From NCBI GenBank assembly GCA_040755995.1, contig JBFMAF010000049.1, forward strand, positions 96,001-160,000: 64,000 nucleotides of DNA. The letters run 5' to 3'. This document shows, piece by piece, positions 1 through 64,000 of this stretch. The notes under the pieces were generated by a model, which worked only from the letters and a program-made list of their open reading frames with translations, did no database searches and was not told where the DNA came from. This stretch comes from Acidobacteriota bacterium. GTDB lineage: Bacteria > Acidobacteriota > CAIWXX01. The stretch's first letter is position 1, and each line of letters begins with the position of its first letter. The position numbers and the translations under genes are program-made.

Positions 1-758
1 CGCGAGGCCGCAAACAGCGCCGACGCGATGGAGCCTTCTATTCGAGCCTCCGCCACAGCCTGACCGGTGATCGCGCCGATGAACGATTTCCGGCTCGTCC
101 CGACCGCGATGGGCCGCCCCAGTGACAGCAGCGACCCCAGGTTATGCAGGAGCCGCACGTTATCCGCGAAACCTTTCCCGAAGCCGATCCCGGGGTCTAT
201 GACCAGGCTCGTCGTTTCGCTTCCCGCGGCGACGGCCGCCGCGATGCGAGCCCGCAGGAACTCGGTGACCTCGGCCACCACGTCGCCGTAATGCGGGTTG
301 AGCTGCATGGTCTTAGGACTGCCCTGCATGTGCATCAAGACCAGGCCGGCCCCAGTCGAAGCTGCCAGCGGAAGCATCGCAGGTTCGCCCAACCCCGCCG
401 TGACGTCGTTTACGATGGACGCTCCACTCCGGATTGCTTGCTGCGCCACGACCGCCCTGGACGTATCGATCGAGAGAGGGATTTTCAGCCGCCCGGCAAG
501 CTTGTCTATCACCGGAAGCACGCGAGAGAGCTCTTCTTCCGCGCTCACGTGATCGCTCCCCGGACGCGTGCTCTCGCCGCCGATGTCGACGACGTCCGCC
601 CCCTCCTCCTCCATCTGCAGCGCGCGCTCGACTGCGGCCTCCGCTTCCAGATACCGGCCCCCGTCTGAGAAGGAATCGGGGGTGACGTTGAGGACGCCCA
701 TGATGCGCGGGCCTCCTGCGCCCAGGTCCCACGCGCCGCCTCGGAACAGGAAGTGCAT
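1..758 (-). CDS. folP: Dihydropteroate synthase (3' end runs off the window)
   Basis: Manual minus-strand translation from ATG 758: IMGVLNVTPDSFSDGG...DPGIGFGK...GTSRKSFIG; follows ftsH. Confidence 0.93.
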   Translation of the reverse strand, partial: MHFLFRGGAWDLGAGGPRIMGVLNVTPDSFSDGGRYLEAEAAVERALQMEEEGADVVDIGGESTRPGSDHVSAEEELSRVLPVIDKLAGRLKIPLSIDTSRAVVAQQAIRSGASIVNDVTAGLGEPAMLPLAASTGAGLVLMHMQGSPKTMQLNPHYGDVVAEVTEFLRARIAAAVAAGSETTSLVIDPGIGFGKGFADNVRLLHNLGSLLSLGRPIAVGTSRKSFIGAITGQAVAEARIEGSIASALFAAS

Positions 759-1013
759 CAGGCGCCTGCCAGGAGAAGGCGGCGCCGCCCTCGGCCCGCG
801 TCTTCGCAGTTTTCGCTCATCGTATGCCCTGGTCGCGGCCGGACCGCTTCAGAGTAGCGATGGAGGCTGCGGCCGGCAAAGACGCGCGCGACCGGAGCGC
901 CGCGGCAGCGGCGGGTCCAAGGAGACGCAGATGCATCGTCTCGCGACGGACGGCTCCGCCGCGCCGCTGTGCATCTGTCTCACGTTCAGTATGATCCGAC
1001 TCCTTCGCCGCGC

Positions 1014-2909
<1,896 letters not shown>

Positions 2910-2922
2910 GTGAATGGACCTC

Positions 2923-3444
2923 CTAGTCGTTTTCCCTCTCGGCTATGAACGGAAGGTTCCGGTAGCGGCCGTCCCGCTCGAGGCCATATCCGACCAGAAA
3001 CCCATCTGGCGCCTCGAATCCAACGTAGTCGCACTTGAACTCGACCTTCCGTTTCTGGGCCTTGTCGAGAAGGAAACAACTCTTTATAGAAGCCGGTCCC
3101 TGCAGTTCAAGTTGTCTGAGCAGGTAATCCTGCGTGATCGCCGTGTCGACGACCGTGCCCACGAGGAGCACGTGGCGGCCCTCGAGCTTCGTTTCGCTCA
3201 GGAAGTGGATTTCGGTCAGATTATGGCTCTCGCCCAGGCCGGATTCCGAAAACACCCGCACGAAGTAGCAGTCCACCGGAACCTCGATCTCACGCATCAA
3301 GTCTGCCAGGAAAACAAACGAGCTGCTCAGAATTCCAAGAGCCGTGAGTTCCTTGTCCGCATAGTCCAGGCTGATAGCCCTGCCGAGCTCCTTCACCCTC
3401 GCCGCGATCTGCTCACGACTGTATATGACCTTGAAATTGGCCAA
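2923..3444 (-). CDS. hpt: Hypoxanthine phosphoribosyltransferase-like protein with degenerate PRPP motif
   Basis: FLADLMR, FLVGYGL...YRNLPFI, tilS-hpt-ftsH context; PRPP loop reads [12 protein letters not shown]. Confidence 0.8.
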
Positions 3445-3689
3445 CTAACTCACACCTCCACCGGCGCTTCTCAATCGAATTATCCGCTACATGGAGAGTG
3501 AATTCAATAGCGATTTTCGCGCGACAGCGCGAAAGCTTGCGGGATTCGCACGGTTCGGCGCGACAGAACGGCGGGCCAGCAGCGCTCGCTGCGCTGGAGC
3601 AGGCTGAGCTTGCAACTGGATGTGGCGAGCAGGGGCGAGTTGCGGTCCGGTGCCAGACGAACACGGAGCCGTCGGACACCACTGGGTGT

Positions 3690-3983
3690 TTAGTACGTGC
3701 GCTCGTAGATGCGCCTGAGCTCTTCAGGAGACTGCACAGCCTCGATTGCGGCGTGCACAGTCTCCAGTACGGCCGAATCGGTGATCTTGCTGATCTCCGG
3801 GAAAAGCCGCAAGCCGTCCATGCCGAAACGCAGTTTCAACGCCAGCTCGATTCCGCGTAGCAAACCCTGGCGTACTCCGCGGGCAATGCCTTGTTCCAGG
3901 CCCTGCTCCAAGCCCTGCTCCAGGCCCTGTTCCCGGCCCTGCCTCCGGCCCTGCTCGACCCACTCTTGTGCCAATGTCGACAT
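3690..3983 (-). CDS. Putative in-frame intragenic small antitoxin (RpnS-like, 97 aa)
   Basis: AAAGGAGGTGAGATC-ATG strong Shine-Dalgarno in frame at MSTLAQEW. Confidence 0.65.
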   Translation of the reverse strand: MSTLAQEWVEQGRRQGREQGLEQGLEQGLEQGIARGVRQGLLRGIELALKLRFGMDGLRLFPEISKITDSAVLETVHAAIEAVQSPEELRRIYERTY

Positions 3984-4715
3984 GATCTCACCTCCTTTGT
4001 CCTTGAACGCCTCTGTAAGGGCGGCTCGTACACTGTCCGCGTCAACCTGCCCCGCCGTTGTAACGAAATACCGCAACACAACTTCGATGTACTCGATGCC
4101 GGTCCTGCTCTCCGCGAGCCCACTCATGATCCGCAAGAGCTCAGCAAGGCGATCGGCATAGTCGTCGCGAAACACATGCTTCATCATCAACAAGGCGACG
4201 CGCAGCATCATGTCCACTCGGACCTTCTCGGGATCGAAATCCGCCAGGTCGCATAGCCAGTATGTGTACTCAGGGATGAACTGCGCCATCTCGCGTGGCG
4301 GGTCGATGATCGCCCGGAAACCGGCGGGCACGGTCCATCGTGCCCTGCCATGGTAAAGAACCACGGGCACTATCGGGCTCAGCCCCTCACCTTGCTTCAG
4401 GGAGTACTCCCATATCCTCACCATGTAGCGGAGCAGTTGGAAGGCGACCATGGCCTCCGGCTGGCTCTTGTGCTCCAGCAACACATACACGTACGCAGGC
4501 CGAGCGTTTGTGAGCCTGACCTTGTAGAGGATATCGGAGAAGTGCTCCCTGAGCGCCTGGTCGACGAATGAGTCCTTGACCAGCTCCATCGAGTCCACGT
4601 CGACCAGGGCGGCCACCCCCGCGGGCAGGAATTCTCGCAGGAAGTCGGACGCGGTCTCGCGGCGTGAGAATACCTCCTTGAAGAAGTGATCGTGCGGATT
4701 CTGCAGATCGGCCAT
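3690..4715 (-). CDS. Rpn/YhgA-like recombination-promoting nuclease (PD-(D/E)XK)
   Basis: NPHDHFFK, SDILY, YVLLEHKS, PVVLYHG, C-terminal EQG repeats. Confidence 0.93.
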   Translation of the reverse strand: MADLQNPHDHFFKEVFSRRETASDFLREFLPAGVAALVDVDSMELVKDSFVDQALREHFSDILYKVRLTNARPAYVYVLLEHKSQPEAMVAFQLLRYMVRIWEYSLKQGEGLSPIVPVVLYHGRARWTVPAGFRAIIDPPREMAQFIPEYTYWLCDLADFDPEKVRVDMMLRVALLMMKHVFRDDYADRLAELLRIMSGLAESRTGIEYIEVVLRYFVTTAGQVDADSVRAALTEAFKDKGGEIMSTLAQEWVEQGRRQGREQGLEQGLEQGLEQGIARGVRQGLLRGIELALKLRFGMDGLRLFPEISKITDSAVLETVHAAIEAVQSPEELRRIYERTY

Positions 4716-4748
4716 GCTCTTCGTATCCTCGATGGGCGCAATCTCATT

Positions 4749-4815
4749 CTATACAGCGCTTCATGGGTCTGCAACGGGGTTGCCAGGTCTTCGTAGCATA
4801 TGACGCCCTGCATAG
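4749..4815 (-). mobile_element. 67-bp miniature inverted-repeat element, copy A (reverse orientation)
   Basis: CTATACAGCGCTTCAT...ATGACGCCCTGCATAG imperfect TIRs; same length as copies B-D. Confidence 0.7.
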
Positions 4816-4962
4816 ATCGTGACTGGAGGGGAGGGCCCCGTGCCTCATCAACCTCCTTGAGGGTGACAACTGGCCTCGAGTTGCAGCCTGGCCTCGGGGT
4901 TTCGCGCACACGCCACGAGCATCGCGCCGCTCGGAGCCGTCCCAGCGATACGCCGGTCGGAC

Positions 4963-6390
4963 CTAGGCTCCGCCACGCTGAAGACCGGGCAAGATCCGCC
5001 TGATCTCTGCAATCCTCGTGGTGCGCTCGGTGACCTTGAAGTCCTCACCGACGGGGAGACCTGCCACCCAGCAGATCCTGTCCCCGATTAGAACGACCGG
5101 AAGCCGGTCCCTCTCGTGTTCCGGCACCTTCTTGTTGATCAGCATCGTCTTGACACGTCGCGGCTCGGCCGCTCCGATCGGCCTGTAGCTATCGCCCGGC
5201 CGTCGATTCCGGACGGTCAACGTCTCACCGGCCTTGTCCAGGTCCAAGTAGCAGGCGATGCGATCGTCGAAGCGAACCTCAGCTGGAAACTGGCGTGCGT
5301 CGATCACGCCCGCCTCGATCCTCTCGCCTGTCGGGGCGATATCGAGCGCGCCCGGCACGGACAGGAGGTCACAGAAGTCCCCGACGCGTGGGCGCGCTTT
5401 CTGGATCTCGATGACCTGTCTCCTGCGGTGCACTCGAATCCGCCCCGGGAGCATGGACCGAAACCTGGACGGGCTCGAATCACTCGTGCACCAGTCGATG
5501 AGTTCAGCGACGCGTTCCGCCCCGACCGGTGAGCCCAGCGCGGCCGCAGCAAGACGGATCGCGCGGGCCAGAATCGCCGGTGAGAGTTCCTTGAAGAGTT
5601 GCCGGTCGAGTGTCACGGAGAGAGGCGAGGAGTCGAGAAGGCATCGCTGCAACGCTTTGGTCGCCTGCTGCTGAAGGAAGACTTCCTCTTGCAGCAACAC
5701 ATGCACTGCCGAGCGGGCTCGCCGTATCCCCGCCGGAAAGAGGCGGTCGATCAACGGCATCAGCTCGGCGCGGACGCGGTTCCTCGTGCGGCTCATGTCC
5801 AGGTTGGACGAGTCCATGACAAACGCGAGGGATCGCTGCTCCAGAAACCGCAGCACCTCACGCTTGCGCACGTCGATCAGCGGCCGAATCAAGTTGCCGC
5901 GAACGGGAGCGATCGAGGTCAAACCCGTGCGCCCGCTTCCACGGAAGAGCTTCATGAGCAGCGTCTCGACGAGATCGTCGGCGGTGTGTCCGAGCGCCAC
6001 CCGATCAGCTCCGGCGGCCTGCGCCGTCTCCCGCAGGAACGCCAGCCGCATGCGCCTCGCACAATCTTCGGTGTTCAGTTTCAATCGCCGAGCCTCTGCC
6101 GCTACATCACCTTCACCGGGGTAGTAGGAAGGGCCAAGCGAACTGCTGAGCTCCCGAACGAACTCCGCATCTCGATCCGCTTCGCTGCCCCGCAGCCGGT
6201 GGTTGAAGTGCGCCACGGCCACATCGACGCCCAGGCCGATGAGCAGATGCAGGAGCGCCACGGAGTCCGGGCCTCCGGAACACGCTACGAGCACCTTCGA
6301 GCCCGGAGGGATCATGTGGTGCCGCGCGATAGTGGCGCGGACCGTGTCTGAAATGCTCGGGATCTTCTTGCGTCGCGCCGGGTCAGACAT
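4963..6390 (-). CDS. tilS: tRNA(Ile)-lysidine synthase
   Basis: SGGPDS, HFNHRLRG, GHTADD, RPL, DSSN, RNRVR; start codon uncertain. Confidence 0.96.
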   Translation of the reverse strand: MSDPARRKKIPSISDTVRATIARHHMIPPGSKVLVACSGGPDSVALLHLLIGLGVDVAVAHFNHRLRGSEADRDAEFVRELSSSLGPSYYPGEGDVAAEARRLKLNTEDCARRMRLAFLRETAQAAGADRVALGHTADDLVETLLMKLFRGSGRTGLTSIAPVRGNLIRPLIDVRKREVLRFLEQRSLAFVMDSSNLDMSRTRNRVRAELMPLIDRLFPAGIRRARSAVHVLLQEEVFLQQQATKALQRCLLDSSPLSVTLDRQLFKELSPAILARAIRLAAAALGSPVGAERVAELIDWCTSDSSPSRFRSMLPGRIRVHRRRQVIEIQKARPRVGDFCDLLSVPGALDIAPTGERIEAGVIDARQFPAEVRFDDRIACYLDLDKAGETLTVRNRRPGDSYRPIGAAEPRRVKTMLINKKVPEHERDRLPVVLIGDRICWVAGLPVGEDFKVTERTTRIAEIRRILPGLQRGGA

Positions 6391-6395
6391 GAGAT

Positions 6396-6472
6396 TGGTA
6401 GCGGTGCAGGGACTTGAACCCCGGACGCCGCGGATATGAGCCGCGTGCTCTAACCAACTGAGCTACACCGCC
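6396..6472 (-). tRNA. tRNA with CAT anticodon, most likely elongator tRNA-Met
   Basis: 77 nt GGCGGTGTAGCTCAGTTGGTTAGAGC...CT-CAT-AT...GGTTCAAGTCC...CACCGCTACCA; encoded CCA. Confidence 0.93.
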
Positions 6473-6486
6473 GTGTCGCACCACGA

Positions 6487-6515
6487 ATGGTAGTGCAACG
6501 CCCGAGGAGTGTCAA
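6487..6515 (-). promoter_or_regulatory. sigma70 promoter of the tRNA-tilS unit
   Basis: TTGACA-17-TACCAT. Confidence 0.7.
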
Positions 6516-6606
6516 GGATTCGCGGAGTCAAGGAGTCAAGTCACCTCGGCGGTCCATGATCCAGCGCCAGCCGGCGGGGCCGCGGTGTCAGGCCGTGAGC
6601 TGCGCA

Positions 6607-8917
6607 TCAGCTTACCTCCTCCATTCGCCTGGCCTCGTCGAGCAGCGGAGCGTACTCGTGCCGGAGGAGCACGCTGTTCTGGAGGGTGCGATCGAGCTTT
6701 TCTGCGGCCCGTTTGGCGCTCTCGATTCGTTTCCCTGTATTGCGCTCAGCCCGCGCTCGGATGAGCTCGAGGGTTCCACTCAGTGCGAGTGCCTCCCACG
6801 GCCGCCGGTTGGACGAAATCGCCTTGTCCGCAGCCGCAATGCCATCGCGTATGTCGCGCTCAGGCGAGACCCCCTTACCTAGATCATATTCCGCATTCCA
6901 GCGGTACACCTCCGCGACCGACGCGTACGTGCCGCGATCGTTCGCGTTTAATTCGAGCGCCTTGTGCAGATACCCGAGTGCCGCCTTGAAATATCGATCC
7001 GCCGGCCTTCCTCGCTTAATGGCCCACCGGCCTGCGACCGTCTCCAGGTGGCCGCCCTCTCTATGAAGTGCATAGTAGTCTTTCTGTGTGGTCAAGGCAC
7101 TCTGAAGCGTTCGTCTGCCCTCCTCCAGGAATTCCGAAGGATTCCGGTCATGAACCAGCTCGTTCCTCGATATGTGTGCATATGTGGCGACCAAGGACAT
7201 GAACGCGGTGCGGTGTATCTGACTGCCTTGAGTGGTTGATTGCAGCTCAGTGAGTACTTGCCTCAGAACCGGAGCGGGATCCCCTCCTTGAAGGGTATCT
7301 GCGAAGGCCATCAGGGCCACAACGTTCCAGAGGGCAGGCCTGACATGCCAAAACTCTGGTTTCATCTTCAACGCGGCAGCGTAGGCAGCACGCGCCTCCT
7401 CAAGCGCCGGACGGGGATCCTGTCCATGCTCCCACTGGTATCCCGCCAGAACATTCTTGCACAAGCCGAGCACGTAAAAGTAGTTCGGCCAGTTTGGGTC
7501 TTTGTCGATGGCCCTCTGGATCCATGAAGCCGATTCCTTAAGGAGGCCAGAAGGGTCCTCACCCAGATTGCCCTTGTACTCAGCGTATACCCTAAGTCCA
7601 TTGCCGTAACGGAAGAGCAATGCCGGGTCATCCGGTTCAAGGTCGAGAGCTTTCTGATGTGCGGTGACCGCACGCCCGTATGATTGATCCGCATCTCGAC
7701 CATGATTCCTTTCGTTGGTACCAAGGAGGGTGAGAGCCACGCCCTGGTTCGAGTAGCCCCTGGCATCATCAGGATTGCGCTTGATCGCCTCCTCGGCCAG
7801 CTCGCACGCCTCCATGCAGAAAGCCTCCGCGTCTTGTCGAGCCTCAACGAGACGTTGCCCCCATCGCCACAGTATTTCCGATTTCATGATGAACGGGTCC
7901 GCGCTTTCCGGATTCGACGTGATTGACTTGTCGCATGCAGCCAGTGCGCTCTGCCCTTCGAGCGAGGATCGGCTCGCCGCTCAGGAAGCGGCCAAGATCT
8001 TCGGCCAGAGACTTCGCCGATGCGTAGCGCTTCTCCGGGTCCTTCTCGATGCACTTCATCGCGATTGTGTCGAGGTCCAGAGGGATGCGCGTGTCGATGC
8101 TCCGGAGCGAACGCGGCTCCTTCCCCAATAGCGCGCTGATGACCTCGAAAGGCGTGCCTTCGAAAACGAGCTTTCCGGAAAGCACCTCGTAGAGGGTTGC
8201 GCCGAGGCTGTATACATCGGTCCGGACATCCACATCGCCGATTCTGCCTGATGCCTGCTCCGGCGACATGTATTCCGGCGTGCCCATCAGCACGCGGGTG
8301 CTGGTCAGCCCGGGTGCCTCCATGTCCCGGACCAATCCGAAGTCCAGTACATACGGTTTCCATGAACCATCTTCGAGACGCTCCACCATGATGTTGCCCG
8401 GCTTGATATCGCGATGGATGAGGCCGAGTCTGTGCGCGGCATGAACCGCCTCGGCCGCCCGCTTCACCGCGAGGACTTTCTCGGCGAGCCCCATCCGCGA
8501 GGCCGCAACACCCAGCGTGTCTCCGGCGATGTACTGCATGGCGATGTAGCGACGGCCGTCGGCCTCGCCGACCTCGTGCACCTTGCATATGCACTCGTGC
8601 TCGATCCGCGCCTGCGCCCGCGCCTCGTTCATCAGCCGCACGGCCATCTGCGGATCCTCGGCCCGCAGCAACTTCAGCGCAACGATGCGATCCAGGTCCG
8701 GATCGCGCGCCTTGTAGACCACGGCCATCCCGCCGCGGCCCACGAGGTCGACGATCTCGAAGCGCCCTATGCGCGCTCCCGCCGGCAGGACCTCGACACC
8801 AGGCAAAGCGATGCCGATGTCGGCCTGCGGCGAAGCAACGGGGTGATCTGCCGTTTCTGGCAGACGCGTGGCGGCACTCTCATCCTCCCATTCCCCACGA
8901 ATCGGCTTGTCTTCCAC
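6607..8917 (-). pseudogene. Hanks-type Ser/Thr kinase + TPR protein, split by a frameshift (kinase 7844-8917, TPR part 6607-~7960)
   Basis: GRGGMAVVY, VALK, HRDIKPGN, DFGL, GTPEYMSPEQ; the TPR frame stays open and TPR-like upstream of ATG 7887. Confidence 0.75.
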
Positions 8918-9121
8918 GCCGCAAGATCTCTATGACGGACTATGCCACAGGGACCCGGCTGAGACAAGTTCAGGAATGGCCTCGTCAAGCCATGGAGCGC
9001 ACACGTGCCTGAGGAGTGCGCTGTTCCTGAGCGCGAGCCGGATCTTCTCTCCAGCGCGGCTGGCACACATGCCTGGTAGAATCGGCGTTGATTCCGCCGT
9101 TTTTTGGTATAAAATGGCGGT

Positions 9122-9544
9122 GTGTATGCCAGATTAGTACGCTATCCGCCGAACAGGAGCTTCTTTCTGTTCGGGCCGAGGTCGACGGGGAAATCGACGT
9201 GGGTGCAGTCGGAGTTCCCCGCAGCTCTGTATATCGATCTGCTCAAGGCCTCGATGTACAACAGGCTCGCGGCCGAGCCCGAACGCCTGGACAAACTCAT
9301 CCCGGTCGGATTCGGTGACTCGGTTGTCATTGATGAGGTGCAGAGAATACCCGAGCTGTTGAACGAGGTGCACCGCCTGATCGAGAGACGCAAGGCGAAG
9401 TTCGTTCTCACTGGATCGAGCGCCCGGAAGCTCAGGCGCGGCGGAGTGAACCTTCTGGGTGGGCGGGCAACGACACTTCGGATGTTCCCGCTGACTGCTG
9501 CGGAATTGGGCAGTGATTTCAATGACAACTTGTCCGAGGCATGA
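9122..9544 (+). pseudogene. Truncated AAA+ ATPase (AAA_14/DUF4143 type), N-terminal 140 aa only
   Basis: GPRSTGKS Walker A, VVIDEVQ Walker B, LTGSSA, then an early stop. Confidence 0.75.
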
Positions 9545-9566
9545 CTAGAATCTCGATGTAGCTCAC

Positions 9567-10943
9567 ATGAAGAAATACATCATCATTGGGATCATCGTCA
9601 GCTCCCCGGTTCTGCTGGCAGGCGGCTTCTTTGTGCACAGGTACATGGGCTACATGCGCTACGGATCGCTCATCAAGAAGGGTGAGCGATTGCTGAGCGC
9701 CGGCCAGAGCTTCCCGGCGCTCGCTGCGTACACCGAGGCAGTGAAGCTCCAGCCGAACCGCCCTCTGGCATATCTGGAGCGGAGCAGGGCGCACATCGCC
9801 AGATCCGAGCGCGCCGACGCAATCAGAGATCTCAAGAAGGCGATCGATCTCAAGCCTGACAACCCGGGCCCGTACATCGTGCTGGGCGATCTGTATCTGC
9901 AGACCGACGACTACTTCAAGGCGGCTGGAGAATACGAGCGGGCCATAGGGCTCGGCGTCGTTCGCGCGCCGTTGTACTACAAATATGGCTATGCGATGTT
10001 CCGGGCCTCCGAGTTCGACACGGCCATCCAGGGTCTCAAGAAGGCGCTGGAAGAGAGCCCCGACATGGGTCTGGCTTCCGCGCTCATGGGCACGATCTAT
10101 CTCGGGCGCGGAGAGCTCGAGCCGGCCGAGACGGCCCTGCGAAACTCGATTGGCCAGCTGCCGGAGAAGGATCGGCCGTACACTGAGCTCGGGCTCTGCC
10201 TGTATGAACGCGGCAAGTACCAGGACGCGATGGGATTCTTCAAGAAGGCCCTGGAGACACAGGGCAAGAAGACCAGCCTCTACGTGATGTCTGCGCGCTG
10301 CCTGGCAATGACCGGAGATCGAGAAGGCGCCATCCGCCAACTCGAGTCTGCAATCGCGCAGGATTCGAAGCAGAGCGCCGGGTACGTTGAGTTGGCCCGC
10401 CTCTGGATTCGCGCAGCCGACGAGCAGACTGACGCGTTCGCCACAGAGAAGGCTGTCACTGCGATCGAACAGGCGCTCGCCATCTCACCGAACAGCAGCG
10501 AACTGCACTTCATGCTGGGGCGCGTCTACGAAATCCGGAAGGACTACGCTCGCGCGATGGAATCGTACAATCGCGCTACGCGCCTCTGGCCGACAGTCCC
10601 CGAATCTTACGAGCAGATGGCGGCCGTCAGCATCCAGCAAAGGAACCGGCCGCAGGCGGAGCGGTTTCTGCAGAAGGCCGCGGTGCTCAAGGCCAAGAGC
10701 CCGGGTGTGTTCAGCTTCTACGGGCGGTTTCTCATGACGGATCGCCGGTACGACGAAGCCGCGGACAGGTTCAGGACGGCGATAACACTGAACCCGAACA
10801 ACACGGGGTACTATCTCTCCCTCGCCGAGGCGCAGCGCCTGGCCGGACGCAGGACCGACGCACGAGAGACGCTGCAGCGGGCGCTTGCCGTCGAGCCCAA
10901 CAACGCCGAAATTCAGGCGGCCTTGAGGCGCATCGGCGCATAG
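9567..10943 (+). CDS. Membrane-anchored tetratricopeptide repeat protein
   Basis: N-terminal hydrophobic helix followed by many A..L.P TPR units. Confidence 0.88.
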   Translation: MKKYIIIGIIVSSPVLLAGGFFVHRYMGYMRYGSLIKKGERLLSAGQSFPALAAYTEAVKLQPNRPLAYLERSRAHIARSERADAIRDLKKAIDLKPDNPGPYIVLGDLYLQTDDYFKAAGEYERAIGLGVVRAPLYYKYGYAMFRASEFDTAIQGLKKALEESPDMGLASALMGTIYLGRGELEPAETALRNSIGQLPEKDRPYTELGLCLYERGKYQDAMGFFKKALETQGKKTSLYVMSARCLAMTGDREGAIRQLESAIAQDSKQSAGYVELARLWIRAADEQTDAFATEKAVTAIEQALAISPNSSELHFMLGRVYEIRKDYARAMESYNRATRLWPTVPESYEQMAAVSIQQRNRPQAERFLQKAAVLKAKSPGVFSFYGRFLMTDRRYDEAADRFRTAITLNPNNTGYYLSLAEAQRLAGRRTDARETLQRALAVEPNNAEIQAALRRIGA

Positions 10944-10985
10944 GGGCACGGCCCGCCGCCTCCCAGGGCACGGCATGCCATGCCC

Positions 10986-11447
10986 CTATTTCTTCTTCCT
11001 CTTCCACATCCTGATTTCGTTGCCGCGCCGGTTGAATTCAATCCTGTCCATGTAGTGACTGATCAGGAAGATGCCGCGACCGTGAGTCCGCAGCAGGTTC
11101 TCCGGCACCGTCGGATCAGGTACGAAAGACGTTCTGAACCCAGTCCCCTGGTCCCGAATACGGATTTCCAGCAAGTCATCGCCGTGGAGGTAGCAGCGAA
11201 CTTTGACTCGCCTGTCGGGCACATTCGAGTTGCCGTGTATGACCGCGTTGGCCAGGGCTTCGTCCAGAGCGACACGCAGATCCTTGACCGCCTCCTCCTT
11301 GAACCCGACCGTCTCCGCCTCTTGCAGGATGTCCCCGGTGATACGATGGATCGCCTGGAGCTGGCTCTGGATCTCGCCCTTGCACAGGAGCTTTCTTCTA
11401 CGACCAGAAGGTCTGAGGCGAGATAGTAGCTGCTGCGGCTTAATCAT
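10986..11447 (-). CDS. RsbW-like anti-sigma factor / HATPase_c protein kinase
   Basis: EALANAVIHGN, DQGTGF, GRGIFLI. Confidence 0.9.
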   Translation of the reverse strand: MIKPQQLLSRLRPSGRRRKLLCKGEIQSQLQAIHRITGDILQEAETVGFKEEAVKDLRVALDEALANAVIHGNSNVPDRRVKVRCYLHGDDLLEIRIRDQGTGFRTSFVPDPTVPENLLRTHGRGIFLISHYMDRIEFNRRGNEIRMWKRKKK

Positions 11448-11597
11448 GTTCTTCCGAGCAGCGCGTCATCGCCGGTCAATTCCCACGGTTTTCGCTCTCG
11501 CCCTCCGACAGGTCCGAGGCCCAGCCTCGGTTGACATTGTAGCTCATTGCCCGGCCAAGTTCTAATACGAAATCCGGCTGAGCGAGCGTAGTTTTCC

Positions 11598-11627
11598 TTG
11601 ACACTGCTGGAAAGCCACGACTATAAT
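11598..11627 (+). promoter_or_regulatory. Consensus sigma70 promoter of the OmpA-family gene
   Basis: TTGACA-18-TATAAT; GGAGG RBS before GTG 11672. Confidence 0.75.
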
Positions 11628-11671
11628 CTTGCTAACATGCGATCGATTCAAACCATGCGAAGGAGGTACGC

Positions 11672-13003
11672 GTGAGAACCTATTCGGCTATCCTCTTGGC
11701 ATTGCTGCTGGTGTCTGGCCCGCTGTTCGCTGGTCAAGCCTCACAGGCCTCCACGAATAGTGGCGAGACGGGAATCTTCAACATCTTTACCGCAGACACT
11801 CTGAACAAAGGGAAGTGGTCGTTTGGCGTCTTTGGTGAGAACCTCGACCGCGAGGACAAGAACCTCGACGTCAACAACTACTCCTTTGCGTTTGCCTACG
11901 GTGTCTCGGATCGAGTTGAGCTGGCCGGCTCGTGGAACTTCCTCACCCGCAGCAAGTTCAACCAGATCGACCAGGACGTCGTCAACAACGATGCTCCCAT
12001 CGCCATCAACTCGTGGAACCAGGGGGTCGGTGACTTCCAGGTCGGCGGGAAGGTGAACCTGATGAGCGAGGACGAGGGGAGCCCGGTCGGTCTCGCCGTG
12101 CGGGCCTTCTTGAAGTTCCCCACCGCGGATGACCGGAAGTCGCTAGGCACCGGGGCCGCGAGCGGTGGAGGCGATTTCGTTCTCAGCAAGACGCTGGGTA
12201 CCTGCAGCGTCCTGGCCTTCAACGCCGGTGTGGTCATCAACGGCGATAACGAGGACATCGTCATACTGAATGCTGCGCGCGTCGGTGCCGGAGTTGATCT
12301 CCACGTGGCCGGCGGTCTGCATGCGATCGCTGAGCTGCGGGCGATGCCTTTGCTGGGCAACGGCGATGAGGACAGAAGCACGCCCGTCGACTTGAGCGCC
12401 GGCCTCGAGTATGAATTGAGCAACGGTATGTCCTTCGGCGCGATGTACCGCAACAACGTCGCCTGGGACGCCTACTCGAACGCAACGAAGCAGGGCGCGG
12501 TCGGGTTCATCCGCTTCGGTACGCCGTCCGAGTGTGTTGCCCCACCGCCGCCGCCTCCTCCACCGCCGGCGCCGGAGCCAACTCCTCCACCGCCGCCACC
12601 ACCGCCCGAGCCGCCGAAGCCGCCGGAGGTGACCCCGGTCCAACCGAAGCTGCCGCCGGCAGATATCGTGCTCACGGACGTCCACTTCAAGTTCGACCGG
12701 TACGACCTGACCGACGAGGCCAAGGGCATCATCGAGGCCGCCGCGAAGTTCCTGCAGGAGTACCCGGACGTCAATTGCCAGATCGAAGGACACTGCTGCA
12801 GCATCGGCACCGAAGAGTACAACATGGCACTCGGGCAGCGCCGTGCGGACGCCGTGAGGAGCTACCTCATCAGCGCGTTCAACGTCGATGCAAACCGCCT
12901 GACGACGATCAGCTACGGCGAATCCAAGCCGATGTACGACAACTCCAAGGAAATCACCCGCAAGCTGAACCGCCGGGCGCACTTCAACATCCTGATCCAG
13001 TAA
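11672..13003 (+). CDS. OmpA-family outer membrane protein (beta-barrel, poly-Pro linker, peptidoglycan-binding domain)
   Basis: Signal peptide; VHFKFD, IEGH, YNMALGQRRA, SYGE, NRRA. Confidence 0.92.
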   Translation: MRTYSAILLALLLVSGPLFAGQASQASTNSGETGIFNIFTADTLNKGKWSFGVFGENLDREDKNLDVNNYSFAFAYGVSDRVELAGSWNFLTRSKFNQIDQDVVNNDAPIAINSWNQGVGDFQVGGKVNLMSEDEGSPVGLAVRAFLKFPTADDRKSLGTGAASGGGDFVLSKTLGTCSVLAFNAGVVINGDNEDIVILNAARVGAGVDLHVAGGLHAIAELRAMPLLGNGDEDRSTPVDLSAGLEYELSNGMSFGAMYRNNVAWDAYSNATKQGAVGFIRFGTPSECVAPPPPPPPPPAPEPTPPPPPPPPEPPKPPEVTPVQPKLPPADIVLTDVHFKFDRYDLTDEAKGIIEAAAKFLQEYPDVNCQIEGHCCSIGTEEYNMALGQRRADAVRSYLISAFNVDANRLTTISYGESKPMYDNSKEITRKLNRRAHFNILIQ

Positions 13004-13019
13004 GACTCGTATCCCACTC

Positions 13020-13048
13020 GGCCTCGCCCCCGCCACGGGGGCGAGGCC
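13020..13048. terminator. Perfect 13-bp GC hairpin between convergent genes
   Basis: GGCCTCGCCCCCG-CCA-CGGGGGCGAGGCC; no U-tract. Confidence 0.6.
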
Positions 13049-13190
13049 ACGTGGCTATCCCGCCTCACATCCGGGCTCGGTTCGCGCGGAGGCAGTCACC
13101 GGAGTCGTGTGGCTTCCGGTCTCCGCGTGGTCTGCGACGGGCGACAACTCCCCTTCGCCAGGAACGCGGATTCAAGCTGGGGTGTGTTAG

Positions 13191-13730
13191 CTACCGGGGT
13201 GGCGGTGGCGCGAACGGCGAGCGTGTCACCGGGCCTGCCATCAGGATCTTCAGGAAGGCCTGGCGAAAGACAGGATCCATCTTCTGGAAGATCGGGTTCC
13301 TGGACAGGATCCGCTGTCGCAGGTCCGGCCGCATCCGCCGCAGTGACTCGAGTCTTATCGCCGCCCGCTGCTGAATCTCGGGGGGCAACTTCAGGAAACG
13401 CCATACAATCGCCCTGGCCGCTCTGCGCTCGGGCTCCGGCATGCTCCTGAATGTCTGCCACCGGCTCTGCACAAACCATTTCTGCTGTGTGCCCAGCTTC
13501 TGAAAGGCCTCGAATCGAGCCCGGATCGCCTGCTGCTGAGCCGCAGGGAGCGCCTTGAAGCGCTGGTACCTGGCGATCAGCTCCTTCCGCTGCTCCGAGG
13601 AAAGCTCCATCCACCGGCTCATCAGCTGCTGGCGCTGCTGATCCGGCAGGCTCATGGCCGAGGATGACCGCCCTGCGGCGACGCAGATCGCCAGAAGCAG
13701 GCAGGCCACATCACGCACTCGAATCCTCAT
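13191..13730 (-). CDS. DUF3106-like exported helical repeat protein
   Basis: Signal peptide; repeated W/F..L...QR motifs; ATGA overlap with the anti-sigma gene. Confidence 0.75.
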   Translation of the reverse strand: MRIRVRDVACLLLAICVAAGRSSSAMSLPDQQRQQLMSRWMELSSEQRKELIARYQRFKALPAAQQQAIRARFEAFQKLGTQQKWFVQSRWQTFRSMPEPERRAARAIVWRFLKLPPEIQQRAAIRLESLRRMRPDLRQRILSRNPIFQKMDPVFRQAFLKILMAGPVTRSPFAPPPPR

Positions 13731-14326
13731 GACTCGGTCTCCACCGGCAGCACTACGTTCTCCGCAGCACCGTTGGTTTCAGCCTGCTCGATCATCTCGC
13801 TGTATTGGAGGTAGAGCGCGAAGTCGAGATTCTCGAGGATCTCCTCATCGACCGCCTCTGGTGTCGCAGTGGGGGCCGAAGGGACCGGCGGAGCGGCCAC
13901 TTCCACCGCGGCCTCCGGCGGCGCGACAGGGACCTGTACCGGTTGATGCGTCGCTTGTGGCGGAGTCCGCCGCAGCCGCACAGACGGAGCCTCCGGAGCG
14001 CGACGAACCGCCAGCCAGCTGAACAGCACGACCATCAGAGTCGCGACGGGAACGGTCAGGCGAACCCAATGCGGCAGGCCGAACCACGACCACCGCCGCT
14101 TCCTGCGCTCCACCTCGCTCCAGAACCGAGCGCGAAAAGCCGGCGAGAGACGCGCGTCGGCGTGCGCATCCGCCGCCAGGCGCCGAAGCTGCCCGCGTAC
14201 ACGCTCGAGCTCGTGACCGCACGCGGCACACGACTCAATGTGCGCCGCCATCTGCGCTCTACCGGTCTCATCCCCGAGCGCATACTCCTCCAGCCGCGCC
14301 CGCACCCTCTCACACTGGCTCTTCAT
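13727..14326 (-). CDS. Transmembrane anti-sigma factor (zf-HC2)
   Basis: C...HIESCAAC zinc motif, single TM helix. Confidence 0.85.
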   Translation of the reverse strand: MKSQCERVRARLEEYALGDETGRAQMAAHIESCAACGHELERVRGQLRRLAADAHADARLSPAFRARFWSEVERRKRRWSWFGLPHWVRLTVPVATLMVVLFSWLAVRRAPEAPSVRLRRTPPQATHQPVQVPVAPPEAAVEVAAPPVPSAPTATPEAVDEEILENLDFALYLQYSEMIEQAETNGAAENVVLPVETES

Positions 14327-14410
14327 ACTCCCCTCATCCCCTTAGAACCCGCTCCGGGCAATACAGTTTATCAGATGTGGCGCGGATCGGGCCAGCACAC
14401 TGGAACGGAT

Positions 14411-14569
14411 TCAGCGATGGCCTCCAAGGGATGGATCGTAGTAGGGGAGACGGTAGTCGAGCAGACCACCCTCGCCTGCCTGGCGGCCGGTGTACAGGAA
14501 GCTGTTTGGGATAGTCGCGGAAGGCGTTTGTGTCTCGCCCCAGGCGTCGTAAGAGCAGCCGCTCGCCAC
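14411..14569 (-). pseudogene. RHS repeat-associated core domain remnant
   Basis: Manual translation VASGCSYDAWGETQTPSATIPNSFLYTGRQAGEGGLLDYRLPYYDPSLGGHR*. Confidence 0.75.
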
Positions 14570-14599
14570 CCGAAAGGCGATATAGCAGAGTTGTCAATG

Positions 14600-14974
14600 C
14601 TACGTCACGCCGAACTTCGCCTTCATCGCCCGCCGCCGAGAGACTGTATGCCTCTCCATGTCTATCATGAGACGGAAATCCTGAAGCACATGCGTACCGA
14701 CAATCGGCTCACAGTCCGGTGGGCCGATAACGATGTTACCTGCAACTGTTTCACTGCCAAAGCTGAACAGGCAGAAGCCATACGGCAATTCTCGGACACT
14801 GCCGTCAGCCAGCTCTAGTTCGATCTTGCCGGCTGGCTGGATCCCCAGCTCGCCGGCTACCGCCTCAGGAATCCACGCCCGTGTCGCCCCTGTGTCTACA
14901 AGAAAAGATATCTCTCGCTGTCGTTCCAGGTTGGCAATATTGGCGACCGTCAGTTCAAGGTATATGTCCCCCAT
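14600..14974 (-). CDS. Clan AA (retropepsin-like) aspartic protease
   Basis: FLVDTGAT and PIVG motifs; GAGGTGGAG RBS. Confidence 0.88.
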   Translation of the reverse strand: MGDIYLELTVANIANLERQREISFLVDTGATRAWIPEAVAGELGIQPAGKIELELADGSVRELPYGFCLFSFGSETVAGNIVIGPPDCEPIVGTHVLQDFRLMIDMERHTVSRRRAMKAKFGVT

Positions 14975-15080
14975 ACTCCACCTCGCTAGTCTTGTAACAT
15001 GATTATAGCACGCGAGCGGGTGCGCGCATGGCGGTCTCGAATGCCCACCCCCGCCGCAGCCCTGGGGGCGGGGATGGGCG

Positions 15081-15112
15081 CTATACAGCGCGAGCAGCGT
15101 CGCGCTGCATGA
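15081..15112. repeat. 32-bp short form of the inverted-repeat element (copy E)
   Basis: CTATACAGCGCGA-GCAGCG-TCGCGCTGCATGA. Confidence 0.6.
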
Positions 15113-15115
15113 AAC

Positions 15116-16093
15116 CTACTGCGCGAGGAGCTTCTTGAATTCTTCCACGAGCTTCGGGACGACTTCGAAGAGGTCGCCTACGATCCCGTAGTCCGCAAGC
15201 TTGAAAATCGGCGCCTCGGGATCTTTGTTGACTGCCACGATACACTTGCTGGAGCTCATGCCGGCCAGATGCTGGATGGCACCCGAGATTCCGCAGGCGA
15301 TGTAGAGCTGTGGGGAGACGACCTTGCCGGTCTGGCCCACCTGGTGGCTGTGATCGATCCAGCCGGAGTCGACTGCCGCGCGGCTCGCGCCGAGCGCTGC
15401 GTTGGGAATCACGGCAACGAGTTTGCGAAGAACATCGAAGTTCTCGTGGCCCTTCATGCCACGGCCGCCGGAAATTACGACCTGCGCTTCGGCCACGTCC
15501 AGCTCCCCCGCCGCTCCTCGCAGCACCTCGACCACCCTCGATGTGGCCTTGGTCGCGTCCAGGGAAACGTCAAGCGGTGTCAGGGCGCAAGAGAGTCCGG
15601 CAGCCGGCGCATCAGCGGGGAACACGTTTGGTCTCAAGGTGAAAAGATGCGGTGCCTCCCCCTGGAACGACACGGTCGCCAGCGCCTTGCCTGAGTACAC
15701 GGGGCGCACCAGCTTGAGGCCTCCGTCCCACTTCATCTCGATACAGTCCATTGCGGCCGTGCGCCCGAGCCTCGCCGAGAGCCTTCCGAAGAGCTCGCGT
15801 CCAAGGACGGTGGCTGATCCGCCGATGAAATCGGGCTTCACCTTGTCGGCTGCGGCCGCGACAGCGGCGGCATGGAGATCGCTGGAGAACCCCGCCGTCG
15901 ACGGGGCGTTCACGGTGTAGACGGCCGACACGCCGTACTGTGCCAGCGAGGACGCGTCGTCGCATTGTCCTATCACCACGGCTGCGGCGGTGGAGTCGCC
16001 GGCGACGCGGCGAGCCGCGCAAAGCGCCTCGATCGAGCTCTTGCGTGCCTTGGAGTCTTTCGTCTCGATATAGATGAGGAATGTCTTGCCCAT
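15116..16093 (-). CDS. etfA: Electron transfer flavoprotein alpha subunit
   Basis: [35 protein letters not shown]. Confidence 0.97.
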
Positions 16094-16102
16094 GTCGTCC
16101 TC

Positions 16103-16882
16103 CTAGATGATCTTCGCTTCGTTGCGCAACAGGCTGACCAGCTGCTGAGCGGTGTCCTCGGCGGTTCCCTGCAGTACCTTGCCTGCCTTGCGCGGCGGCG
16201 GCAGCACGTAGGAGTCGTGCGTGAGGGTGGAAGCGCCGATGGAGTCGGCCGTGACGCCGAGGCTCTGCGCGTTCCACACGTCGATGGGCTTTTTCTTGGC
16301 GGCCATTATGCCTTTCAGGTTGGCTATGCGTGGATCGTTGAGTCCCTTCTGCGCCGAGACGATCGCCGGCAGGCCGCATTCGACCCACTCCGATCCCCCG
16401 TCGACCTCGCGCAGGCACCGGACCTTGTCAGCTTCTACCGAGAGCTTCGTGACGATATTGGCCAGCGGCAAGCCGAGCAGCTCAGCGACCATCGATTGCA
16501 CGAGTCCCTGGTCCACTCCCACTCCCTGTTTGCCGAACAGCACCAGGTCATGCGGGATCTTCCTGATGGCCTCGGCAAGGACTCGTGCGACAGCCAATGC
16601 GTCCAGATTGTCGAACAGCGGGTCCTTCAGGTGCACGGCCGCGTCCACGCCAAGCGCGAAGGCGGAACGCAGCATGGTGGTGCATCGCTCGGGGCCCAGC
16701 GTGAGCGCGGTGATCTTGCCGCTCTTGGCCTCACGAATGCGGAGAGCCTCCTCCAGCGCGAACTCGTCGTAGGGGCTCATGATCCATTCGATCTGCTCCT
16801 CCGAGACAGTCTTGCCGTCGGGCGCGATCTTGATCCGCGCATCGGTGGCGAAGACCTGCTTCAAGCACACGATGATGTTCAT
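16103..16882 (-). CDS. etfB: Electron transfer flavoprotein beta subunit
   Basis: MNIIVCLKQV, PYDEFALEEAL, GKQ, GIMAAKKK. Confidence 0.97.
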   Translation of the reverse strand: MNIIVCLKQVFATDARIKIAPDGKTVSEEQIEWIMSPYDEFALEEALRIREAKSGKITALTLGPERCTTMLRSAFALGVDAAVHLKDPLFDNLDALAVARVLAEAIRKIPHDLVLFGKQGVGVDQGLVQSMVAELLGLPLANIVTKLSVEADKVRCLREVDGGSEWVECGLPAIVSAQKGLNDPRIANLKGIMAAKKKPIDVWNAQSLGVTADSIGASTLTHDSYVLPPPRKAGKVLQGTAEDTAQQLVSLLRNEAKII

Positions 16883-16993
16883 TAGTCCTCCAAATGATGA
16901 CTGGTATTGGGATATCGGAAATGGAATTCCGGTCGTGCTCCTGACATGCGGACCTCAAGATCCAGAATCAGCAGTCCCAAGTCCGGGATTCGT

Positions 16994-18238
16994 CTATCCT
17001 TCGTACTTCTTGAACAACAGGCTGGCATTTGTGCCGCCGAAACCGAATGAGTTGCTCAGCGCATACTGCACCGGCATCTTGCGCGCCTCGTTGGGCACGT
17101 AGTCCAGGTCGCAGTCGGGATCGGGGTGGTGGAGGTTGATGGTGGGGGGAACAACGGAGTCTCGGATCGCCAGCACGGAGAAGCCGGCCTCGATGCCTCC
17201 GGCGGCGCCGAGCAGATGCCCGGTCATGGACTTTGTGGAGCTGATCGCAATCTTGTATGCGTGCTCTCTGAACACCCTCTTGATCGCCATTGTCTCGGTC
17301 CGATCGTTGTGAGGTGTGGAGGTCCCATGGGCGTTGATGTAGTCGATCTCTGACAGCTGGACGTTGGCGTCTTCGAGCGTCTTCAGCATGACGCGCACTG
17401 CCCCGTCGCCGTCTTCAGAGGGCGCCGTGATGTGGTAGGCGTCGCCGGTCATTCCATAGCCGACCAGCTCGGCGTAAATCGTCGCATCGCGGCGAAGGGC
17501 GTGGCCGAGCTCCTCCAGAATCACGATGCCGGCTCCCTCGCCCATCACGAACCCGTCCCGTTCCGAGTCGAATGGGCACGACGCCCGCTCCGGCTGGTCG
17601 TTTCGAGTGGACATGGCTTTCATGGAGCAGAAGCCTCCAATGCCCAGGGGCGTGATGACCGACTCGGTGCCCCCGGCGATCATCACGTCCGCGTCGTCGC
17701 GCTGGATGATCTTGAAGCTGTCTCCGATGGCGTGGGAGCCCGTGGAGCAGGCGGTGGCCGGAGCCGAGTTCGGTCCCTTGGCGCCGTAGCGGATGGAGAT
17801 CTGGCCGGAGGCGAGATTCACGATCAGCGCGGGGATGAAGAACGGCGAGATCTTGCGCGGCCCTCCCTCGAGCAGATTCTTGTGCGTGCTCTCGATGATC
17901 GGAAGACCGCCGATACCCGAGCCGACGATGACACCCGCCCGCGGAGCCTCCTCCGGCCCGATCGTCAGCCTCGAGTCCTCCATCGCAAACTGGGCCGCTG
18001 CCAGCGCGTAGTGGATGAAGATGTCCATCTTCTTGATCTCGCGCTTTTCGATGTAATTCGCCGGATCGAACCCACGCACCTCACCCGCGATGCGGGTCGG
18101 ATACTGACTGACGTCAAAGCGAGTGATCGGGCCGATGCCGTTCTTGCCGGCCACCAGCGCTTCCCAGTTCTCGCGCGTGCCGATCCCCAGGGGCGATATC
18201 AGCCCGACACCGGTGACTACAACTCTCCGCTTCTCCAT
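16994..18238 (-). CDS. fabF: 3-oxoacyl-ACP synthase II
   Basis: [32 protein letters not shown]. Confidence 0.98.
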
Positions 18239-18289
18239 CGCGCCTCCATGCTCCGTCCTGAACAGCCTCCGCGGCCGCGCCGCCCGGGC

Positions 18290-18529
18290 CTACGTGTGCG
18301 ACTGGATGTACTCGACGGCCTGGCCCACCGTCGTGATCTTCTCTGCGTCCGAATCCGGGATTTCGATCTTGAACGCATCCTCGAATGCCATGACCAGTTC
18401 GACCACATCCAGCGAGTCGGCTCCGAGGTCCTCGGCGAAGGAACTCTCCCGGGTCACTTCGTCCTCATGAACCCCTAGCTTCTCCAAGATGATTGTCTTG
18501 ACTCGTTCTTCGACGTTCTGTGCGACCAT
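18290..18529 (-). CDS. acpP: Acyl carrier protein
   Basis: [14 protein letters not shown]. Confidence 0.98.
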
Positions 18530-18573
18530 GTTGTTCTCCGATCCTCCTGTAAGGTTGGATTAGACTCGAATCT

Positions 18574-19557
18574 TCACCACTTCAGAAGCACGGCGCCCCA
18601 CGTGACGCCGGCTCCGAAGGCGGTTAGAAGCACATTCATCCCCGGCTTCAGCCTGCCTTGCGTGTAGAGCTCGTCGAGCGCTATCGGTATCGAGGCGGAA
18701 GATGTGTTCCCGATGCGATCGATGTTCTCGTAGACCTTTTCCGGCGGCACTCCGAGCCGCTCCCTGACCGCCTCATTGATCCGCGTGTTGGCCTGGTGCG
18801 GCACCAGGAGGTCGACCTGGTCGACCGACATCCCCGCCTCCTTGATCACCCTCGCGCTCACGTCGAACATGTTCCGCACGGCGACCTTGAAGAGCTCGTT
18901 TCCGCGCATCTTGATGTAATGCAGCCGGTCGTCGATTGACGCGTGAGTGGCCGGGTACCGGGTGCCGCCGCCCGGAATGAAAAGAAACTCGGCGAGCGTC
19001 CCGTCACTACGGATCTCCGTCGCGAAGATCCCGGAGTCGTCGTTGGACGGCGAAACCACAGCCGCGCCTGCTCCGTCTCCGAAGATCACGCAGGTCGCGC
19101 GATCCGTATAGTCGACGTAGCGGCTCAGCACCTCGACGCCGATCACCAAAATATTCTCGTACTTGGCGGTCTTGATGAACTGATCGGCGATCGTAAGGCC
19201 GTAGAGGAATCCCGAACATGCCGCAGCCATGTCATACGCGACGGCCTTGTTTGCACCCAGCTGCGCCTGCACCAGGCAGGCGGTAGACGGCAGCGGCTGG
19301 TCGGGCGATATGGTGGCACAAACGATCATGTCCAGATCCGACCCGGTCAGGCCGGCGCGATCCAGAGCGACCTTCGACGCGCGGGACGCGATCACCGAAG
19401 TGTGCTCGTCGGGCCCCGAGATGTGACGTTCCCGAATGCCGGTGCGCGTGCGAATCCATTCGTCGGAGGTATCGACCATCTTCTCGAGTTCTGCGTTGGT
19501 CAGGACCTTCGGCGGCACGCAGGAGCCGATCGAGCGGATGTGGGCGCGTCGGGTCAT
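18574..19557 (-). CDS. fabH: 3-oxoacyl-ACP synthase III
   Basis: AACSGF, FGDGAGA, PHQAN, GNTSSAS; start overlaps the plsX stop (ATGA). Confidence 0.97.
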   Translation of the reverse strand: MTRRAHIRSIGSCVPPKVLTNAELEKMVDTSDEWIRTRTGIRERHISGPDEHTSVIASRASKVALDRAGLTGSDLDMIVCATISPDQPLPSTACLVQAQLGANKAVAYDMAAACSGFLYGLTIADQFIKTAKYENILVIGVEVLSRYVDYTDRATCVIFGDGAGAAVVSPSNDDSGIFATEIRSDGTLAEFLFIPGGGTRYPATHASIDDRLHYIKMRGNELFKVAVRNMFDVSARVIKEAGMSVDQVDLLVPHQANTRINEAVRERLGVPPEKVYENIDRIGNTSSASIPIALDELYTQGRLKPGMNVLLTAFGAGVTWGAVLLKW

Positions 19558-20573
19558 CGAGTGTCGTCCTTCCTGAATGTGCGTTCGATATCCGTGTGAA
19601 TTCGCTCGGCGATGCGCATCTGGACGAACTCCCCCGCTATACGGACGGCGTTTCTTATGGCCTTGGCGGGAGAACGCCCGTGGCAGATGATGCATACGCC
19701 CTTGATTCCGAGCAGCGGAGCGCCGCCGTATTCGGAGTAGTCGACACGCTTCTTGAAGCGGGTGAACGCAGGGCGGGAGAGCAGATACCCGAGCTTGGCG
19801 AGCGAGCTCTTCTCGATCTCACGACGCAGCAGCGAGCCGACGGCTTCGATCAGACTCTCGCTCACCTTCAGCACCACGTTGCCCGTGAAACCATCGCACA
19901 CTATGACGTCCATGTTGCCGTTGTAGACGTCGCGCCCTTCCGCGTTGCCTATGAAGTTCAGATCGGCGTCCTTGAGAACCTTGAAGACCTCTTTGGTGAG
20001 CTCGTTCCCCTTGCTCTCCTCCTCGCCGACGCTCATGAGCCCGACCCGCGGGCTCTTCACTCCGAGGATCTCGCGGGCATAGATGCTCCCCATGATCGCG
20101 AACTGCTCCAGATGCCTCGGCTTGCAGTTCACGTTCGCGCCGACGTCGATGAGGACGGCGTGCCCGCTGAGGGTGGGAACGATGGTGGCGAGCGCCGGGC
20201 GATCGACGCCTTCGATCGAGCCGGCGACGGTCTTGACGGTCGCCATGACTGCGCCGGTGTTTCCGGCGCTCACGAATCCGTCAACCCTGCCTTCCTTCAG
20301 GAGCGTCGCGCCGACGCGAATCGACGATCCGCGCTTCTTGCGCAGCGCAGTCAACACGTCCTCGTCCATGGCGACGACCTCAGGGGCATGGACGACCTCG
20401 ACCGAGAGGCCGTCGGTGCCGACGCGCTGCAGGTGCTTGCGCACTTCGTCTTCGATGCCGACCAGTGTTATCGCCACACCCAGCTCGCGGGCGGCGGCGA
20501 CGGCACCTTCTACCGGATTGGCGGGGGCATGGTCGCCCCCCATCGCGTCGACACAGATCCGCGGCTGGCTCAA
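19554..20573 (-). CDS. plsX: Phosphate acyltransferase
   Basis: VDAMGGDHAP, SAGNTGA, CDGFTGN, GGAPLLG. Confidence 0.98.
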   Translation of the reverse strand: MSQPRICVDAMGGDHAPANPVEGAVAAARELGVAITLVGIEDEVRKHLQRVGTDGLSVEVVHAPEVVAMDEDVLTALRKKRGSSIRVGATLLKEGRVDGFVSAGNTGAVMATVKTVAGSIEGVDRPALATIVPTLSGHAVLIDVGANVNCKPRHLEQFAIMGSIYAREILGVKSPRVGLMSVGEEESKGNELTKEVFKVLKDADLNFIGNAEGRDVYNGNMDVIVCDGFTGNVVLKVSESLIEAVGSLLRREIEKSSLAKLGYLLSRPAFTRFKKRVDYSEYGGAPLLGIKGVCIICHGRSPAKAIRNAVRIAGEFVQMRIAERIHTDIERTFRKDDTR

Positions 20574-20576
20574 AGG

Positions 20577-20759
20577 CTAGACCTGCTCCACCGGCATCAC
20601 CGCCTTGCCCTTGTAATGACCGCAGTGCGGGCAGGCACGGTGGGGAAGAATCTTCTGATGGCACTGCGAGCACTCGGCGAGCGACTGATGCTTGAGTGCA
20701 TCGTGCGCTCTGCGCCGGTCTCGACGTGCTTTCGAATGGCGTCGCTTCGGGTTTGGCAT
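20577..20759 (-). CDS. rpmF: 50S ribosomal protein L32
   Basis: MPNPKRRHSKARRDRRR, CxxC...CxxC. Confidence 0.98.
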   Translation of the reverse strand: MPNPKRRHSKARRDRRRAHDALKHQSLAECSQCHQKILPHRACPHCGHYKGKAVMPVEQV

Positions 20760-20845
20760 GTTATCTCCTGTTGATCCCGTATATCATCGAACACAGTGTA
20801 TCAATGCGTCTCCGCTGGTCGTCTCCGGCGTCCCGCGAGCTGCCC

Positions 20846-21313
20846 TCAAGCGCACCTGCACGCGAACCTGTTCCGGTCCACGCCACAGGTGGGGCAGATA
20901 CCGCGACAGTCGGGACTGCAGAGAGGGCGCATCGGCAGCGAAAGGTTGATCTGCTCAGTAATAAGGTCCTCGAGCACCAGTTTCTCCTGGGCGTAGAACG
21001 ACGTATCCATGTCCTCGGCCGTCAGCTCGATTTCGACGAACCGGCCGAAGCGGGGGCGGGGGAGGAGTTTCAGGTGAACGTCCTTGGAGGCGTCCAGCAG
21101 GAAGTTCTCGAGGCATCGACTGCATGGGACCCACATGGTCGCGCTGATTCGGCCGTCGACGGCAAAATGGTCCCTCTGGCGGGCGAGCACTGCGTCCACC
21201 CTCGGAGGCGACGCGAAGGAGATGCCTCCCTCCACGAGCACCGCCGGGTCGATCTCGACCTCCGTCGCGATCTCATACGGCTCCTTCTCGGCCCACTCGA
21301 ACAGCACGTCCAT
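20846..21313 (-). CDS. yceD: DUF177/YceD family protein
   Basis: CSRCL, PMRPLCSPDCRGICPTCG; a TTGACC-17-TAGCTT promoter at ~21334-21362 favours the start at 21313. Confidence 0.9.
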   Translation of the reverse strand: MDVLFEWAEKEPYEIATEVEIDPAVLVEGGISFASPPRVDAVLARQRDHFAVDGRISATMWVPCSRCLENFLLDASKDVHLKLLPRPRFGRFVEIELTAEDMDTSFYAQEKLVLEDLITEQINLSLPMRPLCSPDCRGICPTCGVDRNRFACRCA

Positions 21314-21429
21314 GGTTCTCCCCAAAGCTCCAGAAGCTACCATAGGCGCCGATAGCGGTCAAGGTTCGGCAGCAGGCGTTTCTCCGATTCCCCCCTTTCA
21401 CCACAGGACATTCCAATCCGCCCACCGCC

Positions 21430-22176
21430 TCACATATAGAGGCCGCCGGAGACGTTCAGGACGTTGCCGGTGATATAGGATGCGTAGTCGCTGGCCAGAA
21501 ACGCGGCGGCGTGGGCGATGTCCTCGGCCTCGCCCAGCCGCCTCAACGCGATCGCCTCCTTCAGCTTCTCGATCTGATCGCCCTGCAGTTTCTCCGTCAT
21601 GGCGGTCCGGATGAATCCCGGAGCGATTGCGTTGACAGTGACATTGCGCGAGCCCAGCTCTCGAGCAAGCGATTTCACAAAGCCTATGATCGCGGCCTTG
21701 CTGGCCGCGTAGTTGGTCTGCCCGGGATTGCCCATCATTCCCACGACCGAGGATATGGCGATGATCCGCCCGTATCGCTCCTTCATCATCCCCTTAATCA
21801 GCTCCTTGGTCAGGTAGTAGACAGGGTGGAGATTCACCTTGAGCACCAGGTCCCATTCGATGTCCGACATGCGCATCAGGAGGTTGTCCTTGGTGATGCC
21901 GGCGTTGTGGATCAGGATCTGGCACGGGCCGCTCTGCTCGATGCTCTTGGCGACGGCCGCGAGTGTCTCATCACGATTGGTCAGGTCTACCGCCAGGCTC
22001 TCGACGGCTGCCCCTTTCTCACGAAGAGCAGCCACCGTCTGCCGCAGCGCCTCCTCTTCCTTGTCCAGAAGCAGCAGCTTGCAGTTGGCGCCGGCCAGGT
22101 CGCCGGCAATGGCAGCCCCGATGCCCCTGGCCCCGCCCGTGATCAGCGCACGCTTTCCGGTGAAATCGAGTCTCAT
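21430..22176 (-). CDS. fabG: 3-oxoacyl-ACP reductase
   Basis: TGGARGIG, NAGITKD, GNPGQTNYAASK, APGFI; AAGGAGG RBS. Confidence 0.95.
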   Translation of the reverse strand: MRLDFTGKRALITGGARGIGAAIAGDLAGANCKLLLLDKEEEALRQTVAALREKGAAVESLAVDLTNRDETLAAVAKSIEQSGPCQILIHNAGITKDNLLMRMSDIEWDLVLKVNLHPVYYLTKELIKGMMKERYGRIIAISSVVGMMGNPGQTNYAASKAAIIGFVKSLARELGSRNVTVNAIAPGFIRTAMTEKLQGDQIEKLKEAIALRRLGEAEDIAHAAAFLASDYASYITGNVLNVSGGLYM

Positions 22177-22438
22177 CGTCTCCTCCTTAGGGTTCTCAGC
22201 TTCCGAGCCTGCGATTCTCACACAGATCGCACGCAGACACAATGAAGGCCTCATTGCTCATGCCGTTAGGGACTACGCATCCAAGAGATGCGGCGGTGCT
22301 TTCAGGAGGCGAAACGGCGAAACGGAGAATCGGAGAGAGGGAGAAAGGGGAAGCGGTGAGGGGGTCGCGGTGGGTCTCCGTGTCACCGCGTCCGCAGCCG
22401 TGAGCAGGCGCTGTTGCTGGCAACCACAGAGTCGCTAG

Positions 22439-22486
22439 AAAAAGTGAACCGCCAGAGGTCACCGCGCGTTCGACCCCTGGCGGTTC
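22439..22486 (-). terminator. Intrinsic terminator
   Basis: GAACCGCCAG...CTGGCGGTTC 10-bp perfect stem followed by ACTTTTT. Confidence 0.8.
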
Positions 22487-22710
22487 GGCCAACCCGTTGC
22501 TTTGATGGTGTCTGCGCTCTATCTGTGCCCGACGGCCTCATTTCCGAGTGCCCGCGGTTATCGCTACAGCGGCGCCTGCCCATCAGTCCGATTGATGTCG
22601 GACTCTGTCACAACCCGTTCCCTCGCAGCTCCTAGGCACTGCTCCGGAACGTCTTTCAAGCGGCCAGATTCGCTTTTGCTCTCTAGCTACTCTCCTTTGG
22701 TTAGGCCTCT
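22439..22710 (-). ncRNA. Unassigned structured RNA (~270 nt including terminator)
   Basis: Own promoter, nested complementary stems, closing helix, intrinsic terminator, no credible ORF. Confidence 0.7.
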
Positions 22711-22716
22711 GCGTAG

Positions 22717-22745
22717 AATATAGACAGCGCATCGGCACTTGTCAA
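22717..22745 (-). promoter_or_regulatory. sigma70 promoter of the ncRNA
   Basis: TTGACA-17-TATATT. Confidence 0.8.
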
Positions 22746-22758
22746 GGTCGTTCTGTGA

Positions 22759-22825
22759 AAATACAGCGCCTCACACATCGCGTCGACTTGTTGAAACTGT
22801 TGCGGACTCATGACGCCCTGTATAG
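22759..22825 (+). mobile_element. 67-bp miniature inverted-repeat element, copy B
   Basis: ATACAGCGCCTCA...TGACGCCCTGTAT; 53/65 identical to copy C by hand count. Confidence 0.8.
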
Positions 22826-22834
22826 ACTCGTGAA

Positions 22835-23641
22835 ATGCGGCGCGCGGTCGAACACGCGGAAACAGCCCGGCCAGGCCGGGCGCTCCTGGGCAAGGCATGC
22901 CTGGTCACCGGCGCAGGCCGTGACCTGAGCGCTGCCATCGCTGACGGGCTGGCCCGTGAGGGGGCGCTCCTGGGAATTCACTACAACCGTAGTAAAGCCG
23001 GCGCCATGCGCCTCCAGCGGCAGATCATCCGGCGAGGCGGCATCGCTCACGTGGTGCAAGCAGACCTTCGCGACGAGACCGCCGTCCGGCGCATGGTTCG
23101 GCAGGCGCACCGCCTGCTCGGAAGGATCGACATTCTCGTGAACAGCGCCGGCCTGTTCTATCGATCCGACCTGTTCGATACTCCGATGCGCTCGCTGGAC
23201 CTGCTCTTCGACCTGAATCTGAAGGCGGCGCTGATTTGCGCGCGCGAGTGTGCCGCGGTCATGACGAGACAGGGGAGCGGCTGCATAGTCAACATCTCGT
23301 CGCTCGGCGCCTTCGAGGCGTGGCCGGGCTACCTGGGCTACTGCGCTTCGAAGGCGGCCCTTGTCTCCGCGACGCGAACGATGGCACTCCAGCTCGCTCC
23401 TGCCATCACCGTCAATTCAGTCGCACCGGGGTTCATCGATCTCCCGTCGGAGCTGAGCCTCGCTGCCAGGCGTCGCATTATCGCCAAGATCCCGGCCGCA
23501 CGCCTCGGGAGCTATGACGACGTCGTGGGGGCCGTGCTGTACCTGTGCCGGTCCCCGTACGTCACCGGACAGGTGCTGCTCGTTGACGGCGGCGCGTCGA
23601 TCAGGCACCAGGCGCCAGGAATAAGCGACCGGTACCGGTAA
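22835..23641 (+). CDS. SDR oxidoreductase, pteridine reductase/FolM-like
   Basis: LVTGAG, IHYNRS, NSAG, YCASK, VTGQVLLVDGG. Confidence 0.85.
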   Translation: MRRAVEHAETARPGRALLGKACLVTGAGRDLSAAIADGLAREGALLGIHYNRSKAGAMRLQRQIIRRGGIAHVVQADLRDETAVRRMVRQAHRLLGRIDILVNSAGLFYRSDLFDTPMRSLDLLFDLNLKAALICARECAAVMTRQGSGCIVNISSLGAFEAWPGYLGYCASKAALVSATRTMALQLAPAITVNSVAPGFIDLPSELSLAARRRIIAKIPAARLGSYDDVVGAVLYLCRSPYVTGQVLLVDGGASIRHQAPGISDRYR

Positions 23642-23676
23642 CAGTCTCCGTCTCGCCGGCCGGCGCCTCCACGCGG

Positions 23677-25350
23677 CTACTTGATGATCGTCACCGAGCT
23701 CTCCGGCGACAGGTCAGAAAGGTTTTGAACGCTGTCGTAGCATCGGAGGCGGAAGTAGTATGTCGTGTCGTACTGGAGGTCGGTGACCCAGTAGGCGGTC
23801 TTGTTCCCGAGATCGACGGTGCGATCATAGACGTTGGGTCTGGTCCCGTACTGGAGTATGTAGCCGGCACGATCGGATTCGGCGTTGGGCGGCCACGTCA
23901 GCTTCGCCTTCTTCTTGGTTCCGACCTGCTCGCTCGAGAGACTCTCGGGCGCCCTGGGAGCCAGTGTCTTTATGAGCCCCCACCACTTCTGGCCCATCAG
24001 TTGAAATCCGCGGGCGTTAGGGTGGACCTTGTCCGTCATCAAGGTGTATGCGTAGTTCGGATCCGCGATGAATGCGTTGTAGATGTCCACGTAGCCGAGG
24101 CGATCGTCGATGATCAGCTTGCGGATCAGCTCGTTGGTCGCGCGCGTGTGATATCCGGTAGGATCGAAGTCGTCGTCGCGGCCGCGAGGCAGGAGTGTCG
24201 AGAGTAGAGCCGTCGTCCCTGCTCCAACGCACTTCTGGGTCATCGCGCGCAGGTTGTCGCGCGTGGTTGCGGGCGTAATGGCGGAATGCCTCGTCACGTC
24301 ATTCGTCCCTTCCATCAGCAAGACGTACGCCGGGCGAATCGAGCTCAGCACGCCAGGCAGTCGCGCCAGCCCCTCCGCGGTGATCTCGCCGCCGAACCCC
24401 TCGTTGAAGACCTGCGTCGGGCCGTACCCCTGCGAAAGCAGATCGATGAGAGTGGGGTAGTAACCCACGCGAGTGCTCTGGCTGTGGTCTTCAGGAGTGT
24501 TTCCCTCGGTGATCGAATCGCCGAATCCGCAGAAGCTGTTCACAGCGGCGGCGGCCGCCGGTCGAGTCCGGGGCGGCTCCGCAACTGGCTCGACGATCGT
24601 TCCATCGGCCAGCAGGGGCGTTTCCATCGCGCGCCTGCCTGTGCCGTCGTTGTGAACCCAGCAAAGCAGCCGGCCGCCGGACTCATCCTGCCGGATGCTC
24701 GGGAGGATGTCGGCCGCGCCGGAGTCATGCGTGACCGCCCTCTCGGGCGCGAAGCGCGGAGGCGATCCGGCAAGCCCCGTCACGGCGTAGATCTCGTAGT
24801 CCTCTCCGTCATAGCCGGAGTAGGCAACTAGAATCCGGCCTTCCGAGACCGAGATGGCCGGCATCGTGCGAGGCTCGTTGATACCGGCCGGTGAGAGCAG
24901 AACGGGGCGGCTCCAGGCGCCGGCTTCTCTACATATGTAGTAAACACGCTCGTGGCCGTCCTCGACCGCCGTGATCGCCATGTGCAGGGCCCCTCCCGAT
25001 TCGGTCGCGCTCAAGCCGCCGATCGAGTCGAATGCCGCGACGTCGTGGAAGGCGGGCCGGGCGCTCACGTCGGATATGTCCGCCTCCTCGATCGCCTCGC
25101 CGCCGGCGCGGCGGATCTTGAAGAGGGCGGTCGAGCCCGCGAGCACGACGTAGTCCGCTCCCGGGCGATCCCAGAGCGCCCTGAGGCCGTTGGGGGTCTG
25201 CCTCAACAGGGAGACTCCTCGTTCGGTCTCGGCCAGCACATAGGCGCCGCCGCGCAAAGGGATCGCGTTTTGGATCTCGGACCGCTCGTCATTCGGCGCG
25301 GCGCCGAGCAGCGCCGGAGCCAGCCACAGACAGAGGGACCACCTGAGCAT
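23677..25350 (-). CDS. Secreted SGNH/GDSL hydrolase with C-terminal fibronectin type III domain
   Basis: FGDSITEG, EGTND, DKVHP; FN3-like C-terminus. Confidence 0.85.
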   Translation of the reverse strand: MLRWSLCLWLAPALLGAAPNDERSEIQNAIPLRGGAYVLAETERGVSLLRQTPNGLRALWDRPGADYVVLAGSTALFKIRRAGGEAIEEADISDVSARPAFHDVAAFDSIGGLSATESGGALHMAITAVEDGHERVYYICREAGAWSRPVLLSPAGINEPRTMPAISVSEGRILVAYSGYDGEDYEIYAVTGLAGSPPRFAPERAVTHDSGAADILPSIRQDESGGRLLCWVHNDGTGRRAMETPLLADGTIVEPVAEPPRTRPAAAAAVNSFCGFGDSITEGNTPEDHSQSTRVGYYPTLIDLLSQGYGPTQVFNEGFGGEITAEGLARLPGVLSSIRPAYVLLMEGTNDVTRHSAITPATTRDNLRAMTQKCVGAGTTALLSTLLPRGRDDDFDPTGYHTRATNELIRKLIIDDRLGYVDIYNAFIADPNYAYTLMTDKVHPNARGFQLMGQKWWGLIKTLAPRAPESLSSEQVGTKKKAKLTWPPNAESDRAGYILQYGTRPNVYDRTVDLGNKTAYWVTDLQYDTTYYFRLRCYDSVQNLSDLSPESSVTIIK

Positions 25351-25367
25351 GTTCTCGATATCTCCTT

Positions 25368-26212
<845 letters not shown>

Positions 26213-26216
<4 letters not shown>

Positions 26217-28030
26217 TGCCGTTTCTCCAGTGTGACGTTGACGGTCATCTGTTGTTCCCCGCGCAGGACTACCACCTCGACCACCTGCCCGGGCTTGTGG
26301 GCCTTGAGTGTGTATGAAAAATCGTAAAGATTCCTGATCTCCTGGCCGGCGAATCTGATGAGAATGTCGCCCGCCTTGAGGCCGGCCTTGGCGGCCGGCG
26401 ATCCATCCTTCACGTCGGCGAACTTGACGCCGCGCACCTCCTCGCCGAAGTCCGGAATGGAACCGAAGTATGCTCCGTATCCACCTCCGCCCGAGCGTCC
26501 CGTCGGCGGTGCAGACTCTGCCACGCGCACGAAAGCGGGTCGCTCCGGCAGCGTCGAAATACCGTCGATGATCTGGTAGACCATCTTGACGACCTTCTCG
26601 GAACCCGGCCCGTCTATCTTGTCCCAGGTGTCGGACGGCTTGTGATAGTCCGCGTGCAGCCCGGAGAAGAAGAACAGCACCGGGACTCCGTGACTGACGA
26701 AGGAAGTCTGATCGGATGCGCTGTAGCCGGAGGCTGATGTAACGGCCTCCATGGCCGTCGTCTTGCAGGCAGATTGCACCAGACCGTCGAAAGCCGGCGA
26801 TGTTCCGACTCCGGTGACGTAAATCTTGTTCGACTTGGGCCGCCCGACCATGTCCATGTTGATCATGGCGGCGATTTCTGCGAGGGGCACCGGCGGGTTC
26901 TTGACCAGGTAGGCGGAGCCCAGAAGGCCGATCTCCTCTCCCGCGAATGCGGCGAACAGCAGCGACCTGCGCGGCGACTGGTTCGCGAAGGCCTGCGCGA
27001 GCTCCAGGAGGCCCGCCACTCCGGAAGCGTTGTCGTCGGCGCCGTGGTGCGGCTGGCCGATGAACCGGGGCGCAAGCGAGTTCTTCTCACCGAGCCCCAG
27101 GTGATCGTAGTGCGCGCCCACGACGATCCACTCATCGATCCGGCCCGGGACCTCGGCGGCCACGTTGCGTACCGGCTTCCGCGTCTTGCTCGCGGTGAGG
27201 TCGATCGACGCGCTCATCTGCGGAAGGGAGAAGCTCTGAGGCTTCAGGTCACGGTCGATTGCGGCGTGTATCGCCGAAAAATCTTTGCCGGCGGCTGCGA
27301 GCAGGGACTTGATCACCGGCAGATGAACGGCGACCACCGGCAGTCCCCAGTCTTCGGCGATGCCGCCTTCTTTGAACGGCGGAAGCGCCTCGCGCTCATC
27401 CTCGGCGTGAGAAGGATCCGCCACGACGATGACTCCTTTGGCGCCGTGCATGCGGGCATTGAGCGCCTTGCTGGTGAGGGTCGACTGGAGGGCCAGCGGA
27501 TCCTCGCCTGCTTCCACCTTCTCCTTCTCGCGCGGGGCGTGCGTCATCACGACGACGATCTTGTCCTTGACGTCCACATCCTTGAAATCATCATAAGGGG
27601 GGTTTTCGGTGGCAATCCCATATCCGACGAATACCAGGTCGGCCGAAACCTGGTTGGTCTCTCCGAGCCCGAGCGGGAGGAAATCAGAAAAGAGCTTCAG
27701 GCGCTCTTGCTGATCTCCGCGTCGCAGGACGACACTGCTCTCGGGCGCGAAATCAGTGCGGACCGTGATGTCGAACGCCTGGAAGTAGCTGGTGTTGCCG
27801 AATGCGGGCCGGAGTCCGTAGCTCTTGAACTGCTGAGCTATGTAGTCGGCCGCCAGGTCGAGCTCCGGTGAGCCGTTGCCGCGGCCGCGCATGTCGTCAG
27901 CCGCGAGCTTGCGGATGTGCGCCACCAGCTCGTCCGAGTGGACGGACTGCTGCCCGTTCTGTTCGGCGGCCGAGAGGCCGGCAGCGAGCGCGGCCGCGCC
28001 GAGCAGGAGGGTCGTGATCCCTTGCCTCAT
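26213..28030 (-). CDS. M28 family aminopeptidase with PA and PDZ domains
   Basis: GAHYDHLG, GADDNASG, GEEIGLLGS, NMDMVG, DYH; C-terminal PDZ. Confidence 0.93.
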
Positions 28031-28173
28031 GAAGGGCCTTTCGACCCCGACCGCGTGGAGTGCGGAACGGCCATGGGGATCAGTGCGGCCACCGGCTACG
28101 GGCAGTCACTCGCTGCTCCTCAATTCTCACTTTCGCGTTGCACCGCCGATGGCACAGCAAGCGAACTATGCGC

Positions 28174-28764
28174 CTAGTTCTTCTTCGGCTCGGGCGCGGG
28201 CGGCGGCGTGGGCTGCTCCGGCCTGGCCTCATTCTTCTGCTTGTCCTTCGCCTCCGGAGCCGGCTGCTCAGTTGTGGCCGTCTCGTCCTTCTTGCCTTCC
28301 TTGGCCGCCGGCGCCTTCTCTGGCTTCGGCGTCTCTTCCTTCAAGAACCGCTTTCCTGCCTCTGCCCAGAACACCGTCGCCTGCTCCTTGCTCAGGTTCT
28401 TGGAGAAATCCAGGTAGAACTGAACCGCCGCGGACACCTCCGTCAGTTCAGCCGCCATGATCTCCTTCACCTTTGCATCGATTGCGGCCGCATCGGTCTT
28501 CTCGGCCTTCATCAGCTCCACGAGCTCTTTCTGCTTGGTAGCCGTCTGGGCTATGAGGTCCTTGACCTTGCCCTGATAGACGTCCTTCAATGACCTGTAC
28601 TTGTTCACCTGCTCGTCAGTCAGTTTCAGCGTGTCCTTCATCTGCCTGAGGTCTTCGAGAGGGACGATCTTGGTGAACTCGACAGCGGGCTTCGCAGCGA
28701 TACAAGTGGCGACAAACGCCACGATCAACACCATGCCCAGTACTGTGCCTCTTGTGTTGCCCAT
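28174..28764 (-). CDS. Spy/CpxP-like periplasmic helical protein
   Basis: Signal peptide; LKLTDEQ and LSKEQ (LTxxQ-like) motifs. Confidence 0.65.
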   Translation of the reverse strand: MGNTRGTVLGMVLIVAFVATCIAAKPAVEFTKIVPLEDLRQMKDTLKLTDEQVNKYRSLKDVYQGKVKDLIAQTATKQKELVELMKAEKTDAAAIDAKVKEIMAAELTEVSAAVQFYLDFSKNLSKEQATVFWAEAGKRFLKEETPKPEKAPAAKEGKKDETATTEQPAPEAKDKQKNEARPEQPTPPPAPEPKKN

Positions 28765-28921
28765 CTTATCCATTCCTCCATTATCAAATCGCACGTGCCG
28801 GAATCTACCACAAAGCCATCGAGTGGGCAATTTGCCGAGGCGGCTTTCGACGCCCGAGAGGCGCGCGGCTGGGTAGAGATGAGCGCAGGGCTCGTGACCG
28901 TGCAACGGCCACCTGATGCGC

Positions 28922-30001
28922 CTACGCGATCGTCACCTCGCGGCAAAGGTAGACGTCCTGGATGGCGTTCAGGATCGCGACCCCGTCTCTGAGCGGGCGC
29001 TGGAACGCCTTCCGGCCCGAGATCAGCCCCATACCTCCGGCCCGCTTGTTGATCACGGCGGTCCGCACGGCCTCGGCCAGGTCGCTCTCGCCTGCCGCGG
29101 CTCCTCCCGAGTTGATTAGGCCCGCCCTGCCTGCGTAGCAGTTCAGCACCTGGTATCGAGTCATGTCGATTGGATGATCACCACTCAGATCGGTGTAGAC
29201 TTTCTTGTGAGTCTTGCCGAAATTCAACGCGGTGTATCCGCCGTCGCACTCCGGGAGCTTCTGCTTTATGATGTCGGCTTTGAGGGTGACGCCGAGGTGG
29301 TTGGCCTGTCCGGTCAGGTCTGCCGCGACATGGTAGTCGGCCTGGGCGGTCTTGAATGCCGGGTTCCGCATGTAGCACCACAACACGGTGATCATGCCGA
29401 GCGAGTGTGCGGCCTCGAAGGCTTCAGCAGTTTCCTGGATCTGACGCGTAGACTCAGCGGAACCGAAGTATATCGTGGCGCCCAACCCGATCGCTCCCAG
29501 GTTCCACGCCTCGCGCGCCCTTCCGAAGAAAATCTGGTCGTAGCGATTGGGGTAGGAGAGGAACTCGTTGTGGTTCGCCTTCACGATAAACGGGATTCTG
29601 TGGGCGAATTTCCTGGAGCACATCGCCAGAACGCCAAATGTGGAGGCCACCGCATTGCACCCCCCTTCGATCGCGAGGCCCACGATTCCCTCCGGGTCGA
29701 AGCAGACCGGGTTGGGAGCGAAGGAAGCGCCCGCCGAGTGCTCGATGCCCTGGTCCACCGGGAGGATCGACACATAACCTGTGCCGGAAAGACGCCCGTG
29801 GTCCAGGAGGGCCTGCAGGTTGCGCAGCACCTGCGGAGATCGATCCGTCTGTACGAACACGCGGTCGACGAAGTCCGGGCCCGGCAGGCAGAGACTCTCC
29901 TTCGCCACCTTCGGCGTGTGATCGAGGAGCGTCCCGGCATCCTTGCCCACGAGTTCTCTGATCCGGTCAATTCCGAGGGCCCCGCTTGCAGGCATTGTCA
30001 T
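28922..30001 (-). CDS. fbaB: Class I fructose-bisphosphate aldolase
   Basis: [35 protein letters not shown]. Confidence 0.96.
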
Positions 30002-30131
30002 CCTCCTGTTAGTGTAGTTTGTTCCCAGGGTGTCTCGCTTCTCCAGGATAATCCAATATAATCACGTGGATGCCGGCAGTCAAATGCCCGGTCCGGACGC
30101 GTGGGCAAATCGCCCGCGACAGGAGCGATCG

Positions 30132-30833
30132 TTGAAGCTGTTGTTGTTCGACATCGACGGGACATTGTTGGGAAGCCGCACGGGCATCGGCCGCCACGCT
30201 CTGGAAATGGCATTCCGCAAGGTGATCGGCAGGACGGTCGAGATCCCGCTGGCCCGATGCGCAGGCAGGCCGGATCCGTATATCGTGGACAAGACATTCG
30301 AGGCGGAGTCGCTGCCGGTGGATCCGCGCACCAGAGCAGATGTTCTCAGAGAGTATATCAAGATACTCGAACGCGACTACTCCATAGAGAACGGAGCCTT
30401 CGCCTACCCGGGTGTCGAGCGGCTCCTGGAGGAGCTCGGCCGCCGTGCCGATACGGTGACGGGTCTGTTAACCGGCAACGTCCGCGAAGGCGCCAGGATC
30501 AAGCTCAGCGTATTCGACCTCTGGAAGTACTTCGCAGTCGGGGCATTCGGATCGGACAGCGATGACAGGGCGGCCCTTCCCCCGATCGCGATTAAGCGCG
30601 CTCAGGACAGCACCGGGCACCGCTACGCGCCTCGCGACGTGTATGTCATCGGCGACACGATCCACGATGTGCGCGCCGGCCAGGCGCACAGTCTCGTCAC
30701 AATCGCCGTGGGCACGCATCAGGAGTGGGTCGACGAGATGATAGCCGCTCGTCCCGATCACTTCCTCAGCAGTCTCGCGGATTTCGACGGCTTCATCGCG
30801 GCCATCGACGGAGAGCGACAGCCGGCGGTGTAG
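30132..30833 (+). CDS. HAD-superfamily hydrolase
   Basis: LFDIDGTL, LTGN, GAFGSD, IGDTIHD; AGGAG before TTG start. Confidence 0.9.
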   Translation: MKLLLFDIDGTLLGSRTGIGRHALEMAFRKVIGRTVEIPLARCAGRPDPYIVDKTFEAESLPVDPRTRADVLREYIKILERDYSIENGAFAYPGVERLLEELGRRADTVTGLLTGNVREGARIKLSVFDLWKYFAVGAFGSDSDDRAALPPIAIKRAQDSTGHRYAPRDVYVIGDTIHDVRAGQAHSLVTIAVGTHQEWVDEMIAARPDHFLSSLADFDGFIAAIDGERQPAV

Positions 30834-31039
30834 CCCCGCTTCGGAGCAGGGGACACAAGTTCCAATTCGAGTGCGACGCGGAGACGCGGTGACCCGGCGA
30901 CGCGGTGAGAGGGCGACACGGAGAGGCGGCGACGCGGTGAAGAGGTGCAGCGCCCAAGGCCTGAGGCCATCCCGGCGAGCAGCATGTCACACACACCGTG
31001 CCGACAGGGTCAATCGGTTGCGGACTTGTGACGCGCCGT

Positions 31040-34015
31040 TTAGCGCCTGCCGCGCGCCTCAATCGCCTCCTGCAACGCCTGGCTCAAGTCCTCGATCTTG
31101 TACGGCTTGGCCACGACACCGCAGAATCCATGCTCGCGGAACTCCGCCATCACCGGGTCGTTGGAGTATCCGCTGGACACGATCGCGCGAACCCCAGGGT
31201 CGATCTGCCGAAGCATGGCGAGGGCTTCCTTGCCTCCGATGCCGCCCGGGACGGTAAGGTCGAGGATTACTGCATCGAACAGCTTGCCTTCCCGCACGGA
31301 TTGTTGATAGCGGTCTACCGCCTCTCGGCCGCTGGCGGCGAGCGCGATCTCGTAGCCGAGATACTCCAGCATCTCGCCGGCCGTCTCTCGAATGATCTCC
31401 TCGTCGTCCATTATCAGAATCCTGCCCTTGCCGCGCTGCAGGCGGTCCTTCTCCGATCCGGCCGGTTCCAGCATCTTCTCGGATGCCGGCAGATAGACGT
31501 AAACGGTGGTGCCGGCGCCAACCCTGGATTGGACCCTGATGTATCCATCGTGCCGGCGAACGATCGAGTAGGCGGTGGTCAGTCCCAGGCCGCTCCCTTT
31601 CTGCTTCGTTGTGAAGTACGGATCGAACACCTTCTCCAGGTATTCCTCCGGGATCCCGATCCCGCGGTCCTGGATCGAAACCATGATGTACCGGCCTGCC
31701 GGCAACGGCACCTGCGTGTTGTCGCGCAGGACCACGTTCTCCGCCTTTACCGCGATGACACCGCCCTCGGGCATTGCCTGGTCCGCGTTGATGACGAGGT
31801 TGTTGATCACCTGGCTTATCTGTCCCGGGTCGATCTCTACGGGCCACAGATCTTCCGAGACGGCGTAGTCGCAGCGCACGTTGGAACCGCTGAGCGCGAA
31901 GGAGACCGTTTCACGCAGAAGCTCGCGCATCGATGCGATCTGCTTGATCGGCGCGCCGCCCCGGGAGAACGTGAGCAGTTGTTGGGTGAGGTCCTTCGCG
32001 CGCAGCGTCGCACGCTCTGCCTCCGAGAGCCGCTCGAAGATCTTGTCCGACGGGTCGAAGTGTACTTTGGATAGCGAGATATTCCCGAGTATCGCGGTCA
32101 GGATGTTGTTGAAGTCGTGGGCGATTCCCCCGGCCAGGATGCTGATCGACTCCAGCTTTCGGGCCTCCAGAAGCTCGTCTTCGATTTTCCGCTGCAGGCT
32201 GATGTCGCGGAAAACGAGCACGGTCCCTATGATCCGGCTGTCTCGGTCGAATATCGGCGAGGCGCTGTCCGCGACCAATCTCTCCTGCCCGTCGCGAGAC
32301 ACGAGGACAACCTGGCTCGGCAGGTGCGTGGCGCCTCCGCCCATCAGTATCTGTTCGACAGGATTGCCCAGAGGCTCGCGCGTCTTCCGATCGATGACGC
32401 AAAAGACCTCTTCCAGTTGCTTTCCCTTCGCCTCTCGCTGGGTCCATCCCGTCAACGCCTCGGCGACCTTGTTGATCAGCGCGACGCGGCCGCGCGTGTC
32501 GGTGGTGATCACGCCGTCGCCGATGCTGCGGAGCGTGACGGCCAGGTGCTCCTTCTCGGCGGCCAGGGCATCGATCGCGCGCTTGCGATCGATGGCCACC
32601 GCCGTCTGCTCGGAGATGAACACCAGAACGTCCTTCTCCGTCTCCGTGTACCGCAGCCCCTCCACGTAAGTCTGCACCGCCATCACGCCTATCACCTTGT
32701 CGTGTGCCTTGAGTGGCACGCCGAGCCAGTCGACTGACGGTTCGCCTATGCTCTCGCATTCGCCCTGTCTGGCCAGCTCCTCGAACACCTCCGGCAATGC
32801 CAACAGCGGCTGGCGCGTCCTCAGGACATACTCGGTCAGCCCCTTTCCGGGCTTTCGCGGGGGCGGTGCCGGCTCGTGCTCCGAGAACCAGTACGGGAAC
32901 GTGATAAGGTCGTTCTCCGAATCGTACAGCGCAATGTAGAAATCCTTGGCCGACATGAGCCCGTCGACGATCTGGTGGATCTCCCTGAACAGCTCCTCAA
33001 GATTGGATGCCGATAGAGCCGTTTCGGAGATTCGGTGAATCGAGCTTTCCATCCGCTCGGCCCTTTGCTTCTCGGTGATATCGCGCACGATGGATAGGAC
33101 CGAGCCCTCGTCCAACGCGACGATGCGGTCTTCGAAGTATCGATACCCGATCGGGGTCTTGAGCGCGTATTCGAATGTCTCGATGGTGCCACCGGTGATC
33201 GCCCGCTCGATGCTGGAGAAAGCGGCATCGAGATACTGAGGCGCAAGGCCGATGTCACGGATGTTCGTCCCGATCACCGCATCTCGGGGCACGGCGAGCA
33301 TCGCATCGTTGCTGGCGCTGAACGACCGCACCGTCCCATCACGGGCGATCACGAACATCAGATCGGGAATAGCCTCGAGCAGCGCCTTGTACCTCCTCTC
33401 GCTTCCTCCCAGCGCAGCCTCCGCCCTTTCACGCTTGATGATGTCGAGGCGGAGCTGCTCGTTGGTTCTTTCGAGCTGCGCAGTGCGCTCCTTGACGAGC
33501 TCCTCGAGCCGGTCCCTGTACCTCCTCAGCTCCTCCTCCGCCCGTTTCCGTTCGGTGATGTCGCGCGCCGTGGTGATCACCGTGATCACTTCTCCAGTGG
33601 CCGAGACCTCGGGGAACAGCATCCAGTCGATCCAGATGTGGTTGGGCAGCTCGAACTCGACGCGGTTCGCCTGCCCTGACACGAACACCTTTTCCAGAGC
33701 TTCTTCCCACACGCGGACCAGGTGCGCTGGAAACCCGATCTCAGCGTGTGTCCGGCCGATGAAATCCTTCGGCGCGATCCCGGTCTGGGATTCCACAACC
33801 GGGTTGACGTACAGGTGCCGGTACTGGCGGTCGAATCGCATTATCACGTCGCACGAGTTCTCCGCCAGCGCCCGGAAGTGATCCGCAACCTGCGAAGGCT
33901 CGGCACCGCGATCCCCACCAGGCCCCGCCGCGCCTGTCGCCCGCAACCGGTCCAACTCGCTACGAAGCCGATCCAGCTCCGCCCTCATCTCCGCTGCAGT
34001 ATTCGTTTCATTCAT
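31040..34015 (-). CDS. Hybrid sensor histidine kinase (PAS-PAS-GAF-PAS-HisKA-HATPase-REC)
   Basis: AHDFNNIL, NLVINA, DRGIGI, GSGLGL, MDDE, LDLTVPG. Confidence 0.95.
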   Translation of the reverse strand: MNETNTAAEMRAELDRLRSELDRLRATGAAGPGGDRGAEPSQVADHFRALAENSCDVIMRFDRQYRHLYVNPVVESQTGIAPKDFIGRTHAEIGFPAHLVRVWEEALEKVFVSGQANRVEFELPNHIWIDWMLFPEVSATGEVITVITTARDITERKRAEEELRRYRDRLEELVKERTAQLERTNEQLRLDIIKRERAEAALGGSERRYKALLEAIPDLMFVIARDGTVRSFSASNDAMLAVPRDAVIGTNIRDIGLAPQYLDAAFSSIERAITGGTIETFEYALKTPIGYRYFEDRIVALDEGSVLSIVRDITEKQRAERMESSIHRISETALSASNLEELFREIHQIVDGLMSAKDFYIALYDSENDLITFPYWFSEHEPAPPPRKPGKGLTEYVLRTRQPLLALPEVFEELARQGECESIGEPSVDWLGVPLKAHDKVIGVMAVQTYVEGLRYTETEKDVLVFISEQTAVAIDRKRAIDALAAEKEHLAVTLRSIGDGVITTDTRGRVALINKVAEALTGWTQREAKGKQLEEVFCVIDRKTREPLGNPVEQILMGGGATHLPSQVVLVSRDGQERLVADSASPIFDRDSRIIGTVLVFRDISLQRKIEDELLEARKLESISILAGGIAHDFNNILTAILGNISLSKVHFDPSDKIFERLSEAERATLRAKDLTQQLLTFSRGGAPIKQIASMRELLRETVSFALSGSNVRCDYAVSEDLWPVEIDPGQISQVINNLVINADQAMPEGGVIAVKAENVVLRDNTQVPLPAGRYIMVSIQDRGIGIPEEYLEKVFDPYFTTKQKGSGLGLTTAYSIVRRHDGYIRVQSRVGAGTTVYVYLPASEKMLEPAGSEKDRLQRGKGRILIMDDEEIIRETAGEMLEYLGYEIALAASGREAVDRYQQSVREGKLFDAVILDLTVPGGIGGKEALAMLRQIDPGVRAIVSSGYSNDPVMAEFREHGFCGVVAKPYKIEDLSQALQEAIEARGRR

Positions 34016-34163
34016 CACGGCCTCATCCCAAGGATCATAGATGAAGACCCGCACGAGGGCAAGAAACCGGACGTGAAGGCGCGGAAGCGAACGGCAGGCT
34101 GACAAGGATCCGTTCACGCTAACGTCGACGTACACGAACGGACGGCGAATGCCTCCGGATCGC

Positions 34164-34230
34164 CGATACAGCGCCTCATACACTGCGCCTACTCTTCGAA
34201 TCTGTTGTGGACTGATGACGCGCTGTATAG
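34164..34230 (+). mobile_element. 67-bp miniature inverted-repeat element, copy C
   Basis: ATACAGCGCCTCAT...ATGACGCGCTGTAT. Confidence 0.8.
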
Positions 34231-34257
34231 AATGGCACGGATTCGACGGAGGTAGAG

Positions 34258-34647
34258 ATGGTTGATGAGAAGAAGGTCCGCGAGATGCTCGCGGATGTCG
34301 TCAAATACATCGATGGCTACTCCATCGTGAGGCACCCGCGTGCGGAGCTCGCCGCGAACCGTTGCCTTCAGGATGTCGAGCTGTACGGTGTGACCAGCCA
34401 GCACAAGATCACAGAGCGGTTGTTCGCCTGCCGGGACGGAAGGGTCTCGGAGCTGACGCCGAAGGCGACCCGGGTCCGCAAGAAATCATACCAGCCGCAG
34501 GACGATAGGGAGGAAGAGGGCGAGCGCATCGCAGGGCTGCTCACCGGCGACGAGGAGTGGGTCGCCATCCTGCGCTCCGAGTTCACCACCCGCCCCAAAG
34601 GGCCTCACGCGGCGGAAAAGACGCTGGAGCTCTACTCGGCTGCCTGA
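34258..34647 (+). CDS. Hypothetical protein
   Basis: GGAGG RBS, codon style like neighbours, no recognised motif. Confidence 0.65.
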   Translation: MVDEKKVREMLADVVKYIDGYSIVRHPRAELAANRCLQDVELYGVTSQHKITERLFACRDGRVSELTPKATRVRKKSYQPQDDREEEGERIAGLLTGDEEWVAILRSEFTTRPKGPHAAEKTLELYSAA

Positions 34648-34737
34648 GCCGAGACCCGGCTGGACGACGCCGGAGCGGCCCCGGTCGGGTACGGGTACGC
34701 GTACGTCAGGGACTGGCCGGTCTGAGGCCCTGCCTCG

Positions 34738-35658
34738 CTACACGGGAGTCAATTCAAAGAGACTGATTTCAGGGCGGCAGTTGAACCGCACCGGCGCAAG
34801 ATGCCCGATCCCCCTGTTCACATACAGCAGACCGTCTCCCACACTGTAGAGACCGGCGCGGCGCTCGCGGTTCTGCACCGGGAGCAGCGGCGCGCCGATC
34901 AAAGGAAGCACGACCTGCCCGCCGTGCGTGTGCCCCGAGACGATCAGGTCCGATCGGAACCGGGCCAGCAGATCCGCGCTGTCGGGGTTGTGAGAGAGCA
35001 CGAGCCGCGGCACCTGAGGCTCGATCCCATCAAAAGCGGCTTCAGGTGCGAACCCGCCGGACCATAAGTCATCCAGACCGACGACCGCTAACGAGGCGCC
35101 GTCCAGACGAACACGGATCGATTCGTTGACAAGGAGACGGATGCCCGACCTCTCGAAGTGCTCCGCGAAGCTCTCGGCCGCATGCGGATCGCGCTTCGAC
35201 ACGCGGAACCGGTAAACCCCGTAGTCGTGGTTCCCGAGGACTGCGCAGACCCCCAGACGGGCCCTCAGGCCATTCAGCGCCTCGATCACCGGCCGCGTGT
35301 ACTTCTTGCCGCTCGTCGTGATGTAGTCACCGGTCAGTACGACCAGATCCGGCTTCATGTCGTTCGCCGCATCAATGCAGCTCTCGATGTACGGCAGCGG
35401 CACGACCGAGCTGTGATGGATGTCGGTCAGCTGAACGATCCGAAACCCGCGAAATACGGCCGGCAGGCCGTCGATAGGAATCCTGAGCCGCGAGCAATCG
35501 AGCCACCGAGTCTCCAGGTATCGTACATAGATGGCCGTGGCCGCCGCCGACGCAACCGCGACGGCGCCGGCACGAATCAATCTCCGGCGGCCCAGCCGCG
35601 CGGCGAGCGCGGGAACACGGCCCATTCTGCCATAGGCTGGCCGAATCCTCCCCGTCAT
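34738..35658 (-). CDS. Metallophosphoesterase (YkuE/YaeI-like), Tat-like leader
   Basis: DIH, GDY, GNHD, HNPD, GHTHGGQ. Confidence 0.93.
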   Translation of the reverse strand: MTGRIRPAYGRMGRVPALAARLGRRRLIRAGAVAVASAAATAIYVRYLETRWLDCSRLRIPIDGLPAVFRGFRIVQLTDIHHSSVVPLPYIESCIDAANDMKPDLVVLTGDYITTSGKKYTRPVIEALNGLRARLGVCAVLGNHDYGVYRFRVSKRDPHAAESFAEHFERSGIRLLVNESIRVRLDGASLAVVGLDDLWSGGFAPEAAFDGIEPQVPRLVLSHNPDSADLLARFRSDLIVSGHTHGGQVVLPLIGAPLLPVQNRERRAGLYSVGDGLLYVNRGIGHLAPVRFNCRPEISLFELTPV

Positions 35659-35757
35659 GAGGCAATCAGGATAGCCCGGTTCTCGGGAAATCTCAAGTCC
35701 TGCCCGTGGCGACGGCGACGTGGCGATCCCCGGAGATGCAGTGTCGAAAAGCGATGT

Positions 35758-36606
35758 TCAGCGATCGTTCGACGATCGTCGGGCCTGCCCGCGCGCCAGC
35801 TTGCCTACCATGCGCCTGATCACGCGTCGCTCCATCATCAGCGCCCGCAGCTCGGCCAGCTTCCGCTCCATCGCCGCCTCCCCTGCTCTGAGCATCTCAT
35901 CCGCCCTCGAGAGATCCTGCCATCCGATCTGGCCGATCTCCGGCGCGACGATCAAGTCCGCCGCTTCGATGTAGGGCGTGACGGCCTTCCGGGTGGTGAT
36001 GTAGATCGACTGCACGATCACCTCGAACAGGTTGGTCGGTCGGGCGAAGCGCGTCAGCCCCTGGTTGGCGTCCGAAACCATGATGATGTCGACGCCGCGA
36101 CGTCGCAGCACCTGAGTCGGCACGTTGGCCGAGACCCCTCCGTCGACCAGCAGACGATCGCTCCGGATCGACGGCGGCAGCAGCCCCGGCAGTGCGCAGC
36201 TGGCTCGAACCGCCGGCACGATCTCGCCACGGGAGATTACGGTCGCCTTACCCGTGCCCAGGTCCGTCGCCACGGCCAGCAGGGGAATCTTCAGATCTTC
36301 GAGGCGCTTGACGGGGAGGAGGCTGTCCAGCAGCCGTTCGAGGGGCGCTGAGCTGAGGAGGCCCATACGAGAGGGGGCGATTCTGAACAGGTCCTTCCAG
36401 CGCAGATCGCGGACGATACGCGCCATCTGTTCCATGGCGACTCCGGCCGCGAACGCAGCTCCGACGATACTCCCCGCGCTCGCCGCCGCTATAGCCTTGA
36501 CCGGGATGCCTTCCCGTTCCAGCACCCGCAGGCAACCGATGTGCACGACACAGTGCGCTGCCCCGCCGGAGAGCACGACACCGAGCGTTCGCCGGTAGCC
36601 CTGCAT
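35758..36606 (-). CDS. Patatin-like phospholipase
   Basis: LSGGAA, AASAG, RASCALPG, DGG. Confidence 0.85.
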   Translation of the reverse strand: MQGYRRTLGVVLSGGAAHCVVHIGCLRVLEREGIPVKAIAAASAGSIVGAAFAAGVAMEQMARIVRDLRWKDLFRIAPSRMGLLSSAPLERLLDSLLPVKRLEDLKIPLLAVATDLGTGKATVISRGEIVPAVRASCALPGLLPPSIRSDRLLVDGGVSANVPTQVLRRRGVDIIMVSDANQGLTRFARPTNLFEVIVQSIYITTRKAVTPYIEAADLIVAPEIGQIGWQDLSRADEMLRAGEAAMERKLAELRALMMERRVIRRMVGKLARGQARRSSNDR

Positions 36607-36607
36607 C

Positions 36608-37039
36608 TCAGGCAGGATCAGGGTGCGGCTCGCTCGAATCAGCTCCAATGCGCCGCAGAGCTTCGACCCACCGATCGGGCATAGCTTTTCTTTGACCCGC
36701 GCGATCCAGCACGAGGTGGCGGCTTTGCCCCTCGGCAATGACTGTCGCTCCGTCGACGCTCACGAGCTCGTAGGAGAAGCGCGCTGCGCGCCGGTTTATC
36801 TCCTTCAACCACGTCCTCACCACGATCTCCTGGTCGTAGTAGGCGGGCTTGAGATACCTGCAGGAGACCTCGGTCACCACGAAGAAGAACCCCTCGCGTT
36901 CCATCTCCGAATATGGCACGCCGGCGGCCCGGCACAGGTCGCTGCGTCCGACTTCAAACCACACGATGTGGCTCGCGTGGTAGGCGATACCCATCCGGTC
37001 TGTCTCTGCGTATCGGACTCGAACACGAGACTCGATCAT
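36608..37039 (-). CDS. YbgC/FadM family acyl-CoA thioesterase
   Basis: RVRYAETDRMGIAYH, WFEVGR. Confidence 0.93.
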   Translation of the reverse strand: MIESRVRVRYAETDRMGIAYHASHIVWFEVGRSDLCRAAGVPYSEMEREGFFFVVTEVSCRYLKPAYYDQEIVVRTWLKEINRRAARFSYELVSVDGATVIAEGQSRHLVLDRAGQRKAMPDRWVEALRRIGADSSEPHPDPA

Positions 37040-37153
37040 CGCGCTTCAGGCATGCTCGGCATCAAGCGTTGTCGCGCATTGGACGGATGTCGCAGCAATG
37101 CGACTGTCCTGCGGCCGTGATGTCCACCGGCATATCGATGGCACCGCGAGCGC

Positions 37154-38164
37154 TCAGGACGGCTGCATGTCGCGCACGACCTGGTCGAATCGGCTGGTAG
37201 CGTTCCGGCCGTTGTTCTTGACCCACAGGAGTGCACGGTCGGCATTTTCGACGAGGGATTTTGCCCACGCGGCGGCGCTCTCAGCGGTGACGGCCACCTG
37301 CGGGTCGGCCTTCGCGTCCATGGGGAAGGAGCTGACGCCGATGCTGATGGTGATTCTCAATGGAATGTTGTTCACCCAGAACTCCATGTTCTGGGTCCCC
37401 TGTCGCAGGCGTTCCGCGATTCTGATCGCGCCGTCGAGATCGGTTTCGGGGAGGATAACCGCGAATTCCTCGCCGCCCCATCGAGCGGGGATGTCCTGGT
37501 GCCGGCACGTGTCGCGCACCAGCGAGGCGAACTTCTGCAGCACGAGATCGCCGGCGAGGTGGCCGTATTCATCGTTCATCTTCTTGAATCGGTCCATGTC
37601 GATCATCAGCAGGGAAAGCACGCGGCCGTTCCTGTGGGCGATCGAGATCTGCCTCTTCAGAGCCTCTTCGAAGTAGCTCTTGTTGAAGAGCCGGGTGAGG
37701 CTGTCTTTTGTGGCCATCTCGTAAAGCCTCTGGTGGTATCGCGTCTCACCCTCATCCCGGGCCTGTATCTTCAGGATGGTCTCGCCCATGCGAATCTTGT
37801 CGCCCTGTCTGAGGAGCGCCCGGCGCACCTCCGTGTTGTTGACGAACGTGCCGTTTGTCGACCCGAGATCCTGGACTTCGACGACGTAGTAGCCGACCTC
37901 GTTGGGTGCAGGCAGAACGCTCACCCTGCAGTGGCGACGGCTCACGCGCGCATCGCTCAACTGTATCTCAGAATCCTCGCCCCTCCCGACCAGCGAGACC
38001 TGCTTGGTCAGGTGGAACTCGCGTCCGAAATCTATGTCGGCACCAGCGATGACGGTCAGGAAAAGATTCTCGCTGCTCGGGAACATCTCCTCGCGGCGCA
38101 CGAAGACCGTCGACTTGGTGCTGTCGACATCCAGCGGTTCCGGGAGCACAGTCTTATCCATCAT
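37154..38164 (-). CDS. FHA-domain diguanylate cyclase
   Basis: VGR, VSRRH, GSTNGTF; GGEEF with RHQD I-site; TTGACA-18-TATAAT promoter at 38184-38213. Confidence 0.93.
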   Translation of the reverse strand: MMDKTVLPEPLDVDSTKSTVFVRREEMFPSSENLFLTVIAGADIDFGREFHLTKQVSLVGRGEDSEIQLSDARVSRRHCRVSVLPAPNEVGYYVVEVQDLGSTNGTFVNNTEVRRALLRQGDKIRMGETILKIQARDEGETRYHQRLYEMATKDSLTRLFNKSYFEEALKRQISIAHRNGRVLSLLMIDMDRFKKMNDEYGHLAGDLVLQKFASLVRDTCRHQDIPARWGGEEFAVILPETDLDGAIRIAERLRQGTQNMEFWVNNIPLRITISIGVSSFPMDAKADPQVAVTAESAAAWAKSLVENADRALLWVKNNGRNATSRFDQVVRDMQPS

Positions 38165-38290
38165 ACAACTTGCGCTGGTTCATATTATAGGAACGCGCTG
38201 TGAACGCTGTCAACATGTATCCGGCTGACGGCTGACAACACGTACCTGCGTGTCACCGAGCCGGGATCCGGCTGCGCACCCGTCCACTCT

Positions 38291-38357
38291 CAATACAGCG
38301 CGTCAGACAATCCCTCGACTCGTCGAGTCCGTTGTGGACCTCTGACGCGCTGTATGG
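38291..38357 (+). mobile_element. 67-bp miniature inverted-repeat element, copy D
   Basis: ATACAGCGCGTCAGA...TCTGACGCGCTGTAT perfect 15-bp TIR. Confidence 0.8.
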
Positions 38358-38379
38358 TCGAGGCGGAGCCGCGCCGGCA

Positions 38380-38622
38380 TCAGCGCGCGCATTCCTGGTG
38401 TTTCCTCCGGCACTCCTCGCTGCAGAAATAGAGCGTCTGCGTTCCGACCTTCATCGAGATTGCTCTGCTCTGGGGGATGTAGGTATCGCAGACTGGGTCC
38501 CTGACGATCCACTCGCGCTTCTCCTCCGGAGGGCGAGCCGATGACTCCTTGAGCTGGGCGGCGACCTTGCGAAACGCCCAGTAGGCGAGCGCCATGCCCA
38601 GCAGCTTCAGAAGTGGACCCAT
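38380..38622 (-). CDS. Small membrane-anchored YHS/TRASH domain protein
   Basis: DPVC...YFCSEEC. Confidence 0.85.
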   Translation of the reverse strand: MGPLLKLLGMALAYWAFRKVAAQLKESSARPPEEKREWIVRDPVCDTYIPQSRAISMKVGTQTLYFCSEECRRKHQECAR

Positions 38623-38659
38623 AGCCAGTTGGCGAGTCTAGGCCCGTCCGGAGGTTGTG

Positions 38660-39703
38660 TCAAACCGCGTGCGGTTCGATGATCACTTTCATCGACTCTG
38701 CGGCTTCTGCCACGAGTCTGAAGCCGAGGCCGATCTGATCCAGTGAAAGCTTGTGGGTGATCAGTCTGTCCAGCGGCATCCTTTTCGTGCGAATGAGATC
38801 GATGGCCACGACGGCATCCAGAGGAGCGCAGCCGTAGGACGGCAGCATACGGACCTCGTTTCGCCAGAACTCGTTCATTGGGACGGGGATTTCGACATCG
38901 GGCTCGGTCGTGGCGAAGCAGAGGACGGTGCCGCCGCGGTCAACTGCCCGCAGCGCCTGCTTGAATGCCGGCAGAGCGCCGGTGCAGACGATGGCGATGT
39001 CGACGCGTCGATTGTCGTTCTCGACCAGCACGCGGCCCGGAACGTCCTCGCTCGCGTGCATCACCACATCCGCTCCGAGCTCCTTCGCCATCCTCAGGCG
39101 GTACTCGTTGATATCCGTTGCGAAAATGCGGCCGGCCCCCATGGCGCGCGCCGCCAGAAGATGGAGCAGCCCGGATATGCCTGAGCCCAGGATCAGCACG
39201 GTGTCGCCGGGTTTGAGATGGGCCACCCGCTGTCCGCGGATTACGCAGCCCAGAGGCTCGACGAATGTCCCCTCGTCGTACGTGACATCATCCGGCAGCA
39301 CGAAGACGCCGCGGTCGACATTCAGCCGGGGGACACGCAGATACTCGGCGAAGCCGCCGGGGTCGTAGTTGGTAGTGTGGAGCGTCTCGCAGGCGGTGTG
39401 ATATCCCTTGAGGCAATACCGGCAGGTGTTGCATGGAATATGATGGGCGACGAAGACGCGGTCGCCCACCTTGTAGTTCCGGACGCCGTCTCCGACTTCG
39501 ACAATATCTCCTGCGATTTCGTGCCCCAGAACTCGAGGAGCCTTCTTGACCCTGTACCACTCCAGGACGTCGCTGCCGCAGATGCCGCTGGCCACCACCT
39601 TGACGAGCATCTCACCGGGGCCGATTCGCGGGACCGGCATCTCTTCGACCCGCACGTCGCGGTTGTTGTAGTACATCCCGACACGCATCTTACCCCCGCT
39701 CAT
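38660..39703 (-). CDS. Zn-dependent (sorbitol/iditol-type) dehydrogenase
   Basis: GICGSD, GHE, CNTCRYC...C, GSGISG. Confidence 0.93.
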   Translation of the reverse strand: MSGGKMRVGMYYNNRDVRVEEMPVPRIGPGEMLVKVVASGICGSDVLEWYRVKKAPRVLGHEIAGDIVEVGDGVRNYKVGDRVFVAHHIPCNTCRYCLKGYHTACETLHTTNYDPGGFAEYLRVPRLNVDRGVFVLPDDVTYDEGTFVEPLGCVIRGQRVAHLKPGDTVLILGSGISGLLHLLAARAMGAGRIFATDINEYRLRMAKELGADVVMHASEDVPGRVLVENDNRRVDIAIVCTGALPAFKQALRAVDRGGTVLCFATTEPDVEIPVPMNEFWRNEVRMLPSYGCAPLDAVVAIDLIRTKRMPLDRLITHKLSLDQIGLGFRLVAEAAESMKVIIEPHAV

Positions 39704-39721
39704 CGACCGCTTCCGTGGAAC

Positions 39722-40510
39722 CTAGCGGGTCAGCTCGGCATAGAGCTCCGCGGCCTCCCTGGGTGTCGCCTTGCCGTGGATGACCGAGTGGAGCGCCCTG
39801 GCCATCGGCACCGGATGCGGGTCCTGCCAGATGTTCCTGCCGAGGTTGACGCCGATCGCACCTTTCTGAAGTCCATCGTACACGAAATCGAAAACCTCGC
39901 GTTGGGTATCGCACTTCGGCCCGCCTGCCATGACGACGGGCACCGGACAGCCCTCGACCACCTTGTCGAAATCCTTCTCGCACCAGTAGGTCTTCACGAC
40001 CTTGGCACCCATCTCCGCCGCGATCCTGCAGCTCAGCGCGAGATATCGCGCCTCCCGCTTCTCCGTCTCCTTGCCCACTGCAGTGACCGCCATCACCGGG
40101 ATCCCGTAGCTTTCGCAGCGGCTGACCATCTCGGCCAGGTTCATGATCGTCTGGGTTTCGTAGTCGGTGCCGACGAACACGGAGATGCCGACCGCGGCGG
40201 CATTCACCCGAATCACCTCATCTATCGGCGTAGTGAGGCGCTCGTCAGCGAGATCACGGCCGATCACACTCGGCCCGCCCGAGACCCGCAGAATGATCGG
40301 CACGTCCCATGAAGGATCGATGCAGGCGCGGACGACACCGCGTGTGCAGAAGAGGGCGTCGCTGTATGGGAGTAGCGGTTTCACGGTTTCACCGGGTCTC
40401 TCCAGGTTCGTGGTCGGGCCAAGGAAGTACCCGTGGTCTATCGGCATGAACATGCAACGACCATCCGCCTTTATGACTCGAGCCAGCCGGTTCTTCATTC
40501 CATAATCCAT
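39722..40510 (-). CDS. lsrF: LsrF-like thiolase/aldolase (DhnA family)
   Basis: GMKNRLAR, DHGYFLGPT, VMAVTAVGKE, RIAAEMGA, AGGPK, GRNIWQ. Confidence 0.88.
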   Translation of the reverse strand: MDYGMKNRLARVIKADGRCMFMPIDHGYFLGPTTNLERPGETVKPLLPYSDALFCTRGVVRACIDPSWDVPIILRVSGGPSVIGRDLADERLTTPIDEVIRVNAAAVGISVFVGTDYETQTIMNLAEMVSRCESYGIPVMAVTAVGKETEKREARYLALSCRIAAEMGAKVVKTYWCEKDFDKVVEGCPVPVVMAGGPKCDTQREVFDFVYDGLQKGAIGVNLGRNIWQDPHPVPMARALHSVIHGKATPREAAELYAELTR

Positions 40511-40570
40511 AGCAGTCGTCTCCTTATATCCGAAGAATCTCGATCCGACGTCCCGCCCAGGCCTGCGGCG

Positions 40571-40792
40571 TTACGCAGCGCCCTTGCCGGGGCGAAAGAT
40601 CAAGTAGCCCTTCTCGATCAACCAATGATGGAACTGATACGTGGTGCGACGGCAGTCGGTCTTGCAGATCTGCCTGACCCGCTCATACTCCGGCGAGCCC
40701 TCCACCTCCGTCTCCAGCTCCAACTGAATCTCGCAACGGACGTCTTTGCAGAACTCCCTCCGCTTGTACTCGATGTAGCCTTCCAACGGCAT
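40571..40792 (-). CDS. Small Cys/His-rich hypothetical protein (73 aa)
   Basis: FCKDVRC...CKTDC...FHHWL; GGAGGG RBS. Confidence 0.7.
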   Translation of the reverse strand: MPLEGYIEYKRREFCKDVRCEIQLELETEVEGSPEYERVRQICKTDCRRTTYQFHHWLIEKGYLIFRPGKGAA

Positions 40793-41171
40793 TGCGCAGC
40801 TCCCTCCAACTGGCCCACCCCGGCGGCCCGCCCACATGCAGGCGCCAAGAACCCGTACTTCTATTGCCCGCGTGCGAAAATGTCAAGCTGTGGCTGCGAC
40901 TTGCGGCCCACGATCAGATTCTTGACTTATGCGCAGGAGAATGTTACGGATAGTAAGAGTAGCGAATAGCTATCACGAGTCGGAGGGGATAGAGAGCACA
41001 GTCATGGACAGGGTTTGCGGGTGAGGGCGGTGAAAAGCCCGGACAGTGGCCGGCAGGTTCACGGACTGGGGATTCTCGATGTACCTGCGCAACGGCGTGC
41101 GTGAAGGGCCACGGGGAACACCGAGGCCCGGCGCGACAGCTGGGAAGTGACGAAGAAGGGGAGGCACCTGG

Positions 41172-41906
41172 ATGACTGGGAGAAGCGATCGATTCACCTC
41201 GAAGCACCAACCTGCCTCGGACGACGCCGGAGAGCTGGACATGACCTCCGGTGAGCTCCCGCCGATCAAGCACGACGACATCGAGATCAGTTTCGAGGAC
41301 ACGGGGATCATGCGACGGGAGGCCGCGCAGCTTGCGCTCACGAGAGAGCCCGAGCCCCCGAAGGAAGCACCACCACATCCACCCCAGCCCGCCCCCATCA
41401 AGCTCGAGGACACTCCGGAGTATCAGAAGCTGCTGCAAGAGAAGGCGGTCCTGGCCGACCAGCTCCTCCGGAAGATGGCCGACTTCGACAACTTCAGGAA
41501 GCGCCTGGATCGTGAAAAGGCAGAATTCATGGTCTACGCCAACACAGATCTTGTGCTGGACCTGCTGCCCTTCCTGGACAACCTGGAGCGGGCGCTCTCG
41601 CACACGAATCACGACAACATGAAGGGGTTCGTCGAGGGGGTCGAGCTGATCTACAGACAGGTGAAGGAGGTCCTCGCGAAGTACGGCGTGACGCCGATCG
41701 AGGCGCTCGGGACTCCATTCGACCCGACCTACCACCAGGCCATCGGGTTCGCCGAGACCAGCACAGTGCAGGACGGCCACGTCGCCGAAGAGGTGCTCAA
41801 GGGTTACATGATCCACGAGCGGCTCTTGCGACCGGCATGCGTACGCGTGGCGCGTGCACCGGAACCGCCGGCCGAGACCGCGCCGGCTGCGGAAACGGAA
41901 TCGTAG
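41172..41906 (+). CDS. grpE: Nucleotide exchange factor GrpE
   Basis: ADFDNFRKR, FDPTYHQA, KGY...LLRPA. Confidence 0.95.
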   Translation: MTGRSDRFTSKHQPASDDAGELDMTSGELPPIKHDDIEISFEDTGIMRREAAQLALTREPEPPKEAPPHPPQPAPIKLEDTPEYQKLLQEKAVLADQLLRKMADFDNFRKRLDREKAEFMVYANTDLVLDLLPFLDNLERALSHTNHDNMKGFVEGVELIYRQVKEVLAKYGVTPIEALGTPFDPTYHQAIGFAETSTVQDGHVAEEVLKGYMIHERLLRPACVRVARAPEPPAETAPAAETES

Positions 41907-41968
41907 GACGATCTGCCCGAGCAGATCGAGAGAGACAACAGAGAGCAAACAGCGGAGCGACATGAGGA

Positions 41969-43807
41969 ATGGCACACATTATTGGAATCGACCTGGGCAC
42001 TACCAATAGCTGCGTTGCGTATCTGGAGGGATCTGAAGCGCATGTCATCCCGAACCAGGAGGGCGCGCGCACGACGCCGTCCATCGTGGCGTTCACCGAC
42101 AAGGGCGAAAGACTTGTCGGGCAGCTCGCCAAGCGCCAGACAATCATCAACCCGAGGAACACTCTTTACGCCGTCAAGCGTCTGATCGGGCGCCGATTCG
42201 AATCGCCCGAGATCGAGCAGGCCAGGACGAGGCTGCCGTACGAGCTGGCCAGCGCCCCCAACGGAGACGTGCGGATCAAGGCGGGTGGGAAGGAGTGGGC
42301 TCCGCCGGAGATCTCCGCCATCGTCCTGCAAAAACTCCGTGACGCGGCCGAGGCGTTTCTGCACGAGAAGGTCGAAGAGGCCATCATAACCTGCCCGGCC
42401 TACTTCAACGACAGCCAGCGCTCGGCCACGCGCGACGCAGGCGTGATCGCCGGCCTGAACGTGCTGCGCATCATAAACGAGCCGACCGCGGCCTCACTGG
42501 CGTACGGCCAGAATCGGAAGCAGGCAGAGGTCATCGCGGTGTTCGACCTTGGCGGCGGCACCTTCGATATCTCAGTTCTCGAGATGCAGGACGGCGCCTT
42601 CAAGGTGCTCGCCACCGCCGGAGACACGTATCTGGGCGGGGAGGACTTCGACCAGCGCATAATGGACTTCCTCATCGAGGAGTTCAAACAGACCACCAAT
42701 ATCGACATCAAGAACGACAAGATGGCGCTGCAGAGGGTGAAGGAGGCCGCGGAGAAGGCGAAGTGCGAGCTCTCGACCTCGATCGAAACCGAGGTCAACC
42801 TGCCCTTCATCTCCGGCGACCGCACCGGCCCCAAGCATCTCGTCAGCAAGCTCAGCCGCTCCAAGATCGAGCAGCTCTGCGAAGGGCTGCTTGACAGGAC
42901 GCGCGGCCCGTGCGAGCAGGCTCTGACCGATGCAAAGATCGCCCGCGACCAGGTGAACGCCGTGCTGCTTGTCGGCGGCCAGACCCGCATGCCGCGCGTT
43001 CAGCATGTCGTCGAGAAGATCTTCGGCAAAATCCCGAACAGCTCCATCAACCCCGACGAGGTCGTCGCCATAGGCGCCGCCATACAGGGCAGCATCATCA
43101 AGGGAGACGTGAAGGACCTCATCCTGATGGACGTCACCCCACTGTCGCTCGGGATCGAGACCAAGGGAGGTACCTTCACCAAGATCATCGAACGCAACAC
43201 ATCGATCCCCACCAGCAAGACCATGACTTTCACCACCGTGCAGGACAATCAGAAGATGGTGCGGGTACACGTGCTGCAGGGCGAGCGGGATCTGGCCGAG
43301 CTGAACAAGTCCCTCGGCGTTTTCATGTTGACCGGAATCCCCGATGCCACCGCCGGGACGCCCCACATCGACGTAAGCTTCTCTATCGACGCTAACGGCA
43401 TCGTGGACGTCGGCGCCATCGACCGCGCATCGGGCAACAAGCAGGAGGTCCAGATCACGGCCAGCAGCGGTCTCACCGAGAGCGAGATCCAGCGCATGAT
43501 CGAGTCCGCGAAGCAGTACTCCGAAGAGGACAAGGCGCGCAAGGAGCAGATCAAGCACCAGACGCGCCTCGAGAGCCTGATCGCCTCGGTGCAGGCTTCC
43601 TTCAACGCAATCCAGGAGAAGCTCAAGTCCGAGGACAAGCAGACCTTCGAGGCTGCGATGGAGGAGGCGCGCAAGGCTCTGGAGAAGAGCGAGTTGGAAG
43701 ATCTCAAGATCGCATACGGCCACCTGGATCTGGCATCCAGGAGCGTCACGAAGACTCTGCTGGAGGCCTACGGCGCCACGCCGAAGTCGGAGGACAAGAA
43801 GGCCTAG
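41969..43807 (+). CDS. dnaK: Chaperone DnaK
   Basis: GIDLGTTNS, PAYFND, DLGGGTFD, LVGGQTR. Confidence 0.97.
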   Translation: MAHIIGIDLGTTNSCVAYLEGSEAHVIPNQEGARTTPSIVAFTDKGERLVGQLAKRQTIINPRNTLYAVKRLIGRRFESPEIEQARTRLPYELASAPNGDVRIKAGGKEWAPPEISAIVLQKLRDAAEAFLHEKVEEAIITCPAYFNDSQRSATRDAGVIAGLNVLRIINEPTAASLAYGQNRKQAEVIAVFDLGGGTFDISVLEMQDGAFKVLATAGDTYLGGEDFDQRIMDFLIEEFKQTTNIDIKNDKMALQRVKEAAEKAKCELSTSIETEVNLPFISGDRTGPKHLVSKLSRSKIEQLCEGLLDRTRGPCEQALTDAKIARDQVNAVLLVGGQTRMPRVQHVVEKIFGKIPNSSINPDEVVAIGAAIQGSIIKGDVKDLILMDVTPLSLGIETKGGTFTKIIERNTSIPTSKTMTFTTVQDNQKMVRVHVLQGERDLAELNKSLGVFMLTGIPDATAGTPHIDVSFSIDANGIVDVGAIDRASGNKQEVQITASSGLTESEIQRMIESAKQYSEEDKARKEQIKHQTRLESLIASVQASFNAIQEKLKSEDKQTFEAAMEEARKALEKSELEDLKIAYGHLDLASRSVTKTLLEAYGATPKSEDKKA

Positions 43808-43935
43808 CGCAGCCATTCGATGCGGCGGGGCCCCATACCATCCGGCGCGCGGCCGAGCAGCGACATCTTGGGTGCCGGACTGACGGACCCTGATGAGCGC
43901 GGCCCGAAACCAGGAACGAGGGAGCAAAACAGCAG

Positions 43936-45048
43936 GTGAACAAACGAGACTACTACGAGGTCCTCGGCGTGGCGAGGAACGCCGGCGAACAGGATGTCAA
44001 GAGCGCTTATAGAAAGCTCGCGGTCAAGTACCATCCGGACAAGAACCCCGGCGACAAGGAGGCCGAGGAGCGGTTCAAGGAGGCAGCCGAGGCCTACAGC
44101 GTGCTCGGCGACCCGGAGAAGCGCAAGATGTACGACGCATACGGGCACCATGGCCCCATGGTCGGAGGCTTCAGCGGGTTCGATCCATCCGTGTTCACCG
44201 GCTTCGAAGACATCCTCGGAGACTTCTTCGGCTTCGGCTTCGGCGACGTCTTCGGCGGCAGGAAGCGGCGCCGAGCGTCGGCCCAGCGGGGACAGGACCT
44301 GCGGTACGACCTCGAGATCACCTTCGAGCAGGCTGCCTCCGGACTCGAGACCAAGGTCAAGATCCCCAGGCTGGAGACCTGCGAGGCGTGCCGGGGCAGC
44401 GGCGCCGCGAGCGGCAGCAGAGTGCAGTGCCCGACATGCCACGGTCACGGTCAACTCCGCATGCAGCAAGGCTTCTTCACCATCAGCCGCACATGCTCCC
44501 ACTGCAACGGCGAAGGGCGCATCGTGAAGGATCCGTGCAAGGAATGCAGAGGCCGGGGGAGAATCTCTCGCGAGAAGCCCCTCACACTCAAGATCCCAGC
44601 CGGTGTGGACAACGGCAGCCGCCTGAGACTGCTGGGCGAGGGTGAGGCTGGTCCGGATGGAGGGCCTCGCGGCGACCTCTACGTGTTTCTCCACGTGCGC
44701 GAGCACGAGTTCTTCAAGCGCGAAGACACCAACATCTACTGCAACATCCCCATCAGCTTCACCCAGGCGGCCCTCGGCGCCACCATCAACGTGCCAACCC
44801 TGCACGGAGATGAGGCGCTCAAGATCCCGGACGGGACGCAGAGCGGAACCGTGTTCCGTTTGGAGGGGAAAGGAGTGCCGAGCCTCGATGGATACGGCCG
44901 CGGCGATCAGTACGTGACCGTCAACGTGGTAGTGCCGCGAAGATTGACGAGGGAGCAGAAGAAGCTGCTCCAGGAATTCGCACGGCTCGCCGAGGAACAG
45001 GGGGATGAGAAGAACGTGTTCGAGAAGGTCAAAGATATCTTCGGATGA
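43936..45048 (+). CDS. dnaJ: Chaperone DnaJ
   Basis: HPD motif, G/F region, four CxxCxGxG repeats. Confidence 0.98.
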
Positions 45049-45057
45049 TCCCCGCGC

Positions 45058-46716
45058 TCACGGCACCAGCGACGCCTCCGGCGCGTCGAGTACCGGCGGC
45101 GTGAGACGGTAGAGCCTGAACTGATCGTCCAGCGCCTCGTGCAGCTCCGGCCGGTACCGCGCGAAAAAAGACCGCAGCTGCTCGGGAGGAACTCCGCTGC
45201 GCCCCCACAACTCCCGCATCAGGCCGTCATCCTCGAGAACGTCGGAGAACACGAACACGGCGCCGCCGGCCGCCCAACAACTGTCGAATCGCGCCGCCAG
45301 CCTGCGAAGCGCCTCCGCCGGCGCCACCGACTGATCGCGGAACGCGAAGTCCAGTATCAATCCGCGGCGCGCCGCGAAGTACGGGAGGTAGACCTTCTGC
45401 GCTATGTTGGCCCCTCCCCCCATCTGCACGACCAGATCCTCGGGATTCGTGTGGTCGCGCACAAACGCGGACTTACGGTAGTCCTCGTTCGTCTCGATCT
45501 TCGAATACGGACGTATCGCCGCCAGCAGGTTTGTGAACGCCAGCAGAATCGCGAGGAAGGCAACGGCCGCGGCGGAAACACGCTGACCGCCTAACGTAGA
45601 AAACGCCAGCGCACATAGAACGAGTAATGGCACCAGTTGAAATCCGATGAACTTCAGGTTGCCGACGTTCATCGACGAGAAGAAGATGAAGGACGACATG
45701 AGCCAACCGACGGCGATGAACACCGCCCATCGATGCCGCCTCCACATCGCGCGCGCCCGCGCAAGGGCCACGGCGATCATCGCAAGGAATGCGCTTCGGA
45801 TGGCCCACACAACCGCGACCATGCCCACGGATCTCTCCTCCGGATCTGCCGCCACGCCCCGCAGCAAACCCATCAGCTCGAGGTCCGGCCGAAATCCACT
45901 TCCCATGAACCACCGGTGGCCACCCCAGGCCTTCTGATAGACGGCCCGTTCGAGCAGTTCCGCAAGACCAGTGACGACCCCCGAACCGAAGACGCCATGA
46001 TAGAGCAGCACGTAGGGCGCAAGCGATACCACCGCGAAAACGGCGACGAAAACGCCGCAGTGCGCTGCGCACCGCGTCCATGGTTGTCGCGGCGCCCGGT
46101 CAAGAATCAGAGCCATCACGATGAATGGAACGATCAGTATGCTGGTCACATGGAAGCCGAAGGCGACGCCGGCGAAAACCGCGGCCATGACCGCCGCCCA
46201 ACTGCTGCCCGTGTGGAGCGCCCTGAGGGCCGAGCCGAAGGTCAACAACAAGAACAGGATCGCCGGCGGATAGACTTCGGGATCCGTGCTGTAGTACCAG
46301 ACTGCGAATGTGACGCCGAGAAACAGCATGAAGGCCACGGACACGCCGGTGTTCCTGGTCCTGTCCCTGAGCAGCCTCGCGAAGAGGCAGAGGTAGAGTG
46401 ACGTGGTGGCGGCGTTGAGCAGCTGCATAACCATAAGAGCGTCGGGGGTCCAGCCGAGGGCCTTCAGAATCCGCAGCACCCCGTACGCCAACGGCATATA
46501 GAGGATGTGGTACTCGTTCCATAGGCTCACGAAGTCGCCGTACACGGCATGATGGACCAGGCCGGCGAACGCTACCGCGTCGAACGAGTAGCGCGCCGTG
46601 ATCCAGGCCAGGTGCGCGGCGAGGACGGCTGCCACAGCCACCAGCATGAGCGATGCGTCCGAGAGCAGCGGAGCATGCCGAACCTGCCGGCCTGTTGCGT
46701 CCACAACGGTGCTCAT
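45058..46716 (-). CDS. Polytopic membrane protein, GT-C/DUF2723-like glycosyltransferase
   Basis: Many TM helices, SFDA loop, WYYST.PEVY motif. Confidence 0.65.
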   Translation of the reverse strand: MSTVVDATGRQVRHAPLLSDASLMLVAVAAVLAAHLAWITARYSFDAVAFAGLVHHAVYGDFVSLWNEYHILYMPLAYGVLRILKALGWTPDALMVMQLLNAATTSLYLCLFARLLRDRTRNTGVSVAFMLFLGVTFAVWYYSTDPEVYPPAILFLLLTFGSALRALHTGSSWAAVMAAVFAGVAFGFHVTSILIVPFIVMALILDRAPRQPWTRCAAHCGVFVAVFAVVSLAPYVLLYHGVFGSGVVTGLAELLERAVYQKAWGGHRWFMGSGFRPDLELMGLLRGVAADPEERSVGMVAVVWAIRSAFLAMIAVALARARAMWRRHRWAVFIAVGWLMSSFIFFSSMNVGNLKFIGFQLVPLLVLCALAFSTLGGQRVSAAAVAFLAILLAFTNLLAAIRPYSKIETNEDYRKSAFVRDHTNPEDLVVQMGGGANIAQKVYLPYFAARRGLILDFAFRDQSVAPAEALRRLAARFDSCWAAGGAVFVFSDVLEDDGLMRELWGRSGVPPEQLRSFFARYRPELHEALDDQFRLYRLTPPVLDAPEASLVP

Positions 46717-47033
46717 ACCCAGAGTGCGTCATGATGGCAGAAGTGGCTTTTCAAAAGCAAGGGAGGGTGAACGAACGAATTCACGCGGGAAGCGGAGACA
46801 CGGATGCACGGAGACGCGGAGGGGAGGCCCTGGTTGTGGCCTGCGAATCGTACCGGCACCGGTTCGCGATCCCTCCTTCTCGGGTACGCGAACGGGTACG
46901 AGTGCGGGCACGCGTTGGTGGGTTAGTGTCCTCGCCCCAAGTCCGTTCCGCGCCGGCATGTTTTTTTTGGATTGACAACGATCCGCCGAGAAGCTAAATT
47001 CTCTCGTCATCTTTTTGCTGAGGAGTCGGGCAT

Positions 47034-47816
47034 ATGAGGAACATCGCAAGTTCGCTGATGGTGTTGTTGGTCGCTGTTCTCTGCGCGCAACCGATGAGCG
47101 CGATGGAGATCAGCGCGGAAGAGGCGTCGTTGTATCAGCAGGCGGGGGCCGAGCAGGATCCGGCCAAGAAGGTGGCGCTGATAGAGTCCTACATCCAGAA
47201 GTTCCCGGAAGGGAAGTGGAGGACTGAGCTGGTCTACAGCGCGGCGCTGGCATGCGATCAGCTCAAGCAGCCGGACAAGGTGATTAGTTTCGGCGAAGAG
47301 GTGCTGAAGGCGGACCCCAGCAATATCAACATCCTGCTGATCCTGGCGAACACCTACTCGGCCAGGCCGGATGGGAAGGACAAGTCGCTCGCGTATTCCG
47401 CTCGATGCGTAGCGGCCATAGACAAGAAGGCTCTCGACCCGCCGCCGGCGGATGTTCCGGAAGATCAGTACAAGGCCGAGCTGGACAAGCTCAAGAAGAG
47501 CGCCCAGTTCACGCATGACTACGTGGCCGGGTGGCGCGCAATGGAGTTGAAGGACTACGCAGCCGCGGAGCAGCCGCTCAAGTCCGCGTACTCGATCAAG
47601 AGGAACGCCAAACTCGCCCTGTGGCTGGGGGTCGCTTACGAGAAGAACGGCAAGATCGACGACGCGATCTCCACACTTGCCGAGGCGCTGGTGCTGCTGA
47701 ACGGCGCGCAGAAGGACCAGGTGCAGAAGAAGCTGGAGCAGCTCTACCAGCAGAAGCACGGGTCGCTCGACGGCCTCCAGAAGATCATCGATGACGCGCG
47801 CGGGCGGATCGGTTGA
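47034..47816 (+). CDS. Exported TPR-like protein
   Basis: Signal peptide, helical repeats; TTGACA-17-TAAATT promoter at 46972-47000. Confidence 0.8.
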   Translation: MRNIASSLMVLLVAVLCAQPMSAMEISAEEASLYQQAGAEQDPAKKVALIESYIQKFPEGKWRTELVYSAALACDQLKQPDKVISFGEEVLKADPSNINILLILANTYSARPDGKDKSLAYSARCVAAIDKKALDPPPADVPEDQYKAELDKLKKSAQFTHDYVAGWRAMELKDYAAAEQPLKSAYSIKRNAKLALWLGVAYEKNGKIDDAISTLAEALVLLNGAQKDQVQKKLEQLYQQKHGSLDGLQKIIDDARGRIG

Positions 47817-48001
47817 GGCGTAGGACAGCACTCGGCCCGGACGCAGTAGTCATTCGACCTCACGGGCGGGCGCGCGCATTACGCAAGACCGCTTGAGGCG
47901 AAAGAGCGTGGTGCGATTGGGTCAGGTCCTGGGAGCGGTGCGTCATCGTCATACGGGAGCTGCCTACTCTCCACTCTCTACTCTCCACTCTCCACGCGAC
48001 A

Positions 48002-48051
48002 CGCGGCCGAAGCAGCCTCGCATGCTTCATCGGTCCGAGGCCGCGCCTCGC
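48002..48051 (+). repeat. 50-bp palindromic repeat, left of lptB
   Basis: 42/50 identical to 48857-48906 by hand count. Confidence 0.8.
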
Positions 48052-48055
48052 TAGG

Positions 48056-48823
48056 GTGTCCGTGGCCGTCCTGGAGGCGAAGGATCTCGTCAAGATCTAC
48101 GGCCGCCGGGCCGTGGTGGATCGAGTCAGCGTTTCGGTCACAACCGGCGAGATCGTGGGGATTCTCGGGCGCAACGGCGCCGGGAAGACCACCACCTTCT
48201 CGATCATAGCCGGCCAGCTCAAGCCCGACGCGGGCTCGGTCGTCCTCGACGGTGTCGATCTCACTGATCTGCCGTCCCACCGGCGCGCCCTGATGGGCAT
48301 CTCCTATCTACCGCAGGAGCGATCCACCTTCCGCAAGCTCACGGTCGAACAGAATCTGCTGATAGTGCTGGAGGAGCGCGGGCTGAGCCGCGCCGATCGA
48401 GGGAAGCGTGTGGATGAGCTGCTCGATGAGCTCGGAATGCGGCACCTGCGCAAGGCCCGCGCGTACACGCTGTCAGGGGGCGAGAGCCGCAAGCTCGAGG
48501 TGCTCCGGGCGATGGTGCTGGAGCCCAAGTTCCTGATGTTGGACGAGCCGTTCGCTGGCATCGAGCCGATCACGATCGCCGAGATCCAGCAGATCGCGGT
48601 TCATCTGCGAGCGAAGGGCATCGGCGTCATTATCTCGGATCACAACGTACACGACCTCTTCGAGGTGTGCGACCGGGCGTATATCGTGGCTGAGGGCAAG
48701 ATCCTGATCGTCGGAAAGCCGCTCGACGTCGCCTCGAATCCTCTCGCGCGAACGGCCTTTCTGGGCGAGGAATTCCAGCTCCCGGAGAAGATCATCCGCG
48801 AGCTGCGCGGCAAAGGCGCGTAA
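48056..48823 (+). CDS. lptB: LPS export ABC transporter ATP-binding protein (LptB-like)
   Basis: GRNGAGKTTTF, YLPQE, LSGGE, LDEPFAG, DHNV, FLGEEF. Confidence 0.85.
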   Translation: MSVAVLEAKDLVKIYGRRAVVDRVSVSVTTGEIVGILGRNGAGKTTTFSIIAGQLKPDAGSVVLDGVDLTDLPSHRRALMGISYLPQERSTFRKLTVEQNLLIVLEERGLSRADRGKRVDELLDELGMRHLRKARAYTLSGGESRKLEVLRAMVLEPKFLMLDEPFAGIEPITIAEIQQIAVHLRAKGIGVIISDHNVHDLFEVCDRAYIVAEGKILIVGKPLDVASNPLARTAFLGEEFQLPEKIIRELRGKGA

Positions 48824-48856
48824 CGTGCACGCCCACACTCCGCTCTCTGCGTGAGG

Positions 48857-48906
48857 CGCGGTCGGAGCGGTATCGCATGCTTCGTCGGCCCGAGGCCGCG
48901 CTTCGC
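48857..48906 (+). repeat. 50-bp palindromic repeat, right of lptB
   Basis: Direct repeat of 48002-48051. Confidence 0.8.
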
Positions 48907-48977
48907 CATCGCCAAGGGGTGCCAAGGTGCCAAGGGGTGGCTTGACTCGGCGCCTGCCTTCCACATAGAGTGTCCGC

Positions 48978-50369
48978 ATGTCAAAGAAAAGAGTCCATTG
49001 GGGAGGGTTTCTCTGCGCGGCGATCGTAGGTGCCGCGCTGATCAGCATTCCGTTGAATGAACGCGCGGGCGAAAGCGGAAAGGACAAGCGGGTCTGGAGT
49101 GGCCGGTCGTACGCTGACCGGACGCTGGTGGAATCGAGTCCCTCTGCTTCGTTGGCAGCTGCGGGATTCGACTCGGAGAGGGTCTGGAGCGGCTATGACG
49201 ACTGGGAGCCGGCGGTGGCTGCCGATCCGAGCTCCTCCTACGTCTATCAGCTTACCACGCGCTACGATGGCCCTGCGCCGTGCTCTGGCTGTCCGCTTCC
49301 GGTCATCGTTTTCCGGAGATCGAGCGACTCGGGTGCCACCTGGAACGCGGACCAGTTCCTCGTGCGAAGCAAGAAGAAGCAGAATGACCCGGAAATCGAA
49401 GTCGCTACGGACGGGACGATCTATGCCGCCTGGCTTGACGACTACACGCCCGGCGTGAAATTCCTCAAGTCGGCCAATCGCGGTGCTACGTGGACTACGC
49501 CGATCGCGTTTACTGGGAAGGGAAAGAAGCCCAACTGGTCCGACAGACCCATCCTCGCAATCTCCCCGAATGGACAGCATGTCTATGTTGCCTTCAACGC
49601 GAGCAACAGTTACGTGGTGGCTTCACACGACTATGGGCAGACCTTTTCCTCGCCCGTCAAGACCAACAACGACGCCCGATACTGGTTCCACACGGGCGGT
49701 GCAGTCACGGCCAGCGGCGTCGCCTATTTTGCCGCCGTGGATTTCAGCCAGGACTACACGGCAGATGCCTACATCAATGTCCTGAAGACAACCAATGGCG
49801 GGACATCGTGGACTACCACCAGGGTCGACACATCCCGAGAGATGCCGGGATGCGACTGGTCGCCTGGCTGCGGGCTCGGATTCTTTGGCCCGTCGGCGGC
49901 CCTGGCTGTCGATACGGCGGGGAAGATAGTGCTTGCTTACAACGCAGGTGAAACGGCCGGTTCTCCGCAGAAGATGTTCGTGCGAAGTTCCACGAATGGA
50001 ACCGCCTGGACAGCGCGGCAGGAAGTGTCGAACGGCTCGTTCACCGTGAACAATGCTTTTCCGGCTCTCGCGAGGGGCCCCGTTGCCGGCGACTTCCGAT
50101 TGGCCTGGCAGGATGACCGCAACGATCCGACCAGGGCGTGGAACACCTGGTACCGTCGCAGCACTGATGGAGGCGCGACCTGGAGCGCTGAGGTGCGCCT
50201 TTCGGATCTGGGATCGGGCGCGCCATACAAGGCTGCTCTCGGCTACTCCTTCCCGTACGGAGACTACTTCGACATGGCCGTGGATGCGAGCGGCAGAAAC
50301 CACATGGCATGGGGCGAAGGGGAGAGCTACACGGGACCAGGCGGAACATGGTACACGAGAGGCCAGTGA
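48978..50369 (+). CDS. Secreted BNR/Asp-box (sialidase-like) beta-propeller protein
   Basis: SSDSGATW, SANRGATW, SHDYGQTF, TTNGGTSW, STDGGATW. Confidence 0.85.
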   Translation: MSKKRVHWGGFLCAAIVGAALISIPLNERAGESGKDKRVWSGRSYADRTLVESSPSASLAAAGFDSERVWSGYDDWEPAVAADPSSSYVYQLTTRYDGPAPCSGCPLPVIVFRRSSDSGATWNADQFLVRSKKKQNDPEIEVATDGTIYAAWLDDYTPGVKFLKSANRGATWTTPIAFTGKGKKPNWSDRPILAISPNGQHVYVAFNASNSYVVASHDYGQTFSSPVKTNNDARYWFHTGGAVTASGVAYFAAVDFSQDYTADAYINVLKTTNGGTSWTTTRVDTSREMPGCDWSPGCGLGFFGPSAALAVDTAGKIVLAYNAGETAGSPQKMFVRSSTNGTAWTARQEVSNGSFTVNNAFPALARGPVAGDFRLAWQDDRNDPTRAWNTWYRRSTDGGATWSAEVRLSDLGSGAPYKAALGYSFPYGDYFDMAVDASGRNHMAWGEGESYTGPGGTWYTRGQ

Positions 50370-50398
50370 TCGCCTGAGACGCTGTGCCTTCGCCGGAA

Positions 50399-51565
50399 AT
50401 GGCCTACAAGTACGTCGTAGTCGGAGCAGGCCGGCAGGGCACTGCCGCGGCCTACGACATGGGCCGATGGGGCGAGGCTTCGCGGATTCTCCTTGCCGAC
50501 TGCGACATCGAGACGGCACGCCGTGCCGCCGATCGCGTCAATGCGCAGCTCGGCCTGGCCGTCGCCGAGCCGGCTCAGGTCGACGTCACCGACCTCCAGT
50601 CAGTCGAGCGATTGTTGGAAGGCGCGAACACACTTCTCAGCGCGGTGCCGTACTACTACAACCTGGAGCTCACGCGTGCGGCCATACGCGCCAGAGCCCA
50701 CATGTGCGATCTCGGCGGCAACACCGAGATCGTTCGCCGGCAGCACGCGTCGGATGCCGAGGCGCGCAGCGCCGGGCTAAGCATCATTCCTGACTGCGGG
50801 CAGATCCCGGGCATGGGCACCACCTTGATGGTATATGCCATCGACCTGCTGGATGAAGCCACTGACGTGTACATGTGGGATGGAGGACTCCCCCAAGTCC
50901 CTCGGTCTCCTTTCAACTACCTGGCCACATTCCATATCGCGGGACTTACCAACGAATACGCCGAACCGGCCGTCTTCATCCGAGACGGCAGGGTGATGCG
51001 AGTGGAGCCGATGACGGAACTGGAGACTGTCGAGTTCCCCCCGCCGATCGGCACTTTGGAGGCCTTCGTCACGGGCGGCGGCACGAGCACGATGCCATGG
51101 ACCTTCGAGGGCCGCCTGCGCACGCTGCAGAATCTGACCCTGCGCTATCCGGGTCACTTCGCGCAACTGCGCGCCTTCTATGATCTGGGCCTGTGGGACC
51201 TGAAGCCGGTCCGGGTCGACGATCATGATGTGATTCCGCGGCACGTGTTCCACACGCTGTACGAGCCCAAGGTGACCTTCCCAGACGACGAAGATCTGGT
51301 CATCGTGCGCGTGAAGGCCGTGGGAAAGCAGAACGGCCGCCCGGCCGAGGCGATGGTCGAGTTGATAGACCGTTTCGATGAAGAGACCGGCTTCACGGCC
51401 ATGGAACGCACGACTGGCTGGAGCGCCGCGATCGTGGCCGAGATGATGTCCCGCGGCCAGACACCACGCGGCGCTGGCGGCGTCGAGAGCTTCGTCCCTG
51501 CGAAGGCGTTCGTAGAAGAACTGCGCCGTCGCGGTTTCAACCTGAGCGAACGAGTGATTTCCTAG
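50399..51565 (+). CDS. Saccharopine dehydrogenase-like / lysine 6-dehydrogenase
   Basis: GAGRQG, CDLGGN, PDCG..PG, GLTNEY, TLRYPGH, AMERTTG. Confidence 0.88.
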   Translation: MAYKYVVVGAGRQGTAAAYDMGRWGEASRILLADCDIETARRAADRVNAQLGLAVAEPAQVDVTDLQSVERLLEGANTLLSAVPYYYNLELTRAAIRARAHMCDLGGNTEIVRRQHASDAEARSAGLSIIPDCGQIPGMGTTLMVYAIDLLDEATDVYMWDGGLPQVPRSPFNYLATFHIAGLTNEYAEPAVFIRDGRVMRVEPMTELETVEFPPPIGTLEAFVTGGGTSTMPWTFEGRLRTLQNLTLRYPGHFAQLRAFYDLGLWDLKPVRVDDHDVIPRHVFHTLYEPKVTFPDDEDLVIVRVKAVGKQNGRPAEAMVELIDRFDEETGFTAMERTTGWSAAIVAEMMSRGQTPRGAGGVESFVPAKAFVEELRRRGFNLSERVIS

Positions 51566-51624
51566 CGAGGCGGCCGCCGTTCCTGCGGCAGGCAGCGGAC
51601 CGTCACCTCAGGCCGAAGGCCGCG

Positions 51625-51656
51625 CTATACAGCGCGACATGAGTCGTGCCGTATGG
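51625..51656. repeat. 32-bp short form of the inverted-repeat element (copy F)
   Basis: CTATACAGCGCGAC-ATGA-GTCGTGCCGTATGG. Confidence 0.6.
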
Positions 51657-51791
51657 CGTATCTGAACGCCACACGGGAGGGTGCCGCTCCTGCGGCGCCT
51701 ACGCCAACGACAGGCCACCAACGTCGTCGAGGAGGCATCAGTACTACCAACGGGGTTCGCGATAGCCGCCGAATCGGAATCGCCGTCGCGT

Positions 51792-51820
51792 TTGACATTA
51801 TCATAGTCGGCTGGTATGGT
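51792..51820 (+). promoter_or_regulatory. sigma70-type promoter upstream of the nos supercluster
   Basis: TTGACA-17-TATGGT with TGn. Confidence 0.6.
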
Positions 51821-51863
51821 ACGCGCGGCAATGGGGACCAAGACCAGAATCCTCTCCCGTTGA

Positions 51864-51879
51864 TTGGTACGGCATTTGC
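51864..51879 (+). promoter_or_regulatory. sigma54 (-24/-12) promoter
   Basis: TTGGTACG-GCAT-TTGC matches YTGGYACG-N4-TTGC. Confidence 0.75.
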
Positions 51880-51939
51880 CTGTTGTCGGATCGCGATCGG
51901 CTGTGCGTCATCACCACGGTCTCGTCGCTGAGATCGATC

Positions 51940-53862
51940 ATGCGCCTCTATAGAGCTGAGATTCCTGACTGCAAGTACTGGCAGAAGCGCGTGCTCTGCC
52001 AGGTGGGCTGCCCCGTGTCGACCGATGCCGGCCGATACGTACAGCTCATCGCCGAAGGCCGCATCAAGGATGCGTATCTGACGGCGCGCTCGCCGAATCC
52101 GCTGGCCTCAGTCTGCGGCCGCGTGTGCGCCGCACCGTGCGAAGACCGCTGCCGGCGGGGATTCATCGACGCGCCGATCTCGATCCGCGCCCTCAAACGA
52201 TTCCTGTGCGAGCGCTACGGGGCGGAGAGCAGCCGGCCGGACACCGTGAACGAGCTGTTCGGAAACGCTTACGAGCCTGGCAACAAGTATCCCTGGCACA
52301 TACCGCTGATGACTCGATCCGGCAGCGGCCGCCGCGTAGCCGTCATCGGCGCAGGGCCGGCCGGCCTGGCCTGCGCCCACGATCTTGCGCTGATGGGCTA
52401 CAAGGTCACGCTCTTCGAATCGGCCGAGACGCTCGGCGGCATGCTCCGTCTCGGCATCCCCGAGTACCGGCTGCCGCGATCCGTCATCGAGATGGAGATC
52501 GCCGAGATCGTGGCGCTCGGCGTCGAGCTCAAGACGTCTCACCCGGTCGGCCCGGACTTCGGCCTGGCCGCCCTCCGCCGCGCCGGACATGAGGCGGTTT
52601 TCATCGGAGTCGGTGTCCAGCGCGGGCGCGGTTTGAGCGTCCCGGGTGTCGAGCTCGACGGCGTCGTCAAGGCCATCGACTTCCTTCTCAATGTCAATCG
52701 CGGCTATCGGATGAGGTTGGGATCGAAGGTCCTGGTGATCGGCGGCGGCTTCGTCGCATTCGATGCGGCCCGCATGGCGCTGCGCGAGATCTCGCTCGAA
52801 GACGCCGGCCAGGGCCTCTCGGGCGGCGGCGACCTCGCCGCAGCTCTCGACTCCGCCCGCGTAGCGCTCCGCACCGGCGCCGGCGAAGTGCACATGGCCT
52901 CGCTCGAGGCCTTTGACGAAATGCCCGTCATGAAAACCTTCCAGGGGAAGGACGAATTCGAACAGGCGACTCGCGAGGGTATAACATTCCACCCGAGACG
53001 GGGCCCGCTGCGTTTCGAGGGCGATCGCGTGATCCGGCGCGCCGTGCTGCAACGCGTCACACGCGTGTTCGACGAGACCGGGAGATTCAGCCCCGAATAC
53101 GACCCGCGCGAGACCGAGACCTTCGAGGTCGACGCCGTCATTCTGGCGATTGGACAGATGGCCGACCTCTCGTTCATCCGTCCGGAGGACGGCATCGCGC
53201 TGACGGCCGGCGGCACCATTAAGGTCGATGCCGGCAGCATGGCCACCTCGGCTCCGGGGATCTACGCCGGGGGCGACGTGGCCTTCGGTCCGAGGATCCT
53301 CATCGACGCGGTCGCCAACGGCAAGCGGGCCGCACAGTCGATCAGGGAATACCTGGATCCGGGCGCGCCGAGAATCGACGTGATGTTCAGGATCGAGCAG
53401 CTCCAGACGAGCACCTACAGGATGCCCGAGGAGTATGAGATCGCGGAGCGATCGGCTCCGCCGTCGCTCCCACTCGACCGCCGCACCGGGATCTCCGAGG
53501 TGGAGCTCGGCTATGGCGAGGCCGAGGCGAAGCGGCAGGCTGAGCGATGCCTGACATGCCACGTGAACACGATCTACGACGCCGAGAAGTGCGTCCTCTG
53601 CAACCGCTGCGTCGACATCTGTCCGGAGGACTGCTTGAAGCTGGTCCCGCTCTCGAAGGTGGAGCTCCAGTCTGAGCTCGAGCCGGAGATTCTGGAGAGC
53701 TATGCGCTGGCCGAGGGCGAGACGGCCAGCGTGATGCTGAAGGACGATACCAGGTGCATCCGCTGCGGGCTGTGCGCGATACGGTGCCCGACGAGTGCCT
53801 GGACAATGGAGAGGATGTACTTCGAGGAGAAGGCCCGTCCGGTGACGGCGAAGGAGGCTTAG
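51940..53862 (+). CDS. GltD/NfnB/DsrL-like FAD- and NAD(P)H-binding oxidoreductase with N-terminal Fe-S and C-terminal 2x[4Fe-4S] domains
   Basis: CQVGCP, CGRVCAAPCEDRC, GAGPAG, GIPEYRLP, GGGFVAFD, RCLTC, CVLCNRCVDICP, CIRCGLCAIRCP. Confidence 0.92.
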   Translation: MRLYRAEIPDCKYWQKRVLCQVGCPVSTDAGRYVQLIAEGRIKDAYLTARSPNPLASVCGRVCAAPCEDRCRRGFIDAPISIRALKRFLCERYGAESSRPDTVNELFGNAYEPGNKYPWHIPLMTRSGSGRRVAVIGAGPAGLACAHDLALMGYKVTLFESAETLGGMLRLGIPEYRLPRSVIEMEIAEIVALGVELKTSHPVGPDFGLAALRRAGHEAVFIGVGVQRGRGLSVPGVELDGVVKAIDFLLNVNRGYRMRLGSKVLVIGGGFVAFDAARMALREISLEDAGQGLSGGGDLAAALDSARVALRTGAGEVHMASLEAFDEMPVMKTFQGKDEFEQATREGITFHPRRGPLRFEGDRVIRRAVLQRVTRVFDETGRFSPEYDPRETETFEVDAVILAIGQMADLSFIRPEDGIALTAGGTIKVDAGSMATSAPGIYAGGDVAFGPRILIDAVANGKRAAQSIREYLDPGAPRIDVMFRIEQLQTSTYRMPEEYEIAERSAPPSLPLDRRTGISEVELGYGEAEAKRQAERCLTCHVNTIYDAEKCVLCNRCVDICPEDCLKLVPLSKVELQSELEPEILESYALAEGETASVMLKDDTRCIRCGLCAIRCPTSAWTMERMYFEEKARPVTAKEA

Positions 53863-53864
53863 AG

Positions 53865-54380
53865 GTGGGGACAGGAGGAACTGAAACGGTCAGCCGCCGG
53901 GGTTTCCTCGGGAAAGCGGCGGTGGCGGCGGTTGCCGGAGGAATTCTGGCCCAGGGCATGTACTACCTGCGCGCGCTTGTGCCGAACGTGCTCTACGAGC
54001 GCCCACTGCGGTCCAAGGTCGGCCCTCCCGATCAGTTCGCAGATGGGACGACGTTTGTCGAGGAGCAGCAGGTGTTCGTGGTGAAGGAGGGCCGCTCGTT
54101 CTACGCGATGTCCGCCGTCTGCACGCACCTCGGATGCACCGTCAAGGCGGTGACACTGAACCAGCCGAAATTCATCGACGAGGCGGGTAAGCGAGTAGAG
54201 ATCAGGAGTGAATTCCACTGCCCGTGCCACGGCTCCAGATTCTACGGCGACGGGCGGAACTACGCCGGCCCGGCCCCCCGCCCGCTCGACCGCTTCAAGA
54301 TCACGCGTTCCCCGGACGATGGACAGCTGATCGTGGACCAGGGCGAGCGTGTCGGTGCCGACTACCGGTTGACGGTGTGA
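53865..54380 (+). CDS. Rieske [2Fe-2S] protein with Tat anchor
   Basis: SRRGFL, CTHLGC, CPCHGS; AAGGAGG before GTG. Confidence 0.95.
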   Translation: MGTGGTETVSRRGFLGKAAVAAVAGGILAQGMYYLRALVPNVLYERPLRSKVGPPDQFADGTTFVEEQQVFVVKEGRSFYAMSAVCTHLGCTVKAVTLNQPKFIDEAGKRVEIRSEFHCPCHGSRFYGDGRNYAGPAPRPLDRFKITRSPDDGQLIVDQGERVGADYRLTV

Positions 54381-54458
54381 GCGTGAGGACCAGGGTGCGA
54401 AAGCGGCCGTAATCCGGCGGGTCACAAACGACCGGCGATCCACCTGCAAAGGAACGAT

Positions 54459-55781
54459 ATGGCAAGAAGCATTGCGGAGCGTTTCAAGGCGATGTGGCGG
54501 CAATCCACGTGGACGTGGCAGCCGCGGAGCGAGCGCGAGGCGGGAGACGCCGTCGTCCGAAATCTTCTCCTTCATTGGTTCCCGTCCAAGGTCCATCGCA
54601 TGTCGATCGCGTGGAGCACCTCGATGTACCTGGGCGTCATCTCGGCCTACCTCTTCCTTATCCTCATTCTGACCGGGCTGGGTCTCATGTTTCTGTACGT
54701 CCCCTCGGTCGAACGGGCCTACGCGTCGGTCAAGGACATCGAATTCGCGGTCTCGTTCGGGACAGTCCTGAGGGGACAGCACCGCATGGCGGCGCATCTC
54801 ATGGTGGCCGTCGTGTTCGTTCACATGGCGCGGGTCTTCTTCACAGGAGCGTACCGGTCGGCCACGGCGGCCAACGGCAATCGGGAGCTCAACTGGATCG
54901 TCGGCGTGTTCATGCTGCTGACCACACTGTTTCTTTCCTTCACCGGCTACCTGCTTCCATGGGACCAGCTGGCGTACTGGGCGATCACCGTCGGCACCAA
55001 CATCGCGCGGGCCGCGCCGCTGCTGGGCGAGCAGATGCGCTACCTGCTGCTCGGCGGAAACACAATCGACCAGAACGCGCTGCTTCGTTTCTACGTCCTG
55101 CACTGCATCTTTCTGCCGGCCGCACTCCTGCTGATGTTCTCGTACCACATGTGGCGGATCCGCAAGGACGGCGGCATGGCCGTCGTGGACCGCCTGGCCG
55201 TGCTCGAGCAGGCGGCGCCTGTGAAGACCAAGTCCTACACGCTGATGGGCATAGCGAAGGGGACGACCGTGCAGGTGGAGACCTCGGTCGTCGACGAGGA
55301 GAAAGACTGCCTGAGCTCCTCGCCGCACCTGTTGAGGAGGCTCGTGGCGGTGTTCGCCGCGACGCTGGCCGTGGTCACGGCCCTGGCGATCTTCGTTCCG
55401 GCGCCGCTCGAGACGCCCGCCGATCCCGGGTTGACGCCGAACCCGGCCAAGGCGCCGTGGTATTTCCTGTGGCTCCAGGAACTGGTCGCCGACACGACGT
55501 TCAAGGTGGGCGGCTTCACCGTCGACGGCGCGCTCGTCGGCGGAATCGTCCTCCCGGGGCTGCTGGTCGCGTTGTTGCTCGTCTGGCCGTACCTCGACCG
55601 CTCGCCCAAGGAGGCAGTGGGCTGTTGGTTCCATTCGACACGTAGTGTGCAGAACATCGTCTTCGCCGTCTCGGTCATCCTGCTTCTTGTCTTCCTGATC
55701 ATCGGCACGTTCATGCGCGGCCCATACTGGAACTTCTACTGGCCCTGGGAGAGCTGGCCCGGGATCCCGGCGAAGATATAG
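54459..55781 (+). CDS. Cytochrome b (b6-like plus fused subunit IV)
   Basis: HRMAAH...HMARVF, GYLLPWDQ, RFYVLH...H, TPNPAKAPWYF. Confidence 0.95.
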   Translation: MARSIAERFKAMWRQSTWTWQPRSEREAGDAVVRNLLLHWFPSKVHRMSIAWSTSMYLGVISAYLFLILILTGLGLMFLYVPSVERAYASVKDIEFAVSFGTVLRGQHRMAAHLMVAVVFVHMARVFFTGAYRSATAANGNRELNWIVGVFMLLTTLFLSFTGYLLPWDQLAYWAITVGTNIARAAPLLGEQMRYLLLGGNTIDQNALLRFYVLHCIFLPAALLLMFSYHMWRIRKDGGMAVVDRLAVLEQAAPVKTKSYTLMGIAKGTTVQVETSVVDEEKDCLSSSPHLLRRLVAVFAATLAVVTALAIFVPAPLETPADPGLTPNPAKAPWYFLWLQELVADTTFKVGGFTVDGALVGGIVLPGLLVALLLVWPYLDRSPKEAVGCWFHSTRSVQNIVFAVSVILLLVFLIIGTFMRGPYWNFYWPWESWPGIPAKI

Positions 55782-55796
55782 GCAGCGAGGACAGGC

Positions 55797-57020
55797 ATGT
55801 TGGACAAGACAGAACTCGAGAAGCTGCGCAGGCGAGATCAGCTGCTGGTGCTCGCAACGGCGCTGGTGTTGTTGGCGCTGACCGTGTTGCCGTATGGGGA
55901 GATCGCAACGGAAGAGTGGCGCCTGGATCAGTCGGATTTCCGCGACGTGGTGCTGGAGAAGTTCGGCCCGGAGCGCGCGGAGGAGGTGCCGAGCGGGATC
56001 CAGCAGATCTGGGTCAAGGAGCTGGGGCGCACAGACCGCTGCGTGACATGCCACTTGGGAGTGGAGTGGAAAGGGCTCGAGACTGCCGACGAACCCTTCC
56101 GCACGCATTCGCAGCGCGTGCTGGCGAAGCACCCGGTGGCCAGGTATGGGTGCACGGTCTGCCACGGAGGGCAGGGATGGGCTACCGGCGCGGACGAGGC
56201 GCACGGCTACACTGAATTCTGGGAAGAACAGTTGTTGTCTGCCTCGACGGCGGAAATGCATCTGATCAAGCAGAAGAGCGCGCTCATCGAGATGCGCTGC
56301 AACATCTGCCACCGCTACGACCGGCAGACCGAAGGGATGCCGTACGTCAACAAGGCCAGGGCGCTGGTCGTCGAAAAGGGCTGCCGCGCGTGCCATCTGA
56401 TCAACGGGCGGGGAGGCGTGCTGGGGCCCGACCTCGCGCACGAAGGCGACAAGCCGGCCGAGCAGTTCGACTATTCACGCCTCGGCGGCACTCCGTCGGT
56501 GTTCGAGTGGCACGTGGCGCACTTCAAGCAGCCGAAGTCCATGTCACCGGACACGATCATGCCCGATTTCCACTTCGGCAGCGAGGAGGCCCAGGCCCTG
56601 ACCATACTGGTCATGAGCTGGCAGCGGACGGATATCCCACTCTCGTTCATGCCCGGCGCGGTGAAGCGAGACGAGCCCACTGCGGAGGAGATCGAGACCG
56701 AGAGGGCGATGACAAGCGGGCCCGGGGCCTGGTTCGTGAAGAACAAGTGCTTTGTCTGCCACGCCGTCACCGTGTTCGGCATTCCGCAGACCACGGGTAT
56801 CGGTCCTGATCTCTCCAACGCCTGGGAGGACGCGCAGAAGCGATTCGGGCGGACGCTCGAAGATTTCCTCATGAAACCATCCGGCACGATGGACGTCGTC
56901 CTTTCGAGGCAGATCATCCTGACCGAGGCACAGAAGAAAGAGGCCATCGCTCTACTCAAGCAGGCATACGATCAGTACCTTCTCAACAAGGCGACGCAGG
57001 AAGGCACTGTCAGCAAGTAG
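55797..57020 (+). CDS. Membrane-anchored pentaheme cytochrome c
   Basis: CVTCH, CTVCH, CNICH, CRACH, CFVCH. Confidence 0.93.
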   Translation: MLDKTELEKLRRRDQLLVLATALVLLALTVLPYGEIATEEWRLDQSDFRDVVLEKFGPERAEEVPSGIQQIWVKELGRTDRCVTCHLGVEWKGLETADEPFRTHSQRVLAKHPVARYGCTVCHGGQGWATGADEAHGYTEFWEEQLLSASTAEMHLIKQKSALIEMRCNICHRYDRQTEGMPYVNKARALVVEKGCRACHLINGRGGVLGPDLAHEGDKPAEQFDYSRLGGTPSVFEWHVAHFKQPKSMSPDTIMPDFHFGSEEAQALTILVMSWQRTDIPLSFMPGAVKRDEPTAEEIETERAMTSGPGAWFVKNKCFVCHAVTVFGIPQTTGIGPDLSNAWEDAQKRFGRTLEDFLMKPSGTMDVVLSRQIILTEAQKKEAIALLKQAYDQYLLNKATQEGTVSK

Positions 57021-57055
57021 CAAACGAAAGAAAACATCATCAGCAAGGAGGTACG

Positions 57056-58909
57056 ATGATCAGAAGACGCACAGGTCTCCTCTGGGGGGCCGTGATTCTC
57101 GGGCTGGCCGCTCTCGTGAGCATTTCGTCATGCGGGAGACCGGAGAGGCGCAAGCCGGCCGCCGCGCGATCCGACGTGGAAGAGGCGGCCCTGAAGACCT
57201 ACGTTCCACCCGGAGACCTCGACGAGTACTACATCTTCTACTCCGGCGGGCACTCGGGCAACGTATACATCGGAGGCCTCCCGTCGATGCGCCACATCTC
57301 GACCATTCCGGTCTTCGCGCCGTATCCGGCGACCGGCTACGGCTTCGACGAGGAGTCCAAGGCGATGCTCGGAAGCTTCACCTGGGGAGATGCGCACCAC
57401 CCGGCCTTGAGCGAGACCAACGGCGACTACGACGGCCGCTGGCTCTTCATCAACGACAACGCCAACAACCGCATCGCGCGGATCGACCTGCGCGACTTCA
57501 AGACCAGGCAGATTTTCGGGCCCATCCCCAACGTGTCCGGTAATCACGGGTCCTCCTTTGTGACGCCGAACACCGAGTACGCGCTCTACGCATCGCGATT
57601 CTCCGTGCCGATACCGAAAGGCACCTACGCGTCGATCAACGACTACGGGACGAAATTCAGCGGTGTGGTCGGCGCTCTGGCCATCGATCCGCAGACCGGT
57701 GCCATGAGCAATGGATGGCAGATCAAAATGCCGCCCTTCGACTTCGACCTGGGCGATGCCGGCAAGGGCGCAAGCGATGGATACGCGTTCTGGACATGCT
57801 ACAACACCGAGCGAGCCACGGGGAAACTCGAGGTGACGGCCTCCCAGCGCGAGCGCGACTACATCGCGATGGTCGACTGGAAGGCCGCCGCCCAGGCGGT
57901 CAAGGACGGGAAGACGAAGGATATCGGCGGAGTCCCGGTGATCGATCCGGCCGAGACCAAGGGGCTCGTGTGGCTGCTGCCTTGCGGCAAGAGCCCGCAC
58001 GGCGTAGATGTGAGCCCCGACGGCAAGTACATCGTCGGAAGCGGCAAGCTGCAGGCGGCCGTGACGGTCTTCAATATCGACAAGATCAAGGTTGCGATCC
58101 AGAACAAGGACTTCGAGGGCGAGGAAGACGGCATCCCGGTGCTCAAGTTCGACGCGATCAAGGACGCCGAGGTAGCAGTCGGCCTGGGACCGCTTCACAC
58201 CCAGTTCGACGACAAGGGCTATGCCTACACCAGCCTCTTCCTCGACAGCGCCGTCAGCAAGTGGAAGCTAGGCACGTGGGAGCCACTCGACAAGGTCAAC
58301 GTCCAGATCAATATCGGTCACCTGCTGGTTGTCGAAGGCGATACGGCCCACCCCGTGGGCAAGTTCTGTATCGCGATGAACAAGCTCTCCCACGGGCAGC
58401 ACCTGAATGTGGGCCCGTCGCAGCCCGAGACCTCGCAGCTCATCGACATCGAAGGCGACAAGATGCGACTGATCTACACCGCGTTCACCGAGCCCGAGCC
58501 CCACTACGCGCAGGCCATCACCGCGACAAGGCTCAAGCCGATCGAGGTCTATCTGAAAGAAGAGTCCAAGAATCCAAACGCGATCTGGGACACCAAGGAC
58601 GCGTCGGTCACGAGGTCCGGGAACAACGTGACGGTGAAGATGGTGGCGGTGCGGAGCAGCTTCGAGCCCACGGCCATCGAGGTCAACCGCGGCGACACAG
58701 TCACGATCTACCTGACCAACATCGAGCAGACCACCGACGAGCTTCACGGGTTCGGTCTCTGCGAGTACAACATCAACGTGGTCATAGATCCCGGCGAGAC
58801 GAAGACCATCAAGTTCGTGGCGAACAAGCCCGGCGTCTACCCGTACTACTGCACCAACTTCTGTTCGGCGTTGCACCAGGAGATGCAGGGGTACTTGCTC
58901 GTCAAGTAG
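57056..58909 (+). CDS. nosZ: Clade II (Sec-dependent) nitrous-oxide reductase, probable lipoprotein
   Basis: SGGHSG, DAHH, GNHG, PHG, GPLH, EPH; CuA CTNFCSALHQEM; ISSC lipobox, no Tat motif. Confidence 0.97.
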   Translation: MIRRRTGLLWGAVILGLAALVSISSCGRPERRKPAAARSDVEEAALKTYVPPGDLDEYYIFYSGGHSGNVYIGGLPSMRHISTIPVFAPYPATGYGFDEESKAMLGSFTWGDAHHPALSETNGDYDGRWLFINDNANNRIARIDLRDFKTRQIFGPIPNVSGNHGSSFVTPNTEYALYASRFSVPIPKGTYASINDYGTKFSGVVGALAIDPQTGAMSNGWQIKMPPFDFDLGDAGKGASDGYAFWTCYNTERATGKLEVTASQRERDYIAMVDWKAAAQAVKDGKTKDIGGVPVIDPAETKGLVWLLPCGKSPHGVDVSPDGKYIVGSGKLQAAVTVFNIDKIKVAIQNKDFEGEEDGIPVLKFDAIKDAEVAVGLGPLHTQFDDKGYAYTSLFLDSAVSKWKLGTWEPLDKVNVQINIGHLLVVEGDTAHPVGKFCIAMNKLSHGQHLNVGPSQPETSQLIDIEGDKMRLIYTAFTEPEPHYAQAITATRLKPIEVYLKEESKNPNAIWDTKDASVTRSGNNVTVKMVAVRSSFEPTAIEVNRGDTVTIYLTNIEQTTDELHGFGLCEYNINVVIDPGETKTIKFVANKPGVYPYYCTNFCSALHQEMQGYLLVK

Positions 58910-58984
58910 AGCCGTCCCTGACGGCGCTCGCGCCCGGAGAGACCCGGGCGCGGGTGCCGGACGGGCACGGCGAAGGAGGACCAG

Positions 58985-59629
58985 ATGCGGCGATTGTTGA
59001 ACCGGGCGAATGCCTTCTTTGACTCGCCGATCGACCTGAGAAGCAGGCTCGTCGTTCTTCTCTCGACGTCGGCGCTGCTCCTGCCTACGTTTCTCTTCCC
59101 GCTGTGGCAGCTGGAGATGTATGCGAACCAATATCCGGACGGACTGCGGTTGTCCATTTACTCATACAAGCTTGCAGCCGGCAATAATGGCAACGACCTG
59201 CGCGAGATCAATACACTCAATCACTACATCGGGATGAGGGCTCTGGAGCCCCAGGACTTTTTCGAGCTCAAGTGGCTGCCCTTTGCGGTAGGGCTGTTTT
59301 TCTTCCTGGGACTGCGCGTCGTGGTGCTCGGCAAGGTTTCCAAGCTGGTGGACCTGTGCGTGCTGTTCGTCTATTTCGGGCTGTTCTCGCTCTGGAGCTT
59401 CGGCTACCGGATGTACGCCTACGGGCACACGCTGGACCCGATGGCGGCGGTCAAGATCCAGCCGTTCACGCCCCCGCTCTTCGGCCACGAGACGCTCGCG
59501 AACTTCGAGGTCTACAGCTTCCCGGGCGTGGCCGCCTACCTGCTCCTCGCTTACCCATTCTGCCTCGGGTTGGCGCTCTTCCTCTCATACCGGACCTTCC
59601 GTTCGGCCGAACGGACAGTCACAATTTGA
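58985..59629 (+). CDS. nosB: NosB-type membrane protein of clade II nos clusters
   Basis: PLW...QYPDGL, INTLNHYIGM, YGHTLDP, PPLFG...NF. Confidence 0.88.
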   Translation: MRRLLNRANAFFDSPIDLRSRLVVLLSTSALLLPTFLFPLWQLEMYANQYPDGLRLSIYSYKLAAGNNGNDLREINTLNHYIGMRALEPQDFFELKWLPFAVGLFFFLGLRVVVLGKVSKLVDLCVLFVYFGLFSLWSFGYRMYAYGHTLDPMAAVKIQPFTPPLFGHETLANFEVYSFPGVAAYLLLAYPFCLGLALFLSYRTFRSAERTVTI

Positions 59630-59703
59630 GGAAGGGGCAACCGAGCAGGCGGAATGTGAGCGCGGTCGAAGCGTCCCGCGGTTGTCGGCGTGGAAGGGTC
59701 GAC

Positions 59704-61074
59704 ATGAGAAGTGGAGAGGTGGTAGCCGGGATCGTGCTGCTTTACTACATATGTAGTAGTCCTGCGCAGCCGGGCGAGATCCGAGTACCGCAGCAGGCGC
59801 CGACGATTCGGCAGGCCCTGGCCATCGCGCAGCCCGGCGACTGCATCCGCGTCCACGGCGGTACTTACGCCGGCAATCTGATCCTGAGCAAGCCGGTCAT
59901 GCTGCATGGCGAGCACCAGCCGGTCATACGCGGCGATGGCGCGGGCTCGGTCGTCACGGTGGATGCGGATGGGTGCACCCTGCGCGGCTTCCTGATCGAA
60001 CGCTCGGGGACGGGGATGGCCCTGAGCGACGCAGGCATCTGCCTCCGGTCCTCGGGCAACACGATTCAGGGCAACCGCATCGAGAACTGCCTCTTCGGGA
60101 TGTATCTCGACCGGGCCGGCTCCAACCGCATCCAGGACAACGATATCCAGGGGATGCGTGAGAGGGAGATCGGCGAGCGAGGCAGCGGGATACACCTCTA
60201 CGACAGCCATAACAACTCGATCGAGGGCAACACAGTGGCCGACGCGCGCGACGGGATCTACTTCGATCACGCCAACTGGAACTGCGTCCGCTGGTGTTCC
60301 TTCACCGCCTCGCGCTACGGCGTCCATTACATGTCATCCGACGACAATACCTTCACAGGAAACCGATTCGCCGGGTGCATGGCCGGAGCCACCATCATGT
60401 TCTCACGGCGGCTGCTCTTCGACGGCAACTGGTTCGTTCAGAACCGCGGTTTCTCTTCGGTTGGGGCGCTGCTCAAGGATTGTTACGACACCACCGCAGT
60501 CAACAATCTCTTCGCAGACAACAGCACCGGCATGCTGCTCGACAACTCCATGAACAACTCCTTCCGCCGCAACGAGATCCTCCGCAACGACGTCGCGCTC
60601 TACCTCTTCAGTGGATCCGACGCCAACGTCTTCGCCGAAAACAATTTCCGAGAAAACCTGAGCCCGATCAGGCTCCTCGGCAAACGGTCCACGACGCGCT
60701 GGTCGGCAGACGGGCGCGGGAACTACTGGAGCGACTACGAGGGGTATGACATGGACGGCGACGGCATCGGAGACGTGCCGCACAAGATTCAGAACGTCTT
60801 CGAATTTCTGGAAAGCGAGCATCCGCCACTGCGGTTCTTCCTGGTCTCCCCGGTGGCCGCCGCGATGAAAGCCGGCGAAGACGCGTTTCCGATGTTCGAG
60901 TTCAGTCGCGAAGTCGACACGGCACCGCTCATGCACCCCGTCGACATCTCCTACGGATCGCGATGGCGGATAGCCGCGGACACGACGCTGCGGCTGCCCG
61001 TGACCGCGGGCCTTGCCGGAATGAGCGTGTGCCTCGCCTTCGCGGCCGGCAGCCGCCGGATTCGACGGCGTTGA
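59704..61074 (+). CDS. nosD: Nitrous oxide reductase maturation protein NosD
   Basis: Beta-helix repeats, RYGVHYM, GNYWSDYEGYD.DGDGIGD. Confidence 0.93.
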   Translation: MRSGEVVAGIVLLYYICSSPAQPGEIRVPQQAPTIRQALAIAQPGDCIRVHGGTYAGNLILSKPVMLHGEHQPVIRGDGAGSVVTVDADGCTLRGFLIERSGTGMALSDAGICLRSSGNTIQGNRIENCLFGMYLDRAGSNRIQDNDIQGMREREIGERGSGIHLYDSHNNSIEGNTVADARDGIYFDHANWNCVRWCSFTASRYGVHYMSSDDNTFTGNRFAGCMAGATIMFSRRLLFDGNWFVQNRGFSSVGALLKDCYDTTAVNNLFADNSTGMLLDNSMNNSFRRNEILRNDVALYLFSGSDANVFAENNFRENLSPIRLLGKRSTTRWSADGRGNYWSDYEGYDMDGDGIGDVPHKIQNVFEFLESEHPPLRFFLVSPVAAAMKAGEDAFPMFEFSREVDTAPLMHPVDISYGSRWRIAADTTLRLPVTAGLAGMSVCLAFAAGSRRIRRR

Positions 61075-61099
61075 TCCCACGATCGGGAGCCGCAGGAGC

Positions 61100-62008
61100 A
61101 TGATCAAGATCGAGCGTTTCTCTAAGGCGTATGGCGACGTCCGCGCAGTCGACGGCCTGACGCTCGCGGTCGAGAAGGGGAGGATCACCGCGCTCCTCGG
61201 CCCCAACGGAAGCGGGAAGTCGACAACGCTCAAGGCAGCCGTGGGACTGGTCAAGCCGTCCTCGGGCCGCATAGTCGTCGACGGGTTCGATGTCGTGACC
61301 GAACGCCAGGCGGCTCTGTCGCGCATCAGCTTCCTGCCGCAGCGCATTCGCTTCCCCGAGTCGCTGAGCGGGCGGGAGGTTCTGCGATTCTACGCGCGCC
61401 TGCGCGGGCTGCCCGGGGACTCCGCGGCGGCAGCCGCCGCTACGACAGGGCTCGACGGCGCCCTCGATCGTCCCGTCGGCGAGTACTCCGGCGGAATGCT
61501 CCAGCGCCTGGGACTGGCGGTTCTCTCGCTGCCGAACGCCCCCGTCCTCCTCCTCGACGAACCGACGGCGGGGCTGGACCCGGCCGGCAGCCGCGCCTTC
61601 CGTGACTGGCTGCAGACCCAGCGCGACGAGGGCAAGACGGTCCTCCTCACCACGCACCGGCTGGAGGACGCCGAGGACCTCGCCGACCAGGTGGCCATCT
61701 TGGTCCGCGGGAAACTCGTTGCAGACATGACACCGGCCGAGGTACGACGGCGCGAGGCCGTCGAGGTGTGGCTCAGGATCATCAACTGGAACGTGCGGTA
61801 CCAGCAGCTTGCGCAGGCGCTCGGCGCCGAGACGCTCTGCGCAGATCCCGGAGGAGACTACGTGTTCGCCGCGCCGGCCGCGCGGGCGGTCGAAATCATG
61901 AACGTGCTGCGTGACGAGGGGGCCGAGATTCTCAGATTCACATCGCGATCCTCCCTCGAGACCTTCTACCACCACATCACGAACGAGGAGCGGTATGAGA
62001 GCAGTTGA
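61100..62008 (+). CDS. nosF: ABC transporter ATP-binding protein NosF
   Basis: GPNGSGKST, YSGGMLQR, LDEPTAGLDP; context. Confidence 0.9.
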   Translation: MIKIERFSKAYGDVRAVDGLTLAVEKGRITALLGPNGSGKSTTLKAAVGLVKPSSGRIVVDGFDVVTERQAALSRISFLPQRIRFPESLSGREVLRFYARLRGLPGDSAAAAAATTGLDGALDRPVGEYSGGMLQRLGLAVLSLPNAPVLLLDEPTAGLDPAGSRAFRDWLQTQRDEGKTVLLTTHRLEDAEDLADQVAILVRGKLVADMTPAEVRRREAVEVWLRIINWNVRYQQLAQALGAETLCADPGGDYVFAAPAARAVEIMNVLRDEGAEILRFTSRSSLETFYHHITNEERYESS

Positions 62009-62498
62009 CAGTTGCCAGTTGTCGGTTGTCAGTTGTCAGTTGGCAGTTGTGAGCCGGCGCCTCGCCGGGGCAAGACGCCTGGTATTCGGCATCGTGCTCG
62101 CCGTATGTGCCTTCGCCGGGGCCTGCGGCGGGAGTGCGCCGCAACCGGATCCCATACGTCCCGCAGAGGACTCCTGTGCGTCGTGCCGGATGCAAATATC
62201 TCAGCCGAAATACGCAGCCGAGATACTGGCGCCGGACGGGCAGTACCTGAAGTTCGACGACATCGGCTGCTTCCGCTTCTACCTGCAGGCCAATTCGAAT
62301 CTACAGAACGCGCCGTGCTGGGTGATGGACTTCGAGAACGGACAATGGGTCGAGGCACGCAAGGCCTACTATGCGATCGACACCAAGGAAGTCACTCCGA
62401 TGGGCTCCAACATCCTAGCCTCCTCCACCTCCGACCGCGCCCGAGCGCAGGCCGCCCGCGTCGTCACGTACGAGGAGATGATGGCCGCGGGCAAGTGA
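61995..62498 (+). CDS. nosL: Copper chaperone lipoprotein NosL (alternative start GTG 62049)
   Basis: AGAC lipobox, CASCRM, KFDDIGC, TPMG. Confidence 0.9.
   Translation: MRAVDSCQLSVVSCQLAVVSRRLAGARRLVFGIVLAVCAFAGACGGSAPQPDPIRPAEDSCASCRMQISQPKYAAEILAPDGQYLKFDDIGCFRFYLQANSNLQNAPCWVMDFENGQWVEARKAYYAIDTKEVTPMGSNILASSTSDRARAQAARVVTYEEMMAAGK
62002..62050 (+). repeat. Seven tandem CAGTTGN heptamers
   Basis: Read directly from the sequence. Confidence 0.9.
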
Positions 62499-62670
62499 GA
62501 ATCGGAGAATCGGAGAATCGGAGAAACGGAGAAGCGGGGAATCGGGGAAACGGAGACACGGAGACGGGGAGAGACGGAGACGGGGAGACGTGGACGGGGA
62601 GATCGGGGAGAAGATGAGCACGGAGCATCGAGCAACCGAAACCGGGAACCGGGAACCGGGAACCGAGAAC
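62496..62670 (+). repeat. Tandem octamer (CGGAGAAT/CGGAGACG-like) array followed by CGGGAAC heptamers
   Basis: Read directly from the sequence. Confidence 0.9.
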
Positions 62671-62675
62671 CATTC

Positions 62676-63506
62676 ATGATGGCACGCGCTGTTTACGTGG
62701 TTGCGGCGCAGGAGTTCGTCGTGCTGCTCCGCACGCGATGGGTCGGTGGGTTCAGTGTGCTGTTTCTCGTTCTGGTGAGCGGCTTCGCCTGGTTCGGCAC
62801 GGCCAACCTAGGCATTGCCGGCATCCAGGACTTCTCGCGCACGACCGTGAGCCTGGTCAATCTCGTTTGCGCTCTGGCGCCGCTGATGGCGCTCCTGATG
62901 GGTGTCTATGGGTTCACGATCGAGCCGGGGTCCGAGGAGCTGTTGTTCAGCCAGCCGGTCAGTCGAGTAGCCATCCTTGTGGGGAAAGCCTTGGGCCTGT
63001 GCGCAACCCTGTGCCTGTCGACGCTGATCGGCTTCTGCGCAGCCGGGGCCGTCGTTTCATATCGAGTGGGGACGGCTGGGTTGGGACGGTACCTGCTGTT
63101 CATCGGATTGACGCTGCTGCTCCAGGCGGCCTTCGTCTCAGTGGCCCTCCTGATATCGAGCTTCTTCCAGCACCGGCTGCGCGCAATCGCCGCCGGGCTC
63201 GGGACTTGGTTCTTCTTTGTCTTCCTCTACGATCTGCTGGTCATCGGCTCGACTCTGGGGCTGAAGGGGCGCCTATTCCAGCAGGCGCTGTTCATTTCCG
63301 TCTTCTTCAATCCCGTCGACCTTGTTCGCGTGAGTCAACTGGTGGCGCTCAACGGGGCGTCCTTCTTCGGGCCCGCAGGCGCCGCCTGGGTCCGCTTCTG
63401 CGGCGGCGATCTGAGCCTGGTGCTTCTGATCGGCGGAGCCGTTCTGCTCTGGACCATCCTCCCGGCCTGGGCCGGCCTGATCGCATATGACCGGCGCGAC
63501 ATGTGA
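62676..63506 (+). CDS. nosY: ABC transporter permease NosY
   Basis: ELLFSQPVSR, LYDLL, NPVDLVR; context. Confidence 0.9.
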   Translation: MMARAVYVVAAQEFVVLLRTRWVGGFSVLFLVLVSGFAWFGTANLGIAGIQDFSRTTVSLVNLVCALAPLMALLMGVYGFTIEPGSEELLFSQPVSRVAILVGKALGLCATLCLSTLIGFCAAGAVVSYRVGTAGLGRYLLFIGLTLLLQAAFVSVALLISSFFQHRLRAIAAGLGTWFFFVFLYDLLVIGSTLGLKGRLFQQALFISVFFNPVDLVRVSQLVALNGASFFGPAGAAWVRFCGGDLSLVLLIGGAVLLWTILPAWAGLIAYDRRDM

Positions 63507-63563
63507 CCCAGGTCACATCTGCCCGCGAAGTCGGTTGACTCGCTTTGGGTTTTTTCCTACACT
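63502..63563 (+). promoter_or_regulatory. CRP/FNR-family box plus sigma70 promoter of purC
   Basis: TGTGA-N6-TCACA at 63502-63517; TTGACT-17-TACACT at 63535-63563. Confidence 0.6.
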
Positions 63564-63614
63564 GTCGCAGGAGAGTTGGGACCATCCCGCGACGCGGGGT
63601 GGTTATTTGCTTTT

Positions 63615-64000
63615 GTGAGTGCTACTACAGTCGTAGAAACGAATCTGGCCGGCGTGCGTCTGTTCCGTCGCGGCAAGGTGCGCGACGTTTACGAGCTGCC
63701 GCCGGACCGGCTGCTCATCGTGGCGACCGACCGCATCTCGGCCTTCGACGCCATTCTTCCCGCGCCGATACCCGACAAGGGCGTCGTGCTGAACCAGCTC
63801 TCGCTGTTCTGGTTCGAGTTGATGCGGGCGATCGTTCCGAATCACGTGGTCGAGAGCGACGCAGACCGTTTCCCGCCGCAACTCGCGCCGTATCGCGAGA
63901 TTCTCCGCGGGCGATCGGTGATCGTGCGCAAGGCCGAGGTCGTGCCGTTCGAGTGCGTGGTGCGCGGTTACCTGAGCGGGTCGGGCTGGAAGGAGTACCG
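63615..64000 (+). CDS. purC: SAICAR synthetase (partial, runs off the window)
   Basis: Manual translation: RGKVRDVY, VATDRISAFD, PDKG, ECVVRGYLSGSGWKEY. Confidence 0.96.
   Translation, partial: MSATTVVETNLAGVRLFRRGKVRDVYELPPDRLLIVATDRISAFDAILPAPIPDKGVVLNQLSLFWFELMRAIVPNHVVESDADRFPPQLAPYREILRGRSVIVRKAEVVPFECVVRGYLSGSGWKEY

Follow-up and report, generated by a model that had tools for sequence, protein, structure and literature searches.

The described RNAs that come closest to the locus presented here are the raiA motif RNA (RF03072; ModT), RosA and OLE RNA. The raiA motif is described as having 51 conserved positions, a conserved closing helix P1, the linker UUAGA(C/A)GUAA and a pair of pseudoknots (PMC12968392, PMC10861870), and it is described mainly from Bacillota and Actinomycetota (PMC10861870). 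RosA of Bacillus subtilis is reported to be an RNA of ~229 nt that is transcribed from a sigma-A promoter, ends in a terminator and pairs with C-rich sRNAs through its G-rich regions (PMC8216469). OLE RNA is reported to bind bS21 at a mimic of the Shine-Dalgarno (SD)/anti-SD pairing (PMC12054373).

Here, we are discussing an element on the minus strand of the window, i.e., the whole stretch of 64,000 nucleotides of acidobacterial DNA that was analysed. We regard it as a real free-standing non-coding RNA gene, with a probability of roughly 0.9, whose product quite probably acts in trans. Sequence and comparison establish a predicted promoter and terminator, the lack of a conserved open reading frame (ORF), a predicted three-domain fold, conservation in three of three genomes, and a changing downstream gene. 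In the best reading, the element represents an uncatalogued, lineage-restricted RNA family, found so far in one small family of uncultured Acidobacteria. No description of this RNA was found in the literature listings searched.

Transcription unit and predicted fold

A first, sequence-only reading of the locus had proposed the promoter TTGACA-17-TATATT (22745-22717, minus strand), and this was borne out. Its −35 (22740..22745) and −10 (22717..22722) hexamers together match the consensus at 11/12 positions, both are identical in all three family genomes, and the promoter was the sole site found in a scan of 21500-23500, where shuffled sequences let one expect 0.3. The spacing to the −10 hexamer predicts a start site at ~22710; the predicted transcripts of all three copies start with AGA. 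The non-coding RNA of ~270 nt (22439..22710, minus strand), assigned on the basis of folding z-scores and RNA-library contigs, ends in an intrinsic terminator (22439..22486, minus strand). The terminator with its U-tract had been recognised before, but its stem (22486-22446, −30.9 kcal/mol) comprises 15 bp, not 10, and is followed by U5 at 22443-22439; it escaped the automated terminator scan because its loop is longer than 8. The homologous RNAs are ~280 and ~295 nt long and end in terminators with 11-bp and 9-bp stems and U-rich tails. The earlier statement that the locus holds no credible ORF was confirmed, none being conserved among the three homologues. One peculiarity is that the end of the promoter spacer, directly upstream of the −10 hexamer (22728-22721), forms an inverted repeat with 22685-22678 in the motif region (minus strand), with 7/8 pairs here, 8/8 in G001 including one compensatory change, and only 3/8 in G002; this may be chance, or it could reflect feedback by the RNA on the promoter from which it is transcribed.

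The postulated highly structured body of ~270 nt is reflected in the folding energies: the stretch 22715-22439 has a minimum free energy (MFE) of −121 kcal/mol (z −4.71; 0/200 shuffles as good), and the body without the terminator reaches a z of −3.5 (0/100 shuffles as good). At the 5′ end, a domain of ~55 nt (22658..22710, minus strand) combines a purine-rich internal loop with a GCU/AGC stem, its detailed fold varying between copies. It contains the conserved SD-like motif CAAAGGAGAG(U/G)AGCUAG (22683..22699, minus strand), 16 of whose 17 positions are identical in all three copies. Next comes the variable hairpin H2 (22616..22651, minus strand), which occupies an equal position in the three copies with unrelated sequence. 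The three-way-junction domain (22496..22614, minus strand) is made up of P3, an A-rich linker, P4 and P5. It is closed by P3 (22614-22610 with 22500-22496), for which an equivalent long-range stem of differing sequence is predicted in each homologue. P4 (22585..22604, minus strand) is a near-invariant hairpin, AGUCCGA-6 nt-U(C/U)GGACU, with 7/7 pairs in 3/3 copies and a single change from G-C to G-U among them. P5 (22504..22584, minus strand) is a long irregular arm with an invariant GAUG/CAUC base that is conserved in the homologues and with AGGC and GC-A(C/G) conserved around an internal loop, while its distal part is variable. In the modelled junction, P4 would stack on the GAUG/CAUC helix.

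Most of the helices named in the sequence-only reading recur in the predicted ensemble (CGUUCC/GGAACG, GCAG/CUGC, AGUCCGA/UCGGACU, GUUG/CAAC and GAUGG/CCAUC, with mean pair probabilities of 0.79-1.00). For the proposed AAGCG/CGCUU hairpin, however, the words are present but the ensemble favours GAGU/GCUU together with GCUAGA/UCUGGC (P 0.93 and 1.00). These preferred helices bury the loop AUCUG of a suggested AUCUG/CAGAU pseudoknot, and the CAG of its partner is taken by a stem; indeed, both pseudoknots suggested at the time lose to stronger helices, and neither is conserved in the homologues. When unpaired stretches were screened, no pseudoknot, PK1 and PK2 of the raiA type included, turned up in all three copies; the screen depends on the MFE folds and requires at least 5 pairs, and a 2-bp PK2 would be invisible to it. 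The proposed closing helix GGCC-AACC/GGUU-GGCC is predicted in this copy (P 0.92-0.98), but has no equal in the homologues, which fold their 5′ end locally instead of forming a 5′-3′ closing helix (best duplex −12.2 kcal/mol here vs −7.1 and −3.7 kcal/mol there).

Homologues, RNA-library contigs and gene neighbourhood

A DNA search of 61 genomes recovered the element, with one match per genome, in both other family genomes, G001 and G002, which together with the present genome (G000) represent three different genera. Both keep the promoter hexamers letter for letter, the 5′ motif, situated ~12 nt after the predicted start, P4, followed by GAUG(A/G)GC and later by CCAUC, and the terminator. In pairwise alignments among the genomes, the RNA reaches z-scores of 8.1-16.7, compared to −0.6 to 0.1 for the downstream spacer. 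The homologues fold with z-scores of −5.3 and −4.9 (vs −4.7 for this copy), and without terminators the three copies reach −3.5, −3.4 and −4.5. Single-sequence folds yield the same plan in all three copies, in which H2, P3 and the distal P5 return at corresponding positions with sequences that are unrelated. These folds served to pair up equivalent helices manually, because the model R2, built from the G000 junction domain alone, recognised G001 weakly (19.9 bits, with the distal part out of alignment) and did not detect G002. RNAalifold on a MAFFT alignment of the three sequences recovered H2, P4 and the terminator, but its covariation term was unfavourable (+3.44); formal covariation is weak, there being just three full sequences. 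Conserved across the three genera are the SD-like 5′ motif and P4, which is predicted to stack on GAUG/CAUC. Two modules are under selection, namely the motif and a junction with base pairs that are invariant in sequence.

No further homologue was encountered in ~390 other Acidobacteriota genomes, phage and plasmid records and JGI metagenomes; three genomes flagged as unpublished (G025, G048, G151) enter the negative tallies only. The P4 pattern matched seven times in 401 genomes of the phylum, comprising the three true copies and four sites without motif A or promoter. Among its 13 matches in the genome contigs collection, 11 were judged by eye to be chance, and the two true ones (L080, L087) are the same sequences as the known homologues and were not recounted. 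The combined pattern of motif A and P4 had 0 matches in metagenome contigs, the full element was present in none of the 51 and 6 matched loci of viral contigs, and blastn of phages and plasmids at E<=1 found nothing. With model R1, representing the 5′ half with 7 pairs, 8 matched in 151 genomes at E<=0.01, i.e., the three true copies and five weak matches (19-22 bits, no intact P4), three of which are AAAGGAG/AAGGAG of ribosome-binding-site type; at E<=0.001, there were 0 matches in 240 further genomes, G391-G400 being outside this search. The adjacent SDR gene was used for a synteny search, in which the best metagenome relatives were <=41% identical and the best score outside the family was 220 bits vs ~460 bits within it; R1 found nothing in 100 SDR loci (73/80 metagenome, 27/27 non-family genome). 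The homologue searches are blind to relatives with a changed P4 sequence. One chance match of the P4 pattern, in G157 (L015, ~1500-1560), is accompanied by CUGAUGAG with GAAAC 10 nt later, which we take to resemble a hammerhead core; the site shows no clear stem II and no Rfam match at the gathering score.

Two metatranscriptomes from two studies each hold one contig that lies wholly inside the RNA. The 188-nt contig X1 covers 22500-22686 with 4 substitutions and 1 insertion (97% identical), and the 192-nt contig X2 covers 22455-22623 with 29 substitutions (26 of them listed) and 23 loose letters toward H2; neither reaches the promoter nor runs past the terminator. From the flanks within 21400-23700, short pieces only were seen (36-64 nt among those listed, mostly <90% alike), and the short SDR and fabG pieces probably come from other organisms; missing close-match RNA cover on fabG and SDR is no evidence about their expression. 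The metatranscriptomes were picked by shared words with 22300-22900, and their contigs carry no strand, ends or level and could derive from DNA. Transcription as a discrete RNA is suggested by these contigs, as a hint, not proof. Together, the two syntenic homologues and the two RNA-library contigs support the initial claim of a new large non-coding RNA with its own promoter and terminator.

The changes in X2 are distributed unevenly. As many as 24 of the 26 listed changes fall within 22519-22571, giving 24 changes in the 53 positions of the distal arm vs 2 in the 55 positions of the core (p 2e-7), and the same pattern is seen between genera. P4 is changed at a loop base only, and in P3 a U-G pair becomes U-A. 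Eleven reference pairs are touched: three are doubly changed yet paired (22566/22526, 22555/22531 and 22551/22535), two are kept by one change, and six are broken, five of which are, by our reading of the change table, replaced by a shifted register. Both partners change together above expectation (6/10 pairs, p ~0.04 at the local rate). However, given the broken pairs and the equal substitution rates at paired (17/73) and unpaired (9/35) positions, the support of X2 for the distal fold is modest.

All three RNA copies are arranged head-to-head with the same SDR gene (59-62% identical); here, this divergent gene occupies 22835..23641 (plus strand). Its closest NCBIfam models, PRK09134 and pteridine reductase, are both below cut-off, and it has a promoter-like site of its own in each genome (~22800-22828 in the window). 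The downstream side differs between the genomes. In the present one alone, the RNA is followed by fabG (21430..22176, minus strand; TIGR01830 over cut-off), which probably starts at the ATG at 22176, preceded by AAGGAGGAG, instead of at the beginning of the ORF (22254). It heads what is presumably the series fabG-yceD-rpmF-plsX-fabH-acpP-fabF, the names besides fabG being our assignments from the translations. In G002, yceD-rpmF-plsX lies directly downstream of the RNA, with no fabG ortholog at that place. In G001, a convergent 161-aa ORF (L168, 11810-12295, plus strand) is situated behind the RNA and before a trp/aro-like operon, and no yceD, rpmF or plsX is present within the 14 kb examined. 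Between terminator and next gene, there are promoter-like sites (8/12 for yceD in G002; 7/12, weak, for fabG here). The changing downstream gene and these intervening sites argue for an independent gene and against an attenuator; the earlier suggestion of an attenuator of fabG does not hold, the linkage to fabG not being kept across the three genomes.

Some further features of the neighbourhoods deserve mention. The spacer between the terminator and fabG contains a long C/U-rich stretch (22355-22305, minus strand) which could pair with the purine motif of the RNA; the G001 and G002 spacers do not resemble it. A short Trp-rich reading frame ending AWRWYSSTRWAVS in G001 (L003, ~99-200, minus strand), ahead of a trpE-like gene, is possibly a trp leader peptide with an attenuator. 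In G002 (L169, 12978-13453, minus strand), the proline dehydrogenase ortholog matches in two pieces, with an ORF of 191 aa vs 282 aa here, and may be broken or misassembled.

Candidate mechanisms and rival explanations

In the mechanism which we tentatively prefer, a single-copy, free-standing RNA, initiated at a near-consensus sigma-70 promoter and ended by an intrinsic terminator, would act in trans, its 5′ motif being a copy of an SD sequence without a start codon that serves as a pairing decoy. The SD-like motif would be complementary to the 16S 3′ tail as generally known from bacteria; this tail was not found in the assembly. The decoy role is proposed because the SD-like sequence has no start codon: AUG, GUG and UUG are absent 3-15 nt behind it in 3/3 copies, and UAG stands 4 nt behind it in all three. 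The decoy would bind C/U-rich partners, which might be small RNAs that block ribosome-binding sites, in the manner of a RosA-like sponge, or anti-SD stretches of mRNA leaders, while the invariant P4/GAUG-CAUC junction could bind a protein or confer stability, and Hfq could be loaded at the terminator U-tail. Two features of Hfq-dependent sRNAs, an intrinsic terminator with a U-tail and a genomic Hfq, are present, Hfq being over cut-off in 3/3 genomes. A second, weak Hfq-like match below cut-off was seen in two of the three (G000:C13:36134-36283, G001:C267:17511-17660).

Against the decoy stand the facts that no partner was found and that the motif is partly paired in every predicted fold, differently in each, whereas a seed should be open. 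Among 24 CAAAGGAGAG/CTCTCCTTTG sites in G001 and G002 and 16 in G000, the RNA locus is the only orthologous context shared, and a search with exact 10-mer seeds revealed no conserved partner site shared by the three genomes. A start codon follows the 10-mer at 9/40 sites vs 455/3000 random places, leaving use as a ribosome-binding site unsupported.

A close rival, possible and nearly as likely, is a protein-binding or structural ribonucleoprotein scaffold of the raiA/OLE kind, which would fold around the P3/P4/P5 junction and bind a protein, the purine-rich 5′ motif being a structural loop (tandem G-A or loop-E) or a ribosomal-protein site instead of a pairing seed. It is favoured by the fact that P4 and GAUG/CAUC have retained their sequence, not just their pairing, in three genera, and the invariant base pairs of P4 are more suggestive of recognition by a protein or through tertiary contacts than of base-pairing. 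The sparing of the core over the distal arm in X2, the single copy per genome, and the placement of the G002 motif in a purine loop (5x5) adjoining an AGGA/UCCU helix fit a scaffold as well, for which the reported binding of bS21 by OLE RNA offers a precedent (PMC12054373). However, a conserved pseudoknot or closing helix is lacking, conservation is far lower and the range far narrower than for raiA, and the SD/anti-SD helix differs among the three copies. Furthermore, CsrA and Ro60 (TROVE) had 0 matches in G000 (99.84% complete); CsrB/RsmZ and a bacterial Y RNA were dismissed as candidates on account of these missing cognate proteins.

Improbable, in our view, is a cis-acting leader, attenuator or riboswitch controlling fabG or the yceD-rpmF-plsX operon. 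The operon does lie downstream on the same strand in 2/3 genomes and the terminator directly follows the structured domain, but G001 keeps the whole element before a convergent ORF, promoter-like sites intervene before the next gene, and the three copies all lack a match to riboswitch or leader families. Riboswitch, T-box and leader are disfavoured, there being no constant co-oriented downstream gene (fabG, yceD, convergent ORF).

It is just as hard to credit that there is no functional RNA at all, and that the locus consists of a strong promoter beside the SDR promoter, DNA sites such as a 7-6-7 palindromic operator, and a terminator limiting stray transcription. P4 is indeed a DNA palindrome, and the few full sequences with their weak covariation leave room for such a reading; yet, the sole change in P4 breaks the palindrome while keeping a G-U pair, helices recur at equal places with unrelated sequence, and X2 shows three compensatory and two compatible changes along with the joint change of partners.

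Another long shot is a ribosome decoy, in which the start-less SD would pair with the 16S anti-SD tail and park or tune the 30S, with the P4/P5 junction docking on the ribosome or a ribosomal protein. The position of the RNA ahead of yceD-rpmF in 2/3 genomes and the OLE-bS21 case would fit this.

The resemblance to raiA noted in the sequence-only reading is already largely refuted, also in the form of a highly divergent member. Size, single copy and free-standing nature are similar, as a single-copy independent gene with one match per genome and its own promoter and terminator is present here, and the three short words UUGAAAG, GUAGCGA and UCAAAG occur in this copy. These words, however, are not kept in place, UUGAAAG being changed even in X1. 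A search of G000 with RF03072 gave 0 matches at E<=10, and scanning the individual copies gave none either. The raiA linker is missing at <=3 mismatches from 3/3 copies, a closing stem of the P1 type is predicted in G000 only, and no pseudoknot is common to the copies; moreover, raiA is described from Bacillota and Actinomycetota (PMC10861870).

A structured mRNA encoding a small peptide, e.g., a type I toxin, could account for the SD-like motif, the promoter and terminator, and an AUG within the conserved CUGAUG, but is highly implausible with no start codon at the proper distance from the motif in any copy and with the conserved AUG running into a stop after two codons in G001 and into unrelated frames in the other two, i.e., no shared peptide.

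Relation to known RNAs

The Rfam scan that had been proposed to challenge the novelty of the RNA found no match at the gathering score and, at E<=10, only three eukaryotic, viral or ribozyme chance matches far below cut-off; no family matches any of the three copies. The initial failure to match the element to tmRNA, RNase P, SRP, 6S, T-box or a riboswitch agrees with this result. tmRNA, RNase P RNA, 6S RNA and SRP RNA are each present as a full over-cut-off copy on another G000 contig, with none here; the element is, thus, not a disguised housekeeping RNA. Likenesses to the hammerhead (CUGAUGA), glycine, THF, yybP-ykoY and T-box RNAs were dropped for lack of an Rfam match. To us, the 5′ motif recalls the purine-rich AGUA/GAA loop-E strand of the yybP-ykoY riboswitch and the T-box specifier loop; however, no Rfam match exists at E<=10 in the three copies, G001 and G002 read AGGA, and there is no conserved downstream gene.

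The element adds an uncatalogued structured RNA family to a phylum on whose small RNAs the literature searched says little. Its promoter and ends are defined, there is an initial indication of expression, and each of its two conserved modules is amenable to mutational analysis. Its reach is narrow, comprising uncultured bacteria represented by three genomes and two contigs from RNA libraries. Should the SD-like motif capture ribosomes or anti-SD small RNAs, the RNA would clearly exemplify a ribosome-binding-site decoy that lacks a start codon.

Of the three systems introduced above, RosA is similar in size, housekeeping-sigma promoter, terminator and purine-rich motifs, and serves as a model of how the RNA might work only. 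RosA has three G-runs, whereas this RNA has one A/G-rich motif and a conserved junction core which the available text on RosA does not report (PMC8216469); no sequence relation is implied, and no partner sRNA is known here. With OLE, the element shares a structured nature, an unknown core function and an SD/anti-SD mimic (PMC12054373), but OLE is an RNA of ~600 nt from Bacillota, while this RNA is without an Rfam match and no single conserved helix contains its SD-like motif. With raiA, the element shares a size of 200-270 nt, a structured, free-standing nature as a single-copy gene, a promoter and terminator of its own, a changing context and an unknown function (PMC10861870, PMC12968392). 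raiA, however, spans ~2,700 species, whereas this RNA is known from three genomes of another phylum and is far less conserved; it does not belong to raiA, although it is a comparable kind of object.

Follow-up and report, generated by a model that had tools for sequence, protein, structure and literature searches.

An NfnB/GltD-type flavoprotein heads a Rieske/cytochrome b/pentahaem cytochrome c module in a clade II nos operon of an Acidobacteriota bacterium

Clade II N2O respiration in Wolinella succinogenes has reportedly been described by Hein et al. in 2017 as a system of NosGH, NosC1/C2 and NosB together with a Rieske/cytochrome bc complex, and atypical nos clusters are said to have been drawn by Sanford et al. 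in 2012 with Rieske, cy-b, cy-c and 'Fe-S' genes. The locus described here was found in a window of 64,000 nucleotides from an Acidobacteriota bacterium and shares with W. succinogenes a clade II NosZ, a putative Rieske/cytochrome b-type quinol oxidase, cytochromes c and NosB, but it lacks NosG, NosH and the cytochrome c domain on NosZ, and its Rieske/b complex lies inside the nos operon and is accompanied by a flavoprotein. He et al. (2024, PMC11096178) list 'Fe-S', S (Rieske), cy-b and cy-c before clade II nosZ in the legend of their Fig. 5 and, as far as the available text of that article goes, their clusters resemble ours in a Sec-type NosZ, nosB directly 3' of nosZ, nosDFYL, the absence of nosR and the Fe-S, Rieske, b- and c-type cytochrome genes that precede nosZ. 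The same text labels the gene just 'Fe-S' and gives neither NAD(P) or FAD binding nor an anammox kinship or a role in energy coupling; it is likely of the same type as the flavoprotein of our window. Literature searches found no paper that treats the nos-cluster 'Fe-S' gene as an NAD(P) flavoprotein. The first-pass annotation of the window had considered the combination to be without a characterized example, which holds in that we found nothing characterized, but the layout is not rare and, judging from the available part of PMC11096178, has already been drawn in nos-cluster figures. According to the accessible part of PMC13122619, the Luteitalea pratensis-type nos cluster is also from Acidobacteriota and likewise combines clade II nosZ and nosDFY with a lack of nirK/nirS, and N2O consumption by the strain has been shown experimentally; upstream of nosZ it has an SCO protein and azurin where our window has the flavoprotein, Rieske, b and c genes.

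A second group of related systems is formed by the complexes encoded by Kuste4569-4574 and Kustd1480-1485 of the anammox bacterium Kuenenia stuttgartiensis (PMC12954380). As described in the available sections of that paper, they have the same parts as the window, namely an NfnB/GltD-like FAD/Fe-S protein without an export signal, a Rieske protein and a b6-type cytochrome b with a subunit-IV part, and in both cases a multihaem cytochrome c replaces cytochrome f/c1. They differ in the terminal partner, which is NosZ in the window and an octahaem HAO-like protein in the anammox type, in the number of haems in the cytochrome c (five in the window, six or eight in anammox) and in the fusion of b6 and subunit IV, which is found in the window only. 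Unlike anammox bacteria, the host of the window is no autotroph that would clearly require reverse electron flow. The anammox-like sequences that we compared come from hydrazine-synthase-bearing genomes, used in place of the Kuenenia sequences. Three genomes gave a full-length match to the hydrazine synthase alpha subunit, and their flavoproteins are 34–37% identical to that of the window over the full length and nest in the same clade (SH-aLRT 99), in line with the kinship to anammox proteins that had been suggested before. Judged by these sequences, the anammox complexes are in the same family as the module in the window.

The operon comprises ten genes from the flavoprotein to nosY at positions 51940–63506, all of them on the + strand, with gaps in gene order of 2, 78, 15, 35, 75, 74, 25, −14 and 177 nt. 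Hence, the ten closely spaced, co-directional genes of the first-pass annotation were recovered, and chance does not account for this arrangement, as many other genomes show it as well. For the flavoprotein gene (51940..53862; 640 aa) the first-pass annotation had placed the start at 51864, where there is no in-frame start codon; the open frame (51883–53862) starts at TTG 51883, and the ATG at 51940 is the likely start. The gene ends with TAG at 53860–53862, and the Rieske gene (53865..54380) starts, as had been noted, 2 nt later with a GTG at 53865 that possesses its own Shine-Dalgarno sequence, GAAGGAGG being found just 5' of it. A sigma-70-like promoter (51792..51820, + strand; TTGACA-17-TATGGT with a TG extension, 10/12 matches) lies in the 374-nt gap 5' of the operon and is a candidate only, as the region holds two promoter-like sites compared to a mean of 2.1 in shuffled sequences. 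A candidate terminator-like hairpin (63580..63614, + strand; 11 pairs, seven of them G-C, and a T-rich tail) is located 74 nt past the nosY stop and is a consensus match only, the region containing 11 such sites compared to 7.1 in shuffles. The consensus scan gave no promoter-like site on the + strand inside the operon. The open reading frame following nosY was rejected as an eleventh gene; it is purC and lies in a different frame.

The flavoprotein is of the NfnB/GltD-type of NAD(P)-binding Fe-S proteins (Pfam Fer4_20, Pyr_redox_2 and Fer4). GltD and DPD of this family use NAD(P)H as electron donor. Sequence matches in the PDB are NfnA, NfnB, GltD and DPD, and for the AF2 model (pLDDT 87.2) the top Foldseek matches are NfnABC, StnABC, NfnI and GltD; the nearest proteins in sequence and fold are NfnA of NfnABC, StnC, NfnI-L and GltD. 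When compared to the NfnB/GltD/DPD family (PDB 9n5u, 8oh5, 9bov, 5jca, 4ylf, 6s6s and 1gt8), which includes the bifurcating NfnABC and StnABC, the protein shares the N-terminal two-cluster Fer4_20 domain and the FAD and NAD(P)H Rossmann domains, and the folds agree (Foldseek E-values 5.7e-42 to 1e-27). It differs in an additional C-terminal 2x[4Fe-4S] ferredoxin domain, in the lack of an NfnA, GltB or pyrimidine-binding partner and in that its constant neighbors are membrane Rieske/b proteins. The cysteine motifs are invariant across 47 orthologues and fit two N-terminal and two C-terminal predicted [4Fe-4S] clusters, and both dinucleotide-binding glycine motifs are conserved. A sequence scan detected neither a transmembrane segment nor a signal peptide, and the protein is thus predicted to be cytoplasmic.

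The Rieske protein (Pfam Rieske) carries a twin-arginine signal/anchor (TIGR01409, 27.1 bits at a cut-off of 16.7) and the [2Fe-2S] boxes CTHLGC and CPCHGS. The latter is present in 51/51 flavoprotein-linked Rieske proteins, and the flavoprotein-less Rieske protein of the same genome has CPCHGG. Two residues past the serine of this box, the window protein possesses a phenylalanine instead of a tyrosine, and two of the four anammox-like Rieske proteins are devoid of the serine. For serine-bearing anammox Rieske proteins +303 and +335 mV were measured, and the available part of PMC12954380 argues that, with such potentials, those of the b haems can lie low enough for NAD(P)+ reduction. Cytochrome b (54459..55781; 440 aa; Pfam Cytochrome_B and Cytochrom_B_C) is of the b6-type fused to a subunit-IV-like part, has seven hydrophobic segments and finds its best solved relatives in cytochrome b6. 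H108, H122, H215, H230 and the N-terminal H39 are invariant in 21/21 flavoprotein-linked homologues, and the b6-type RKDGG motif of the inner face, after the second inner-haem ligand, is invariant. The position of H39, within an LH..P..V motif common to the window and the anammox-like proteins, is comparable to that of His43/His62, for which an AF3 model in the accessible part of PMC12954380 predicts a role as ligands of an additional haem b that faces the flavoprotein. The H39 motif is not specific to linked complexes, since the genome also encodes a flavoprotein-less cytochrome b that has it. The inner faces of the two types differ, since the haem ci-binding cysteine is present in the anammox-like b6 (FCLGG) but missing from the window cytochrome b, which has Tyr57 there. 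Cytochrome c (55797..57020) is membrane-anchored by one N-terminal transmembrane segment (TM scan) and contains five CXXCH motifs, as do 22/23 nos-linked homologues, the 23rd being a split open reading frame.

NosZ (57056..58909) is Sec-dependent with a lipoprotein-type N-terminus (…ISSC); it scores 872.5 bits against TIGR04246 (cut-off 625) and 465.4 against the TAT-type TIGR04244, which is under the cut-off, and thus belongs to clade II as had been proposed. The NosB-like membrane protein directly after it (58985..59629; 214 aa) has four hydrophobic segments in the TM scan and no Pfam or NCBIfam match, and a homologue holds the same position in nos-linked loci. It is followed by NosD (59704..61074; TIGR04247, 392.8 bits at a cut-off of 300), a NosF-type ABC ATPase (61100..62008; Pfam ABC_tran) between nosD and nosL, the NosL lipoprotein (61995..62498; Pfam NosL, lipobox FAGAC), whose gene shares its first 14 nt with the end of nosF, and a NosY-type ABC-2 permease (62676..63506; Pfam ABC2_membrane_2, six hydrophobic segments in the TM scan). 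No Fer4_5 protein of the NosR/NapH/NosH-type is encoded within the cluster, and all four that the genome encodes are on other contigs, which agrees with the absence of nosR and nosGH-type genes stated in the first-pass annotation. That the organism might not be a denitrifier is also borne out, since neither nirK nor nirS nor nor was found in the 99.8%-complete genome.

Among same-phylum relatives, the flavoprotein gene is followed by Rieske, cytochrome b and multihaem cytochrome c genes at 7/9 loci. In a scan of genome contigs, 48 loci reached an identity of 40% or higher; 42 of them have Rieske/b/c neighbors and the other six stop at a contig end. None of the 32 loci with 38% identity or less has such neighbors. 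In a tree of 120 rows, the flavoprotein clade comprises 92 rows (SH-aLRT 99), of which 84 have Rieske/b/multihaem-c neighbors, six are cut by contig ends and two are without them. Hence, the flavoprotein is a fixed first gene of a Rieske/b/multihaem-c module. In a sample of 401 genomes of the phylum, 41 carry nosZ, and 16 of these have the full ten-gene order. It is also present in six named MAGs, one of them Kryptoniota, and in 2/16 module-bearing genomes of a third phylum, so that the flavoprotein is indeed kept beside Rieske/b and nos genes elsewhere. All 22 nos-linked flavoproteins fall into one 30-row clade (SH-aLRT 99). Sister modules precede type II DMSO-reductase-family and NapA-like enzymes and, in the three hydrazine-synthase-bearing genomes, an octahaem HAO-like protein, and in most genomes the module stands without a terminal enzyme beside it. 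Twenty genomes encode a NosZ that shares 61% identity or more with that of the window. In three of them (61–63%) the module is absent and azurin and SCO/CusF are found instead, consistent with the module being an electron donor. The gene content is as described for the dedicated N2O-respiration module of the first-pass annotation, and these data support a dedication of the module to the nos genes.

We tentatively propose that the operon encodes NosZ and its maturation proteins behind a private quinol-oxidizing complex of Rieske protein, b6-type cytochrome b and pentahaem cytochrome c, in which the flavoprotein would link the b-haem side with NAD(P)(H). The flavoprotein would form one complex with these three proteins, probably attached to cytochrome b from the cytoplasm. 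Of the two possible directions we prefer, at a confidence just short of even, quinol bifurcation to N2O and NAD(P)+. Upon quinol oxidation at the outer site, one electron would reach NosZ through the Rieske cluster and then the five haems, with the pentahaem cytochrome as the reductant of NosZ in the conversion of N2O to N2; the other electron, of low potential, would cross the membrane via two b haems without quinone reduction at the inner site and leave via four Fe-S clusters and FAD to reduce NAD(P)+, so that two quinols would yield one N2 and one NAD(P)H. According to the available part of PMC12954380, Kartal et al. put forward the same scheme for the complexes of anammox bacteria. The thermodynamic case presupposes a low-potential quinone; in the genome, PF02621 was without a match, and MenB scored 157.9 bits at best, compared to a cut-off of 342.7. 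We count the Ser-type Rieske protein, H39 and the surplus of NuoH and NuoF for this direction, H39 being weakened as support by its presence in the flavoprotein-less cytochrome b. Against it count the NAD(P)H-donor role in GltD and DPD, the phenylalanine of the window Rieske protein, the missing haem ci cysteine and the lack of the serine in half of the anammox-like Rieske proteins.

As the main alternative, somewhat less likely in our view, the same complex might run in reverse. Electrons would then enter from NAD(P)H, pass the Fe-S chain of the flavoprotein and the inner b haem and reduce a quinone at the inner site, the quinol subsequently feeding the Rieske protein, the pentahaem cytochrome c and NosZ, and the operon would be a compact NAD(P)H-to-N2O chain. 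Every step would be downhill, the structurally nearest proteins, i.e. GltD, DPD and the NADPH side of Nfn, draw electrons from NAD(P)H, and the invariant b6-type RKDGG suggests a conserved inner site. A precedent is ferredoxin:NADP+ reductase, which is bound to the stromal side of b6f and has been proposed to feed cyclic electron flow; however, the cysteine ligand of haem ci, thought to serve stromal input in b6f, is the one missing from the window cytochrome b. The genome moreover encodes three complex-I-type NuoH and five NuoF-like proteins and hence needs no further NADH dehydrogenase, and it is not obvious why a simple entry point for electrons should require the serine conserved throughout the linked Rieske proteins.

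It is improbable that the flavoprotein is co-transcribed without being an electron-carrying subunit, acting instead as a soluble NAD(P)H-dependent reductase of a thiol, a copper chaperone or a maturation factor or as a redox sensor. While its lack of a membrane segment is compatible with such a role, as are two related loci without adjacent Rieske/b genes (L017 and L018) and two with these genes kilobases away (L044 and L156), the flavoprotein follows Rieske/b/c and not NosZ, with constant neighbors beside NosZ, a molybdoenzyme, an HAO-like protein or nothing, which makes a NosZ-specific maturation role unlikely. The distance of 2 nt to the Rieske gene also speaks against a role outside the complex, and the accessible part of PMC12954380 counts the anammox NAD(P) oxidoreductase among the subunits and presents a model in which the cofactor chain is continuous. 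Least probable, in our estimation, is that a general respiratory complex just adjoins the nos genes and NosZ is fed by another donor. Three other cytochrome b loci in the genome and the many modules without an adjacent terminal enzyme would agree with this, but the gaps on the two sides of nosZ (35 nt to the cytochrome c gene and 75 nt to nosB), without a promoter-like + strand site inside the operon, the order kept across three phyla, the single clade of nos-linked flavoproteins and the azurin found where genomes lack the module argue against it. Returning to the bifurcating complex that we prefer, N2O respiration would, if the proposed coupling is true, likely be tied directly to cellular NAD(P)(H).

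The operon consists of ten genes that, according to ORF calls and family searches, all lie on the + strand. It opens with the flavoprotein gene, whose frame is open from a TTG at 51883, has its likely start at the ATG at 51940 and ends with a TAG stop at 53860-53862 (640 aa). The first-pass annotation had set the start at 51864, where no in-frame start codon is found; its statement that the Rieske gene begins 2 nt after the flavoprotein stop is borne out by a GTG at 53865, which is preceded by GAAGGAGG. There follow the genes for cytochrome b (54459-55781), a cytochrome c (55797-57020) that carries five CXXCH motifs and a single N-terminal membrane segment, NosZ (57056-58909), a 214-aa membrane protein with four hydrophobic segments in the position of NosB (58985-59629), NosD (59704-61074), NosF (61100-62008), NosL with the lipobox FAGAC (61995-62498) and NosY (62676-63506), so that the gaps in operon order measure 2, 78, 15, 35, 75, 74, 25, -14 and 177 nt. 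An ORF at 62012-62617 was rejected as a gene, being an alternative frame that matches no family. Upstream, 374 nt separate the operon from a saccharopine dehydrogenase gene, and this gap holds the sole promoter-like site on the + strand 5' of the operon (TTGACA-17-TATGGT); downstream, a terminator-like hairpin of 11 pairs lies at 63580-63604, 74 nt 3' of nosY. Both elements are consensus matches of kinds whose regional counts do not exceed those in shuffled sequence. The next gene is purC, and an ORF at 63545-64000 was rejected as an eleventh operon gene because purC is the actual gene there, in a different frame. The hairpin falls within the purC ORF as called mechanically from 63576, in its first stretch (63576-63663); the purC start is probably later than 63576, since the SAICAR synthetase domain begins at residue 30. 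The remaining window carries housekeeping genes (FtsH, TilS, FabF/H/G, DnaK/J) together with a hybrid histidine kinase of 1047 aa that combines PAS/GAF and receiver domains (31040-34183) and a YhgA-like (Transposase_31) gene (3690-4715), neither of which shows a connection to the nos operon.

Besides Fer4_20 and Pyr_redox_2, the flavoprotein has a two-cluster ferredoxin domain at its C-terminus; its Pfam scores for PF14691 (65.1 bits) and PF07992 (92.8 bits) exceed the cut-offs. Its structure model (pLDDT 87.2, pTM 0.89) has the NfnB/GltD fold, and Foldseek returned a probability of 1.00 against 9n5u_A, 8oh5_C, 5jca_L and 6s6s_E. Among solved structures, the closest in sequence and fold are NfnA of NfnABC (9n5u), StnC (8oh5), Nfn-ABC (9bov), NfnI-L (5jca), NfnB (4ylf), GltD (6s6s, 2vdc) and DPD. 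Since every NCBIfam match stayed under its curated cut-off (the best being NF009410 with 396.1 bits versus 516), the protein is neither GltD nor any named equivalog. Across 47 orthologues, both glycine-rich dinucleotide motifs are invariant, as are the cysteines C20, C24, C63, C67, C71, C537, C540, C551/554/557/561 and C606/609/612/616. Neither a membrane segment nor a signal peptide was found in the flavoprotein.

The Rieske protein carries a twin-arginine signal (TIGR01409, above cut-off), matches Pfam Rieske and contains the boxes CTHLGC and CPCHGS, which conform to the CxHxGC/CxCH pattern. The serine of CPCHGS occurs in all 51 flavoprotein-linked Rieske proteins inspected, and the host's unlinked Rieske protein has glycine instead (CPCHGG). 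The best solved relative of the cytochrome b is cytochrome b6 (7r0w_I, 2.9e-37), here fused to a subunit-IV-like part (Pfam Cytochrom_B_C). Its b-haem ligands H108, H122, H215 and H230 align to those of b6 in 7r0w_I and are invariant in 21/21 flavoprotein-linked cytochromes b. The same 21 sequences share an additional N-terminal histidine, H39 in the motif LH..P..KV, which we considered as a marker of flavoprotein-linked complexes and rejected, because the motif recurs in a cytochrome b of this genome that stands without a flavoprotein. A cysteine for haem ci/cn is lacking: Tyr57 precedes the invariant L58-G59 at the position that we take to be that of the haem-binding Cys35 of b6, and none of the 21 linked sequences has cysteine there. 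The stretch PNPAKAPWYF, likewise invariant in the linked cytochromes b, presumably corresponds to the PEWY-type outer-site motif, with W-Y retained and proline at the position of the glutamate. All five CXXCH motifs of the cytochrome c are retained in 22 of 23 nos-linked homologues.

NosZ scores above the cut-off for the Sec-dependent family TIGR04246 (872.5 bits, cut-off 625) and below that for the TAT-dependent family TIGR04244 (465.4 bits, cut-off 625), and the TAT-signal model matched the Rieske protein, not NosZ. By eye, its N-terminus MIRRRTGLLWGAVILGLAALVSISSC reads as a lipoprotein signal that ends in the lipobox-like ISSC; a run of RRR is also present. The NosB-position protein begins 75 nt past nosZ and has likewise placed homologues in nos-linked loci. 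No nosR is present in the cluster, all Fer4_5 (NosR/NapH-type) proteins of the genome being encoded on other contigs. A nosB directly 3' of nosZ and the absence of nosR define the clade II nos cluster (PMC11409646 and PMC11096178), and the operon has both features. With NosD above the cut-off of TIGR04247 (392.8 bits) and Pfam matches to ABC_tran, NosL and ABC2_membrane_2 for NosF, NosL and NosY, the maturation set nosD/F/Y/L is complete.

We then asked how far this arrangement is conserved. Of 40 relatives, seven carry between them nine full-length flavoprotein orthologues (45-55% identity), and in seven of these nine loci the genes for Rieske protein, cytochrome b and multihaem c come directly after that of the flavoprotein, ordered as here. 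A wider scan with one genome per species, covering 1 of 64 parts of the collection, listed at least 80 loci, the counts from which describe a sample and no census. Among the matches listed, Rieske and cytochrome b adjoin the flavoprotein in 42 of the 48 loci with at least 40% identity, the remaining six stopping at a contig end, and in none of the 32 loci with 38% identity or less. By record title, the matches listed come from Acidobacteriota, Verrucomicrobiota, Ignavibacteriota, Eisenbacteria, Zixibacteria, Planctomycetales, Kryptoniota, Abyssobacteria, Victivallales and Actinomycetota; in the last of these the gene order is flavoprotein, b, Rieske. In a flavoprotein tree of 120 rows (LG+G4, quick search, SH-aLRT support only, rooted on a Firmicutes paralogue; paralogues of more than 800 aa and loci with a best flavoprotein match under 400-450 aa left out), the protein of the window falls into a clade of 92 rows with a support of 99. 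Rieske/b genes alone accompany 51 of these rows, nos genes 22, a molybdoenzyme seven and an anammox-like set four; eight rows lack such neighbours, six because the contig stops short and two (L017 and L018) genuinely. Judged from sequence, the operon type is real, common and inherited as a block. Four loci of the Planctomycetota sample (L162:9176-12970, L163:9251-12874, L164:663-3926, L165:715-3888) have the flavoprotein inside an open frame of 1057-1264 aa. These were rejected as flavoprotein-Rieske/b fusions, because the additional part is an N-terminal extension, with Rieske and cytochrome b encoded in different frames; the putative extension spans about 450 aa and gives a weak TPR match as its only Pfam match.

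The link of the module (flavoprotein, Rieske, cytochrome b and multihaem c) to nosZ recurs in other genomes. The full order from flavoprotein to nosY is also found at the loci L013, L046, L051 (Kryptoniota), L053 (Vicinamibacterales), L058 and L060, and L054 follows the same order up to a contig end within nosZ. NosZ was detected at E <= 1e-50 in 41 of the 401 genomes of the phylum sample, the host included; upstream DNA was examined for 36 of the 40 others and, for genome G009, at L013, with three fragmentary genomes left out. The module stands directly 5' of nosZ in 16 of the 41. All 16 are among the 20 genomes with a NosZ of at least 61% identity to that of the window, the others being one with too short a contig and three (G029, G145 and G297; NosZ 61-63% identical) in which azurin and/or an SCO/CusF copper protein replaces the module (L123:2152-3676, L125:5173-6704 and L126:4577-5980, each from an acidobacterial genome). 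Electron-donor systems have apparently been swapped within one NosZ lineage, with the module exchanged against azurin/SCO/CusF. The azurin/SCO arrangement matches that given for Luteitalea pratensis in PMC13122619. Where NosZ is 53% identical or less, the module was found at none of the 18 loci examined, several of which lie on short contigs. In the 401-genome sample of a third phylum (chosen through a MAG titled Deltaproteobacteria and labelled Myxococcota in the origin table of the tree), 16 genomes hold a flavoprotein orthologue; Rieske/b adjoins it in 15 and nos genes then follow in two. In the tree, all 22 nos-linked flavoproteins fall within one clade of 30 rows (support 99); its remaining eight rows stem from one truncated contig and from seven loci that lack nosZ.

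Other terminal enzymes occupy the place of NosZ elsewhere. The module is followed by a molybdopterin subunit of 1143-1283 aa in L047 (Chloracidobacterium; 16007-21547), L071 (Abyssobacteria; 16214-21790), L157 (5896-9354), L158 (2766-6617) and L160 (6013-9498); in L047 and L071, Fe-S and EB_dh haem subunits come next. It precedes a type II DMSO-reductase alpha subunit (1123 bits, above cut-off) in L152 (3771-6533) and a NapA-like protein in L099 (16606-19326). Since these large periplasmic-type molybdoenzymes, which apart from the NapA-like protein are of the type II DMSO-reductase family, occur 3' of it in other genomes, the module seems to be portable, serving more than one kind of terminal enzyme. 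Of the 401 genomes sampled from the phylum to which a MAG titled Planctomycetales belongs, 32 hold a flavoprotein orthologue, and three of five genomes tested gave a full-length match to HZS_alpha, the hydrazine-synthase alpha family (70-86 bits, cut-off 26.6). Four flavoproteins from these three genomes nest within the 92-row clade with the protein of the window. Their loci encode flavoprotein, Rieske, b6 (which bears the FCLGG cysteine), subunit IV, a hexahaem c and a PF13447 protein with eight haems, a gene set that agrees with the composition stated for Kuste4569-4574 in PMC12954380; hence, the anammox complexes are one branch of the family of this module. One HZS-bearing genome carries, immediately 5' of the module's own flavoprotein, a further and divergent paralogue of 569 aa that has the same domains (L166:1587-3296).

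The host genome (7.74 Mb, 56 contigs, 99.84% complete), which its nearest relatives place in the Acidobacteriota, was searched for other steps of denitrification and for quinone-linked enzymes. No copper nitrite reductase was found above cut-off, the sole weak match being the cupredoxin of NosZ itself, and no cytochrome cd1 above cut-off, second haem-copper oxidase or second nosZ was found in it. No nor was found either, because the single COX1 sits in a COX2-COX1-COX3 set. There are three NuoH and five NuoF-like genes. None of the three further cytochrome b loci, among them L108:6493-15178 on contig C46 and L109:5167-7992 on contig C40, lies beside a flavoprotein paralogue. These comprise a 1060-aa cytochrome b-multihaem c fusion adjoining NrfD-like, 4Fe-4S and c7-type genes, a solitary b6-like gene that has the LH..P motif and lies beside a multihaem/TPR protein, and a Rieske-b-multihaem c set with CPCHGG in its Rieske protein. 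The futalosine menaquinone marker PF02621 gave no match in the genome, and MenB (TIGR01929) only sub-threshold paralogues (best 157.9 bits versus a cut-off of 342.7). The host has many quinone-dependent complexes, yet these two queries do not explain its quinone pathway.

The solid part of our reading is that the operon encodes a private quinol:NosZ electron route, in which the unit carries an NAD(P)-type Fe-S flavoprotein on its cytoplasmic face, the binding of the flavoprotein being what we infer. Electrons would pass from the outer site of cytochrome b and the Rieske cluster via the anchored pentahaem c to periplasmic NosZ. In favour of this route, with the flavoprotein attached, stand the conservation of the block, the 2-nt spacing to the Rieske start and the swap for azurin. 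That a Rieske/b/c module just happens to adjoin the nos genes is very improbable, the loci with Rieske/b neighbours only notwithstanding; a role of the flavoprotein, which carries no membrane anchor of its own, other than that of a subunit is improbable, if less so.

As to the direction of electron flow, we tentatively favour quinol bifurcation, in which one electron would go to N2O and one to NAD(P)+. The nameable enzymes 3' of the module belong to families with high-potential acceptors, such as N2O, nitrate/chlorate-type substrates and nitrite, and the host already possesses complex I; both points argue for bifurcation. So does the serine of CPCHGS in 51/51 linked Rieske proteins, which anammox homologues of high potential carry as well: those titrate at +303 and +335 mV, and the authors argue (PMC12954380) that such Rieske potentials leave room for b haems of very low potential and for a path over Fe-S clusters to FAD. 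Against bifurcation count the H39 motif, which is not specific to linked complexes, and an inner face that is unlike the anammox one and lacks the haem-ci cysteine. Further, the host is probably organotrophic, and neither of the menaquinone markers tried identifies its quinone. GltD and DPD, the relatives that have been characterised, moreover take NAD(P)H as donor. In the opposite direction, NAD(P)H would feed electrons via the inner haem to quinone, an input model that we regard as less likely than bifurcation.

On sequence grounds, the closest known system is the anammox Rieske/b complex with its NAD(P) oxidoreductase. Both flavoproteins belong to the same family in the tree. The two complexes differ in their partner, which is an octahaem HAO-like protein there and the downstream NosZ here, and in b6, which has the FCLGG haem-ci cysteine there and Tyr57 here. 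Clade II nos clusters have been drawn with 'Fe-S, S, cy-b, cy-c' genes (PMC11096178), and the operon appears to be of this kind. Our literature searches, whose coverage ended short of figures and bioRxiv supplements, returned no paper that names a gene of a nos cluster as an NAD(P) flavoprotein or treats its role in N2O respiration. To our knowledge, anammox bacteria are the only ones for which a role of Rieske/b complexes bearing an NAD(P) oxidoreductase has been argued. The tree places the anammox and the nos-linked versions in one family spread over many phyla, and since it unites them, the question of the anammox complex could be addressed in faster-growing organisms with a simple acceptor. 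It is conceivable, though we hold this with some doubt, that flavin-tipped Rieske/b complexes form a widespread, unrecognised class of quinol-bifurcating respiratory enzymes that plug into periplasmic reductases of high potential, namely NosZ, type II DMSO-reductase-family and anammox HAO-like partners, and recover an otherwise wasted redox span as NAD(P)H.

NosZ is the sole known biological N2O sink, and Acidobacteriota rank among the most abundant soil bacteria. Because 16 of the 41 acidobacterial nosZ genomes in the sample wire NosZ to this complex, its mechanism bears on the energy gained from N2O and thus on the competitiveness for it. If the flavin-tipped class exists as proposed, N2O respiration in soil Acidobacteria would regenerate cytoplasmic reductant, which could re-enter via complex I and raise the energy yield of N2O reduction, and the anammox complexes would be a specialised branch and no peculiarity of anammox. 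Bifurcation to NAD(P)+, if shown, would constitute a new mode of energy coupling for complex-III-type enzymes.
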